Below are positions 1 through 64,000 of a DNA stretch of 64,000 nucleotides, piece after piece (position 1 is the first letter of the stretch; the number at the start of each line of letters is the position of its first letter). Below the pieces are notes generated by a model. That model saw nothing but the letters and a program-made list of their open reading frames with translations, did no database searches and was not told the DNA's origin. Location of the stretch: the NCBI GenBank assembly GCA_964057225.1, contig OZ059897.1:11222001-11286000 (forward strand). The letters run 5' to 3'. Source of the stretch: Auanema rhodensis (lineage: Eukaryota > Animalia > Nematoda). The position numbers and the translations under genes are program-made.

Positions 1-969
1 TCTGTTGGTTAGGCTGGTCCAGAAGCATCCAGACATCACATCCATGCAGTTGAGCCAACATCTTCAACGTATGTTTAACATTATGCTTCATCCCTCCAAC
101 GTAAGAAGAAGGCTGTTAGCCAGAAACTTACGGGCCCGTGTTCCTGTGCGAAAGCCGTTGATTTCGGTCAACAACAGGCTCAAGCGTGTTCAGTTTGCAC
201 AAGAGCATCTGAACTGGACCACTGAAGATTGGTCTTCCGTCATTTTCACTGATGGAAGCAAATTTTGCTTATTTGGAAATGACGGACCTGGATTCGTCAG
301 AAGGCCACCCAATCAGCGGTACAACCCCAAATACATGCGACCTACGGTCAAGCATGGTGGCGGAAACGTCATGGTTTGGGGTTGTTTCTGTTACTCCGAA
401 ATTGGGCCACTATTCCGCGTAGAAGGCAGAATGTGTGCAGAAGACTACCAGCACATTCTTCAAGAAGCCTTCATGCCTTTCGCCATCAACAAGTTCGGAA
501 CGAGGAATCGATTTATCCTGCAGCAAGATAACGATCCCAAGCACACGGCTCGATCGACAACGAAGTTCATGGAAGAGAACCGGCTGAACGTTCTAAATTG
601 GCCCAGCCAGTCTCCGGATCTCAACCCCATCGAGCATCTTTGGAGAGAATTTGGACGAAGATCTTCAAAATACCCATGTTCTGATAAGTATGAGAAGTTC
701 AGAGTCCTCCGTACACTCTGGAGGGAGATATCACCGGATCTGCTGAAGAAACTCGTGGAATCGATGCCCAGAAGACTTCAAGCAGTGATTGATAATTTTG
801 GATATCCAACTAAATATTAATAAACTTGTTTAATTAATTTTTAAAATTTTTTTATTGATTTTGTAGTGGTTTTTAACACCCAAAATATTTTTTTTCGAAT
901 TTTCTGAAGTTTGATTCAAAAGATACGGGGGGATTCTAGTGGGTGTGCAACCTTCATCGCACAGGACTG
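1..969 (+). mobile_element. Tc1-family DNA transposon, 3' part (5' end outside window)
   Basis: Transposase ORF followed by TIR ending ...CTTCATCGCACAGGACTG|TA; a similar TIR bounds the MITE at 32485-33159. Confidence 0.9.
5..820 (+). CDS. Tc1 DD34E transposase (N-terminus outside window)
   Basis: FTD(G)SKF, VMVWGCF, QQDNDPKH, WPSQSPDLNPIEHLW and C-terminal GYPTKY motifs. Confidence 0.93.
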   Translation: MVRLVQKHPDITSMQLSQHLQRMFNIMLHPSNVRRRLLARNLRARVPVRKPLISVNNRLKRVQFAQEHLNWTTEDWSSVIFTDGSKFCLFGNDGPGFVRRPPNQRYNPKYMRPTVKHGGGNVMVWGCFCYSEIGPLFRVEGRMCAEDYQHILQEAFMPFAINKFGTRNRFILQQDNDPKHTARSTTKFMEENRLNVLNWPSQSPDLNPIEHLWREFGRRSSKYPCSDKYEKFRVLRTLWREISPDLLKKLVESMPRRLQAVIDNFGYPTKY

Positions 970-2019
970 TATGTTCTTCAACGTAGTACTTTCCAATCAG
1001 AATTTCATTCCGCAATACTTGACAAATGAGCCCGCACTAAAAACAATATTGTACAATTATATTTTATATCAAATTTTATCGAAAACTTACCAGGATTCCA
1101 CCTTCCTCTGATCCATTCCTTTCACATCTGATGTCGAGGGCTGGGCATTCAGCGTTATCAGCAAAGAAATTTGAGAAATAATACTCTGCGGCTATTTCAA
1201 TGTATTCGAAATTTTTTTCCATGTAGCGAGAGAAATTTGCATTGAATTGGCAATAAATTTCATCAAATTGATGATAGGTGACCAGGAATTTAGCTTTTAT
1301 CAGTGGCATTAGGTGGTTCAAGGCTTGATCAACTGCTTGTTCAATTTGGGTCATTTGTTTCAATGCGGAAGCTTGTCAAGCCCTTTTGAACTTACTCACA
1401 AAAGCTTAACAATTCGCAGTCATGATGTCTCTGAAATTTATAAAATCCATTACAAATATCAAAACATGAACAAATTGAAGATTAAAAAGTATATTGAATA
1501 TTTTCAAAGGATTCTCAGTGTTGGAAACGCCAGAAATCTCTTCCGATTAAAAACATAAAATCTTCCTCCACATTACCAAAAATACATAGACATCTTTCAC
1601 ACGATTAAAATATCATTAAAAAAATCATTAACAATGAGATCCCTGCATCAAAAATGCGGAAGCTTGTCAAGCCCTTTTGAACTTACTCACAAAAGCTTAA
1701 CAATTCGCAGTCATGATGTCTCTGAAATTTATAAAATCCATTACAAATATCAAAATATGAACAAATTGAAGATTAAAAAGTATATTGAATATTTTTAAAG
1801 GATTCTTAGTGTTGGAAACGCCAGAAATCTCTTCCGATTAAGAACATAAAATCTACCTCCACATTTCCAAAAATACATAGACATCTTTCACACGATTAAA
1901 ATATCATTAAAACAATCATTAACAATGAGATCCCTGCATCAAAATTGCCTAATCTTAGCGATAAAGTTCATCAGCAGTGCATATACCAAGGTAATAACTG
2001 TTTATAATAATTTTCAATC
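970..2019 (-). pseudogene. Truncated copy of the atypical kinase-like gene, cut by Tc1 at a TA; contains a 291-bp tandem duplication (1364-1654/1655-~1945)
   Basis: Near-identical to 14585-15340; reads ...IGKYYVEEH then runs into the Tc1 TIR. Confidence 0.7.
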
Positions 2020-2376
2020 GTTCCATTCGAATGATCAATGCATTACATTCATATGACGAAGCTGTAGCAGGCGGGTTAGAGTCAGAGAATGCGAGACTGA
2101 GAGAAGACGACCCGCCCTTTTCCATATTACAACACTTCAGCTTTGCCTCAGGGACGATCATGGATGGTCGGTCGTTCTCTCTCTGTTCTCTATTAGTTTA
2201 ACCTTTACTTAGTTATATGTATCTTATTGTAATCACGTAGATATAATAAACCAATCTTTCTCGAGTCTTATGTTTATCCTTATGCTCCATGTTTAACCGC
2301 TACATCTGGAATACTACCACGCTCATCTTGTAGACTCCATTGGTCTGTAAGATCGACGCGGGAGCATAACGGAACG
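2020..2376 (+). repeat. Probable 5' LTR, (C)GTTCC...GGAACG, with an inner TGTAGC...GCTACA pair at 2063-2304
   Basis: Starts at the host boundary and ends immediately before the PBS; homologous segment at 50708-51043 (-). Confidence 0.6.
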
Positions 2377-2389
2377 TGGAGGTTCCACC
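2377..2389 (+). promoter_or_regulatory. Primer-binding site, tRNA-Gln
   Basis: TGGAGGTTCCACC is complementary to the tRNA-Gln 3' end (GGTGGAACCTCCA); also at 12770-12782 (+), 36695-36707 (-) and 50695-50707 (-). Confidence 0.85.
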
Positions 2390-3887
2390 TCGAACTTATC
2401 ACAATTTTTTTTTCTTCCTTCTCTCTAATGTTTGTGTTGTTAATTTATTTTCAAATCTCTTTCATCTCTCTTTTTCTCATACCATCTACTCTATGTCTTA
2501 ACACAATACGGAGGGGCCAACAACGTTAAATGGGAACAGAGGCAAGTAATCCTTTTTTTTTTAAAGAAGGATTATACGTTTCGAGATTATTATTTTCCCG
2601 TTTGTTCACAAAAAGTTTTTCGTCTGAACCTTTAAATTTCGTATCCTTGCTTATAACATCTGAAATGCTCTGTTACCCAACCTTGAAGCTTGATGAGGGC
2701 TTTAGGCTGAATTAGTGAACAAATTCACCTAAAGTAATTGTTATTTTGTATTTCCCACGCCTTCTCCTTTTTAAGGATTAATTTTGGCTTCAAGGAAAGA
2801 ATAACTTCGGTTATATCTTTATATTTCGTGGATGAAGTTTGTTTTGCGATCAGGACTATTTTATTTTGCGTTACGATTTCGTTCAGACAAATTTTGCTTC
2901 TAACATCCTAAATTTATAATCAGTACGCATGAAAAAAAATTACACGGGAAACCTCACCAGAAAGGGAGGATTGTTAATTTATAGATCGCTATAGTCCGAA
3001 AAATCCTGTTGAAAAATGTTATCTCGAATTTGAATCATGATTAACACAGGTCGTGTTGGCTAAAGCATATCGGTTTGGATTTTCTCCCCTTACTGAATGT
3101 CACCTTCCTCATACCGTTATTGTTGTTCAGAAGCATAAGACTCACGCATTGAACCTTATTCCAACTTTAATACTAGTTCTTGTAATATTTAGCCATTTAA
3201 CTCTGCTTTTATTTCAAAATTCGATTTCTGATCACGAAATATCTACATTCATCATTGCGAAACGCTCTTTTGTAAAACTAATATTACGAATCCCATGACT
3301 TTTGTTACAACGAAACATGCGAGCTACACCAAATGTATTTGAAAACCAGATTGTAAAGAAACAAAAATTATTTTTGGTCACAAAAGAGAAATTGGTGCAC
3401 ATTTATTGTTAAACTGCTCTTTTATCAAAAGCATGTTACGAATTACACCATAAGTTTTGTTGCAAGATGACACACCACATGGTCGAGAAACTAGTGTAAC
3501 AAAACATAAGTTTAGTCAGCATGAGGAAAATGGTTGCATACAAATCAGTAAAATGTGCTGTAATTGAACGAATATTACGAATTACACTAAACGTTTTGTA
3601 AAATAACAGCTTGGTCACCCCAGATGTTTTGTGAATCAGACTTTCAACTACAGAGAAAATACGGAGAGCACCAGAGTCCCGATATCACACAGTAGAAGGC
3701 GGATCCATCGCCATTGGCCAAGGCATCGACCTCATTCTCACAAGTTGTCGATACGACACCGGTCGCTCTCCAAAGCCTTTCTCATTTTGCCTACATCCTC
3801 ATCCTTATTCACAGCATTCTTTAACGTCTCAACATCCCACACGTTACCAAGCACTCAAGGTTTTTTCAAACCAAGAGTTCTAGCAAG

Positions 3888-6800
3888 GTGGCTAAGAGAT
3901 TCCATTCAGCCGTACCTATAAGTACGCATTTCGATTCCCAAGACTCAGCTCCCTTTACCAGAAGTCGAGCTCGAGCTCAAGACGTCGCTATATTAGAAGA
4001 GGAGCAGAAAGTCGACAAGAAGCCGGATAATTTCCTTATTCCTACTACTGATTCTGTCTCACCTACTGAACAACTAGGCGACCCGGACTACGTACCTACT
4101 ATAGAAGAAGAACTATCAATCATTGTGGAGGAACAAACACCGATCACTCCTAAAAAGGTACGCTCCTCTAATTCTAATAAAAATAAGAAAAATCAAAACA
4201 TCAGCGACGCTTCTCTCTCTCTCTCACTAACCGAACCAACCGATTCCCCTTTACTTTCAAAAACTTCTAGCGCGGGTGGGCTTAGTTCTCTTAGAAACAT
4301 TGTTACTGATCTTTTTAACCTTTCGCCTAAAGATAAAACTTTCAACACCAAGCGCAAAAGCAGATATTCATCAGTCCCTAACATTAATATCTCACCAATT
4401 CAACCACCTGCACCAAATACCAGTATTCATCAAACTTCTACTCCCATCTTAACAACAACAGACTCACTTCCTAAGGCACCCAATAGACCTATTCCATCCA
4501 CGCAAACAACCCCTATTTTGGAGACCCCACCAATAACAGGTAGAACGATCAAAATACCATCTACCCGTACGAATAACATCATGACGGAAGCTGTTTCCTC
4601 ACTACCTGGGGCAGGGAAAACAACAATCGCGCAAGCCTTACTTTCGCCTTACTGTCCAACTTACGACGGCAGTCGTAACTTCCGTGATTTTACGGGTAAA
4701 TTCAACTTGTTTGCTAATGCCATTGGCCTTGTTATCCCTGAAAGGTTAGCACTTCTTCCTTTGCTTCTCAAAAATGAAGCAGCAGAAGAAGCTTACAGAC
4801 AAGTTCCTGAACAACTTAAAACAACTGGTTCGTGGAATGATCTGATTAGAGCACTAACATCGAAGCTCTGCCCTGAATATAACCAAGACCCTGCACTTAT
4901 TAACCTTCAGAACACCACGCAAGGGGAATTGACAATTGATGCATACGCCCAAGCATTAAGAACAATGGCATTGAGTGCATTTGCATCTGATGACCCACAT
5001 AAAGATCAAATACTGAGATCAACATTCCTCAGAGGACTTAAAAATACTCTAAAACCAGCTGTAATTCGAGCAAAGCCAAAATCCTTCACAGAAGCGATTG
5101 AAGCCGCTCGCTGGGAGGAATCGATAGTGAACCAAACAACAGACACGCAATCGATGTTGGTCAACGCTGTGAACAAAGCACTAGCACCCTTTGCGCGTAA
5201 TGATGAGAGACGAGATAGCCAAACATTTAATCGCAATTATCAACGCGATAACCAAATGATAAGAAACAATCAAAATTATCAAAATAATCAAAATTATCAA
5301 AATTATCAAAAAAATAAAAACTTTTCTAATTTCAATAATAATCGAAACCGTTACGGTTCTTTCGCTAATAATAATCGCCGTACAAATTATAACGAACAAG
5401 ATAATAGGCAATCGAGTTCTGATTGGCATCAAAGAAATTATAATTTTCGTCATAACAACCAACGAGGTAGATTCAATAACAACAACGGACAAAGAAGAGT
5501 TCAATTCAAAAATCCAAAAGACAACTCAAGAGGAAGAGATAGAAGCTCAACAAGAATAAACTCTGTCACCCTTTCGCCTTTGACGCTCACAGTTATCATG
5601 GCAATAACAGCAGCAATATTCTTGCCCTGTGCATCTACATATCAAATCTGTACAAGAGCAACAGGAGGCGCATTACTTATGCCACCAACAATCAGAAAAT
5701 GCAGATTAACAGAGAAAAACCATGTGCTACGTACAGAAGTTCATCTGTACACAAGAAATCACACAGCACACGAATGGGATGCGTGGCGTTGTTCAGAGGA
5801 AGTACACAAGTTATGCGTACGAGACCTGCTATTCCTCCGCGATACGAACAGAACAATAAATAGAATACAGCCTATAGGAGAGCGCGAGTGCAGACAGGCA
5901 ATCCGCGATCGCAAGTGGAATAACATAGAACTGCAACGCATTGATAGTATCACCCAAGCAACTCCGGAGCCCTCCTATGACTCAGCGCGCGCGTTCAACC
6001 GCGACGCGTGCGAGGAGCGGTCACGTCTAATATTAGAGCGCGGAGTCATGACCCGTATGCCTGACGATACAATATTGTCAAACTTAATATTAATATTAAA
6101 CACGGAAGGATGCAATGCACATCATGGTAATTGTGAATCAAGTACATCAATAATAATATGGGACCCACAAACCACTGCTTCACGTTGTAATTACATCGAT
6201 ATGCATACATATGACGCTATCATTAGTCAAGATACTATTTTAATCCCTAGTACACAATCGGCACTTATTCTTTTGAGCAAACCAACTCCGAAACCTATTT
6301 CTTCTTGCTTCAGGCAGCCAGCGTTCCATACGACATCAGGAAATTATATCATTCTTCCTAAATTTCCAAACGACAACAATATAACCACCCTTATTGAAAG
6401 AGAGTTCAAAAAGCTGCCGTTTAAAAGACCAAAACGTGCAGTCACCGAAGGATGTTCTTTCCCACTGGATCAAGATCGGATCAACGAAGTTGAAGATTAT
6501 GAAACAGTATTGCTTCACGTCTGTCCATATACTTTCCTAAGACCATTAATGAGTAATCCCGGTATTACTTCAATTATTCCTATAATTAAAGGAAGACGTT
6601 TAGTAGATCCAACATACTCTCTAAAGGCATGGATAACATCACATAAAGAAAAATTCGAATTTTTCTTCAGAATTCAAATAAATGAACATTCTGTTCGACA
6701 TTTTCTCAAGCAATACGATTTCAGTGATAAAGAAGAAGCTCTGCTATATTATATAGCACAAAGAGAATTAGCCATTACTACAAAGGCAGCAATATCATAC

Positions 6801-7883
6801 TTAACATCTGAACAGCTTCTCGAACAAATATCAGATCGTTTGACAGTAATCGAATTCGATGAAATCATAAGGAAGAAAGAAGGTTCATATCGCGAACGAA
6901 TTGAAAACATAGCTCTCAATTTAACCAATACACCAGTTATAATTGAAGAAGGATTGACAGTTCCATCACGACAAGAAGTCCTACAAACGTTCATACAAAT
7001 GCCACCAATAAGGAAACGTATACTAACTGACGAGGAAGAGAAGAAAAGCGAATTCATTAAGGCAACGATCAATTTACTAAGAGAACTAAAAACCCTCACA
7101 ACAGTACGATGGAATAAAACTGCAGCATTTATTGATGACAGAAAATTTATAAAATTGCCAGCATCACGACAATTCATGCCAAATACAGATAAACTATTTT
7201 ATGACAGGAAGAATAATTATGGAATACCGATCGGTCCACACCCTAAGCTGATCAAGCCCAGCAATCTTTCAAAGAAATTATTATTGGAAATATTTTTACC
7301 CCTGCTCAATAATGTAAAAACACCTTATACATCGAGTAGGATAACACAAGAACAACTTCAAATCTTAATGGCAGAGGAAAATGAAACAAATTTTCGGCAA
7401 ATCGCAACGCGGACATCCAGCGTCGCGGCAGGCGGCGCGGCTAGCGGCGCGGTTGTGACACCAGTCCAACCTTTGATCGAACAGAAGGGAACAATCCAAT
7501 CAGTTACGACAATACAGCAGCAAATAACGAACAATCCTCACACAAATGCAACAACCACCACAAGAGCACCATCATGGAGGCAACAGCCATCAACAACGGC
7601 GCCTCACACGACCGCTGCGACAACAGCACGCACAACAACATCAACCGCTCGTTCGCCAACAACAACAAGAAGCTATGCCATATACAAAGACGCACAGATT
7701 CCAAAAATACAAGAGACAACCAAAGCCTCTCCAACATTGATTCGAAAAAACCGAGCTTCCTCAACACCATCAGTAGAAACCTCAAATTTAGTGGAAGCAA
7801 ATGCGAGATACATAGCAACGAAAATTGACTCGGTACAAGAGTTTCGTCAAAATATATCGAACGTAAGTATGCTACTACAATGA
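3888..7883 (+). CDS. gag-env: Gag (first ATG 4581) fused in frame to an internal signal peptide (5568-5639) and the N-terminal part of a gB-like envelope
   Basis: Capsid-like region (QGELTIDAYAQALR..., FLRGLK), N/Q/R-rich tail, hydrophobic TLSPLTLTVIMAITAAIFLPCAST|YQIC, Cys-rich ectodomain, furin-type sites RPKR and RKNR, Thr-rich stretch. Confidence 0.85.
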   Translation: MAKRFHSAVPISTHFDSQDSAPFTRSRARAQDVAILEEEQKVDKKPDNFLIPTTDSVSPTEQLGDPDYVPTIEEELSIIVEEQTPITPKKVRSSNSNKNKKNQNISDASLSLSLTEPTDSPLLSKTSSAGGLSSLRNIVTDLFNLSPKDKTFNTKRKSRYSSVPNINISPIQPPAPNTSIHQTSTPILTTTDSLPKAPNRPIPSTQTTPILETPPITGRTIKIPSTRTNNIMTEAVSSLPGAGKTTIAQALLSPYCPTYDGSRNFRDFTGKFNLFANAIGLVIPERLALLPLLLKNEAAEEAYRQVPEQLKTTGSWNDLIRALTSKLCPEYNQDPALINLQNTTQGELTIDAYAQALRTMALSAFASDDPHKDQILRSTFLRGLKNTLKPAVIRAKPKSFTEAIEAARWEESIVNQTTDTQSMLVNAVNKALAPFARNDERRDSQTFNRNYQRDNQMIRNNQNYQNNQNYQNYQKNKNFSNFNNNRNRYGSFANNNRRTNYNEQDNRQSSSDWHQRNYNFRHNNQRGRFNNNNGQRRVQFKNPKDNSRGRDRSSTRINSVTLSPLTLTVIMAITAAIFLPCASTYQICTRATGGALLMPPTIRKCRLTEKNHVLRTEVHLYTRNHTAHEWDAWRCSEEVHKLCVRDLLFLRDTNRTINRIQPIGERECRQAIRDRKWNNIELQRIDSITQATPEPSYDSARAFNRDACEERSRLILERGVMTRMPDDTILSNLILILNTEGCNAHHGNCESSTSIIIWDPQTTASRCNYIDMHTYDAIISQDTILIPSTQSALILLSKPTPKPISSCFRQPAFHTTSGNYIILPKFPNDNNITTLIEREFKKLPFKRPKRAVTEGCSFPLDQDRINEVEDYETVLLHVCPYTFLRPLMSNPGITSIIPIIKGRRLVDPTYSLKAWITSHKEKFEFFFRIQINEHSVRHFLKQYDFSDKEEALLYYIAQRELAITTKAAISYLTSEQLLEQISDRLTVIEFDEIIRKKEGSYRERIENIALNLTNTPVIIEEGLTVPSRQEVLQTFIQMPPIRKRILTDEEEKKSEFIKATINLLRELKTLTTVRWNKTAAFIDDRKFIKLPASRQFMPNTDKLFYDRKNNYGIPIGPHPKLIKPSNLSKKLLLEIFLPLLNNVKTPYTSSRITQEQLQILMAEENETNFRQIATRTSSVAAGGAASGAVVTPVQPLIEQKGTIQSVTTIQQQITNNPHTNATTTTRAPSWRQQPSTTAPHTTAATTARTTTSTARSPTTTRSYAIYKDAQIPKIQETTKASPTLIRKNRASSTPSVETSNLVEANARYIATKIDSVQEFRQNISNVSMLLQ

Positions 7884-9532
7884 TCCAAGAGGAATTGCAG
7901 AAACATTTTGAAGAATCATACGAATCGATTTGCGAGATACAAAATCGGTATCTGGAATTATGGAAATCAATTCTACAAATTGAACCAACAATCGCAATGC
8001 GAACAATACTGGGAAGAGAAGATATAGCCGCACGGTTTGTAGGCAATGAAATTTTGCATATACATGTATGCCCTACAGTGCTAGAGAAAACCATTTATCA
8101 CAATCACACCGTAAATGGCACATGCTATCTCGAAACCCCAGTCTGGACACAAGACGGACAGTTACTGTTTGCAGCACCCGGATCCAAGGATCTTTTACCT
8201 CATGGTAAAGAAATAAGCTGTGATCACGTACCAACAGATATCTGGTCTAGCGAAGGTGAATGGAAAGGAATTAATGGGACTGCAGACGTCAATCTTGTAT
8301 CAATGTGGGACGGACTTCATCACGAAAAAATAACACCATTAAAATTCACCGGAGCTCACTTATACACTAATTTATCGTCTCGTGTATACTTAATGACCAC
8401 AGCCATAGCTTACGGTGCGAGTTTAGCATCGATTCGTCAGAATCACGTTCTTCACACAATTCACAATGATCCAAAGATATCAGCTACATTCAGTGTACTA
8501 AAGAAAAGTAGCGACTACATATCGAAAGCTCAAGAATTCACCAAGAGCACATGGAAGTCATTCATCGATACAATTGCAGGAACGATTGAGCGAACACTAA
8601 TAACGATCGGTGCAATTACATTATTTACCATCATACTCTTTGTGATAGGTTTCATTGTAAAGATCTATTTCTTCAAACCAGTAGGCATACCAGTTATGCA
8701 TATTGCACTCAAAGATCACGACAGTGATCTACCAACATACGAAGAAACTTTGGAATTAGTTAGTCATCCGGACCAACCGATTCCAAGACACATAATGAAA
8801 CAATACTATCCATCAATGCTCACATTCATACCAATCGCACTACCATTAGTTTGCTCGATTTCCAAAAAGAAAGATCAAGCGCTACCACTTCTATGGATGA
8901 CTGTTAACGATAGACTGATCCTAACTTTATGGGACTCAGGTTTGTCCGTCAGTTACATAAGAATATCGACACTACACTACTTAGCTTTGAATGACTTTGT
9001 TAAGAAGAATACATTAAGAGCAACAACAGCGAACGGATCAGAATTTGTATTCATTGGTACTATCGACTTAACCGTCGAAATAGCCGGTTACGAAATCGAC
9101 CATACATTCTTCATATCAGACGACAAAGACTGTCCATCGCCAGCGTTGGTTGGATTAGATTTCATGAAAACACTTGACTGTCAAAACATTGGCATGAAAC
9201 TAAGACCATACAAAAGAACACTGGAAATTGGAAATCATGTAGTACCTTTGGCTAGCGGAATTAACGGGGATATTAACAGGATATCAAAAACTGTTAATTT
9301 GATAACCTTGGAGCCGCGGAGTCTACTTCCTCGACAAGTTTTTAATTTCCAAGTCCAATTAGAGAACCCAATCGGAGAAGACTTAATCGCTATGATTAAA
9401 CCAAACGACAATACACCTCTCTCACCTCGATACGACACAGCATTTCGCGATGTTAACTCCATCAATATCCAATTCCGGAACAATTCTAAAGAATTCATAG
9501 AAATACCGGCCGGCACGCAGAAGCCGAAATAG
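7880..9532 (+). CDS. env-pro: C-terminal envelope (gB-like domain, TM anchor) fused in frame to an aspartic protease
   Basis: EPTIAMRTILGREDIAARFVGNEILHIHVC resembles the gB NPT..G..v.A.f.GD..sv..C segment; TM ITIGAITLFTIILFVIGFIV; protease LWDSG and LVGLDFM. Confidence 0.82.
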   Translation: MIQEELQKHFEESYESICEIQNRYLELWKSILQIEPTIAMRTILGREDIAARFVGNEILHIHVCPTVLEKTIYHNHTVNGTCYLETPVWTQDGQLLFAAPGSKDLLPHGKEISCDHVPTDIWSSEGEWKGINGTADVNLVSMWDGLHHEKITPLKFTGAHLYTNLSSRVYLMTTAIAYGASLASIRQNHVLHTIHNDPKISATFSVLKKSSDYISKAQEFTKSTWKSFIDTIAGTIERTLITIGAITLFTIILFVIGFIVKIYFFKPVGIPVMHIALKDHDSDLPTYEETLELVSHPDQPIPRHIMKQYYPSMLTFIPIALPLVCSISKKKDQALPLLWMTVNDRLILTLWDSGLSVSYIRISTLHYLALNDFVKKNTLRATTANGSEFVFIGTIDLTVEIAGYEIDHTFFISDDKDCPSPALVGLDFMKTLDCQNIGMKLRPYKRTLEIGNHVVPLASGINGDINRISKTVNLITLEPRSLLPRQVFNFQVQLENPIGEDLIAMIKPNDNTPLSPRYDTAFRDVNSINIQFRNNSKEFIEIPAGTQKPK

Positions 9533-9636
9533 GATCTATACCGGACTATGAAATCTTCTCAACAGAACAACAGTACGACTATATTCCACCAGAAGCAGAC
9601 TGGGAAGGCAAATTACCTCACTTCCCTGGTGATTTC

Positions 9637-12594
9637 ATGAAAGAACTTGACCTAAAAGAGGCTGATCTTACGCAACGACAAAAAGACGAACTACGAAACA
9701 TCATTCGTCAACGTAAGAAGGCATTCCTCAATGAAGATAAAAAGATAGGATTGTTCAAAGGACCAGTAGAACACAAGATACCACTACGAACGGATATGGA
9801 TATGCCAAAGCCACGAATTTCACGTATACCTCTCGGGAAACAGGAAGAGGTAGAAAGACAAGTCCAAGAAATGCTCGAGCAAGGGATAATAGAACGATCG
9901 ACATCTTTGTTCAACAGCCCTGTCGTTCTCGTTAAGAAAAAAGACGAAACATTCCGTTTCGTTACGGATTTCCGAGCCTTAAATAACGTTACAAGAAAAC
10001 AAACATATGTGATTCCTAACATCTCTGATATCATTGACTTAGCGGCTGGATCACAATACTTTTCTAATTTTGATCTTGTTTCTGGCTTTTTCCAAATACC
10101 ATTATCGAAGAAGGATAGACCACTCACATCCTTTACCACCAATAGTGGGACTTATCAATACAGGAGAATGCCTATGGGATTATGTGGTGCGCCACATACC
10201 TTTCAAACAGCCGTGAGATATCTCCAAAGTAAATGTAAATGCCGATTATTTGTCTATTTGGACGATTTACTAGTCATATCAGACAGCGCAGAACAACACC
10301 TCGAAGACATCAAAGAAGTATTACTCGCTGTAGAAAGACTAGGATTTAAGATTAAACTCAAGAAATGTTCATTTGCAAGACCAGAAGTGAAATTTCTCGG
10401 ACTCATTGTCGGAAGAGACGGAGTTAAGCCCGATCAACAGAAAGTTTCCGCCATCCGCGATTACCCTGCTCCTCAAACACCCACAGGAGTAAGAGCATTC
10501 TTAGGAATGGTCGGATTCTTTAGAAAATTTATTAAAGATTTTGCACATATAGCAAGTCCGCTGTATGACCTTACTAAGCTAGACGCAGACTTCAATTGGA
10601 CTAGCGAATGTCAACGTTCACTAGATAAGCTAAAGGAACGACTAATCGAAGCACCGGTATTGAAACCACCACGATCAGACCGAACTTTCATCATTGAAAG
10701 TGATGGCAGCAACATCGCCATAGGCGCAGTATTACTGCAGCCCGAAGATCCAAACGAACCATTCAAGAACTTACATCCAATTGCTTTCGCAAGTAGGAAA
10801 TTAGTAAAAGCAGAACGTAACTATGCTCCCATAGAGATAGAAGCCTTAGGCTTAGTTTACGCTCTAGCACAGTTTCGAACATACATACTTGGATCACATT
10901 CAATTTGCATCACTGATCATCGCCCATTGACAAGCTTACTAACTAGAAGAGACCTATTTGGAAGACTAGCAAAGTTCCAATTGGTCATACAGGAATACGA
11001 TATTGAGATCAAATATCGAGAAGGCAGATTAAACAAAGTCTGTGACGCACTCTCTAGATACATTGGAGATGAAGCTAACGATCCAAAGAGGTCGAACAAG
11101 AAACAAAAGACGAATTCGAAAGAGAAAATTGAGACACAACAAGTAAATGTTGTGAAGTTACCAGAATTCAGCTCAATCCAACAAAATACTCCTTGGATCA
11201 AGAGAACAATAGCTGAGATTGAATACAGAACGAAGAAAAATATGATTCAAAATGATCGTTATTGTGTTATAAACAACTTACTCTACACAAAACCAAGCGT
11301 CAAAAGACCTCATCCAGCGTTAATATTGCCATCGGATAGTGATATAATTAACAAAATCATTGAAGAATTTCATGAAGACCCAACAATCGGGGCGCATCAA
11401 GGAATCAACAAAACAAAAGAAGCCATATTACGAAGATTTTCCTGGACTAACATGCAGAACGACATAGCAAAATACGTAAAACAGTGCATCAAATGTGCAC
11501 AACGAAAGAAAGATCCTCATGCTATGACCGTACAACCAATGGGTCAATTTAACATACCAACAAAACCATTTGAGAGAATACATATGGATATCATGGGACC
11601 ATTCCCAACATCAAAAAGGAACAACAGCTATGTCCTCACAATACAAGACTCTTTCTCCAAATGGGCTACAACTATCGCCATACCAACAATTGTTAGTGAA
11701 GTTGTCATTGATAGATTCCTCAGAAACTTTGTATATGTCTATGGACCACCGAACCGCTTAATAACAGACCGCGGTTCCAACTTCCTATCAAGGAAATATG
11801 AAGACATGTGCGAAAAACTCGGTATCAAACATGAATCAACACTCCCACATCAGAAGAATTCCAATGGACAAGTAGAAAGACTTCATAGAACGTTAGAAGA
11901 AGGACTCACACATTATCTCAACGAAGATGTCACTGATTGGGACATGTTTTTGCCAAAAATTACCTTTGCATTGAACACCACAACGCATGCAACCACAGGA
12001 ATATCACCATACGTTGTACTATTCGGGAAAGAAAGCCGTTTGAGATTGGATAAAGATTTATACCCCGAAACAACTGAACCAAAGGAAATTTCAAAGGAGA
12101 TTGAAAATATTGAGAAAATCCAAAGCAAACAGAAAACAATCATTCAAGAAAATTTGGAAAAGCATCAAGAATTAGCAAAAAAGAAACATGATGCTCGATT
12201 ACGCACTCACGAAAGAGATATACAAGAAGGAGACTGCGTTATGTTAGCTGTGAAAATGCACAAGCCAGGACAAAAGCTTCGGAAAGCTTATGATGGACCA
12301 TTTGAAGTTATTAATGTGAAGGGAAACATGGTTCAAATCAAAAACCTTTTCGGAAAGATCCAAGACGTTCACAAGGACAATCTCAAATTATTTAATCGAG
12401 AAACAGATGACGGAATCGCACATAAGATCAATGCATTACATTCATATGACGAAGCTGTAGCAGGCGGGTTAGAGTCAGAGAATGCGAGACTGAGAGAAGA
12501 CGACCCGCCCTTTTCCATATTACAACACTTCAGCTTTGCCTCAGGGACGATCATGGATGGTCGGTCGTTCTCTCTCTGTTCTCTATTAGTTTAA
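9637..12594 (+). CDS. pol: Pol: reverse transcriptase, RNase H, integrase (frame is open from ~9517)
   Basis: SPVVLVKKKD, DFRALN, MPMGL, YLDD, DGS..AIGAVL, TDHRPL, HHCC, MD..GP, TDRGSNF, NGQVER and GPF motifs. Confidence 0.96.
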   Translation: MKELDLKEADLTQRQKDELRNIIRQRKKAFLNEDKKIGLFKGPVEHKIPLRTDMDMPKPRISRIPLGKQEEVERQVQEMLEQGIIERSTSLFNSPVVLVKKKDETFRFVTDFRALNNVTRKQTYVIPNISDIIDLAAGSQYFSNFDLVSGFFQIPLSKKDRPLTSFTTNSGTYQYRRMPMGLCGAPHTFQTAVRYLQSKCKCRLFVYLDDLLVISDSAEQHLEDIKEVLLAVERLGFKIKLKKCSFARPEVKFLGLIVGRDGVKPDQQKVSAIRDYPAPQTPTGVRAFLGMVGFFRKFIKDFAHIASPLYDLTKLDADFNWTSECQRSLDKLKERLIEAPVLKPPRSDRTFIIESDGSNIAIGAVLLQPEDPNEPFKNLHPIAFASRKLVKAERNYAPIEIEALGLVYALAQFRTYILGSHSICITDHRPLTSLLTRRDLFGRLAKFQLVIQEYDIEIKYREGRLNKVCDALSRYIGDEANDPKRSNKKQKTNSKEKIETQQVNVVKLPEFSSIQQNTPWIKRTIAEIEYRTKKNMIQNDRYCVINNLLYTKPSVKRPHPALILPSDSDIINKIIEEFHEDPTIGAHQGINKTKEAILRRFSWTNMQNDIAKYVKQCIKCAQRKKDPHAMTVQPMGQFNIPTKPFERIHMDIMGPFPTSKRNNSYVLTIQDSFSKWATTIAIPTIVSEVVIDRFLRNFVYVYGPPNRLITDRGSNFLSRKYEDMCEKLGIKHESTLPHQKNSNGQVERLHRTLEEGLTHYLNEDVTDWDMFLPKITFALNTTTHATTGISPYVVLFGKESRLRLDKDLYPETTEPKEISKEIENIEKIQSKQKTIIQENLEKHQELAKKKHDARLRTHERDIQEGDCVMLAVKMHKPGQKLRKAYDGPFEVINVKGNMVQIKNLFGKIQDVHKDNLKLFNRETDDGIAHKINALHSYDEAVAGGLESENARLREDDPPFSILQHFSFASGTIMDGRSFSLCSLLV

Positions 12595-13647
12595 CCTTTA
12601 CTTAGTTATATGTATCTTATTGTAATCACGTAGATATAATAAACCAATCTTTCTCGAGTCTTATGTTTATCCTTATGCTCCATGTTTAACCGCTACATCT
12701 GGAATACTACCACGCTCATCTTGTAGACTCCATTGGTCTGTAAGATCGACGCGGGAGCATAACGGAACGTGGAGGTTCCACCTCGAACTTATCACAATTT
12801 TTTTTTCTTCCTTCTCTCTAATGTTTGTGTTGTTAATTTATTTTCAAATCTCTTTCATCTCTCTTTTTCTCATACCATCTACTCTATGTCTTAACACAAT
12901 ACGGAGGGGCCAACAACGTTAAATGGGAACAGAGGCAAGGAATCCTTTTTTTTTTAAAGAAGGATTATACGTTTCGAGATTATTATTTTCCCGTTTGTTC
13001 ACAAAAAGTTTTTCGTCTGAACCTTTAAATTTCGTATCCTTGCTTATAACATCTGAAATGCTCTGTTACCCAACCTTGAAGCTTGATGAGGGCTTTAGGT
13101 TGAATTAGTGAACAAATTCACCTAAAGTAATTGTTATTTTGTATTTCCCACGCCTTCTCCTTTTTAAGGATTAATTTTGGCTTCAAGGAAAGAATAACTT
13201 CGGTTATATCTTTATATTTCGTGGATGAAGTTTGTTTTGCGATCAGGACTATTTTATTTTGCGTTACGATTTCGTTCAGACAAATTTTGCTTCTAACATC
13301 CTAAATTTATAATCAGTACGCATGAAAAAAATTACACGGGAAACCTCACCAGAAAGGGAGGATTGTTAATTTATAGATCGCTATAGTCCGAAAAATCCTG
13401 TTGAAAAATGTTATCTCGAATTTGAATCATGATTAACACAGGTCGTGTTGGCTAAAGCATATCGGTTTGGATTTTCTCCCCTTACTGAATGTCACCTTCC
13501 TCATACCGTTATTGTTGTTCAGAAGCATAAGACTCACGCATTGAACCTTATTCCAACTTTAATACTAGTTCTTGTAATATTTAGCCATTTAACTCTGCTT
13601 TTATTTCAAAATTCGATTTCTGATCACGAAATATCTACATTCATCAT
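12426..13647 (+). repeat. Second copy of LTR (missing first 13 nt) + PBS + 5' leader
   Basis: Nearly identical to 2033-3255 (a few substitutions/indels); no polypurine tract upstream. Confidence 0.9.
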
Positions 13648-13917
13648 GAGATCCCTGCATCAAAATTGCCTATTCTTAGCAATAAAGTTCATCAGCAGTG
13701 CATATACCAAGGTAATAACTGGTTATAATAATTTTCAATCTCAAAAACATTTTAAATTCATACTCTAATATATCGGCAATATCAGGTCAAAGTATAATGT
13801 AAAAAACGCTTTATATTTATATTTAAATTCATATTACTTAGGCATCTTTAGTCTTATGTGATAATTATAACACAGATATTTTTCGTGACAAATACAGTGT
13901 AAAAAATGAAACCTGTT

Positions 13918-15170
13918 TCATTTCAAACTCTCTATCAGACTATTAAAATCGTTGTTAATTTCTAAGAAATATTTCACAAAGGTTCGACTTGGTTTACAGA
14001 TAATAGAATGCTTCTTGAACATCTCTTTTTGTTTGGAGATCGCTGCATTAGCTTCGTTGAAATCATGGGGTAGATTCCACAATTTAATGCACTCCTTTGC
14101 TACTCGAATCTGTAGCTCTTTGCTTTTCTTCCAGCTTTTGTACCCGTTCAAAGATTTGTGTGCTATTTCAGGATCGACACAACTCTTTATCTAAATTACA
14201 AAGATCATAATATAAAATGCTTACAATCATACTTGAAGAACAGCAATGCTCAGTTTCCCATGACCATAAATTTCATAATTCTTCAAGTGGGAATTCTTAA
14301 GAAACAGCACTCGTCGCAGAAAATCCCTTTTAGCGCATACTTTGCTACTCACATGAATTCCTTCAGTTTCTGCTCGCCGAAAACCAGGAACTAGAACGTA
14401 ATTGAATTATATGAAACCAAAACTTTTTCGCAAGATTTACCTTCATCGGTTCCGATGTAAAGTGCTAAACTAGAATAGTGTTTGTTTGGAATAAAATGAA
14501 CCTTAGGTCCGACTCCGATGAACTCAAACAACTTATAAACAAATATTTCACGAATATCTGCTTGTTGCCAATTTTCTAGGCCTATATGTTCTTTAACGTA
14601 GTACTTTCCAATCAGAATTTCATTCCTCCATACTTGACAAATGAGCCCGCCCTAAAGACAATATTGTACAATTATATTTTATATCAAATTTTATCAAAAA
14701 CTTACCAGGATTCCACTTTCCTCTGGTCGCTTTCTCTCACATCTGATGTCGAAGGCTGTGCATTCAGCGTTATCAGCAAAGAAGTTTGAGAAATAAAACT
14801 CTGCGGCTATTTCAATGTATTCGAAATTTTTTTCCATGTAGCGAGAGAAATTTGCATTGAATTGGCAATAAATTTCATCAAATTGATGGTAGGTGACAAG
14901 GAATTTAGCTTTCATCAGTGGCATTAGGTGGTTCAAGGCTTGATCAACTGCTTGTTCAATTTAGGTCATTTGTTTCAATGCGGAAGCTTGTCAAGCCCTT
15001 TTGAACTTTCTCAGAAAAGCTTAACAATTCGCAGTCATGATGTCTCTAAAATTAATAAAATCCATTACAAATATCAAAACATAGATAAAATGAAGATTAA
15101 AAAGTATATTGAATATTTTTAAAAGATTCTCAGTGTTGGAAACGCCAGAAATCTTTTTCGATTAAAAACA
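13918..15170 (-). pseudogene. Multi-exon atypical kinase-like (KRMA-like) gene, apparently catalytically degenerate; ~1.6 kb tandem unit with a further partial copy at 15250-15790
   Basis: Spliced reading ...ESGIL|GGLICQVW...KYYVKEH...DIREIFVYKLFEFIGVGPKVHFIP...YIGTDE|VPGF...RVLFLKNSHLKNY...LSIAVLQ|IKSCVDPE across GT-AG introns. Confidence 0.6.
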
Positions 15171-15929
15171 TAAAATCTACCTCCACATTTCCAAAAATAC
15201 ATAGACATCTTTTACACGATTAAAATATCATTAAAACAATCATTAACAATGAGATCCCTGCATCAAAATTGCCTATTCTTAGCAATAAAGTTCATCAGCA
15301 GTGCATATACCAAGGTAATGACTGTTTATAATAATTTTCAATCTCAAAAACATTTTAAATTCATACTCTACTATATTCACATTATCAGGTCAAAGTATAA
15401 TGTGAAAGACGCTTTTTATTTATATTCAAATTCATATTACTTAGGCATCTTTAGTGTTATGTGATCATTATAACACAGATATTTTTCGTAACAAATACAG
15501 TTTAAAAAATGAAACCTGTTTTATTTCAATTCTTCTATCAGACTATTAAGATCGTTGTTAATTTCTACAAAATTTTTCTCAAAGTTTCGACTTGGTTTAC
15601 AGATAATAGAATACTTCTTGAACAGCTCTTTTTGCTTGGAGATCGCTGCATTAGCTTCGTTGAAATTATGGGGTAGATTCCACAATTTAATGCACTCCTT
15701 TGCTACTTGAATCCGTAGCTCTTTGCTCTTCTTCCAGCTTTTGTACCCGTTCAAATATTTGTGTGCTATTTCAGGATCGACACAATTCTTTACACACAAG
15801 TCATTTGCGTCCGGGCTAGTTTGCTTTCTATTTAGGAAGTTTATTTTTTCTTCGTATCAAATGCTTGGATCTCTTAGTGCTTTGAGCGTTTGTGCCAAAC
15901 AAAACGTGTTTGTAATACGACGGCGACAA

Positions 15930-16369
15930 TAAAAACAGATGTATTCAATATGCTTATCCATGTTACATAATAAATTACAACGCCAACAGCAATGTGTAAA
16001 CTGATGTATTCATTATATCAAGGTACAATGGCTGCTAATAGGTTGTGTCTTTTTGATTATTCATTTGTAAACTTTTTTTTTAGTTATAAGCGTTTATGTG
16101 AAGAGCTAGGATTTGATTATGACGAGATTAATCAGCTCAGGTAATTTAACACAATTTTGAATCTTCATATATATATATATTTTTTTTAGTAAACGGATAA
16201 AGTTCACCGAGGCTGGTGGGATCGAGATCTGTGAGCTTACAGCACCCACTTTTAATAGTGGGCTCTCATCATCAGGGGTTTTTGAAATAATAACCTTGGA
16301 TGACAGTGATGAGTAAGCGATATTAAAAATTATAACAACAAATTGCAAATATTTTGAAATTTATATATA
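15930..16369 (+). mobile_element. Old Maverick left-arm fragment (pPolB exons 1-3, ATG 16028); continues at 32384-32440
   Basis: Matches 18317-18550 and the reverse complement of 47400-47840. Confidence 0.85.
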
Positions 16370-17140
16370 TTAGGTACCGGAAAAAGTAATCAACGTTTCA
16401 AATTCAATTAGTCATTTTTTATATATTTGGCGGGATATAATAAAATTAATTATAAAAATATAAACAGCATAAATAACTACTCTTTATATATTAGGTCCCC
16501 TAGTTTTTCGAATTTTTTCGAAAAATTAAAAATTAAAAATTATTTAAAATTAAGGAAATTTGAATATTTTAAAACAATATTATCAAAAAAAAGTTTCAAA
16601 AAACAAATTTTTTTGTTTGAAAAATTGATTTTTATTTTCCATCTTTTTTTTTTGCTGTTTTCCGTTATGAATTCTACTCATGCGCGCCATTTTCTTTTTT
16701 ATCGTTTTAATGAAGGATTATCTGCGAAAGCAGCCTTTAAAAAAATGAGAGCTGTTTATGGAGATTCATCTCCAAACTACAGCACCTGCAAAAGATGGTA
16801 ATCGCGTTTGGCGAAACCGATTTAAAAGATCGTCCAAGGTCGGGAGCTGGTAAGAAATTCAGCAACGCAGACCTTCAGAATGTTTTGGATGAGAATCCTG
16901 AAGCAACTCAGCTTCAAATGTGAAACATTCTAAAAGTCAGCGATGTTGCTATTTCAAAAAGATTGAAAAAAATGGGTAAAATCCATAAAATTTCACCTTT
17001 TTCCCCGCATGTTCTGACTGAGAGTAATCTCAGATCGAGAATAAGTTTGGCTCAGGATCTTCTGAAAATGAGCCAATGCATTAATTATTTAATGCATGTG
17101 TAGTGATCATATATTCTGAATAAAATTATTTTTTTGAAGA

Positions 17141-17628
17141 TTGAAAATGGTCTACTTGAGTGTTACAATTCGCTCAGTTCTGCTTCATGAATTTAAGAAC
17201 AATTTTAAAGCTTCTAAAGCTGCTCAAAAAATTAGAAGAGTGTTCGGTGATGATGCTGTGAGTGACGGAGTGGCAAGATTCTGGTTCAGAAGATTTAAAA
17301 CAGGAAATGAAAATAAACCAAAAAAAAAACCTAAAAATAAACCAAGAGTTACTTGTCAGAAACTATGTAGAGATTTCAATTGTGATGAATCTACAGTTAG
17401 GAAGCGTCTACATGAGTTGAACTACATCAAAATGCTCGACAAATGGATTCCACATACTCTCTCCGAAGACAATAAGTTGACTCGCCTGACTATAGCTGCT
17501 TTTCTACTCTCTATGAATTGTCAGGACCCTTTCATCGATCGTATTCTCACCTGTGATAAAAAATAGGTTGAATACGATAACTTCAGTAGATCAGCACAAT
17601 GGGTTCAACGAGGAGAACCGGCAGGAAC
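17141..17628 (+). pseudogene. Mariner transposase, 5' half
   Basis: WIPHTL, ILTCD; ...SAQWVQRGEPAGT joins in frame to IAKKALTAKK at 31815. Confidence 0.88.
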
Positions 17629-18311
17629 AGTAGAGAGCCGTGCAAAATTTACTAACCACGCCCCCAAACAGCTGTCAAAAACATACTTTTGGGGGCGTCA
17701 GCTGCTAAAAACATACTTTTGGGGCGCGTCAGCTGTCAAAAACATATTTTTGAGCGTCAGCTATTAAAATCATATTTTGGGATCATGGTTCATGGATTCT
17801 CCTTTTTTAAATTTAAAAATCAAATTTTAAATTTATTTTTTCAAATGTATGTATATGTTTTTAAATATTTTTAAATATATTAAGTAAAAATAAAAATTAT
17901 AAATTTTAAATATTTAAATTTTGAATATATAAATTTGTTTTTAAATTTTATTTATTTATTATATTTATTAATAATGTTTGTTTACTTATTTTGTTTATTT
18001 TTCATTGTATTGTGTTTGTATTGTTTTTATTTTAAAGAACAATAAAATTTATGATATGAAATACCAAAATTCAATGGAACACATATCGAAGGTTAATTCG
18101 ATAAGAACGATATGAAATACAAAATTTAATGGAACACATATCGAAGGTTAATTCGATAAGAACGACATTAAATTATTAATTTTTGAAATTACAAATTGTT
18201 ATTAATTATATTTATTCTAACAAGTAAAAGTTTCAAATTATAGTAAAAGATTAGTTTTAAACTTTATTTTACTAATATAACAATACAATAACTCTATAGA
18301 GCACACATTGA
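17629..18311 (+). repeat. Left terminal inverted repeat (internally deleted)
   Basis: Reverse complement of 31014-31808; contains ~30-bp CAGCTG repeats and 56-bp palindromic repeats. Confidence 0.92.
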
Positions 18312-21300
18312 GCACTAGGATTTGACTATGAAGAAATCAATCAACTTAGGTAATTTAACAATATTTTGAATTTATTTATACATATTTTTTTTTTTTTAGT
18401 AAACGTATAAAGTTTACCGAGGCTGGTGGGATCGAGCTCTGTGAGCTTACAGCACCCACTTTTAATAGTGGGCTCTCATCATCAGGGGTTTTTGAAATAA
18501 TAACCTTGGATGACAGTGATGAGTAAGCGATATTAAAAATTATAACAATTAGTTTTTTTCTTTTTTAAGAGAATGAAATCCCGCTACCCCATCAACCAGT
18601 GGAGGGCAAGTCGGATATGGAGCGACATTCAACGATGTCTGTAAAATAGAGGTGCGATCTTTTATTTACATATTATTTCATAATATATCTTTTGAAACAT
18701 GAAATTTTCTCTTGCTCCAATTGCATATTTTGAAAACATTTTGAAATTTATTTCTCTTTTTCAATTGCATACATGAAATTCTTTCTCTCTCATCTTTACA
18801 TTTCATCTCAATCTATATCTTTTATCAAACAAATTGCAAATATTTTGAAATTTATATATTCATTCTTTTGAACAGCATTCATCTTAAAATTTTTACATTT
18901 CATCTCACTATATATCTTTCTTTCAATCAATTTTGATTTCTTACAAATTATAAATATTTCAAACATTTTGAACTAGTAAAATAATAAAACACCATCTTGT
19001 CCTTCTCAATTATTTTAAAACATTTTTCGAACAACAATTTAAACATTTTAACAAATGTTTATAAAAGTTTTTTCAAAGTTGAAAAAAAAAACTTTATATT
19101 TAAAAATCAAATGCCATTTATTTTTAATAAAAGCATATAAAAATAATTTAAAGAAAAGTAAATTTATTAAAACTTATAAACAAAAATTATTTATAATTAA
19201 ATTAAAAGCGTATAACCATTATAAAAAGTGTGTATTATAGTGGTCACACCGACGCATAAAACGCACCGGTCGGTTCACCAACGTGGTCGTTAGATCGCTC
19301 ACGTTCCCACATTTGGAAACCATTAATGAGCCAATGCATGTTGTCATGCCGCGGTTATTTAATGAGTTTCTTGATCGGTGCCTTGCTGAAAGTGGTGTGC
19401 CAGATAAACAAAAAGCGCTATTTTGTCTATCAATAGAGCACCCATCCTTTGAAAAGGGATCCATATTTATGGATTTCCGTAGAAGGGAGCATTTGGATGG
19501 CGTTGCCATCATGAATCCCATCAGCAAGGTGCAGCAATCAAAGCGAGAGGCTGTAATTAGCCAGGCAATGAATATTGAAATGTATGTGTTTGATGAAAGA
19601 CCGGTGCAGCCAAGCTTGATGCCTGGTGAAGGTAGAGTTGGTTTCTATTTTGATGCCGAACTCAAAATACCTGGCACAATTGAAAACACTGACACTCATT
19701 GCCTGGCTAGAGCAGCAGTTGTGGGAATATGGAAAGCCGATGAAGAGGCAGCAGAAGATGTTATTGAGAAGCGGAGGATTGAAAATCTTTTTGTTGCCAA
19801 ATCAACCACATCATATCAATTTATTAAATAGGTGTGGCATTTCTTTACATTTACCAAATTATAATTTAAACCATTTAAATATTATTGCAAGTTGTAATAC
19901 AGACTATAAGTTTGTAGTATACGCTAGGCCACCTGGACAGCGTATGTACGCTATTCAGCGTATCTTTAATGAAACGGCTAGCAAAGTGGTAACACTAGGC
20001 TACCGAAATAATCATTATGACTATATTACAACTTGTAGTAGATCACAGCTTTTTTATGGTATTATATGCCAACACTGTAAATTATCTTACAAAACAGTGT
20101 TGCATAGATGTAAAGCCAAGTGTAAGAAATGCCACACCTTAAAATGTAATTCGATGGAAAATGTGGTTGAAAGTAGCATAAGATGTGATAGTTGTAGAGT
20201 TTTGTTTAAAACTCGTCAATGCTTTGACAGGCATATTAGAAAAACATGTCGAATGCTAAAGGTAATTTAAAAAATATATATAAAATTTTACAAGACTAAA
20301 TTCAGACATGTGAAAACTGTGATCATTATCACAGAGTACGTGCTGATAGACCGCACAATTGCAATGAGAAATTTTGCAAAAAGTGTGGTCAGACAAAGCC
20401 TGAAGATCATTCTTGTTGTTGGGTACCACCTAACGACAAGAAAAAGGATCAGTTAAAAAAGAGGCAAGAGAAATACAAGGTTTGTATTTAACATCTTTAC
20501 AAGTGTAATGCTTACTTGTTTAAGATTATATTTTATGACTTTGAAACGGTTGTGTTAAAAAACGGTACAAATGTTCATGAATATGCAGATGAACAATGGC
20601 CCAATATGGTTGTGTATAACAAATTTTGTGGAAGTTGTATAGATGCCAACTCATGTGAAAAATGCACAACCAAGGAGGGCCAGTTTGGGTATCAACAAGG
20701 TGATAGTGAATGGTCTGTAACAGATCGTCTCCTTGATTGGTTACTCAACTCTGTTGAGAATGATAATGCAATTTTGATAGCGCATAATGGTTCACGCTTT
20801 GACATACATTTCTTGGTGTCTAGGCTGATAAACCGTGGAATATATCCTGATCCAATTTTAAATGGGACCAAGATTATTAGCATGGTTGTCAAGCCTTTAA
20901 GAGGTCAAAAATTTAATCATTTATATTTTAAAGATAGTTATTTATTAGTGCCTTTACCCCTATCAGCGTTACCCAAGGCATTTGGTGTACCTGATATGAG
21001 TAAAGGACAGTTTCCTTACCTCTTTAACCATCCAATAAATTATGGCAAAGTGTTACCATCTTTACCACCAAAACAGTACTATTGTACTGCTAGAATGAAA
21101 GCAGAAGACCTAGCTTCATTCAATATTTGGTATGAAGAGCGTAATCAAAGAGCGTTTGATTTTACTGAAGAGCTTTTGGAATATTGTAGGACAGATGTCC
21201 GTATTTTAACCAACTGTATGAAAGTTTACATGAAGTTGGCAACCGCCACCACTGGCTGGAACCCTGTCATACAATGTATGACATTTGCCAGTTTCTCTTT

Positions 21301-22855
21301 ATTCCAGGCAAGTTTTTTAAAATACAAGCATTTTCAAAACTAGTATATTACAGTTGTAAATGAACCACATTAAAGAGAACCAAGTGGGTATTCTGCCCGA
21401 GACTGGTTATTATGCCGGTCAAAAGCAGAGTATAATAGCCATAAAGTATATAAAATGGCTAGAACAAGGATTGGGCCGCCCATAAATGCATAAGCTTAAT
21501 GGTGGTGAATTTGCAGTGAGAGTAGATGGCCATCGCTATCTACTCGATGCTTATGACCCCGTTGCCAATCATGGCTATGAGGTGAGTAATTTGTAATAAA
21601 TGTAAAAAATGTAAATTTTTGTAGATTAATGGTTGTATTTACCATGGTTGTCCCCAGTGCACCAACAAGAGCGCTATAGCACCAGCCAGAAATGGTGAAA
21701 CAATGGAAGAGGTAATTGTGACTTTTTAAATCATTTTAATTTGAAAATATTAGGTTTATGATAAAACCATGAAAAGGCTTGAAGCAATTCAAAGCCAAGG
21801 CATTAGTGTTACCACAGTGTGGGAGCACGAAATTAATGTACAAATTTCGGCCAATGAAGAAATGGCGAAATTTATGCGTGAAACAAATGTAGTTACACGC
21901 TTGGCACCTAGAGATGCCTTTACCGGTGGCCGCACCCAGACATATAAGCTTTTGGCACAAGCTTCGGATAGATACTCGCTCGAGTATGTGGACTTTTGTT
22001 CACTATATCCATATGTCACCGCTTTTGATGCCTACTACCCTGTAGGTAATTCCAAAGTGATTACTGAGGGTTTCAAAAGCTTAGAGGCATGCTGCCCGTA
22101 CAAGGGTCTAGTAAAATGTGACGTGCTTGCACCCACAAATTTGCTGTACCCTGTATTAGGCACACGTATTGGCGGTAAACTAATTTTTACAAACTGCCGC
22201 ACTTGTGCAGTCAAAAGTAAAAATGTAACATGTGAGCACCAAAATGATGTAAATGCTCGAAAACCGCATCTAACTGTGGCACATGTTGAGCTTGAGTGTG
22301 CCATACAACGTGGCTATAAAGTGCTTCATGTGCATCAGGTGTGGCACTGGGAAGAATGGCAACAAGGCGGCCTGTTTAAAGAGTTTGTACAAAAGTACAT
22401 AAAAATTAAACAAGAGGCGTCGGGCTGGCCAAAGCCAAACATGACAGAGCAAGAAAAGGTATGTTTTAATAAAAGTATCACATTAAATAGAATATTACAG
22501 GTGATATATCTCCAAGAACACGAGGAGAACACTGGTGTTGCTCTGGAGAGCAATAAAATTGAAAAGAATGCTGCCATGCGTAGCATTGCCAAACTGCAGC
22601 TAAATAGGTTTGTAAACTTTTTAAAACAATACATTACAAGTTTGCTTATAGTGTCTGGGGTAAAATGGGTCAAAGACCTGATAAAGCCCAAACCAAGATT
22701 ATTGGTGTTGAGGACCCAGAAATTGGTAGGATCATTACTGATCCTGCAAGGGAACTCACTGGGTTCAAAATTGTGGATAATGTTGCGTACTGCACAACAG
22801 TACCAGAGGATTCACACTTGGCACCACCGCCTTTTACAAACCTTTACACCTTTTA
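18312..22855 (+). pseudogene. pPolB: Protein-primed DNA polymerase B, multi-exon, with stops/frameshift and 3' truncation
   Basis: Exo I FYDFET, Exo II AHNGSRFD, KDS, KGQFPY, Exo III YCRTDV, GCIYHGC insert, GGRT, motif A DFCSLYP, motif B AKLQLNS|VWGK restored by splicing. Confidence 0.93.
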
Positions 22856-24130
22856 CTCTGCATAAACAATTGCATATAAGCCCTCTTGCGGCGTTTGTTG
22901 ACCAAATTCCAATTTCAAGGCTACATTACCTTGTCATATAACATCAAATAACTCTGACGAATGCACAGTAGGAGAAAGATCAAATACAAAAAATGTGAAA
23001 CCAGCTTTATACATTGCTGGTGTAATACCATTGGATGAATCTGTACGACCAAGTCCCAAACCTTCCAGCATGTCAATATATGATGTGGCATAGGAAGATC
23101 GCCATTCTAAATTATAAGGACGGGTAGGTATTACCCTATTGTTGAGCGTCAAGTATATATTTTTCAAATCAAACGGTTTAAAGTTGAATGGCGGATGTTT
23201 AAAAGTACCATTATAAGCGTGTGCGCCAACAAGACCTACTACAACACGTTTTGGTGTGTGAGACGTGAATAATATATTATTAGGTGAATCCAAGCGGCCT
23301 CCTTCTATGAAATAAGAGCGCATTTTCACTGATGTCATGGGGTAGTGTATTTGATCCTTTGCGAGTTTATCTTCTATTGCCATAGCTAATCCAGCGTTTA
23401 GATCAAACTCTTGAATGAGCAAATGTACATCGCTGATATCTACTTTCAAATTTGGAAACTCCTCCTTTGATGTAGTATCCTTGTTTTCATTATTCCAGCC
23501 TAGAGTGTCAATTAAAAAGTTATCACGGTTTGGATATGCAGTTAGCTCCATTTTTGAATAGTTTACAAACAGTCGCTCTTGATTAAATAGGTCGATACTG
23601 ACGGGAGCAGCCATCTCACACAATATGCCATTTTTTACAAGCGCTTGACGCGTTCTAAATCCAGCACTGGATGCATTATCTATATATCTATCAGCATAAT
23701 AGCCTGATATGGCAAGTTTGCTCTCTTTAACATCGTTGCTATACATTAAAATATTCTCGATATATGTTTTATAGGCATGATTCACGGTAGAGTCATACAC
23801 GCTAACATCACCAATTTTCAAATGATACGAATGTATTAAACTGGCAGCAAATTGTTGACATGGTGCAAAAACAAGGTTATCTGGTACTGGATCACCGTTT
23901 GTGGTTACAATTTTAAATTTTACATTCAACCAACATCTTCTCAGATTGAGGAATGATTTGGAATTTTGAGCTATAACAAATTCCCATGGTCCTTGAGGAA
24001 GAAACGTATTTTTCAAAGGGACTTGTACAGTACGAGTAGACTCTACACCTAATGCCGACGCTGGTATATCACCATAGTTGATATTAGGTAAAAGGGCTTG
24101 TGCTGATTTTGAATCTATCAATTTAGCCAT
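22855..24130 (-). CDS. Major capsid protein (double jelly-roll, PY), with a nonsense codon at 22934-22936 and a truncated C-terminus
   Basis: PKRVVVGLV...AYNG..K.PPFNF, GFTFFVFDL, GNVALKLEF...LYAIVYAE are typical of Polinton MCP. Confidence 0.9.
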
Positions 24131-24583
24131 ATAAATGTGAAACGACCGCTCACGAGTGATGCACAACCGCTTATGAGGTTTTATGGTTTTGCGTCGTCGC
24201 CGTTTGCCCAAGCCGGTAAGATCTCGTATAGCTTGCCGGCCGGCTGTTTTAAGAGTTTCCTTGATATTATCGTCTTTCAGCACCCCATCGACAATTTCAT
24301 TACCAGTTTTCAGCAACTGTCCGCCAAGAGGTGAACTTACAACTGGACTATTGCTTACAGCACTGGATAAGGCGTTTCTTCCGGCATTGATGAGATTTTG
24401 GGCTATAGGTGATTGAATGATGCGTGGTAGAAATGATGCCAGAGTTGCCAAAATACCACCCAAACCATGACCCCTCTGCATTCCACGTTGAAACATCATT
24501 CCGCTAAATGGGGCGCCACCCATTTGTTGATTTAAAAGTGTTGTCCATTGAATAGAGTTGACATCCAAAAGGAGGTGCGGCAT
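24131..24583 (-). CDS. Basic core protein (QRGHGLGG / adenain-cleavage motif family), in frame with MCP
   Basis: FSGMMFQRGMQRGHGLGGILATLASFL amphipathic segment, LTGLG, KRRRRK. Confidence 0.75.
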
Positions 24584-24634
24584 ATCGAACCGCACGCGCG
24601 CAACACAAAAGTTACACTAGATCATTCTACTAAA

Positions 24635-25090
24635 ATGTATTCGTCTGAAATAGTATCACTATTGCAATCTGTCCCCAGCACTCGGAAACTATTCCTCGGT
24701 GTATACAGCGCTGATACTCTACCCAAAACGCGTCGTAAAAACATTGCACTTGTCGTAAATACTGACACACTTGATAAGCCAGGCACACATTGGCAGGTCA
24801 TCTTTGTCCGTAACAAGCAAGCCTATTTTTTCTGTAGCTTGGGATATGAAATGAACAAGTACATTCAAAATTATCTGGCCAAATATAAAAAGGTAAAAAT
24901 AAATACTTGCAAACCACAACGTTTAATTAAATACACTTGTGGTGGCTATGTGGTATTTGTAATACTAATGTTGTCGGCTGGTAATTCATTTGAAAGCATT
25001 TGTTCATTTTTTAAACTATTGAAAAATGATGATGTCTTTATTAAAGCGTTTATGCATAAAGTATTCGACTATAAATTGGCTACTATATAA
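24635..25090 (+). CDS. Adenain-like cysteine protease
   Basis: FLGVYSAD, VVNTD...GTHW, Q...TCGGY catalytic His/Cys motifs. Confidence 0.92.
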   Translation: MYSSEIVSLLQSVPSTRKLFLGVYSADTLPKTRRKNIALVVNTDTLDKPGTHWQVIFVRNKQAYFFCSLGYEMNKYIQNYLAKYKKVKINTCKPQRLIKYTCGGYVVFVILMLSAGNSFESICSFFKLLKNDDVFIKAFMHKVFDYKLATI

Positions 25091-25131
25091 GAAATTTGTC
25101 ATTAATAACCTGCTACATTACGTGGTCAGTT

Positions 25132-25302
25132 ATGAATATTCCTTGTCACGGTGAATTATGTGTCAAATACACGTTGGAGCAATCTAAACCAGCGCCTTTA
25201 TACAGGAGAATGTTGAAATGTATTTCAGTGCCATTTATTAAAGGTATAGCATTGGGATTGGGCTTTTGTACAACACTAGTCATATTATTGCTCATTATAT
25301 AA
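25132..25302 (+). CDS. Small predicted membrane protein
   Basis: C-terminal hydrophobic helix PFIKGIALGLGFCTTLVILLLII; open in all four copies. Confidence 0.5.
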   Translation: MNIPCHGELCVKYTLEQSKPAPLYRRMLKCISVPFIKGIALGLGFCTTLVILLLII

Positions 25303-25343
25303 AAGTGGGTTGATTGCGTGTGGTCGTTTTTCATTTTCCTCTA

Positions 25344-25808
25344 ATGGAACTTTTATGTAACAAATATTGTGGTACATGCAAGGAAATATTTTCTTCAACC
25401 AAGCATTTTAGTGATCACGTTTTGAAAAGGCATGCAGGGATTCAACCCGTATGTAACAATCATATCAGCAATGCTGACTTTATTCAAAAATATGGACATT
25501 TGGATGGTGTTCGTAGACGTTTGTGCCCTCATTATAGTGCAACTTTTGGAACAAGATTCAATTGTGAGCGTCATATTCGGCGTATTCATAATAATAATGG
25601 AACGAATGGTGAAGATGGTGATGGAAATGATATCAGCAAACCCTTTGAAAAAGCTGAGGAGTTTGTACATTCAACCCAATCAAAAAGATGCCGCAGCAAT
25701 AGTGACGGAGAACATTCACAACACGAGCCGAGCGACAAACAAAACTGCCCTAAACTATCTTTTAAACCTTCGAAAATAAAAATGTGGTATTGTATAACTG
25801 TTGAATAA
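25344..25808 (+). CDS. Two-C2H2 zinc-finger protein
   Basis: CGTC...H...H and CPHC...F..RFNCERHIRRIH (second Cys pair mutated in this copy, intact in the others). Confidence 0.8.
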   Translation: MELLCNKYCGTCKEIFSSTKHFSDHVLKRHAGIQPVCNNHISNADFIQKYGHLDGVRRRLCPHYSATFGTRFNCERHIRRIHNNNGTNGEDGDGNDISKPFEKAEEFVHSTQSKRCRSNSDGEHSQHEPSDKQNCPKLSFKPSKIKMWYCITVE

Positions 25809-25813
25809 AACGT

Positions 25814-26674
25814 TTATTTCATATTTTTAACATGCAATGTAACAACTGTAGAACCATAATTAAATTGCATAGGACGACCAAATTCATCTAAAATTTCAAT
25901 ACGTATGGTATCGAGTGTTTGTCTAGTGATTGGTACATAACGAATAGGATTAAATGTTTTGGCAATCATTTTACCAAATTCAGTAGGAAGTGGTACAGGT
26001 AAACATGCAAGTAAATTAGCTTTCACATTACCAAGAATGGAATATTCTACAATATTCTACAATATCACAATATATATACATTGTATTAATGTTATTTGAA
26101 AAATCAATGGGACGCCTGGCTATTATTGTATCGTTCATGTTTTTATTTTCAAAACCAAGAAAATATGCAAAATCATCACCAAGCGTTGCATTCATTAATA
26201 GTCGCTTGCTTGTTACAAACTCTATGCGCTGCAATGTTTTGTTAAACTGAAATGTGGCATCTGCGAGCATTTCCTCCACTAGCTTAGCCTCAGCCTGGCG
26301 ATTATTATACCATTTTTTTACATCTTCATCTTTATCTATTAAACTTTTTATACGTGCTTCTTCCTCAGCTCCAAGAGGCTTTGTATTGTTGGCGATAAAT
26401 GATTCCCTTCCAGCATTGATTCCGCGTATTATTTCATCACCATTTGCATAGTTGCCTTTAGGCAAGTGCAGAATAAACTTTCTATTGGAAAAACGTAGTG
26501 TATAAGATAAATCTTTTTGAACATTGAACAAGGAAAAATGATGTCTGTCAGCCCAATGCAATACCTATTATTGCGTATCCTTAGTGTTTCAGGTAATCTG
26601 GTAAGAAACACTGATGATGTATTACTTTTTTCAGAGTCAACTGATGATGGAAGAGTAATGTAAAAATCATCCAT
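25814..26674 (-). pseudogene. Minor capsid/penton-like protein (PX), frameshifted in this copy
   Basis: MDDFYITLPS start, YIYCDIVE..I.G, LL..P, YVP, IRIEILDEFG, TLH end. Confidence 0.88.
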
Positions 26675-26753
26675 GACAAACCACCACTTGATACGTGTAC
26701 ACTACTGCAAATGAAATCATTTGCATTTTAGGTACATTTACGAGTGGTTGATT

Positions 26754-27401
26754 ATGGTTTTCAGCTTCAAACTACCCAGTCAGACAACAGTAATAGGTGC
26801 TACCCAATGCGGTAAAACAACCCTCATAAAGCACATATGTGAAAATACTGAAAAGTTTTTCAACGTCCCCATTGATAGAATATTCTGGTTCAGTCAATGT
26901 GGGTCATCGTCAGGTGTACCAATAAATGATGAGCGTTTAATAATTATTCAAGGGCCGCCTGATCCTGATTTGATAAAAGAACAAAAGGGAGTAAATACTA
27001 TACTAGTGCTGGATGATTTGATGAACTTTTTTTCATCGAATAAAGCAGCAAAGAAATTATTCAACAATATTTTTACAGTATGGGCTCATCACTGGAACTT
27101 GGCAGTGTTTAATCTTGTGCAAGCGGCATTTCAACTGGACAGGACCAGTCGGGTCAATAGTACATATATAATACTGATGAAAAGTCATTCAGATATATTA
27201 CAAATACGTAATTGTCTGCAGCAATTATTTGGGCCACGTTTCAAAAATGCTCTAGAGGCGTATGATGATGCAATGTCTACTCCCTATAGTCATTTACTGA
27301 TTGACAATCATCCTTTAACAAGTGAGAAGCAGCATATACTATCTTATATAACAGCGGAGAACCCTATTGTTTATGTTGCCAGAAATGTGTTTAGTGTTTA
27401 A
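26754..27401 (+). CDS. A32/FtsK-like DNA packaging ATPase
   Basis: Walker A GATQCGKTT, Walker B LVLDDL, HH..L, R.N..Y, PYSHLLID. Confidence 0.92.
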   Translation: MVFSFKLPSQTTVIGATQCGKTTLIKHICENTEKFFNVPIDRIFWFSQCGSSSGVPINDERLIIIQGPPDPDLIKEQKGVNTILVLDDLMNFFSSNKAAKKLFNNIFTVWAHHWNLAVFNLVQAAFQLDRTSRVNSTYIILMKSHSDILQIRNCLQQLFGPRFKNALEAYDDAMSTPYSHLLIDNHPLTSEKQHILSYITAENPIVYVARNVFSV

Positions 27402-27413
27402 AGTGCTTGTTCA

Positions 27414-27722
27414 ATGAGTGGTCGTATTTTGTCAAATTTCAACTTTTTGTCTTCTTGCGCCAAAACTCCTTGTTCTGTTCCCTCATTTTCTTTTGCACAA
27501 ATTGAAATTATTGTTGAAATTGTATTTAATATTGTGAAAAATAATAATTTTCTTTTAACTAACAAGGAATATAAAACCCTCTTGCCCATATCTTCATTAT
27601 TACGTCAAATAGCTTTGATACGCACACCAGAAAAGGCTAAATCATTATTGGCAACGCTTTCACACAAACAATTGAAAACAATAGTTACATGTGGTATTGC
27701 CTATTTTGGTTTTAAATCATGA
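27414..27722 (+). CDS. Conserved small Maverick protein (uncharacterised)
   Basis: IVEIVFNIVKNN...LT segment; located between ATPase and the next ORF; conserved in three copies. Confidence 0.7.
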   Translation: MSGRILSNFNFLSSCAKTPCSVPSFSFAQIEIIVEIVFNIVKNNNFLLTNKEYKTLLPISSLLRQIALIRTPEKAKSLLATLSHKQLKTIVTCGIAYFGFKS

Positions 27723-28435
27723 AGCTCAACCATAAATATCGACTAATTCCTGTCGACGAGGAAACAATTAATATAGACAAGTTTGATGCAGAGCTCAAGC
27801 TTTTACGAGAAAATAAAGCTATACCCGACTATAAAAAGGCTGAACTATACGAAGACTTGATTGCTCGTCTCAAAAACTACAGAGAAAGTATAGATGCGCC
27901 CATATCAGTACAAGTGGAAAATGCTGATCCACCTCTATTGCCAGAATACAAGTTGCCAAGAAAGTATAACAATTTGTGGGAGAAATTTCCAGAGGTGCGC
28001 ACAAACAAGAATAACCAACTTGTGATTAATAATGAGGCTGTACCAAACACCAATATTACAAAAATTTTAGATTTTGTATTGGATAAAACAAAAACGGAGC
28101 CCAATGGATTTTCAGTCTTGTCAAAGTTTTTAGCCAGTAAAGGCGTATCTAGTTCTAACAAGAAACAAACTAGAAGAGAGTCGCCTGACAATGATTCAGT
28201 TGACGTTGTAACTAGAGCTGAACCGGCTGTTACAGACTTGGACTCTACTATATTACCTAGAACGCCTCGTCATCGTAAAGCTGTTATTCGATATTCACCA
28301 TCACCGGTTCGTACACTCAAAAGTAAAAGGTCAAAGACTTTTGATACTGCCGCCGAATCATATTACACACCACAAGAAGGAGACTCACAGAATGGCCAAG
28401 GTCGTAAAAGGTTCTACATTCGATTATGGAAATGA
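27719..28435 (+). CDS. Conserved Maverick structural/core-type protein (uncharacterised)
   Basis: KYRLIP start, QLVINNEAVPNTNI, C-terminal QNGQG...W cleavage-type motif; ATGA overlap with upstream ORF. Confidence 0.75.
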   Translation: MKLNHKYRLIPVDEETINIDKFDAELKLLRENKAIPDYKKAELYEDLIARLKNYRESIDAPISVQVENADPPLLPEYKLPRKYNNLWEKFPEVRTNKNNQLVINNEAVPNTNITKILDFVLDKTKTEPNGFSVLSKFLASKGVSSSNKKQTRRESPDNDSVDVVTRAEPAVTDLDSTILPRTPRHRKAVIRYSPSPVRTLKSKRSKTFDTAAESYYTPQEGDSQNGQGRKRFYIRLWK

Positions 28436-29459
28436 TATTTTGGCGAGCATTTATTACGATATAAAACATCCAGCTTCATATACATCAGCCAAGAATTTAT
28501 TATCGCAAGCACGAAAACATGGCATTTCAAAGGTACAAGTCGATGATTTTTTGCAGGATTCTGAAACTTTTACACGGCATAAACCAACCAGAATGCGTAT
28601 GCAGACTAGAAAGACTAGAGGATGTGGTCGATTTCTAACAGTGCAAGCAGATTTGGTTGATATGCAAAAATATAAAAAATTAAACGACGGCTATGCTTAC
28701 ATGTTGACCATGATTGATGTTTATACACGCATGTTATATGTTAGGCCTTTGAAAACTAAAGGTGGTATAGAGGTTGCTAGTGCATTTGAAAATTTATTCA
28801 AGAATTTTATACCAATTCAGTTGATTACTGATAATGGCACAGAGTTTTATAATAGTCATTGTGAAAAACTATTCAAAAAGTTTGCCATACTGCACGGATC
28901 TACAAGTTCACCACAAAAGGCTGCAATGGTGGAGCGAGCAAATAGAACTTTAAAAACACGCATGATGAAATATCTCTATTACAAGAATAATCATCGTTGG
29001 ATTGATATCCTAGATGATTTGGTTGAAGGAATAAACAAATCTTATAACCGCTCCATAAAAATGCGGCCCATTGATGTTAAAGCAAATATATTCATTGAAG
29101 AATATGCACCAGCTGTTAAAAGCCGCTTTAAAATTGGTGATACTGTTCGCATAAGCAAAAATAGGCGTACTTTTGAAAAAAGCTACGAGTCTGGATATAC
29201 AATGGAGCTATTCACAATTGATGTGGTTGTAACCGGAAACCCAACCGTGTATAAACTTGTAGATTATAATGGTGAACGTATAAAGGGAATATTTTACGAA
29301 CCTGAACTTGTCTTGGCTACTAATAAAAGCAACCAGTACTATATAGAAAAAGTTTTAAAAGAGCGTACTCGAAGCGGTAAACGTCAAGTATTTGTAAAAT
29401 GGAGTGGATATCCCGACAACTTTAATGAATGGATAGATGCAGAAAATTTAAATGTATAA
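28390..29459 (+). CDS. Retroviral-like (c-)integrase with C-terminal chromodomain
   Basis: QADLVDM, IDVYTR, TDNGTEF, KAAMVERANRTLK, VFVKWSGYPD.FNEWI. Confidence 0.96.
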
Positions 29460-29751
29460 CTTTTCAATGTTATAAACAATTGTAATTATAATAAATGATC
29501 TATTTGATATATCGTATAATGTAACAATAAAAAACCAGCAAAATACAAACAACAATTCAACATGCAAAAAAAAAATGTAGACTATTCAAATTTTCAAATT
29601 CTTACCAGTTGGTTGATCATTCGTCCTCAATTGTTGAGCCATTGATGGATATTCGCAAGGGCTGGAAAAAAATGTTACGGCTGAGAATATAAAAATACCA
29701 CATAACAAAACAAGAATAAAACGCCAATTGTACTATTTGTGCTTGTTGTAG

Positions 29752-30336
29752 TCAAAATGAAGGATCAAAGCGGATAAACATGTTCAGGTTGAGTGCTTCT
29801 GGACTTATTTTAAAGTAGAATACATTCTGTTTATAACCAAAAGTCTTTACAGTAGCCTCATCTGCATATATAACAATATAGCCCATATTGTTCAACAATT
29901 GTTTGCACGGCATGGTGTTATAAGAGCGCATCGAAAAAATGATAAAATTGAAAATAAATAAATATGCAAGCTTACATTAATAGAGAAATTTTCGGGCTTA
30001 TAGTGACAAAATTCCTTCAAAAGACCCAACGCATCATTCCTTCCTCTACACTTTATACAGAGGCTGAAACAGTGATACTCGTCTATAACCTGCAATGATT
30101 CCCTACAAGTTTTGCAGAGACAAATTGGTCTCATTAATACACTCCTTGGTGGAGTGCTCTCTCTCAGAATTTCCATCTGCTTTATTGGTGAATCTAAATT
30201 AAAGATTTAAAAAATACAAGTTATGGTTCATACCAAAACTTGTAAAATTTGGAGCTGGTGTGGGTGGTCGTGGTATTTCAGGTTCAGGCGATTTGCGCAC
30301 AACATTTGTCACATCAGCAAGTACAGCACGCTTCAT
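29752..30336 (-). CDS. Spliced Maverick accessory gene: D-box + CDK sites + Cys-rich zinc-binding domain
   Basis: Three exons reconstructed by hand; protein conserved with the diverged copy at 57003-57596. Confidence 0.7.
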
Positions 30337-30960
30337 TTCCGCTAAAGATCCAACTTTCTAAAATATAAGGCAAACTTGCAGAGAGGAGCAGTCTATGGCG
30401 ATTGACGAAGAGTAGCAGAAGATGGTGAAACGTCGGATCCTCGGATAGTTGGCAGAGCTGAAATGTAAATGTAGCAAAATTGCCAACCTTTTATACAAAG
30501 ATTTTTGTAAAGTACAACCCATTGTGTTACAATCAAGTTTGCTGATGAAATTCTTTTATTAATTAGATTTTACAGCATATTTATGCAGATATGCTCATCT
30601 CATCGACAGTTGCCAGCAGTTCGCGCACTCTGAACCTGTAAACAATCTGCATATTAATTAGTTTTTACATCTCTTTAAACATTATTGTTTACCGTTTGTG
30701 CCATAAACAACAGCCATCTCTGTAAAACATTTACGCTTTTTAAACTTTGCTTAATAGCTCATATATTATTCATAGTATACCTTTAAACCCATATTGTAGC
30801 ACAAAACATATGAGTGCCAACGTTTTATATGTGAAAAATATTTCATTCTTGAATATTTACTAATGATTATATTACGAAACTAAAACTTTTGAAATGTTAA
30901 AATGATTATACTATATTTGAACCCCCACAGTGCAGTTATTAGTGTTTATTAACCATCGAT

Positions 30961-31808
30961 ATGCGTGGCGTTGAAGTCAGCGCAACTGTTTGTTAATCTT
31001 ATTGTATTTACCTTCAATGTGTGCTCTAGTTAGTTATTGTATTGTTATATTAGTAAAATAAAGTTTAAAACTAATCCTTTATTATAATTTGAAACCTTTA
31101 CTTGTTAGAATAAATATAATTAATAACAATTCACAATTTCAAAAATTAATAATTTAATGTCGTTCTTATCGAATTAACCTTCGATATGTGTTCCATTAAA
31201 TTTTGGTATTTCATATCGTTCTTATCGAATTAACCTTCGATATGTGTTCCATTAAATTTTGGTATTTCATATCGTTCTTATCGAATTAACTTTCGATATG
31301 TGTTCCATTGAATTACCCATAACAAGTACGGTGAACAAAACGATATACATGCAAAAATTTTATTGTTCTTTAAAATACAAATAAAATAGTACAAACACAA
31401 TACAATAAAAAATAATCAAAATAAGTAAACAAACATTATTAATAAATATAATAAATAAATAAAATTTAAAAACAAATTTATATATTTAAAATTTAAATAT
31501 TTAAAATTTATTATTTTTATTTTTACTTAATATATTTAAAAATAATTAAAAACATATACATACATTTGAAAAAAACAAATTTAAAATTAAAAAAAAAAAT
31601 CATGCTTTAAATCATGATTTTTAAATTTAAAAAAGGAGAATCCATGAACCATGATCCCAAAATATGATTTTAACAGCTGACGCTCAAAAATATGTTTTTG
31701 ACAGCTGACGCGCCCCAAAAGTATGTTTTTAGCAGCTGACGCCCCCAAAAGTATGTTTTTGACAGCTGTTTGGGGGCGTGGTTAGTAAATTTTGCACGGC
31801 TCTCTACT
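30961..31808 (-). repeat. Right terminal inverted repeat (~850 bp)
   Basis: Matches the left-arm TIR copy at ~47891-48715 and the reverse complement of 17629-18311. Confidence 0.9.
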
Positions 31809-31814
31809 AGGAAC

Positions 31815-32314
31815 CATAGCTAAGAAGGCACTAACAGCAAAAAAAATTTTGATTACTGTATGGTGGACTACACACGGAATTGTTCACGTAGATTATTTGC
31901 GAAAAGGGAGAACTATCGATAGAACAGCATATTGTGCTCAAATAGACATAGTTCATGAGAAACTCATCAAACTTCGCCCTGCTTTAGTCAACAGGAAAGG
32001 AGTTCTACTGCTTCAGGACAACGCAAGGCCTCACATTGCAATTGAGACTTGGAACAAGATAAAAAGCGTTGGATCGAGTCTTTTACCACACCCACCTTAC
32101 AGCCCAGATCTTTCACCCACTGACTATCACTTGTTTCTTTCTCTTTCTAACTTTTTATGTAACAAAACTTTTTCAAATGAAATCGAGCTCAAAAAATGAA
32201 CTCAACACATTTTTGGCCTTTAAAACCCTAGACTTTTTTTCACGTGGAATGAATAATCTTGTAGAACGTTGGGAAAAAACAATAAAGTGTAATGGTGACT
32301 ATTTTGTAGAATAA
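31815..32314 (+). pseudogene. Mariner DD34D transposase, 3' half
   Basis: LLQDNARPH, HPPYSPDLSPTDYHLF, NGDYF. Confidence 0.92.
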
Positions 32315-32484
32315 ACTTTTTTTTTTAATTTTGTAGTTTAATGCAAAGGTTCAAAAACATCGATTACTTTTTCCGGTACATAATATTTCATTCTTTTGAA
32401 CAGCATTTATCTTATAATATTTACATTTCATCTCACTATACAAAATTAGTTGAAAGAAAGATATATATATATATATTATATATA

Positions 32485-33159
32485 CAGTCATGTGCGATGA
32501 AAGTCGGACACCCACTAGAAACCCTTATATCTGAGAAGACAAACTACAAAAATTCAGAAAAAAGATATTTTGAGTGTTAAAAAACGATAATGAATTCAGA
32601 AAAAATCATGTTTAAAAGTAATTTCTGAAGTCTCCGAAATTTTCATAAACTGCTTGAAGTCTTCTCTATTGAATTTCAGAAGTTTCATCAAGATTTCAGA
32701 AATAATTTTTTGATAGAATGTTAGAAGTACGCTAAACGTCTATTTTTCTTTTGAACGGGAGACTTTTGTTATACGTTCACAAAGTTCTCTTCATAGATAT
32801 TCAGTAAGATTCAGATGCTGAAGCTTACTTGTCTATGCCATAGAAAAAACTTAGTTATTGATCGAGCTCTGTGCTCAGAATCATTTAAAAATATTTCTAA
32901 TGAATTAACTTCTTCCTAATCTCAAATTTTGTTATATTAAGATGAATTATTCAAAATAGTCAAAAAACACTATTTTTCCTTAATAATTTAGAAAATAATA
33001 TTAAAATCAGTTTTAGTTATATTAACATATATTTTGACTGAATATAAACTATATGAACTCACAAAATTTTTGAAATTAAAAAAATTTTTTTTTTGTAGTT
33101 TGAAGGGGTTTTCTGAGGCCTCTAACATAGGGGTGTCCGACTTTCATCGCACATGACTG
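32485..33159. mobile_element. Non-autonomous Tc1-family MITE
   Basis: TIRs CAGTCATGTGCGATGAAAGTCGGACACCC with TA flanks; same TIR family as the element at 1-969. Confidence 0.88.
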
Positions 33160-33272
33160 TATATACAGGGTGGCCTTTAAGTATTGAGACACTTTCAAAA
33201 TGTTATAATTAATACAAAAAACAACCAAATCCAAAATAATTTACTAGTTCTATATATTTTTCATTTATCTAA

Positions 33273-34313
33273 CTATTTGTGAAGAAATTGTTCGATATGA
33301 TCTCCTCTTGCTTTCCTACAGGCTTCAAGTCTTGTGCGTACTGATAGTACCGTGGCACGCAGATATTCCTCGTCCAAAGAGTCCCATGCTTTTTTTAAAT
33401 CACGTTTTAGTGTCGTCAAATTTTGAGAAGACTTAGCCGAGAGTTTCTGTTCTAAAACACTCCATACAGAAAAGTCCATTGGTTTGAGATCTGGTGAGTT
33501 GCTGGGCCAGATATCCTTTCCCCAGAATCCTGGTAAAATCCTTGAGCACAGCTCAATTGTGCTTTTTGCACCATGAGCTGGAGCCCAATCCTGTTGGAGT
33601 GTTATACTGCCGTTAGTATGTTGTCGTTGGGTCCACGGTAACACTACTTCTTTCAGAATTTTTTCCTGATAATATTTTGCATTAATTTTACAACCTTTTT
33701 CAACAAAAACAAGTGGAGTTTTCCCTGTCGCTGTTATTCCTCCCCACACCATTATGCTTTGTGGGAAGTGGCTTCTTTCTGCTATCCTTCTCTTGACAGA
33801 GTACTGTTCTCCAGTGTGGAGCAGTTGACGGCTATTTTGTTGATTGAGTTTGGGTTCCACAGTAAAAATTTTTTCATCAGTCCACAAAACGTTGTTGATG
33901 CGAGCCCCTTCGAGATTCTGAAGTAAAATTTCGGCTTTTTCATACCGATTTTTTTTCATCTGTTCCGTGAGCCTGTGTCCTTTCAGTATAAGGTAAGAAT
34001 GAAAGCCTAGTTCTTTTTTTACAATCTTCTGAACTGTTGAACGGGATATTTTCATCTGAAAAGCAACTTTGTTTAAGCTTACACCATCATTTCGAGCTAT
34101 TCTGCTTCGGATGGCATTCCGGGTTCGTGCTGTGTTCACACTTCTGGGTCTTCCGGGTATTTTTCTTGGTTCGACGTTTCCTTGATCTTTGTATACCTTG
34201 ATAACTCTATAAACAAAGCTTCGTGGTATACAAAGAGTTCTGACAATCTCCATAGGTTTGAGCCCTTGTTCAAAAAGATGGACGATACTGGCACGGTGCA
34301 TTGAAGGCTTCAT
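33273..34313 (-). CDS. maT (DD37D) transposase; TIR CAGGGTG at 33166
   Basis: WTDEKIF, QQDWAPAH then 37 residues to PMD(F); the listed ORF extends 5' into the mariner TIR. Confidence 0.88.
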   Translation of the reverse strand: MKPSMHRASIVHLFEQGLKPMEIVRTLCIPRSFVYRVIKVYKDQGNVEPRKIPGRPRSVNTARTRNAIRSRIARNDGVSLNKVAFQMKISRSTVQKIVKKELGFHSYLILKGHRLTEQMKKNRYEKAEILLQNLEGARINNVLWTDEKIFTVEPKLNQQNSRQLLHTGEQYSVKRRIAERSHFPQSIMVWGGITATGKTPLVFVEKGCKINAKYYQEKILKEVVLPWTQRQHTNGSITLQQDWAPAHGAKSTIELCSRILPGFWGKDIWPSNSPDLKPMDFSVWSVLEQKLSAKSSQNLTTLKRDLKKAWDSLDEEYLRATVLSVRTRLEACRKARGDHIEQFLHK

Positions 34314-34341
34314 AACTTCTTTTTTTTCAATCAAAAGATCT

Positions 34342-35500
34342 GTAGTTGTGGAAAGAATGTTCTTGCGCATATAACAAAAAAAATTCAAATTTATTTTTTT
34401 TCAAATTACAATTACAAATTAGTTAAAAGTATTCACCGTTAGCTTCAATACATTGTTCCCAACGATTGAGCAAAGAATAAATACCTTTTTTATAAAAGTC
34501 AGGTTTTTTAGTGTTTATGAAGTCACAAAACATTTTTTTGACCTCATCAACATTTTTAAATACCATACCTTCAATATAACTTGATAAATGTTTAAATAAA
34601 TGGACATCGGTAGGGGACAAATCGGGTGAATAAGGAGGGTGGGGTGAACATTCATAACCTAAATCAAAAAATTTTTTCATCGTCGGTCTTGAGACATGGG
34701 GTCTTGCATTATCCTGTAGTATGATGGCCCGTCTCCTATTGATCAGTCCTGGCTTCAAACTCAATAATTTTTAGTGCATTTCATCAATTTCTTGGCAGTA
34801 CGATTCCGTATTGATTGTATCATTAGGCTGTAGAAACTTATAATGAATGATTTCTGTTGAACACCACCAAACAGTTAACATAACTTTCGAATATGTCAAA
34901 GCTAGTTTGGGAAAGTGTTTAGGAGTTTCATTTTTGTCCATCCAGTGAGCTGATCTTTTCTTATTGTTGTAAAGGACCCATTTCTCGTCACAAGTAATGA
35001 TATTGTCGAGAAATGGATCATTCATGTTTCTCAGCCTGAATCCTAAGCATGCCATGTATCGAACATTCTTCTGCGCTTCCGAAAGTTCATGGGGCACCCA
35101 TTTATCCAATTTTTTCACTTTTCCGAGTTTTTTCAAATGAGTTAATACAGTTGTATGATAAGGTTTCTTGAGCTGATACTCGTATCCTTTTCCAAAAATT
35201 CATCTTATGCTGAATCATCCAACGTCGTAGTTCTTCCTTTTTTGGCTTGATCTTCTATGTTCTCGTCACCGTTACGGAATTTCTTGAACTAAAATTGAAC
35301 AGTCCTTAAGTTGGTTGTTCCGATTCCAAAAGCACTGTTGATGTTGTTGGTTGCTTCAGAAGTTGTGTGCCCTAACTTAACTTCGTACAAAAAAAAAGGG
35401 TTCTCAATTGGGATTTTTGCATCATTGATCTATAATTTTTAAATTAGTAATTATATTGTCATTTCATGAAAATAAGTGAAAAACTATCTGCTTTATCATA
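34342..35500 (-). mobile_element. Mariner (DD34D) element, degenerate
   Basis: WVPHEL, TCDEKW, QDNARPH, YSPDLSPTD; inverted copy of 37598-38759. Confidence 0.9.
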
Positions 35501-35788
35501 TAAATTTTTTTTTCTTTTTTTTTTTTTTTTTTTTTTTTTTGGAAATACCCGGTCCTAATGGACCTTTATTTTTCTTGTGCTCAAGTAAGTTTATACAATC
35601 CGACAAAGTATGGAGCGAGACCAAAAGATTGAGGAACAGTTAAGTTATGAGTAGATATTAAATAGTTAGCAACAAGTTTACATAGATTAGAAGTAAAGCA
35701 GATGTCTACAAGTAATGAAAGAGCACGAGTGAGGGCAAACTCAGGTGTGTCGACTTCGCGTTCGGTGTGAAGCAGAAGAGCGGCGACC

Positions 35789-35998
35789 ATGAATTCGTCA
35801 CGTGAAAGGCGAGATCCTCGAAAGTTGTGTCCTAAGAAGTACACTTCAAGAAACGGCATTGAATACAGAGCTATAAAGGCATGGAATTCCTTACCTGAGA
35901 ACCTAATTGAGCAAACAAAAATCGGAAGCTTCAAAAAACACCTCTACAATGCCGTACGAGGCTCACAACATGATCCTTCCACATTTTTATGTAGTTAA
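35789..35998 (+). pseudogene. LINE (CR1/L2-like) ORF2 C-terminal remnant
   Basis: R.IKAWNSLP......SFKKHL tail motif. Confidence 0.55.
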
Positions 35999-36707
35999 GT
36001 TCATTCTTGGTTATAACCTCTTTGTTTTTTTTTTTCATATTACTCTTCGCGTTTTTGTTTTTTCTCTTTCAATGTTTTTCTGATTATGACTCAGTGTGAC
36101 AGTTTCATTTCTTTTTTTCCAACCCTTCTACACTTCTTGTTACTTCGCTTCAAATTTTATAGACATGAGTCATACGGATTGAATGCAAGTTACCTCATAT
36201 TGTTAGAACGGGCTCGGCTCAAATCATGAGTACCTCCGTACCTAACAACTACCAACCGGAGGTCAGCAATTCGCTGAACAAAACCCCCTGTTCTCACTGG
36301 AAAAATTTGAAAGAAACTGCTCACTGCAACTCATTCTCAGATCATTCTCTCCTTAACTATGTTTTATAATGTTTCCTATTTTTCCTGTTCTTATTGTAAG
36401 GTTCTTATACATCCTACTACACAACTATTTACTCATTTCGTTAAACCTGTAATATTGAACATTAAACCAATAAAATACAACTGCGCAGAAACAAAAAAAA
36501 TCGAAAAGTTGGCCAATTCAGTATCTCACCCTTGCGCAAAATATACCCTGTTTTTTTAAAAAATATGTGAGACACTTTGTACTGAATTGGAAAAAGAGGT
36601 GGTAGCCCAGGGATATAGCTCAAAAAAAAAATTCTTTTTAACTGAATGATAATTTATAATTCATTCGAGTTCGAAAATCGTAAAAAGATTCTAAGGTGGA
36701 ACCTCCA

Positions 36708-37101
36708 TGTAATATCCTTGGTTTGAATATTAATGTTCCGTGTTATTAACCCTTAGATTAATTTGTTGTAAAGAAAACATTAAGATTTGATGAAGAGAGA
36801 AAGATTTATTATAAATAAAAAACATTTAAACAATAAACAAATAAAGATAAAGATAAGTCCGCCAACTGAAGATTCAGTTGAATGGCAAGCTTATATAGCG
36901 AATGTTATCAGCATTTTCCACGAAAGGTTATAAGTTTTCAATGACAATTGTAACTATCTCGAAAAATGCTAAGGTTGCAAAATATAACTGATAACATAAT
37001 ACACTAAGACAAGAAACTAAAACTATAAAATATAAAATACAGAATGAAGAAATACATAAAAATTATAGAAAGAATAAAGTACAGAATTATAAAGTATTAC
37101 A
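36708..37101 (-). repeat. Canonical 394-bp LTR (TGTAATA...TATTACA) followed by a tRNA-Gln PBS (36695-36707)
   Basis: Inverted termini; PBS directly adjacent. Confidence 0.78.
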
Positions 37102-37492
37102 GAAGTATCCCACAGCATCGAATCGATGCTTTGCTGGAGGCAATGCCTCAACGCTGTCGGGCTGTGATCAAAGCAAACGGGTATGCTACAAAGTATTAGG
37201 AGTATATTATTGTTTTATGAAGTATAATTATGTAATTTAGTTTTGGAAATTTTTTTTTAATAATTCTTGTTAGTGTTGATATGGATGTTACATTGAGTTA
37301 AAGGTCTTATGGTGAATAGAAGATTAAAAAACAAAAAAAAAAGGTTTTCGAAATTCTGAAAGTGATAATAACTTTTATAAATTCATTTCTCATGAAAAAA
37401 ATACATTATCTAGTTTTTTCAAGTTAGTTATAAAAAAATAGAATAGAAAAAACACAAATTTCAAAAAGGCTATATCTTTTTGTTCGCTACTG
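37102..37492 (+). mobile_element. Tc1 3' remnant
   Basis: LLEAMPQRCRAVIKANGYATKY* followed by ...GCTACTG|TA. Confidence 0.75.
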
Positions 37493-37502
37493 TATATATA
37501 TA

Positions 37503-38759
37503 TTAGGTTGGAAAGAATGTTCTTGCGCATTTTTCAAACTCATCTGAACAATTTGAATTATCTGGGCGCTAAATACAAAAATAATAAATATATAAGTTTT
37601 ATATGATAAAGCAGATAGTTTTTCACTTATTTTCATGAAATGACAATATAATTACTAATTTAAAGATTATAGATCAATGATGCAAAAATCCCAATTGAGA
37701 ACCCTTTTTTTTTGTACGAAGTTAAGTTAGGGCACACAACTTCTGAAGCAACCAACAACATCAACAGTGCTTTTGGAATCGGAACAACCAACTTAAGGAC
37801 TGTTCAATTTTAGTTCAAGAAATTCCGTAACGGTGACGAGAACATAGAAGATCAAGCCAAAAAAGGAAGAACTACGACGTTGGATGATTCAGCATAAGAT
37901 GAATTTTTGGAAAAGGATACGAGTATCAGCTCAAGAAACCTTATCATACAACTGTATTAACTCATTTGAAAAAACTCGGAAAAGTGAAAAAATTGGATAA
38001 ATGGGTGCCCCATGAACTTTCGGAAGCGCAGAAGAATGTTCGATACATGGCATGCTTAGGATTCAGGCTGAGAAACATGAATGATCCATTTCTCGACAAT
38101 ATCATTACTTGTGACGAGAAATGGGTCCTTTACAACAATAAGAAAAGATCAGCTCACTGGATGGACAAAAATGAAACTCCTAAACACTTTCCCAAACTAG
38201 CTTTGACATATTCGAAAGTTATGTTAACTGTTTGGTGGTGTTCAACAGAAATCATTCATTATAAGTTTCTACAGCCTAATGATACAATCAATACGGAATC
38301 GTACTGCCAAGAAATTGATGAAATGCACTAAAAATTATTGAGTTTGAAGCCAGGACTGATCAATAGGAGACGGGCCATCATACTACAGGATAATGCAAGA
38401 CCCCATGTCTCAAGACCGACGATGAAAAAATTTTTTGATTTAGGTTATGAATGTTCACCCCACCCTCCTTATTCACCCGATTTGTCCCCTACCGATGTCC
38501 ATTTATTTAAACATTTATCAAGTTATATTGAAGGTATGGTATTTAAAAATGTTGATGAGGTCAAAAAAATGTTTTGTGACTTCATAAACACTAAAAAATC
38601 TGACTTTTATAAAAAAGGTATTTATTCTTTGCTCAATCGTTGGGAACAATGTATTGAAGCTAACGGTGAATACTTTTAACTAATTTGTAATTGTAATTTG
38701 AAAAAAAATAAATTTGAATTTTTTTTGTTATATGCGCAAGAACATTCTTTCCACAACTA
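37503..38759 (+). mobile_element. Full-length but pseudogenised mariner
   Basis: TIR GGAAAGAATGTTCTTGCGCAT at both ends; transposase with stops. Confidence 0.9.
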
Positions 38760-38788
38760 CAGATCTTTTGATTGAAAAAAAAAGAAGT

Positions 38789-39412
38789 TATGAAGCCTTC
38801 AATGCACCGTGCCAGTATCGTCCATCTTTTTGAACAAGGGCTCAAACCTATGGAGATTGTCAGAACTCTTTGTATACCACAAGCTTTGTTTATAGAGTTA
38901 TCAAGGTATACAAAGATCAAGGAAACGTCGAACCAAGAAAAATACCCGGAAGACCCAGAAGTGTGAACACAGCACGAACCCGGAATGCCATCCGAAGCAG
39001 AATAGCTCGAAATGATGGTGTAAGCTTAAACAAAGTTGCTTTTCAGATGAAAATATCCCGTTCAACAGTTCAGAAGATTGTAAAAAAAGAACTAGGCTTT
39101 CATTCTTACCTTATACTGAAAGGACACAGGCTCACGGAACAGATGAAAAAAAATCGGTATGAAAAAGCCGAAATTTTACTTCAGAATCTCGAAGGGGCTC
39201 GCATCAACAACGTTTTGTGGACTGATGAAAAAATTTTTACTGTTTTTTTTTTTACTTTTACTGAACCCAAACTCAATCAACAAAATAGCCGTCAACTGCT
39301 CCACACTGGAGAACAGTACTCTGTCAAGAGAAAGATAGCAGAAAGAAGCCACTTCCCACAAAGCAATGGTGTGGGGAGGAATAACAGCGACAGGGAAAAC
39401 TCCACTTGTTTT
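38789..39412 (+). pseudogene. maT transposase, truncated inverted copy
   Basis: Reverse complement of 33703-34313 with indels. Confidence 0.88.
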
Positions 39413-39488
39413 TGTTTTCTGAATTTTTGTAGTTTGTCTTCTCAGATATAAGGGTTTCTAGTGGGTGCCCGACTTTCATCGCACATGA

Positions 39489-39522
<34 letters not shown>

Positions 39523-39653
39523 TTCTTTCAACTAATTTTGTATAGTGAGATGAAATGTAAATATTATAAGATAAATGCAGATCAAAAGAATGAAATATTA
39601 TGTACCGGAAAAAGTAATCGACGTTTTTGAACCTTTGCATTAAACTGCATTAA

Positions 39654-39819
39654 ACGTCATCTTCTGGAGAATTTAGAATAGGTTGTCCTGGTAGTTGGCG
39701 ATCCATAGGTAGCCGTGCGTCTCTTCCAAATAGAGCAATGTATGGGCTGATTCCGGTAGTTGTACTTGGAATTGTATTTAATGCGAATGAGATTTTAGAT
39801 AATTGTGAGGCCCATTGGG
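39654..39819 (-). pseudogene. Gypsy integrase fragment
   Basis: FALNT...TTGISPY.ALFGR. Confidence 0.8.
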
Positions 39820-42800
39820 AGTAGAGAGCCGTGCAAAATTTACTAACCACGCCCCAAACAGCTGTCAAAAACATACTTTTGGGGGCGTCAGCTGCTAAAA
39901 ACATACTTTTGGGGCGCGTCAGCTGTCAAAAACATATTTTTTAGCGTCAGCTGTTAAAATCATATTTTGGGATCATGGTTCATGGATTTTCCTTTTTTAA
40001 ATTTAAAAATCATGATTTAAAGCATGATTTTTTTTTAAAATCAAATTTTAAATTTGTTTTTTCAAATGTACTTTAAAAAAATATGATTTTTAGCATGATT
40101 TTTTTTTCAAATGTATGTATATGTTTTTAATTATTTTTAAATATATTAAGTGAAAATAAAAATTATAAATTTTAAATATATAAATTTGTTTTTAAATTTT
40201 ATTTATTATATTTATTAATAATTTTTGTTTACTTATTTTGTTTATTTTTTATTGTGTTGTGTTTGTATTGTTTTTATTTTAAAGAACAATAAAATTTTTG
40301 CATGTAGATAATTTTGTTCACCGTACTTGTTATGGGTAATTCAATGGAACACATATCGAAGGTTAATTCGATAAGAACGATATGAAATACCAAAATTTAA
40401 TGGAACACATATCGAAGGTTAATTCGATAAGAACGATATGAAATACCGAAATTTAATGGAACACATATCGAAGGTTAATTCGATAAGAACGACATTAAAT
40501 TATTAATTTTTGAAATTGCGAATTGTTATTAATTATATTTATTCTAACAAGTAAAAGTTTCAAATTATAATAAAGGATTAGTTTTAAACTTTATTTTACT
40601 AATATAACAATACAATAACTAAATAGAGCACACATTGAAGGTAAATACAATAAGATTAACAAACAGTTGCGGTGACCTCAACGCCACGCATATCGATGGT
40701 TAATAAACACTAATAACTGCACTGTGGGGGTTTAAATATAGTATAATCATTTTAATATATCAAAAGTTTTAGTTTCGTAATATAATCATTAGTAAATATT
40801 CGAGAATGAATTATTTTTCACATATAAAACGTTGGCAGTCATATGTTTTGTGCTACAATATGGGTGTAAAAGTATACTATGATTAATATATCAGCTATTA
40901 AACAAAGTTTAAAAAGCGTAAATGTTTTACAGAGATGGCTGTTGTTTATGGCACAAACGGTAAACAATAATGTTTAAAGAGATGTAAAAACTAATTAATA
41001 TGCAGATTGTTTACAGGTTCAGAGTGCGTAATAATATCGTAATGAATGCTCGCCAAAATATCATTTCCATAATCTAATGTAGAACCTTTTACGACCTTGG
41101 CCATTCTGTGAGTCTCCTTCTCGTGGTGTGTAATATGATTCGGCGGCAGTATCAAAAGTTTTTGACCTTTTACTTTTGAGTGTACGAACCGGTGATGGTG
41201 AATATCGAATAACAGCTTTACGATGACGAGGCGTTCTAGGTAATATAGTAGAGTCCAAGTCTGTAACAGCCGGTTCAGCTCTAGTTACAACGTCAACTGA
41301 ATCATTGTCAGCCGACTCTCTTCTAGTTTGTTTCTTGTTAGAACTAGATACGCCTTTACTGGCTAAAAACTTTGACAAGACTGAAAATCCATTGGGCTCC
41401 GTTTTCGTTTTATCCAATACAAAATTTAAAATTTTTGTAATATCGGTATTTGGTACAGCCTCATTATTAATCACAAGTTGATTACTCTTGTTTGTGCGCA
41501 CCTGTGGAAATTTCTCCCACAAATTGTTATACTTTCTTGGCAACTTGTATTCTGGCAATAGAGGTGGATCAGCATTTTGCACTTGTACTGATATGGGCGC
41601 ATCTATACTTTCTCTATAGTTTTTGAGACGAGCAATCAAGTCTTCGTATAGTTCAGCCTTTTTATAATCGGGTATAGCTTTATTTTCTCGTAAAAGCTTG
41701 AGCTCTGCATCAAACTTGTCTATATTAATTGTTTCCTCCTCGACAGGAATTAGTCGATATTTATGGTTGAGTTTCATGATTTAAAACCAAAATAGGCAAT
41801 ACCACATGTAACTATGGTTTTCAATTGTTTAGTGTGAAAGCGTTGCCAATAATGATTTAGCCTTTTCCGGTGTGCGTATCAAAGCTATTTGACGTAATAA
41901 TGAAGATATGGGCAACAGGGTTTTATATTCCTTGTTAGTTAAAAGAAAATTATTATTTTTCACAATATTAAATACAATTTCAACAATAATTTCAATTTGT
42001 GCAAAAGAAAATGAGGAAACAGAACAAGGAGTTTCGGCGCAAGAAGACAAAAAGTTGAAATTTGACAAAATACGACCACTCATTGAACAAGCACTTTAAG
42101 CACTAAACACATTTCTGGCAACATAAACAATAGGGTTCTCCGCTGTTATATCAGATAGTATACGCTGCTTCTCACTTGTTAAAGGATGATTGTCAATCAG
42201 TAAATGACTATAGGGAGTAGACATTGCATCATCATACGCCTCTACAGCATTTTTGAAACGTGGCCCAAATAATTGCTGCAGACAATTACGTATTTCTAAA
42301 ATATCTGAATGACTTTTCATCAGTATTATATATGTACTATTGATTGGACTGGTCCTGTCCAGTTGAAATGCCGCTTGCACAAGATTAAACACTGCCAAAT
42401 TCCAGTGATGTGCCCACACTGTAAAAATGTTGTTGAGTAATTCCTTTGCTGCTTTATTCGATGAAAAAAAGTTCATCAAATCATCCAGCACTAGTATAGT
42501 ATTTACTCCCTTTTGTTCTTTTATTAAATCAGGATCAGGAGGCCCTTGAATAATTATTAAACGCTCATCATTTATTGGTACACCTGACGATGATCCACAT
42601 TGACTGAACCAGAATATTCTATCAATGGGGACGTTGAAAAACTTTTCAGTATTTTCGCATATGTGCTTTATGAGGGTTGTTTACCGTATTGGGTTGCCCC
42701 TATTACAGTTGTCTGACTGGGTAGTATGAAGCTGAAAACCATAATCAACCACTCGTAAATGTACCTAAAATGCAAATGATTTCATTTGCAATAGTGTACA

Positions 42801-43160
42801 CGTATCAAGTGGTGGTTTGTCATGGATGATTTTTACATTACTCTTCCATCATCAGTTGACTCTGAAAAAAGTAATACATCATCAGTGTTTCTTACCAGAT
42901 CACCTGAAATACTAAGGCTACGCAATAATAGGTATTGCATTGGGCTGACAGTCATGCTTTAAACCATGATTTTTAAATTTAAAAAAGGAAAATCCATGAA
43001 CCATGATTCCAAAATATGATTTTAACAGCTGACGCTCAAAAATATGTTTTTGACAGCTGACGCGCCCCAAAAGTATGTTTTTAGCAGCTGACGGCCCCAA
43101 AAGTATGTTTTTGACAGCTGTTTGGGGACGTGGTTAGTAAATTTTGCACGGCTCTCTACT
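39820..43160 (-). mobile_element. Mini-Maverick deletion derivative with both termini (ORF238, ORF102 pseudogene, ATPase pseudogene)
   Basis: AGTAGAGAGCC at 39820 and GGCTCTCTACT at 43160; internal junctions near 41028 and 42951. Confidence 0.88.
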
Positions 43161-45380
43161 ACTGTCCGCCAAGAGGTGAATTTACAACTGGACTATTGCT
43201 TACAGCACTTTATAAGGCGTTTCTTCCGGCATTGATGAGATTTTGGGCTATAGGTGATTGAATGATGCGTGGTAGAAATGATGCCAAAGTTGCCAAAATA
43301 CCACCCAAACCATGACCCCTCTGCATTCCACGTTGAAACTTCATTCCGCTAAATGGGGCGCCACCCATTTGTTGATTTAAAAGTGTTGTCCATTGAATAG
43401 AGTTGACATCCAAAAGGAGGTGTGGCATATCGAACCGCACGCGCGCAATACAAAAGTTACACTAGATCATTCTACTGAAATGTATTCGTCTGAAATAGTA
43501 TCACTATTGCAATCTGTCCCCAGCACTCGGAAACTATTCCTCGGTGTATATAGCGCTGATACTCTACCCAAAACGCGTCGTAAAAACTTTGCACTTGTCG
43601 TAAATACTGACACACTTGATAAGCCAGGCACACATTGGCAGGTCATCTTTGTCCGTAACAAGCAAACCTATTTTTCTGTAGCTTGGGATATAAAATGAAC
43701 AAGTACATTCAAAATTATCTGGCCAAATATAAAAAGGTAAAAATTAATACTTGCAAACTACAACGTATAATTGAATACACTTGTGGTGGCTATGTAGTAT
43801 TTGTAATACTAATGTTGTCGGCTGGTAATTCATTTGAAAGCATTTGTTCATTTTTTAAACTATTGAAAAATGATGATGTCTTTATTAAAGCGTTTATGCA
43901 TAAAGTATTCGACTATAAATTAGCTACTATATAAGAAATTTGTCATTAACAACCTGCTACATTACGTGGTCAGTTATGAATATTCCTTGTCACTGTGAAT
44001 TATGTGTCAAATACACGTTGGAGCAATCTAAACCAGCGCCTCTATACAGGAGAATGTTGAAATGTATTTCAGTGCCATTTATTAAAGGTATAGCATTGGG
44101 ATTGGGCTTTTGTACAACACTAGTAATTTTATTGATCATTTTATAAAAGTGGGTTGATTGCGTGTGGTCGTTTTTCATTTTCCTCTAATGGAACTTTTAT
44201 GTAAGAAATATTGTGGTACATGCAAGGAAATATTTTCTTCAACCAAGCATTTTAGTGATCACGTTTTGAAAAGGCATGCAGGGATTCAACCCGTATGTAA
44301 CAATTATATCAGGAATGCTGACTTTATTCAAAAATATGGACATTTGGATGGTGTTCGTAGACGTTTGTGTCCTTATTGTAGTGAAACTTTTGGAACAAGA
44401 TTCAATTGTGAGCGTCATATTCGGCGTATTCATAATAATAATGGAACGAATGGTGAAGATGGTGATGGGAATGATACCAGCAAACCCTTTGAAAAAGCTG
44501 AGGAGTTTGTACATTCAACCCAATCAAAAAGATGCCGCAGCAATAGTAACGGAGAACATTCACAACACGAGCCGAGCGACAAACAAAACTGCCCTAAACT
44601 ATCTTTTAAACCTTCGAAAATAAAAATGTGGTATTGTATAACTGTTGAATAAAACGTTTATTTTATATTTTTAACATGTAATGTAACAACTGTAGAACCA
44701 TAATTAAATTGCATAGGACGACCAAATTCATCTAAAATTTCAATACGTATGGTATCGAGTGTTTGTCTAGTGATTGGCACAACGAATAGGATTAAATGTT
44801 TTGGGAATCATTTTACCAAATTCAGTGGGAAGTGGTACAGGTAAACATGCAAGTAAATTAGCTTCCACATTACCAAGAATGGAATATTCTACAATATCAC
44901 AATATATATACATTGTATTAATGTTATTTGAAAAATCAATGGGACGCCTGGCTATTATTGTATCGTTGATGTTTTTATTTTCAAAACCAAGAAAATATGC
45001 AAAATCATCACCAAGCGTTGCATTCATTAATAGTCGCTTGCTTGTTACAAACTCTATGCGCTGCAATGTTTTGTTAAACTGAAATGTGGCGTCTGCGAGC
45101 ATTTCCTCCACTAGCTTAGCCTCAGCCTGGCGATTATTATACCACTTTTTTACATCTTCATCTTTATCTATTAAACTTTTTATACGTGCTTCTTCCTCAG
45201 CTCCAAGAGGCTTTGTATTGTTGGCGATAAATGATTCTCTTCCAGCATTGAATCCGCGTATTATTTCATCACCATTTGCATAGTTGCCTTTAGGCAAGTG
45301 TAGAATAAATTTTCTATTGGAAAAACGTAGTGTATAAGATAAATCTTTTTGAACATTTAATATAGAACAAGGTAAAATGA
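43161..45380 (+). mobile_element. Maverick internal fragment (core 5' part, protease, TM ORF, ZnF, mCP)
   Basis: Co-linear with 24316-26540. Confidence 0.92.
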
Positions 45381-45816
45381 GCCTAGAGAAATTATGAGAA
45401 ATTATAATAAAGGATTAGTTTTAAACTTTATTTTACTAATATAACAATACAATAACTAAATAGAGCACACATTGAAGGTAAATACGACGGGATTAACAAA
45501 CAGTTGCTTTCCTTTCTCTAAGTTCCACCGCACCTGGTAAAAGTAAAAATGAGGTCAGGTCATATTTTTTGAACTGAACAAATCCCTTGTTTATCAAGGA
45601 TGGGTTGACAACTATGACACATAGATTTACTTGTTTAGAATATATATTTTCAACTGACATAATTGATTCAATAATTATTCTTATCTCTATACAATTAATG
45701 TTTTCATGTCAATCAATTTATATAATCATGTTCATATTGTAAGGAACTTCTTTTATTCACTTTCTTCTTTCAAAACTGCTATTGTTATAACCTGTGATAA
45801 AAAACAATAAACCTTG

Positions 45817-48715
45817 ACTTATGCTATTTTCAACCACATTTTCCATCGAATTACATTTTAAGGTGTGGCATTTCTTACACTTGGCTTTACATCTATGCAA
45901 CACTGTTTTGTAAGATAATTTACAGTGTTGGCATATAATACCATCAAAAAGCTGTGATCTACTACAAGTTGTAGTACAGTCATAATGATTATTTCGGTAG
46001 CCTAGTGTTACCACTTTGCTAGCCGTTTCATTGAAGACACGCTGAATAGCGTACATACGCTGTCCAGATGGCCTAGCGTATACTACAAACTTATAGTCTG
46101 TATTACAACTTGCAATAATATTTAAATGGTTTAAATTTTAATTTGGTAAATGTACAGAAATACCACACCTATTTAATAAATTGATATGATGTGGTTGCAA
46201 CAAGATGTAGTTGCGACGAAGATTTTGAATACTCCGCTTCTCAATAACATCTTCTGCTGCCTCTTCATCGGTTTTCCACATTCCCACAACTGCTGCTCTA
46301 GCCAGGCAATGTGTATCAGTGTTCTCAATTGTGCCAGGTATTTTGAGTTCGGCATCAAAAGAGAAGCCAACTCTACCTTCACCAGGCATCAGGCTTGGCT
46401 GCACTAGTCTTTCATCAAACACATACATTTTAATATTCATTGCCTGGTTAATTACAGCCTCTCGCTTTGATTGCTGCACCTTGCTGATGGCATTCATGAT
46501 GGCAACGCCATCCAAATGCTCCCTTCTACGGAAATCCATAAATATGGATCCCTTTTCAAAGGATGGGTGCTCTATTGATAGACAAAATAATGCTTTTTGT
46601 TTATCTGGCACACCACTTTCAGCAAGGCACCGATCAAGAAACTCATTAAATAGCCGCGGCATGACAACATGCATTGGCTCATTAATGGCTTCCAAATGTG
46701 GGAACGTGAGCGATCTAACGACCACGTTGGTGAACCGACCAGTGCGTTTTATGCGTCGGTGTGACCACTATAATACACACTTTTTATAATGGTTATACGC
46801 TTTCATTTTAAATATAAATAATTTTTGTTTATAACTTTTAATAAATTTACTTTTCTTTAAATTATTTTTATAAGCTTTTACTAAAAATAAATGGCATTTG
46901 ATTTTTAAATATAAAGTTTTTTCTTTTATAAACATTTGTTAATGTTTAAAAATAAATGAAAAGGTCAAGATGGTGTTTTATTATTTTACTAGTTCAAAAT
47001 GTTTGAAATATTTATAATTTGTAAGAATTCAAAATTGGTTGAAAGAAAGATATATAGTGAGATGAAATGTAAAGATTTTAAAATGAAAGCTGTTCAAAAG
47101 AATGAGTATATAAATTTCAAAATATTTGCAATTTGTTTGATAAAAGATATAGATTCAGATGAAATGTAAAGATGAGAGAGAGAGAATTTTATGAATGCAA
47201 TTGAAAAAGAGAAATAAATTTCAATTATGAATTATATATTTATTTATTATGAAATAATATGTAAATAAAAGATCGTACCTCTATTTTACAGACATCGTTG
47301 AAAGCCGCTCCATATCCGACTTGCCCTCCACTGGTTGATGGGGTAGCGGGATCCCATTCTCTTAAAAAGAAAAAAACTAATTGTTATAATTTTAAATATC
47401 GCTTACTCATCACTGTCGTCCAAGGTTATTACTTCAATAACCCTTGATGATGAGGGCCCACTGTTAAAAGTGGGTGATGTGGGCTCACAGAGCTCGATCC
47501 CACCAGCCTCGGTAAACTTTATACGTTTACTAAAAAACAAAATATATATATAGATTCAAAATTGTGTTAAAGTACCTGAGCTGATTAATCTCTTCATAAT
47601 CGAAACCCAACTCTTTACATAAACGTTTATAACTAAAAAAAAAAAAAGTTTACAAACAAAAGAATCAAAACGACACAACCTATTAGCAGCCATTGTACCT
47701 TGATATAATGAATACATCAGTCTACACATTGCTGTTGGCATTGTAATTTTTTATGTAACATGGATTTGGGTACAGCTGTCAAAACTAGCAGTTGCGATAA
47801 ACTTTGAAATAAATAAGCATATTGAATACATCTGTTTTTATTGTAACCGTCGGATTAATTTTTGTTATTAGTTCTTATTAAATTAACTTTATGCGTTTCA
47901 TTGAGGTCAGCGCAACTGTTTGTTAATCCCGTCGTATTTATCTTCAATGTGTGTTCTATAAAGTTATTGTATTGTTATATTAGTAAAATAAAATTTAAAA
48001 CTAATCTTTTTTTTTAATTTGAAACTTTTACTTGTTACAATAAATATAATTGATAACAATTCGTAATTTCAAAAATTAATAATTTAATGTCGTTCTTATC
48101 GAATTAACTTTCGATATGTGTTCCATTGAATTTTGTATTTCATATAGTTCTTATCGAATTAACCTTCGATATGTGTTCCATTGAATTACTCATAACAAGT
48201 ACGGTGAACAAAATAATCTACATGCAAAAATTTTATTGATCTTTAAAAACAAAAACAGTACAAACACAATACAATAAAGTAATAGAAATAATAAATAAGT
48301 ATAATTAATAGAAAAATATAATAAATGAATGATCAAATTTATATAATGTAACAACAAATTTAAATATAATTTATGTATTTGAAATTTAAATAAAATTTAA
48401 ATATTTTTAAATTTATATTTTTTTTTCACTTAATATATTTGAAAAATATATTAAAAATATATACATACATTTGAAAAAGCATATTTAAATTTGATTTAAA
48501 AAAAAATCATGCTTTAAATCATGACTTTTATATTTAAAAAAGGAAAATCCATGAACCATGATCCCAAAATATGATTTTAACAGCTGACGCTCAAAAATAT
48601 GTTTTTGACAGCTGACGCGCCTCAAAAGTATGTTTTTAGCAGCTGACGCCCCCCAAAGTATGTTTTTGACAGCTGTTTGGGGGCGTGGTTAGTAAATTTT
48701 GCACGGCTCTCTACT
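45817..48715 (-). mobile_element. Maverick left arm: TIR plus pPolB 5' exons (ATG 47693)
   Basis: Reverse complement of 17629-20180, including the segment deleted in copy 1. Confidence 0.92.
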
Positions 48716-51043
48716 AGCAACGGCAAAAGAGTCAACCTTTCAGGTATCATTAGGCCAAAAAAACAAAAACGCCAAACAGGGCAGTAGGGTGATGTTAAAA
48801 TTTGGGCGATTGTTGTTTTCCCTGCTCCGGGTAAAATGGTTGCGGGCTCAGTCATTTTTATCGAAACAGCTATTACTGTATGTGCAGATCTTGAACTTCC
48901 TGACGTAGGAGTAATGTGCTCTGTTTGATTATATTGGTTAGGTGTCGTCAATTTGTCTAATCTTGGACTACTGAGAATCGGGGTTGATGTTTGTAGGTTG
49001 TTTTTCAAAAGTTTTCTCTGCTCCGGTGAGGTGATTGGAGATAACGTATAGCGCGTGTATGTATTGGGTATTGTAGCAAGTCGCTGTGCTCGGCTAGATT
49101 TTGGGTTTGGGTCTTTGGGTGAGCGATTCAATAAATCAACGACTTTGTTTTTAAGAGATTGTAAGCCTGTTGTTGAAGGTGAACCAGTAGGTTCATGACT
49201 TGAGAGAGAGAAAGATATCAGAATTATTTAGATTTTTATTATTTTTATGTATATTTGAAGAGCGTACCTTTTCTTTCGTAGTGGTGTTCGGAGTCTGTTC
49301 GTCTATGATCAAGGGTTGCTCGTCGTCTCCAGATGGTATGTAGTCCGGATCGCTAGAATGTTCTGAAGGAGAAAACGTACCTGCACGGCGCGTGTAAAAT
49401 TTTTCGACGTTAGGCTTCTCCTCAGCTGTGTCTTCGTTGATGATAGCGACATTTTGCGCGCAAGTTTGGCTTCTAGTTACTGGAGCTGAATCGCGGGATC
49501 CGGGTTGGAGTGTGTACTAAGAGGTACTGCTGAGTTATACCTTCTCTCCACCTTGTTAGGGCTCTTGGTTTGAAAAAACCTCGAGTGTCTGATTACGTGG
49601 AGGAAGATGGAATTTTAACGTAATTGGGTAGGTATGTACGTTTAGTTGTTGGTGATAAGTTGGGAAAAGTTAGATAGAGACTGACGACTGGTTTGGTCAA
49701 GTCGGAAGGATAGGAATGAATCTAAGGTTCTGGCCATAACTTTAGATTCGCCTTCTACCGTACTTTGAAATTGGACTTTGGTTATCTTGGTCTTTTGGGT
49801 CCAATTTGTATTGCATTTGAATTTTTCTTTTCTCTTTGCACGCATTATGGATGATTGCCTAGTCTCAGTGGGCTTATTCCCTTCTCTTTTTTATAAAAAT
49901 TTTTGATTTTTAGTCGCAAACTCCCTTAGGCATTCCAAAAAGTTAAAGCATTAAAATTGGGCTTTGGTAATCCATCAATCTATCCAAGAGGAATTACTAG
50001 TCCCAATTGCATACTTAATTCGTTCGTTCATGGTTTAACGGAAAGTAAGGATCTTTTTTAAGAAAATCTACCGTAGTCGTTTTGCAAACCAAAGATCTTG
50101 TTTTATAATATCGAAGTTACATAGCTGACTAAAATTTACAAGAACTATACGAAATTATAATAATAATAAGATGATTTGGAATTGAGTCTCATGTTTCTAA
50201 ACAACAAAACGGTATGAGGAAGGTGACATATAGTATGGGGAGAAAATCCAACTAACTGGAGTTCCAACTAAATCCAACTAGAGTTATTCTTTCCTCAAAG
50301 CCGAAATCAATCCTTAAAAGAATGGTGTGGGTAATATCAAAATATATAAAATCTTTAGGTGAATCTGTTAACGAATTCAGCCTAAAGTCCTCATGTGGCT
50401 TCGAGGTCGGCTAACAGTATAAATCAGATGTTAATAGCAAGGATATGTGACTTAGGTTCAGACATGACAAAATTGTGAACAACGGGATCAAGTAAAATAA
50501 ATTCTTCCCAAAATGTATAATTTTTCTCTCTTATTATGAGAGTTCCTTGCATCTGTTCCCTATAACGATGTTGGCACCTCCGTTTTGTGTTTTAGCGTGG
50601 AGAAGATGGCAATGGATAGGAGAAAGTTAAAAAGAAAATGAATATTACGAGAGTAAAGTTTAAGAAAATAAGAGAAAATAAAATAAACGTTTGTGGTGGA
50701 ACCTCCACGTTCCGTTATGCTCTCGCATCTATCCTATAGACCAATGTAGTCTATGAGATGTGCAATATAGTGTTCCAGATGTAGCGGTATTAATAGAGCA
50801 TAATGGATAAACATAAGACTCGTGAAAAGAAAGGTTTATTCTACATAATGGTTACAATAAGTTACGATAAGAAAAAAAGAGATATAAACTATAGGTGAGC
50901 TCTGAAGAGATGACAAGCCATCCTTAGTCATTCCATGAGACAGAACTAAAGTCTGAGTTCTATATAAAGGGCGTGTCAGCTCCTCTCCTCTCTTGTCGTC
51001 TAGCTCTAACCCGCCTGCTACGTATTGATTATCCGGATGGAAC
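48716..51043 (-). mobile_element. 5' part (LTR, PBS, leader, gag) of a diverged relative of the gag-env-pol element
   Basis: LPGAGKTTIAQ.L.SPYCP, NSAVPLSTH, shared leader blocks, PBS at 50695-50707. Confidence 0.88.
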
Positions 51044-51080
51044 TGTATTCCATTTCTGAGCGAAATGGCGCAATTAAGGA

Positions 51081-51277
51081 TTAATTTGTTGATCGTTTAA
51101 AGCGTTGGCGTGAAGGATCCATGTGATTATCCAGATTACTTGTTAGATCCGATAAAGAATATGCTTCTGAATAATCAATAAACGAGACAAGAGTCTCAGT
51201 AGTGGATTCAAAAATTGGTGAAGAAAAACAAGATTGAGTGGTAGTAGCGTTACATATTGTTTCTTCCCGTCTTTTCA
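51081..51277 (-). pseudogene. gB-like env remnant
   Basis: SCFSSPIFESTT...RQRFKR|S parallels SCFRQPAFHTTS...KRPKR|A of the main element. Confidence 0.45.
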
Positions 51278-51640
51278 TGGTCGGAAGATATATGTACTTC
51301 TACCTTGTTCCTTAGGTAGGCAGACCCGAACGCCCCGATTTCCTTATTAAGAAAAATATTTAAAGAGAAAAGGATTCATTATCAGATAACAAGAAAATAC
51401 AATATAAGAATTACATTAAGAAAGAATATAAAAAGATATAATAGAGTATTAAATAGAGTATATTTATAGATGATAAAGAGATGAGACTCACATGGCTATA
51501 AGACAACCTATCTGGGTCAGGCCAGAAGCAAGTGTGTCATGTGTGTCCCATGTTGTAGGCGGGGCTTGTTCAGGCTCCCGCTATTTGAATAGCGCGCACA
51601 TGTTTACCATGTGCTTGCCGATGTGACATCCCCCCACCTT
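51278..51640 (-). repeat. 3' LTR of another Gypsy element with polypurine tract
   Basis: AAGGTGGGGGGA followed by TGTCACA on the minus strand; far end uncertain. Confidence 0.55.
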
Positions 51641-52299
51641 AAAAAGTTGAACTTCCTCGTTCAAAAACAAAATAAATTAATTCGCTTTTTAAGATAGTTG
51701 GATGTTGGAAAAAAAAATCATGGTGTAGTGGATAAAAAAAATGTATACAATACGATTTGAAAGTTTAGCTATTGTCTCTTCAAGTTTGTTGAATTTGAAA
51801 TGTAGTATCGAGTAGATTCTATTCCATTCACTTGAGTAGTGAAATGCTTGCAAACGAGAGCTTTGCTTCTAAACCATTCGACTGTGATATAGTCGTTCAT
51901 TTTCTTGAGTTGTACAGGTACGGTGTTACCCTGAGAATAGGTCGAGCCCGTTCTGTACAAAAAAATAAAAACTCGTTTGACCCGTATGACTAATGTCCAT
52001 AAGGTGAATACAAGTAATGATTAAGCATAACAAATAGCAAGATTCACAAGAGAATATTGAAAAAAATCTACTCAATGAAAATTGGAGTAATAAAACAAAA
52101 CCTTGTAAAACAATAGCAGACTTCTCAGAGAAAATCAATCAACAACAACGAAGTGTTACAATCAGAAATGGCACAAAATAAAAAAAAATTCAACAATTTG
52201 ATTTTGTTAAAAAAAAAACTACCTTCAAGAAATTGTGATAACCGGAATAAATGTTGTCCGTTGATAAGGTTTGACAAAGTCCTTGTGTACTCTTCTGCT

Positions 52300-53415
52300 T
52301 TTTCCTTTTCCCAAGTTGTTCCCCATTTACTAAAAGCGTCTTGAATACTCAAGATGTATCGATGTCCGTCATTAGTGCGAGGTAAAGGACCTAGTATATC
52401 TACATGAATACGATCAAATAGCTTATCGGGTATAACAAATCTTCCCATAGGTTGAATTTAGGATTGGTGTGGGTTAGATTTTCTACTTGCACATTTTGTA
52501 CAACGATTAATAAATTCAGTTATTTGTGGAACCATATTAGTCCAAAAGTATCGTCGTCGAATCGCATCAGTAGTTTTATTTATACCTAGGTGTGCACCAA
52601 TTTTGAAATCTTCGTGAAAAAATTTGATGACAACATCAGTTATTTTGTCGTTTCGAGAATAATTTTTGCTGTTTTGCATGTTATATGCCTTCTCGTTCTT
52701 CATACCGGTCTGATATATTAGCCGGACAGTTTTCATTATTAATTCGAGAAAGTGCTTCGCGAATCCAGGGAACTCCAGCTTGAACTTTCCGTATTTCATC
52801 ACAATTTAGTTGGTCAAGAGAAGTAATCGTTGTAATATGAGCAATAAAAACATCAACAGGTTTTACTTTGTCCTTTGGTTTAGTAGGACGACAGTCATTT
52901 GCTTCGTTTCCTATATGCGTGGAGAGAGCATCACAGACACTGTTTAATTTGCCAGGACGATATTCAATCTTTATGTTGAAATCTTGTATCATTAGTTGAT
53001 ACTTGGCTAATCTACCTATGACGACATTAAACTGGTTAATGGTCGGTGATCTGTGATAACTGTGGTAGGCACTCCTAATACATAGGTACATAATTGTTAA
53101 AGAGCAAAGACTAAACCGAGTGCTTCAACTTCAATAGGAGGATATTTCCGTTCCGCTGGAGTCAACTTTCTACTAGCGAACGCAAGCGAACGGGTGTAAT
53201 GGAGAATTTTTCTCTGCTGATTGCAATAAAACTGCTCCCACAGCGATCATACTGCCATCACTTTCTATGACAAAAGGTTGGTCTGCTTTAGGAGGTTTCA
53301 GTACAGGGGCAGTACACAGTAATGTTTTTAAAGTTTTAAATGCGTCTGCATGTTCCGATTTCCACTCAAAATGAGTATCCTTATGTGTTAACTTATACAA
53401 TGGCTCAGCTATTCC
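52300..53415 (-). pseudogene. Gypsy pol remnant (RNase H-integrase)
   Basis: APVLKPP, ESDGS..AVGAVL, YRPGKLN..DALS, GAHLG, HVDILGP. Confidence 0.9.
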
Positions 53416-53420
53416 GGCAT

Positions 53421-55281
53421 AATTTTGAATAAAAACATCAACGATACAATAATAGCCAGGCGTCCCATTGATTTTTCAAATAACATTAATACAATGTATA
53501 TATATTGTGATATTGTAGAATATTCCATTCTTGGTAATGTGAAAGCTAATTTACTTGCATGTTTACCTGTACCCCCTCCTACTGAATTTGGTAAAATGAT
53601 TGCCAAAACATTTAATCCTATTCGTTATGTACCAATCACTAGACAAACACTCGATACCATACGTATTGAAATTTTAGATGAATTTGGTCGTCCTATGCAA
53701 TTTAATTATGGTTCTACAGTTGTTACATTACATGTTAAAAATATGAAATAAACGTTTTATTCAACAGTTATACAATACCACATTTTTATTTTCGAAGGTT
53801 TAAAAGATAGTTTAGGGCAGTTTTGTTTGTCGCTCGGCTCGTGTTGTGAATGTTCTCCGTCACTATTGCTGCGGCATCTTTTTGATTGGGTTGAATGTAC
53901 AAACTCCTCAGCTTTTTCAAAGGGTTTGCTGGTATCATTTCCATCACCATCTTCACCATTCGTTCCATTATTATTATGAATACGCCGAATATGACGCTCA
54001 CAATTGAATCTTGTTCCAAAAGTTTCACTACAATGAGGGCACAAACGTCTACGAACACCATCCAAATGTCCATATTTTTGAATAAAGTCAGCATTGCTGA
54101 TATAATTGTTACATATGGGTTGAATCCCTGCATGCCTTTTCAAAACGTGATCACTAAAATGCTTGGTTGAAGAAAATATTTCCTTGCATGTACCACAATA
54201 TTTGTTACATAAAAGTTCCATTAGAGGAAAATGAAAAACGACCACACGCAATCAACCCACTTTTATATAATGAGCAACAATATGACTAGTGTTGTACAAA
54301 AGCCCAATCCCAATGCTATACCTTTAATAAATGGCACTGAAATACATTTCAACATTCTCCTGTATAAAGGCGCTGGTTTAGATTGCTCCAACGTGTATTT
54401 GACACATAATTCACAGTGACAAGGAATATTCATAACTGACCACGTAATGTAGCAGGTTATTAATGACAAATTTCTTATATAGTAGCCAATTTATAGTCGA
54501 ATACTTTATGCATAAACGCTTTAATAAAGACATCATCATTTTTCAATAGTTTAAAAAATGAACAAATGCTTTCAAATGAATTACCAGCCGACAACATTAG
54601 TATTACAAATACCACATAGCCACCACAAGTGTATTCAATTATGCGTTGTGGTTTGCAAGTATTAATTTTTACCTTTTTATATTTGGCCAGATAATTTTGA
54701 ATGTACTTGTTCATTTTATATCCCAAGCTACAGAAAAAATAGGCTTGCTTGTTACGGACAAAGATGACCTGCCAATGTGTGCCTGGCTTATCATGTGTGT
54801 CAGTATTTACGACAAGTGCAAAGTTTTTACGACGCGTTTTGGGTAGAGTATCAGCGCTATATACACCGAGGAATAGTTTCCGAGTGCTGGGGACAGATTG
54901 CAATAGTGATACTATTTCAGACGAATACATTTTAGTAGAATGATCTAGTGTAACTTTTGTATTGCGCGCGTGCGGTTCGATATGCCGCACCTCCTTTTGG
55001 ATGTCAACTCTATTCAATGGACAACACTTTTAAATCAACAAATGGGTGGCGCCCCATTTAGCGGAATGATGTTTCAACGTGGAATGCAGAGGGGTCATGG
55101 TTTGGGTGGTATTTTGGCAACTTTGGCATCATTTCTACCACGCATCATTCAATCACCTATAGCCCAAAATCTCATCAATGCCGGAAGAAACGCCTTATCC
55201 AGTGCTGTAAGCATTAGTCCAGTTGTAAATTCACCTCTTGGCGGACAGTTGCTGAAAACTGGTAATGAAATTGTTGATGGG
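53421..55281 (-). mobile_element. Maverick fragment (mCP 3', ZnF, TM ORF, protease, core 5')
   Basis: Direct repeat of ~61204-63057 at 7776-bp offset. Confidence 0.92.
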
Positions 55282-57002
55282 AGTAGAGAGCCATGCCGAA
55301 TTTACTAGCCACGCCCCCAAACAGTTGCTAAAAACATACTTTTGAGGGCGTCAGCTGCTAAAAACATACTTTTGGGGGCGTCAGCTGTCAAAATCATATT
55401 TTCAGCGTCAGCTGTCAAAAATATAATTTTCCTCCCGAGGCAGGCTCTCGAGCCTGCACATGGATCAAAGTGCATGATTTTTTTAAAATCTTTTTTAAAA
55501 TTATTTTTTAATGTATTATTTTAAATGAATTTTTATTATTTATATATTTGTTAATTGTATTTGTAAATATTTTTAAAATTATTTCTTTTTAAATGTATTT
55601 TTAATATTTATATATGTTTTAAATATTATTATTTAATTATTTCTTTTTAAATATATTTCTAATAATATTTCTTTTTAAATGTATTTTAATATTTATATAT
55701 TTTTTAATTGTATCTTTAAAACTGAATAAAATATTTCTCATATATATTGTTTTTTATATATTTAAATATTTTTAAAAAGTAATCAATATGTTCACCGTAC
55801 CTCTTATGGGTTACTCAATGGAACTCATATCGAAGGTCAATTCGATAAGAAGTACTAAATATTTAAACTAAATTTAATGAAACACATATCGAAGGTTAAT
55901 TCGATAAGATCGTTAAAACAGGTGCACTACACATGGCAAAAGTTGTGTTCATAAAAATATGATAAATAGCTGTACACCATATGTACACATAACGCTAAAG
56001 AATACTTACTATGCCAAGGGGTCATGAGTATATACGAAAATTTTCAAATTTTTTAACATCAAAAATGTTACTTTAAAGTAATTGTTGTTGTAGCCCTAAT
56101 AGTTTATAAATGTTCTGAGAGGTAATGTATTTCATAACTATGTTCAAGAATAGAATAAATGTTTCGTAATATATTTATTGAACAATAAATTTTCATTTAA
56201 AATTAGAACATGTGTTAACATTTTGTAAGAGTTTCTTTTTTACAAAATGTCTGGAAATGTTGTACTTGTAATCGGATGTGTACAAGTCTGTTTTTCGCAA
56301 CAATCCTGCGTTTCCTCAGTGGGATCCAACATTTTGAATTAGTGTTTCCTGAAAATAAGAGTGTACCACAGCTGTTATAATAAGAATATGAATACAATAT
56401 TAAACGATCCTATTGTAATCTTCCACAATTTTGGATGACAGTTGTTATTGTATAGGGACTTGTCACAAATGAGTTGAATTATTGTTAAATATTTGTATTT
56501 ACGAAGTCGAATGCTGTAACAAGTAATTAATAAGCGGATAGTTTACAGGTTGTTAATCCGGCAACTGTTGGCGCAATCGGTGTATTTTAGCGCATTTGGC
56601 AGCTGTTTGCGCAACAAACTGCTAATTAATGTATAAATGCATATATTTGTTGTAATATATAACAAATAGAAAAGCCGCATACAGCAGTCAACTGTTTTGT
56701 GAAAGAGGTGGAGTGGGTAGAGATTTACAACAAAGTTTGTATAAAAGGTGGCAAAATTTTTTTGACCGAAATTTGCATTTCAGCTCCGCCAACAAGTCGA
56801 CTCTACGATCCAGTTCTGTCAACAAGTCTACTCTCCGATCCAGCTCCGCCACCAAGTTTTCTCGCCGATCCACCTCTGCCAACAAGTCGACGATCTGATC
56901 CAACGTCAACAGACTGCTGCTAGGACTTTTCTCTACTCTACTTGGACCCTAGACGTAAAAGTTTGTTGTTGTTTAGGAAAAGCCTCCAATTGGGCTACAA
57001 AC

Positions 57003-57596
57003 ATGAAGCGTTCCGCTCTTGTTGATGTAGAGAATATTGTACCTTCGACACCGGAACCGGATGTTCCACGATCACCCACACCAGGACCCAACTTTGCTGC
57101 CACATTCTTTGGTAAGGTTTTATTTTTGTTATCAATTATTTTTTGTTTAGACACACCAAAAAAGCAGGTACAAATCTCAAAGGATAGCTCTCCACAACAG
57201 CCTGTAGTTATGAGACCAATATGTCTCTGCAAAACTTGTAGGGAAACATTGCAAGTCGTAGACGAGTACCACTGTTTCAGCCTCTGTGTCAAGTGTAGAG
57301 CGAGGAATGATGCCTTAGGGCTTTTAAAAGTTTTCCGTCATTATAAACCTGAAAATTCAACAATCAATGTAGGATTATAAAATTATTAATTCTAATTATT
57401 ATTTTTTCTTTTACAGATGCGTTCTTATTCTAGCATGTCATCAACACAATTGTTGAATAATATGGGTTACATTGCCATTTATACTGATGAGTCAACTGTC
57501 AAGTCTTTTGGTTATAAGCAGAATGTGTTCTACTTTAAATTAAGTCAACAGGCGCTCAACTTGAATATGCTTATCCGTTTTGATCCATCGTTTTGA
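57003..57596 (+). CDS. Spliced D-box/Cys-rich accessory gene, divergent allele
   Basis: MKRSALVDVEN...F|DTPKK...CLCKTC...CFSLCVKC...STIN|MRSY...RFDPSF*. Confidence 0.72.
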
Positions 57597-57892
57597 CTAC
57601 AACAAGCACAAACTGTTTAATGGACAGTTGGTTGATTTTGTTGTGTTATATTTAAATTTTCTTAGCCGTAACATTTTTTTTCCAGCTCTTGAAGTTTGAA
57701 ATTATCCATCAACAGCCGACTCTCAAACCAACTGGTAAGCATTGAAAATTTAAATATTAATCAGTTTATAATTATAGGTTATATCATTGTCTTGGCTTTT
57801 ATGTTTTGCTGGTTTTTTATTGTTACAATATGAACGATTGATCAAATAAATCATTTATTATTAATACAATTGTTTACAACAACAGTGAAAAA

Positions 57893-58960
57893 TTATACAT
57901 TTAAATTTTCTGCATCTATCCATTCATTAAAGTTGTCGGGATAGCCACTCCGTTTCACAAATACTTGGCGTTTACCATTTCGTGTACGCTCTTTCAAAAC
58001 TTTCTCAATATAGTACTGGTTGCTTTTATTAGTAGCCAACACAAGTTCAGGCTCATAAAATATTCCCTTTATACGTTCACCATTATAATCTACAAGTTTA
58101 TACACGGTTGGGTTCCCGGCTACAATCTCATCAATTGTGAATAGTTCCATTGTATATCCAGACTCGTAACGTTTTTCAAAAGTACGCCTGTTCTTGCTTA
58201 TGCGAACATTATCACCAATTTTGAATCGGTTGCGAACAGCTGGTGCATATTCTTCAACGAATATATTTGCTGTAACATCTACGGGGCGCATTTTAATCGA
58301 CCGATTATAAGATTTGTTTATTCCTTCGACCAAGTCATCTAGTATATCAATCTATCGATGATTATTCTTGTAATAGAGATATTTCATCATGCGTGTTTTT
58401 AAAGTTCTATTTGCTCGCTCCACCATTGCAGCCTTTTGTGGTGAACTTGTAGATCCGTGCAGTATGGCAAACTTTTTGAATAGTTTTTCACAATGATTAT
58501 TATAAAACTCTGTGCCATTATCAGTAATCAACTGAATTGGTATAAAATTCTTGAATAAACTTTCAAATGCACTAGCAACCTCTATACCACCTTTAGTTTT
58601 CAAAGGCCTAACATTTAACATGCGTGTATAAACATCAATCATGGTCAACATGTAAGCATAGCCGTCGTTTAATTTTTTATATTTTTGCATATCAACCAAA
58701 TCTGCTTGCACTGTTAGAAATCGACCACATCCTCTAGTCTTTCTAGTCTGCATACGCATTCTGGTTGGTTTATGCCGTGTAAAAGTTTCAGAATCTTGCA
58801 AAAAATCATCAACTTGTACCTTTGAAATGCCATGTTTTCGTGCTTGCGATAATAAATTCTTGGCTGATGTATATGAAGCTGGATGTTTTATATCGTAATA
58901 AATGCTCGCCAAAATATCATTTCCATAATCTAATGTAGAACCTTTTACGACCTTGGCCAT
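57893..58960 (-). pseudogene. Maverick integrase with a TGG>TAG stop at 58352-58354
   Basis: Same motifs as 28390-29459. Confidence 0.92.
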
Positions 58961-59633
58961 TCTGTGAGTCTCCTTCTCGTGGTGTGTAATATGATTCGGC
59001 GGCAGTATCAAAAGTTTTTGACCTTTTACTTTTGAGTGTACGAACCGGTGATGGTGAATATCGAATAACAGCTTTACGATGACGAGGCGTTCTAGGTAAT
59101 AGAGTAGAGTCCAAGTCTGTAACAGCCGGTTCAGCTCTAGTTACAACGTCAACTGAATCATTGTCAGCCGACTCTCTTCTAGTTTGTTTCTTGTTAGAAC
59201 TAGATACGCCTTTACTGGCTAAAAACTTTGACAAGACTGAAAATCCATTGGACTCCGTTTTTGTTTTATCCAATACAAAATCTAAAATTTTTGTAATATT
59301 GGTGTTTGGTACAGCCTCATTATTAATCACAAGTTGGTTATTCTTGTTTGTGCGCACCTCTGGAAATTTCTCCCACAAATTGTTATACTTTCTTGGCAAC
59401 TTGTATTCTGGCAATAGAGGTGGATCAGCATTTTCCACTTGTACTGATATGGGCGCATCTATACTTTCTCTATAGTTTTCGAGACGAGCAATCAAGTCTT
59501 CGTATAGTTCAGCCTTTTTATAATCGGGTATAGCTTTATTTTCTCGTAAAAGCTTGAGCTCTGCATCAAACTTGTCTATATTAATTGTTTCCTCGTCGAC
59601 AGGAATTAGTCGATATTTATGGTTGAGCTTCAT
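58917..59633 (-). CDS. Maverick ORF238 copy
   Basis: Near-identical to 27719-28435. Confidence 0.8.
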   Translation of the reverse strand: MKLNHKYRLIPVDEETINIDKFDAELKLLRENKAIPDYKKAELYEDLIARLENYRESIDAPISVQVENADPPLLPEYKLPRKYNNLWEKFPEVRTNKNNQLVINNEAVPNTNITKILDFVLDKTKTESNGFSVLSKFLASKGVSSSNKKQTRRESADNDSVDVVTRAEPAVTDLDSTLLPRTPRHRKAVIRYSPSPVRTLKSKRSKTFDTAAESYYTPREGDSQNGQGRKRFYIRLWK

Positions 59634-59950
59634 GATTTAAAACCAAAATAGGCAATACCACATGTAACTATGGTTTTCAATTGTTTGTGTGAAAGCGTTG
59701 CCAATAATGATTTAGCCTTTTCCGGTGTGCGTATCAAAGCTATTTGACGTAATAATGAAGATATGGGCAAGAGGGTTTTATATTCCTTGTTAGTTAAAAG
59801 AAAATTATTATTTTTCACAATATTAAATACAATTTCAACAATAATTTCAATTTGTGCAAAAGAAAATGAGGAAACAGAACAAGGAGTTTCGGCGCAAGAA
59901 GACAAATAGTTGAAATTTGACAAAATACGACCACTCATTAAACAAGCACT

Positions 59951-60597
59951 TTAATCACTAAACACATTTCTGGCAACATAAACAATAGGGTTCTCCGCTG
60001 TTATATCAGATAGTATACGCTGCTTCTTACTTGTTAAAGGATGATTGTCAATCAGTAAATGACTATAGGGAGTAGACATTGCATCATCATACGCCTCTAG
60101 AGCATTTTTGAAACGTGGCCCAAATAATTGCTGCAGACAATTACGTATTTCTAAAATATCTGAATGACTTTTCATCAGTATTATATATGTACTATTGATT
60201 CAACTGGTCCTGTCCAGTTGAAATGCCGCTTGCACAAGATTAAACACTGCCAAATTCCAGTGATGTGCCCACACTGTAAAAATGTTGTTGAGTAATTCCT
60301 TTGCTGCTTTATTCGATGAAAAAAAGTTCATCAAATCATCCAGCACTAGTATAGTATTTACTCCCTTTGTTCTTTTATTAAATCAGGATCAGGAGGCCCT
60401 TGAATAATTATTAAACGCTCATCATTTATTGGTACACCTGACGATGATCCACATTGACTGAACCAGAATATTCTATCAATGGGGACGTTGAAAAACTTTT
60501 CAGTATTTTCGCATATGTGCTTTATGAGGGTTGTTTTACCGTATTGGGTTGCCCCTATTACAGTTGTCTGACTGGGTAGTTTGAAGCTGAAAACCAT
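59951..60597 (-). pseudogene. Packaging ATPase copy, disrupted
   Basis: Split ORFs matching 26754-27401. Confidence 0.88.
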
Positions 60598-60676
60598 AAT
60601 CAACCACTCGTAAATGTACCTAAAATGCAAATGATTTCATTTGCAATAGTGTACACGTATCAAGTGGTGGTTTGTC

Positions 60677-61527
60677 ATGGATGATTTTTACATTACTCTT
60701 CCATCATCAGTTGACTCTGAAAAAAGTAATACATCATCAGTGTTTCTTACCAGATTACCTGAAACACTAAGGCTACGCAATAATAGATATTGCATTGGGC
60801 TGACAGACATCATTTTTCCTTGTTCTATATTAAATGTTCAAAAAGATTTATCTTATACACTACGTTTTTCCAATAGAAAATTTATTCTACACTTGCCTAA
60901 AGGCAACTATGCAAATGGTGATGAAATAATACGCGGAATCAATGCTGGAAGAGAATCATTTATCGCCAACAATACAAAGCCTCTTGGAGCTGAGGAAGAA
61001 GCACGTATAAAAAGTTTAATAGATAAAGATGAAGATGTAAAAAAGTGGTATAATAATCGCCAGGCTGAGGCTAAGCTAGTGGAGGAAATGCTCGCAGACG
61101 CCACATTTCAGTTTAACAAAACATTGCAGCGCATAGAGTTTGTAACAAGTAAGCGGCTATTGTTGAATGCAACACTCGGTGATGCTCTCGCATATTTTCT
61201 TGGTTTTGAAAATAAAAACATACAATAATAGCCAGGCGCCCCATTCATTTTTCAAATAACATTAATACAATGTATATATATTGTGATATTGTAGAATATT
61301 CCATTCTTGGTAATGTGAAAGCTAATTTACTTGCATGTTTACCTGTACCACCTCCTACTGAATTTGGTAAAATGATTGCCAAAACATTTAATCCTATTCG
61401 TTATGTACCAATCACTAGACAAACACTCGATACCATACGTATTGAAATTTTAGATGAATTTGGTCGTCCTATGCAATTTAATTATGGTTCTACAGTTGTT
61501 ACATTACATGTTAAAAATATGAAATAA
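60677..61527 (+). pseudogene. Minor capsid copy, small deletion near 61221
   Basis: MDDFYITLPS...TLHVKNMK. Confidence 0.88.
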
Positions 61528-62250
61528 ACGTTTTATTCAACAGTTATACAATACCACATTTTTATTTTCGAAGGTTTAAAAGATAGTTTAGGGCAGTTTT
61601 GTTTGTCGCTCGGCTCGTGTTGTGAATGTTCTCCGTCACTATTGCTGCGGCATCTTTTTGATTGGGTTGAATGTACAAACTCCTCAGCTTTTTCAAAGGG
61701 TTTGCTGGTATCATTTCCATCACCATCTTCACCATTCGTTCCATTATTATTATGAATACGCCGAATATGACGCTCACAATTGAATCTTGTTCCAAAAGTT
61801 TCACTACAATGAGGGCACAAACGTCTACGAACACCATCCAAATGTCCATATTTTTGAATAAAGTCAGCATTGCTGATATAATTGTTACATATGGGTTGAA
61901 TCCCTGCATGCCTTTTCAAAACGTGATCACTAAAATGCTTGGTTGAAGAAAATATTTCCTTGCATGTACCACAATATTTGTTACATAAAAGTTCCATTAG
62001 AGGAAAATGAAAAACGACCACACGCAATCAACCCACTTTTATATAATGAGCAACAATATGACTAGTGTTGTACAAAAGCCCAATCCCAATGCTATACCTT
62101 TAATAAATGGCACTGAAATACATTTCAACATTCTCCTGTATAAAGGCGCTGGTTTAGATTGCTCCAACGTGTATTTGACACATAATTCACAGTGACAAGG
62201 AATATTCATAACTGACCACGTAATGTAGCAGGTTATTAATGACAAATTTC

Positions 62251-62706
62251 TTATATAGTAGCCAATTTATAGTCGAATACTTTATGCATAAACGCTTTAA
62301 TAAAGACATCATCATTTTTCAATAGTTTAAAAAATGAACAAATGCTTTCAAATGAATTACCAGCCGACAACATTAGTATTACAAATACCACATAGCCACC
62401 ACAAGTGTATTCAATTATGCGTTGTGGTTTGCAAGTATTAATTTTTACCTTTTTATATTTGGCCAGATAATTTTGAATGTACTTGTTCATTTTATATCCC
62501 AAGCTACAGAAAAAATAGGCTTGCTTGTTACGGACAAAGATGACCTGCCAATGTGTGCCTGGCTTATCATGTGTGTCAGTATTTACGACAAGTGCAAAGT
62601 TTTTACGACGCGTTTTGGGTAGAGTATCAGCGCTATATACACCGAGGAATAGTTTCCGAGTGCTGGGGACAGATTGCAATAGTGATACTATTTCAGACGA
62701 ATACAT
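62251..62706 (-). CDS. Adenain-like protease copy
   Basis: Protein identical to the 54475-54930 copy. Confidence 0.9.
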   Translation of the reverse strand: MYSSEIVSLLQSVPSTRKLFLGVYSADTLPKTRRKNFALVVNTDTHDKPGTHWQVIFVRNKQAYFFCSLGYKMNKYIQNYLAKYKKVKINTCKPQRIIEYTCGGYVVFVILMLSAGNSFESICSFFKLLKNDDVFIKAFMHKVFDYKLATI

Positions 62707-62757
62707 TTTAGTAGAATGATCTAGTGTAACTTTTGTATTGCGCGCGTGCGGTTCGAT

Positions 62758-64000
62758 ATGCCGCACCTCCTTTTGGATGTCAACTCTATTCAATGGACAA
62801 CACTTTTAAATCAACAAATGGGTGGCGCCCCATTTAGCGGAATGATGTTTCAACGTGGAATGCAGAGGGGTCATGGTTTGGGTGGTATTTTGGCAACTTT
62901 GGCATCATTTCTACCACGCATCATTCAATCACCTATAGCCCAAAATCTCATCAATGCCGGAAGAAACGCCTTATCCAGTGCTGTAAGCAATAGTCCAGTT
63001 GTAAATTCACCTCTTGGCGGCCAGTTGCTGAAAACTGGTAATGAAATTGTCGATGGGGTGCTGAAAGGCGATAATATGAAGGAAACTCTTAAAACAGCCG
63101 GCCGACAAGCTATACGAGATCTTACCGGCTTGGGCAAACGGCGACGACGCAAAACCACAAAACCTCATAAGCGGTTGTGCATCACTCGTGAGCGGTCGTT
63201 TCACATTAAAATGGCTAAATTGATAGATTCAAAATCAGCACAAGCCCTTTTACCTAATATCAACTATGGTGATATACCTGCGTCGGCATTAGGTGTTGAA
63301 TCCACTCGTACTGTACAAGTCCCTTTGAAAAATACGTTTCTTCCTCAAGGACCATGGGAATTTGTTATAGCTCAAAATTCCAAATCATTCCTCAATCTGA
63401 GAAGATGTTGGTTGAATGTAAAATTTAAAATTGTAACCACAAACGGTGATCCAGTACCAGATAACCTTGTTTTTGCACCATGTCAACAATTTGCTGCCAG
63501 TTTAATACATTCGTATCATTTGAAAATTGGTGATGTTAGCGTGTATGACTCTACCGTGAATCATGCCTATAAAACATATATCGAGAATATTTTAATGTAT
63601 AGCAACGATGTTAAAGAGAGCAAACTTGCCATTTCAGGCTATTATGCTGATAGATATATAGATAATGCATCCAGTGCTGGAATTAGAACGCGTCAAGCGC
63701 TTGTAAAAAATGGCATATTGTGTGAGATGGCTGCTCCCGTCAGTATCGACCTATTTAATCAAGAGCGACTGTTTGTAAACTATTCAAAAATGGAGCTAAC
63801 TGCATATCCAAACCGTAATAACTTTTTAATTGACACTCTAGGCTGGAATAATGAAAACAAGGATACTACATTAAAAGAGGAGTTTCCAAATTTGAAAGTA
63901 GATATCAGCGATGTACATTTGCTCATTCAAGAGTTTGATCTAAACGCTGGATTAGCTATGGCTATAGAAGATAAACTCGCAAAGGATCGAATACACTACC
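62758..64000 (+). CDS. Core protein-major capsid in-frame ORF (runs off the window)
   Basis: No stop seen between QRGHGLGG and MAKLIDSK (63210). Confidence 0.82.
   Translation, partial: MPHLLLDVNSIQWTTLLNQQMGGAPFSGMMFQRGMQRGHGLGGILATLASFLPRIIQSPIAQNLINAGRNALSSAVSNSPVVNSPLGGQLLKTGNEIVDGVLKGDNMKETLKTAGRQAIRDLTGLGKRRRRKTTKPHKRLCITRERSFHIKMAKLIDSKSAQALLPNINYGDIPASALGVESTRTVQVPLKNTFLPQGPWEFVIAQNSKSFLNLRRCWLNVKFKIVTTNGDPVPDNLVFAPCQQFAASLIHSYHLKIGDVSVYDSTVNHAYKTYIENILMYSNDVKESKLAISGYYADRYIDNASSAGIRTRQALVKNGILCEMAAPVSIDLFNQERLFVNYSKMELTAYPNRNNFLIDTLGWNNENKDTTLKEEFPNLKVDISDVHLLIQEFDLNAGLAMAIEDKLAKDRIHY

What the first reader, a model, noticed from the sequence alone, without database searches (positions are those of the whole stretch)
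3888..12594. Gypsy element with a gB-like fusogen placed between Gag and Pol, apparently as one membrane-threaded polyprotein
Seen: Gag runs in frame into a signal-like hydrophobic stretch (5568-5639) and a Cys-rich ectodomain. The Env TM anchor (~8594-8672) runs in frame through a short tail (LPTYEE) into the aspartic protease. The two frame breaks (~7855-7880 and ~9517) fall inside domains or linkers and lack slippery heptamers, so they look like lesions in one ~2900-aa ORF. Known: the usual order is gag-pol-env, with env on a separate spliced ORF; the EPT..G...ARFVG..C segment is a class III (herpes gB/chuvirus-like) signature. Inference: Gag cytosolic, Env lumenal, then PR-RT-IN cytosolic and tethered to the Env tail. 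This flavivirus/alphavirus-style strategy would fix Gag:Env:Pol stoichiometry and could package Pol via Env.
Basis: partly seen in the sequence, partly recalled or inferred. Interest (0 to 1): 0.88.

Follow-up and report, generated by a model that had tools for sequence, protein, structure and literature searches.

The report
Nematode retroelement with envelope inside polyprotein
This is a damaged copy of a jumping gene, likely from a nematode, whose family puts a herpesvirus-gB-like membrane-fusion protein between its capsid and its enzymes in one long protein; the layout is real but already published for nematodes.

Summary
This is a Ty3/gypsy element ordered Gag, signal segment, Env, membrane anchor, protease, RT, RNase H, integrase. 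Both Env halves fold like herpesvirus gB. The two frame breaks are lesions of this copy: contigs from 5 of 5 DNA runs differ in length at both places, an Auanema protein spans both breaks unbroken, and 13 of 156 fetched proteins carry every domain in this order in one chain.

The layout is known: GAG-ENV-POL errantiviruses with gB-type Env in Nematoda (PMC13524379, citing Sacco 2022). This scan also found it before in other animals, mostly flatworms. Fixed stoichiometry and Pol packaging through Env are untested; RNA data were too thin.

Details I did not find in print: a lineage-specific insert of about 500 aa in the gB furin loop, protease-site-like and PTAP/PSAP motifs enriched in relatives' Env tails, and LTRs ending CG...CG. 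The LTR is 358 bp. The copy lacks its pol end and is followed by the head of a second copy. Verdict: new member of a known kind.

The parts
2019..2376 (+). 5' LTR, 358 bp; ends form a 6-bp inverted repeat that starts and ends with CG, not TG...CA
   Evidence: contigs of run X8 break away exactly before 2019 and behind 2376, run X3 behind the equivalent place 12769
2377..2388 (+). Primer-binding site, tRNA-Gln type
   Evidence: same 12-mer as listed for Clat_errantivirus_4 and Ctro_errantivirus_1 in Supplementary file 1 of PMC13524379
2389..4580 (+). Long 5' leader; its last 756 nt are an open frame without ATG, in frame with gag
   Evidence: part of this frame is conserved in the relic on the minus strand
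4581..5561 (+). Gag from the first ATG: capsid domain (about 4752-5144) and an Asn/Arg-rich nucleocapsid-like tract without a CCHC finger
5562..5639 (+). Internal signal segment, predicted to translocate Env; preceded by a protease-site-like INSV motif (5556)
   Evidence: Hydropathy; motif; a hydrophobic segment at this place in 45 of 47 relatives with sequence there. SignalP was not available
5640..6425 (+). Env N-terminal half: class III fusion domain and PH-like domain (gB domains I and II)
   Evidence: AlphaFold mean pLDDT 86; Foldseek to gB E 5e-9; VIA-align Z 11.5, rmsd 10.9, 234 aligned, to HSV-1 gB 2gum
6426..6437 (+). Furin-type site RPKR (predicted)
   Evidence: RTKR at the same place in P0001; R-x-K/R-R in this linker in 33 of 64 relatives
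6441..7800 (+). Lineage-specific insert in the gB domain II-III loop: about 310 aa of unknown fold, then about 135 aa Ser/Thr-rich (33%) mucin-like tract
   Evidence: 44% identical to P0001 and 22% to P0043; no informative match in Pfam, PDB sequences or ESM Atlas
7829..7883 (+). Frame break 1, inside the predicted gB domain III helix; a lesion of this copy
7868..8590 (+). Env C-terminal half: central helix, crown domain and membrane-proximal region (gB domains III-V)
   Evidence: Pfam; profile against PDB gB E 8e-14; model pLDDT 79; Foldseek gB domain IV E 9e-5
8594..8674 (+). Env transmembrane anchor (predicted)
   Evidence: present in 71 of 74 relatives with Env-C and protease
8675..8878 (+). 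Cytosolic Env tail and linker, with LPTY (8729) and a hydrophobic pre-protease segment
8879..9230 (+). Aspartic protease (DSG at 8933)
   Evidence: Pfam gag-asp_proteas E 1e-6
9490..9532 (+). Frame break 2, in the protease-RT linker; a lesion of this copy
   Evidence: P0001 is continuous here
9580..12425 (+). RT (9931-10407), RNase H (10678-10998), integrase (11338-11847) and a weak SH3-like match (12229-12327); the end of pol and the polypurine tract are missing in this copy
   Evidence: Pfam; contigs that run on unlike the window beyond 12426
12426..12769 (+). 3' LTR lacking its first 14 nt
12770..13646 (+). Second PBS and start of the leader: head of a truncated tandem copy, 99.75% identical to 2033-3254 when counted with the LTR

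Best explanation
This is a defective copy, likely from a nematode, of a Ty3/gypsy GAG-ENV-POL element whose family encodes Gag, a gB-like class III Env and Pol in one reading frame, predicted to be made as one membrane-threaded polyprotein. Shown: domain order, class III fold of both Env halves, continuity of the frame in relatives, and length differences at both breaks in near-identical copies. Inferred: Gag is made in the cytosol; the internal signal segment moves Env into the ER; the anchor stops transfer and returns the tail and Pol to the cytosol. Signal peptidase would free the Env N-terminus and leave Gag held at the membrane by the signal segment. Furin would cut the RPKR loop. The element's own protease would cut at V/I-N-x-V/I-like sites before the signal segment, in the Env tail and within Pol, so Gag and Pol would be membrane-tethered only until maturation. 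This copy would stop translation at 7883, before the Env anchor, and lacks the end of pol, so it is probably not autonomous.
For: Fold. Breaks: 5 of 5 DNA runs laid (X1-X4, X8; 3 studies) have bridging contigs with only a few letter differences that are longer than the window at both breaks, by amounts that are not multiples of three and fit the frame offsets. For X3 and X4, break 1 is seen only as the gap total of the bridging contig. P0001 (Auanema, 1666 aa on a 5045-nt contig, so almost no room for an intron) matches all three frames in order at 45%, 48% and 72%. 13 of 156 fetched proteins have gag-envN-envC-PR-RT-RH-IN in one chain, and one more has an extra piece; they include Caenorhabditis remanei and C. 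brenneri proteins and JGI/IMG and Logan gene calls. Topology conserved: hydrophobic segment before Env in 45 of 47, anchor after Env in 71 of 74. The motif [VI]N[ASN][VIL] is in 30 of 71 tails (shuffle mean 2.0, max 6) and 8 of 37 pre-signal segments (mean 0.3, max 3), but only 10 of 71 ectodomains (mean 7.9). The published family has the same order, Env type and PBS (PMC13524379).
Against: No RNA evidence on splicing or translation. Contigs collapse copies and drop rare variants, and the runs may be other strains or species. I did not translate the contigs across the breaks, so a stop-free frame in these very copies is inferred from lengths and from P0001. Many relatives are eukaryotic gene models that could hide frame breaks in predicted introns. 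The protease-site motif was chosen by eye from the same proteins, and the proteins are related, so the shuffle test overstates independence. The window's own tail has no match to the tested motif, only a looser VCSI. Hydropathy was a simple window scan.
Confidence: 0.85

Rival explanations
1. The genomic frame is continuous, but splicing makes separate Gag, Gag-Pol or Env messages, so the membrane-threaded full-length protein is a minor product and stoichiometry is not fixed.
For: Cer1, a nematode gypsy element, makes CERV from a spliced five-exon mRNA of its polyprotein region (PMC10309623, passages). A capsid needs far more Gag than Pol (general knowledge). The 756-nt ATG-free open frame before the first ATG could be an exon fed from upstream.
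Against: The signal segment, anchor and cytosolic-side protease-like sites are conserved as expected for one threaded chain. No TTTCAG or TTTTAG acceptor in 2377-5700 and only one TTTCAG in the coding region.
Confidence: 0.25
2. The breaks are programmed frameshifts that set Gag:Env:Pol ratios.
For: Both offsets are in the -1 direction (frames), as in many retroelements.
Against: No slippery heptamer in either overlap. Break 1 lies inside the predicted domain III helix. Near-identical copies differ in length at both places. P0001 and 13 full-length relatives are continuous.
Confidence: 0.02
3. The env is a recent chance capture or nested insertion into a gag-pol element.
For: No target-site duplication is visible and the locus is rearranged.
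Against: The same junctions are conserved at 45-48% identity in Auanema and across dozens of more distant relatives. Env cysteines are invariant in the alignment.
Confidence: 0.01

Closest known systems
GAG-ENV-POL errantiviruses of Nematoda with HSV/gB-type ENV (Chary and Hayashi, eLife 2026, PMC13524379), nearest by eye Clat_errantivirus_4 in alignment group Nematoda_C1
   Same: Gene order, gB-type Env bounded by signal segment and anchor, identical tRNA-Gln PBS 12-mer, similar LTR size. In the Env tree the window and P0001 sit in a 6-row clade (SH-aLRT 99, quick tree) with P0009, P0037, P0048 and P0096; P0096 looks nearly the same as the supplement's Clat_4 row (by eye).
   Different: This copy is broken. 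The insert of about 500 aa, the tail motifs and the CG LTR ends were not found in the sections and term searches I read; its figures and figure supplements could not be seen. No Auanema element is in its element table.
Nematode endogenous retroviruses (NERVs; Sacco et al. 2022, J Gen Virol, doi 10.1099/jgv.0.001739)
   Same: Flipped ENV and POL order in nematodes, as cited in PMC13524379. Recalled, not seen: one continuous gag-env-pro-pol ORF and an Env resembling Nyamiviridae glycoproteins; a Nyavirus glycoprotein ranks 4th in BFVD.
   Different: The paper is not held, so RT clade membership and its accessory ORFs could not be compared.
Herpesvirus gB and other class III fusogens (rhabdovirus G, thogotovirus GP, GP64)
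   Same: Fusion domain, PH-like domain, central helix and crown domain; furin-type site in the domain II-III loop.
   Different: Embedded in a retroelement polyprotein; the short gB loop is replaced by about 500 aa; identity about 10-18%.
Nematode BEL/Pao elements with envelopes (Atlas virus, PMC9094657, search listing only; Tas, recalled)
   Same: Envelope-carrying nematode LTR elements; an earlier scan note describes Atlas as a single Gag-Pol-Env polyprotein.
   Different: Env lies after Pol there, and Atlas Env is phlebovirus-like class II. This element has Ty3-type capsid and Pol families.

Membership tests
Ty3/gypsy LTR retrotransposon (Metaviridae) | Pol order protease, RT, RNase H, integrase | tested here: met
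Ty3/gypsy LTR retrotransposon (Metaviridae) | Ty3-type capsid Gag | tested here: met
   Retrotrans_gag above its cut-off; Ty3_capsid E 7e-5, below its cut-off
Ty3/gypsy LTR retrotransposon (Metaviridae) | LTRs and a tRNA primer-binding site | tested here: met
   LTR ends are CG rather than the usual TG...CA
Ty3/gypsy LTR retrotransposon (Metaviridae) | Target-site duplication | tested here: inconclusive
   None seen; the 3' end is a truncated tandem copy, so the original junction is gone
Nematode GAG-ENV-POL HSV/gB-type errantivirus (PMC13524379) | Order GAG-ENV-POL | tested here: met
Nematode GAG-ENV-POL HSV/gB-type errantivirus (PMC13524379) | HSV/gB-type ectodomain between a signal segment and a transmembrane anchor | tested here: met
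Nematode GAG-ENV-POL HSV/gB-type errantivirus (PMC13524379) | Placement in the paper's POL tree with nematode elements | not tested
Nematode GAG-ENV-POL HSV/gB-type errantivirus (PMC13524379) | Cysteine-bridge configuration of the Nematoda_C1 group | tested here: inconclusive
   Resemblance by eye only; the figure defining the bridges could not be seen
Intact errantivirus copy (the paper's inclusion criterion) | Uninterrupted ORFs in this copy | tested here: not met
   Two frame breaks and a lost pol end; filed as a defective copy, not as an intact element
NERV (Sacco 2022; features recalled) | One continuous gag-env-pro-pol ORF in the family | tested here: met
   P0001 and 13 of 156 proteins; length differences in contigs
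NERV (Sacco 2022; features recalled) | RT in the NERV clade | not testable with these tools
   Paper and its sequences not held
Class III viral fusogen | Fusion domain inserted in PH-like domains, central helix, crown domain | tested here: met
   The two halves were folded separately and both match gB
Class III viral fusogen | Trimer formation and membrane fusion activity | not testable with these tools
   Needs bench work; no complex was predicted
BEL/Pao with envelope | BEL-type Gag/Pol families and env after pol | tested here: not met
   No BEL-specific Pfam family up to E 1, and env lies before the protease

The most novel reading that the evidence does not exclude
These nematode elements turned the gB furin loop into a swappable surface module: 140-530 aa inserts that fall into 17 unrelated groups, which would act like a retroviral receptor-binding subunit or shield and set which cells are entered. 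They also moved the budding signal (PTAP/PSAP) from Gag to a protease-clipped Env tail, so that the Env tail recruits ESCRT while carrying Pol into the particle. This lineage further integrates with CG rather than CA ends.
Probability: 0.25. Interest if true: 0.62.

Novelty: new member of a known kind. Interest (0 to 1): 0.27.

Why it matters
As a layout it adds little: it is the published arrangement for env-carrying gypsy elements of nematodes. What remains useful is mechanism, which the paper I read does not address: how one threaded chain yields a cytosolic capsid, a lumenal class III fusogen and packaged enzymes. The conserved signal and anchor, the cytosolic-side protease-like sites, the tail PTAP/PSAP motifs and the variable insert give specific testable points. 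A class III fusogen carrying its own exchangeable surface module would interest people who study how gB-like proteins find receptors.

Tried and rejected
No whole genome is held, so genomic copy number was not counted. No RNA holder listed. Three runs guessed to be RNA gave 3, 0 and 3 short low-depth contigs, with no joint in the coding region; this says nothing about expression or splicing. One of them spans the tail-protease junction (8671-8894, depth 2.4) but may be DNA. No relative in viral contigs. The 62 metagenome loci found with RT were distant and none matched Env. A word-based search with the Env N-half of P0001 returned only itself. The insert found nothing usable in ESM Atlas, PDB sequences or Pfam (18 relatives); it was not folded, as both jobs went to the gB core. 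PPxY/LPxY as a family late domain was rejected: 2 of 71 tails against a shuffle mean of 2.6. An intron at break 1 was considered because a GTAAG donor-like site lies at 7863; rejected because the contigs differ inside this site and an intron would remove part of the conserved helix. My first reading of 1.22-kb LTRs was rejected after finding the PBS inside the repeat; the 99.75% identity therefore dates a tandem duplication, not an insertion. A tandem layout for the relic near 50700 was considered and dropped: 1.2 kb of unrelated-looking DNA separates its LTR from the integrase fragment. The careful tree did not finish; only the quick tree is cited. Literature searches; those for 'gag-env-pro', for PTAP late domains with nematode retrotransposon envelopes, and for non-canonical LTR termini found nothing relevant by title and abstract start. 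Subscription papers are not searched.

Full report
What is there. The region holds three stop-to-stop frames on the + strand: 3825-7883, 7829-9532 and 9490-12594. Pfam places Gag in the first, the gB/Monjiviricetes fusion match and the protease in the second, and RT, RNase H and integrase in the third. A hydropathy scan finds one hydrophobic segment in frame 1 (5562-5648), one in frame 2 (8582-8698) and none in frame 3. The first in-frame ATG is 4581.

Env is class III. I folded the two halves separately. The N-half (5640-6440, 30-row alignment) gave mean pLDDT 86. Foldseek's listed PDB hits were all herpesvirus gB, best E 5e-9. The independent aligner ranked five gB chains first (top Z 11.5, rmsd 10.9, 234 aligned), then Chandipura G and thogotovirus GP, above PH domains at Z about 5. 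In BFVD the top hits were glycoproteins of negative-strand RNA viruses, including a Nyavirus, with entomopoxvirus proteins and gB close behind. The C-half (7868-8587) gave pLDDT 79, matched gB domain IV at E 9e-5, and its profile matched gB sequences at E 8e-14. TM-scores were modest (about 0.35-0.5), as expected for half-molecules.

The breaks are lesions. Neither frame overlap has a slippery heptamer. Five of five DNA runs laid, from three studies, have bridging contigs with few letter differences that are longer than the window at both breaks, by amounts that are not multiples of three and fit the frame offsets. For two runs break 1 shows only in the gap total of the bridging contig. I did not translate these contigs, so their open frame is inferred. 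P0001 from Auanema matches the three frames in order in one chain, at 45%, 48% and 72% identity. Of 156 fetched proteins, 13 have gag-envN-envC-PR-RT-RH-IN in one chain; most others are fragments in the same order or unrelated gypsy polyproteins. Some are gene models that could hide breaks; three looked up come from JGI/IMG or Logan contigs only slightly longer than an element. Contigs drop rare variants, so I cannot say how many copies share the breaks, nor fully exclude an assembly fault.

The element's ends. The 1.22-kb repeat is not the LTR. A tRNA-Gln-type PBS lies inside it at 2377 and 12770, identical to the PBS listed for two Caenorhabditis elements in the paper's supplement. The LTR is 2019-2376, with a 6-bp terminal inverted repeat that begins and ends with CG. 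Contigs break away at 2019 and 2376 and at 12769, and a relic 75% alike has the same right end. The 3' LTR lacks its first 14 nt, and contigs of two runs continue for about 460 nt unlike the window beyond 12426, so this copy has lost the end of pol and its polypurine tract. It is followed by the PBS and leader of a second, truncated copy. No target-site duplication is visible; the flanks belong to a 291-bp host repeat.

How it likely works. Shown by comparison: a hydrophobic segment precedes Env in 45 of 47 relatives with sequence there, and an anchor follows it in 71 of 74. The motif [VI]N[ASN][VIL] is enriched in Env tails (30 of 71; shuffle mean 2.0, max 6) and just before the signal segment (8 of 37; mean 0.3), less so in Gag (10 of 37; mean 3.3, max 10) and Pol (22 of 71; mean 10.7, max 19), and not in the ectodomain (10 of 71; mean 7.9). 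I read it as the element's protease site; the motif was picked by eye and the proteins are kin. Inferred: one chain threads the ER membrane twice; signal peptidase, furin (RPKR at 6426) and the element's protease release the parts; Gag and Pol are tethered only until maturation. Fixed stoichiometry and Pol packaging through Env remain untested, and Cer1 shows that nematode gypsy elements splice their polyprotein region (PMC10309623, passages).

Less ordinary details. The linker between Env halves is 36-531 aa in relatives (median 117; one of 64 values unusable), and about 500 aa here. By the structural alignment it sits where gB has a short loop. Thirty-one linkers of 140 aa or more, the window's included, fall into 17 groups with no BLAST link between them; the window's matches only P0001 and P0043.

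What is known. PMC13524379 (I read the abstract, section 5 part 1, sections 6 and 14, term passages, and parts of three supplementary tables; figures were not visible) states that errantiviruses of Nematoda, Bryozoa and Platyhelminthes carry only HSV/gB-type ENV arranged GAG-ENV-POL, and credits Sacco 2022 for nematodes. It lists about 36 nematode elements (72 term occurrences, two per row; I saw 30 rows). Its main text has no occurrence of 'polyprotein', 'late domain' or 'cytoplasmic tail'. Sacco 2022 is not held; that it reports one continuous gag-env-pro-pol ORF is my recollection. Unseen figure supplements and that paper may already describe the inserts or LTR ends. PMC7084138 (passages) added nothing on this layout. 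The scan's earlier notes report the same layout in other animals and none for this sequence.

Verdict. Real, coherent and already explained as a layout: a defective new member of the nematode GAG-ENV-POL gB-type group. Interest 0.27; the insert, tail motifs and CG ends are the parts worth following.

Noticed in passing
window 2019-2376, 12426-12769 and 50708-50713 (minus strand): LTR ends read CG...CG instead of TG...CA, in this element and at the right end of a relic 75% alike, while another LTR with the same PBS at 36707 (minus) ends in CA. This would mean an integrase with an unusual end preference.
   Followed up: partly
window 3825-4580: 252 open codons without ATG precede the first ATG of gag and are partly conserved in the relic; a non-ATG start or an upstream exon is possible. 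Unexplained.
   Followed up: partly
window 48600-51080 (minus strand) and 52314-53457 (minus strand): A degenerate related element (LTR, PBS, leader, gag start) and a separate RNase H-integrase fragment.
   Followed up: partly
window 8807-8860: A second hydrophobic, proline-containing segment just before the protease is conserved in P0001 and a few relatives (P0009, P0050) but not in most; it may touch the membrane or mark a cleavage site.
   Followed up: partly
window 8933-8944: The residue after the protease DSG motif is a bulky one, atypical for these proteases; activity of this copy's protease is uncertain.
   Followed up: no
window 3280-3620: The leader holds three or four imperfect repeats of about 60-80 nt, seen by eye; a possible packaging or export signal.
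   Followed up: no
window 19241-29459, 41061-46767 and 53444-64000: Several near-identical, rearranged pieces that look like a Maverick/Polinton (DNA polymerase, capsid-like, ATPase, cysteine protease and chromo-integrase ORFs; named from recall, repeats).
   Followed up: no
window 33273-34400, 38834-39451 and 16412-17566: Tc1/mariner-like transposase ORFs and fragments (by eye).
   Followed up: no
P0002 and P0003: Env-before-Pol polyproteins of about 3770 aa with three protease-like domains and extra hydrophobic segments after integrase; they resemble the flatworm elements in earlier notes.
   Followed up: no

Follow-up and report, generated by a model that had tools for sequence, protein, structure and literature searches.

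Nematode Mavericks are known to carry cargo, intron-containing genes that lie between a terminal repeat and the integrase, and two cargo families, wasp and krma, have been described (Widen et al., 10.1101/2022.07.12.499685). In that description the cargo slot is 2-5 kb long, has a high GC content and is poorly conserved between otherwise near-identical elements, the KRMA kinase has 430 aa, WASP is a protease, and the elements carry a gB-like fusogen. The Oncoid proteins of adintoviruses, which are of the E1A/E7 type, are small accessory proteins with short cell-cycle motifs beside paired CxxC, and are encoded terminally, upstream of PolB, with transcription directed inward (PMC8502044). The destruction box (D-box) has the consensus RxxLx[D/E][hydrophobic]xN[N/S], in which N/S at P10 and a small, unbranched residue at P3 are preferences, not requirements (PMC5717348). 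In cyclin B and securin, the RxxLx[D/E]ØxN motif lies in an N-terminus of low complexity, close to lysines and S/T-P sites (PMC5717348; 10.1101/2023.12.12.571338). In Emi1 the order is D-box, linker and Cys-rich region, and the pseudo-substrate inhibitors described so far rely on more than one degron or on an LRRL tail (PMC5717348). D-box-dependent turnover works in nematodes, as reported for IFY-1, FZR-1 and CYE-1 (10.1101/2023.12.12.571338; PMC12124362), and the proteins of animal viruses include both regulators and substrates of APC/C (PMC7307157; PMC3390409). No description of a destruction box in a Maverick or Polinton was found among the titles and abstract openings of the literature, the supplements of which could hold such an annotation, and a term look-up in PMC10748475 returned nothing relevant to one.

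The window, the whole 64-kb stretch of DNA analysed here, is filled by a cluster of mobile elements. Two Mavericks, each with a cargo gene next to one terminal repeat, were mapped in it:

17629..31808: Maverick element A, 14.2 kb, delimited by TIRs and a 6-bp target-site duplication
28392..29459, plus strand: Maverick integrase of element A, with rve and chromo domains (Pfam), convergent with the cargo gene
55282..64000, minus strand, running off the window: Maverick element B, its core 92-100% identical to that of A and its repeat-plus-cargo arm far more diverged
57003..57596, plus strand: gene B, the cargo gene of element B, with introns at 57112-57150, 57238-57280 (optional) and 57369-57416 and a D-box match at 57009-57035

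The features by which Mavericks/Polintons are recognised are all found in element A. The TIRs (17629-18311 and 31014-31808) share 82% identity and are flanked on both sides by an identical 6-mer, a 6-bp target duplication being the rule for Mavericks. The element encodes a pPolB, present in pieces (Pfam PF03175 on 20606-21343 and 21769-22941), a retrovirus-like integrase, a capsid-like ORF, an adenain-like protease and an ATPase, with weak Pfam matches for Peptidase_C5 and the ATPase. On the basis of this gene set, element A was identified as a Maverick. The nearest named matches of its integrase came from Auanema, with 69% identity across 59% of the query, and from Caenorhabditis, with 41-46%; the shortness of the cargo gene's introns also fits a nematode, the probable host. 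For wider comparison, 91 other integrase-bearing loci were used, namely the best 80 of 477 metagenome integrase matches and all 11 viral ones, which with an integrase identity of 33-43% are not close relatives; the capsid, ATPase and protease module of element A had tblastn matches in 35, 27 and 41 of these, respectively.

The stretch from the integrase to the right repeat yielded a single gene, the cargo gene of element A (gene A), which is transcribed inward from the repeat. It resembles wasp and krma in being intron-bearing and in occupying the repeat-integrase slot, which is again poorly conserved between otherwise near-identical elements. However, the slot is only about 1.6 kb long (29459-31014) with a GC content of 0.31-0.34 in the covering bins, the encoded protein has 166-168 aa and carries a degron instead of a recognisable enzyme, and a gB-like fusogen was not detected among the ORFs of element A (Pfam; unspliced frames). 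No family or protein match linked the gene to the WASP protease or the KRMA kinase. Its sequence features place the gene among the nematode Maverick cargo genes already known as a class, where it forms a putative new family, set apart from WASP and KRMA by the searches and by length. It would represent a third type of nematode Maverick cargo, expressed, selected and exchanged as a repeat-plus-cargo arm.

The gene at 57003 had been taken by the first-pass annotation for a diverged allele. It is instead the cargo gene of a second element, inverted relative to A and 27 kb away, and the status of an allele was rejected as the two genes are old variants lying on near-identical element cores. Core identity between A and B ranged from 92 to 100% per 250-base bin. 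Synonymous differences amounted to 0.00-0.09 in the core ORFs and likewise in the 5' half of the integrase, but reached 0.26 in the 3' half of the integrase and 0.56 in the cargo gene; the boundary thus falls within the integrase itself (pS of 0.018 in the 5' half and 0.259 in the 3' half). This contrast makes it most likely that the repeat-plus-cargo arm was swapped by recombination between two Maverick subfamilies. Both elements are damaged, with pPolB in pieces in A and an interrupted integrase in B.

The structure of gene A, all on the minus strand, was resolved by comparison with gene B and with RNA contigs:

30487..30499: TATA-like box; an identical 13-mer lies upstream of gene B at 56736-56748
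30234..30336: coding part of exon 1, with the D-box and a Pro-rich S/T-P linker (RNA contigs, copy comparison)
30304..30330: D-box match RAVLADVTN, P1-P9 (copy comparison; consensus of PMC5717348)
30194..30233: intron 1, 40 nt, GT-AG (joint in runs X2 and X3, loose end in X1)
30107..30193: exon 2, with the SPIK/TPPR linker and the first three Cys (RNA contigs, copy comparison)
30064..30106: exitron, 43 nt, optional, within the Cys module; coding if retained, frameshifting if removed
29976..30063: exon 3, with the distal half of the Cys module (only in the retained frame, pS 0.80 and pN 0.10)
29932..29975: last intron, 44 nt, with a non-canonical acceptor in genomic copy A (joint in X1 and X2 with exactly these ends)
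29752..29931: last exon, 59 codons, predicted with low confidence to form an alternating helix/strand unit (dN/dS 0.083; pLDDT about 50)

The TATA-like 13-mer may be a promoter element, as judged from the sequence. It matched only twice in the window (shuffle mean 0.39, with 8 of 100 shuffles reaching two matches), a count to be read knowing that the pattern was picked after it had been seen.

The RNA evidence consists of contigs from five runs (X1-X5) of two studies, four of which, all from one study, are only presumed to be RNA. These four runs have a depth of 3-7. Contigs of X1, X2, X3 and X5 aligned to gene A and contigs of X2, X3, X4 and X5 to gene B; isoform ratios and the level and place of expression are not derivable from contigs. 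Both predicted introns were joined in contigs of both copies, in agreement with the splicing proposed earlier: intron 1 in X2 and X3 (gene A) and X2 (gene B), and the last intron in X1 and X2 (gene A) and X2 and X5 (gene B). One 800-nt X2 contig joined all three introns of gene B. The absence of RNA cover over the integrase, the ATPase and most core genes was not used as evidence, since the runs had been found via the cargo gene.

In copy A, the acceptor of the last intron is non-canonical in the window, yet the contigs join exactly there. The contigs differed from the window at a few coding sites, and the four non-synonymous sites checked all gave the residue of the other copy; differences from B-type contigs were left out of the comparison on A. 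Taken together, these observations suggest that the transcripts probably stem from less damaged copies or strains, and that the window copies carry private damage. It is also possible that the acceptor of copy A reflects an assembly error, or an unusual acceptor that is really used. Most differences between the RNA contigs and copy B over 56793-57720 were transitions of a single type and on a single strand (6 of the 7 listed for X2), perhaps a sign that the genomic copy has decayed with a strand bias. RNA editing was considered as the source of these T>C differences and was ruled out, as a spliced sense contig carries them. In the 3' UTR of gene A, an X2 contig also skips the 44 nt at 29560-29603, which are not bounded by GT-AG; this is either a deletion variant or an artefact.

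A third GT-AG intron of 43 nt, overlooked in the first-pass annotation, lies inside the Cys module at 30064-30106 in gene A and 57238-57280 in gene B. It was spliced in three of the five runs (X1 and X2 for gene A, X4 as an A-type loose end, and X2 for gene B), was retained whole in a B-type X5 contig from which the last intron had been removed, and was entered for 29 nt by an A-type X3 contig lacking intron 1, an overlap below the 31-letter bridging rule. Retention gives a protein of 166 (A) or 168 (B) residues. Removal shifts the frame and leads to an early stop, leaving 66 (A) or 77 (B) residues that comprise the D-box and the S/T-P linker; this stop lies 77 (A) or 50 (B) nt before the last junction, and the new C-terminus of the short form is unconserved, with the stop after 3 codons in A and 13 in B. 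The CLCKTC-x10-HCFSLC.KC module noted previously is present in both copies but is encoded in only one of the two isoforms; in the retained isoform of both copies all six shared Cys are kept, with two CxxC.

Identity between A and B was 88% in the 43-nt segment, compared with 56-60% in the true introns. In the retained frame, the segment had a pS of 0.40 and a pN of 0.053 (dN/dS 0.097; p = 0.02). This purifying selection, together with the high identity, indicates that the long form is what selection keeps. The 43-nt segment is thus an exitron: a GT-AG intron in coding sequence that is stop-free if retained and is spliced out of only some transcripts. Around its ends, none of 12 codons had a synonymous difference, versus 34 of 97 elsewhere; when matched for degeneracy, P was 0.02 at this window size and 0.04-0.14 at five other sizes, which gives modest support to selection on the exitron's splice sites. 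Local gene conversion could also explain the missing synonymous differences. The core ORFs (7,224 nt) contained one similar GT..TTTCAG pair at a spacing of 37-55 nt.

The exitron recalls E1A, in which alternative splicing (13S/12S) removes a zinc module. Unlike in E1A or Oncoid, the splice in the cargo gene shifts the frame and the motif points to APC/C, not Rb. Another parallel is the frameshifting exitron of Drosophila Or88a, where an optional intron in a coding exon is likewise conserved between diverged copies and its removal destroys the long product (PMC10990081); the exitron described here differs in lying in a mobile element, in being apparently often removed and in leaving a degron-bearing stub. 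A conserved frameshifting exitron would be a form of post-transcriptional control that genome-only annotation misses.

The proposal that this is a genuine Maverick accessory gene was borne out, as the gene is spliced, transcribed and under purifying selection. Over 161 codons of the retained frame, dN/dS between the copies was 0.146 (Fisher p = 2e-17). The other reading frames were rejected as candidates, having a dN/dS of about 1-2 and stops. Constraint was uneven along the gene: dN/dS was 0.27 in exon 1 (first 29 codons), 0.61 in exon 2, where selection was not significant (p = 0.37), and 0.07 in the C-terminal two thirds. In the 59 codons of the last exon, 21 synonymous and 14 non-synonymous differences were counted, in line with the earlier statement that its differences are largely synonymous or conservative.

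The N-termini MKRAVLADVTN at 30336 (minus strand) and MKRSALVDVEN at 57003 (plus strand) are both present as reported. Residues 3-11 form a strong D-box match that is conserved between the copies (n = 2 sequences) and lies in a Pro/Ser/Thr/Glu-rich, low-complexity stretch (the first 54 residues) with nearby lysines. P1, P4, P6, P7 and P9 agree with the consensus and are identical in both copies, whereas the free positions P2, P3, P5 and P8 all differ, an arrangement with a probability of 1/126 if the identities fell at random among the nine positions. As exon 1 also keeps 11 of its 19 non-motif residues, the conservation of the five motif residues is in itself no more than modestly unusual. 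P10 is V or I and not N/S, and P3 is V (branched) in copy A and A in copy B. The model, of low confidence, has no secondary structure in residues 1-35. Exon 1 further contains an E/DxxR that resembles a separase site and would at most be a putative one.

The bare RxxL is common, with 573 occurrences in the window, but the extended motif RxxLx[DE]ØxN matched only twice in the six frames of the window, both times in the cargo genes. In 200 block shuffles, the mean was 0.49 matches for the whole window and 0.05 for matches no more than 11 residues from a Met, and 120 integrase homologues (43,345 residues) had none. The motif was not enriched in the 91 other Polinton-like loci (2 matches versus 4.2 in 12 shuffles).

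The SP/TP clusters described downstream of the motif were recovered in part: SPIK and TPPR occur in copy A and TPKK in copy B, but TPPR is a full CDK consensus in A only, and just one site has the full consensus in both copies. Four S/T-P positions are kept between the copies, three of them as S/T swaps, against a background of 0.27 per 100 residues, although such counts are inflated in a Pro-rich linker. Neither LxCxE nor CR1 occurs in any exon of either copy, which, with the position at the integrase end instead of upstream of PolB, separates the gene from the Oncoids (PMC8502044). From cyclin B and securin it differs in its P10, in the absence of cyclin or securin homology and in being encoded by a mobile element.

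No homologue of exons 1-3 of gene B was found by a word search of 5.8 billion proteins (1 candidate, none at E<=0.1), nor of the last exon among the longer proteins of that search (15 candidates, none at E<=1). A HMMER profile of the Cys module and the last exon, without exon 1, had no match at E<=0.001 among 1.84 billion representatives, and viral contigs and metagenome contigs contained no homologue. Seven segments of the gene matched no Pfam family at E<=10, PHROGs gave only two weak matches (E 0.09 and 0.39), and NCBIfam and PDB sequences gave none. In the 91 integrase-bearing loci no exon match was better than E 0.08; an 8/10 match in one locus (L001) was rejected, being a piece of PolB. 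Eukaryotic spliced genes are poorly covered by the collections searched, so these negatives show rarity and not uniqueness. Two AlphaFold2 models, both of which contain intron-derived residues, had pLDDT values of 38 and 40, too weak for use, and the fold searches with the second (none at E<=0.001, none at Z>=2) are uninformative at that pLDDT.

The cargo gene is spliced, transcribed and conserved, has two splice forms and occupies the repeat-to-integrase slot. For its function, the reading we prefer, to which we give about an even chance, is that of a likely APC/C substrate with two off-switches, a degron and an exitron, present mainly in S/G2. The low-complexity N-terminus would serve as a control arm, in which the D-box would be read by FZY-1/FZR-1 with APC10, nearby lysines would take ubiquitin and the four conserved S/T-P sites could allow tuning by CDK. 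The Cys module is predicted to bind zinc and, with the last exon, to form the working domain, the target of which would most likely be a host nuclear or cell-cycle protein, as for the early proteins of small DNA viruses. Destruction by APC/C at the end of each division would restrict the protein largely to S/G2 of dividing cells, and removal of the exitron, by decay or by yielding the 66/77-residue stub, would lower the long form as a second off-switch. The benefit to the element might be activity while host replication supplies are available, with low toxicity otherwise. The gene touches on the question of how integrated Mavericks time their activity and meet host cells; if its D-box is functional, it would tie a Maverick directly, and in a way that is easy to test, to the cell-cycle machinery of the host.

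Several other explanations were weighed. The D-box may be a chance match in the disordered N-terminus of a functional cargo gene whose role resides in the Cys and C-terminal part, without cell-cycle timing. The concentration of constraint in the C-terminal two thirds rather than exon 1 fits this, as do the comparison of two sequences only, the P10 mismatch and the shuffle expectation for the window, many windows having been scanned; but the match sits at residues 3-11 of a verified gene, where the copies agree at the five consensus positions and differ at the four free ones, and we regard chance as unlikely. The decoy suggested in the first-pass annotation fared less well. On that reading, the long or the short form would act as an APC/C decoy or inhibitor, delaying mitotic exit or holding an S-like state for replication of the element. 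The order of D-box, linker and Cys module is that of D-box, linker and zinc-binding region in Emi1, the short form joined in three of the five runs is almost purely D-box and S/T-P, and several animal viruses are described as regulating APC/C. A hexamer in the last exon also matches the loose ABBA pattern and is kept in both copies. Against this, the described inhibitors Emi1, Acm1 and BubR1 add KEN, ABBA or LRRL elements to the D-box (PMC5717348), whereas the cargo gene has a single degron: neither copy contains KEN, the C-terminus is DPSF and not an LRRL tail, and the Cys region is without a Pfam match. The ABBA reading of the hexamer was rejected, as it fails the strict Fx[ILV][FY]x[DE] at P1 (I, not F) and lies in a predicted strand. 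Lysines adjoin the D-box, the C-terminal residues newly encoded in the short form are unconserved and contig depth is low, so that a decoy appears quite improbable. The coupling to host germline division that was put forward along with it is speculative. A related proposal, which we consider slightly more improbable still, is a one-gene, two-product switch in which retention of the exitron would give a zinc-module effector destroyed by APC/C and its splicing a D-box/CDK peptide of 66-77 residues competing for APC/C; if true, the Maverick would both sense and manipulate mitotic exit of its nematode host.

The cargo might also be a selfish toxin/antidote-type gene like WASP, with the D-box confining a harmful product to a single period in the embryo or the germline. 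The slot and intron-bearing structure shared with wasp and krma, the exchange of the arm between elements and a double negative control that would suit a toxic product speak for this; the lack of any protease or kinase family sign, a length far below that of KRMA and the finding of no second gene in the slot make it very unlikely. Equally doubtful is a reading in which a newly colonised host splices out the 43 nt cryptically and without selection, or in which the splice is host silencing, the gene being mostly inactivated by now and its D-box a legacy of function in a past host. The splice sites can be explained by Cys-Arg and Cys-Phe-Ser codons, a similar pair occurs in the core ORFs, both window elements are damaged and horizontal transfer of nematode Mavericks is documented (10.1101/2022.07.12.499685). 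However, both diverged versions use the same exitron sites, the synonymous sites at its ends are over-conserved (P 0.02-0.14) and the transcribed copies look cleaner than those in the window.

Other mobile elements and ORFs in the window were recorded. An LTR retroelement at 2033-13647 (plus strand), with LTRs 99.8% identical, has an unusual gag-env-pol order: an ORF with a class III (gB/Monjiviricetes-type) fusion domain (7880-9532) lies between gag and the aspartyl protease and precedes RT-RNaseH-integrase. An inverted duplication of 1.8 kb and 98% identity (33702-39416) holds a Tc1/mariner-like HTH ORF (33273-34370). Further partial, rearranged Maverick pieces lie at 39820-48721 and 53423-55281; the piece starting at 39820 consists of the repeat arm of element A followed by a jump to the integrase start, so that the cargo gene and the greater part of the integrase are lost. 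The ORF at 22934-24583 (minus strand) has, in A as well as in B, a Gly-rich amphipathic, Arg-rich N-terminal part in frame with the capsid-like part, with a weak match to Pardaxin (E 0.04). A small C2H2-like zinc-finger ORF with weak Pfam matches lies in the capsid module at 25344-25808 (plus strand), with copies at 44188, 53757 and 61533, the last of which (61533-61997) is covered by RNA contigs of X2 and X3.
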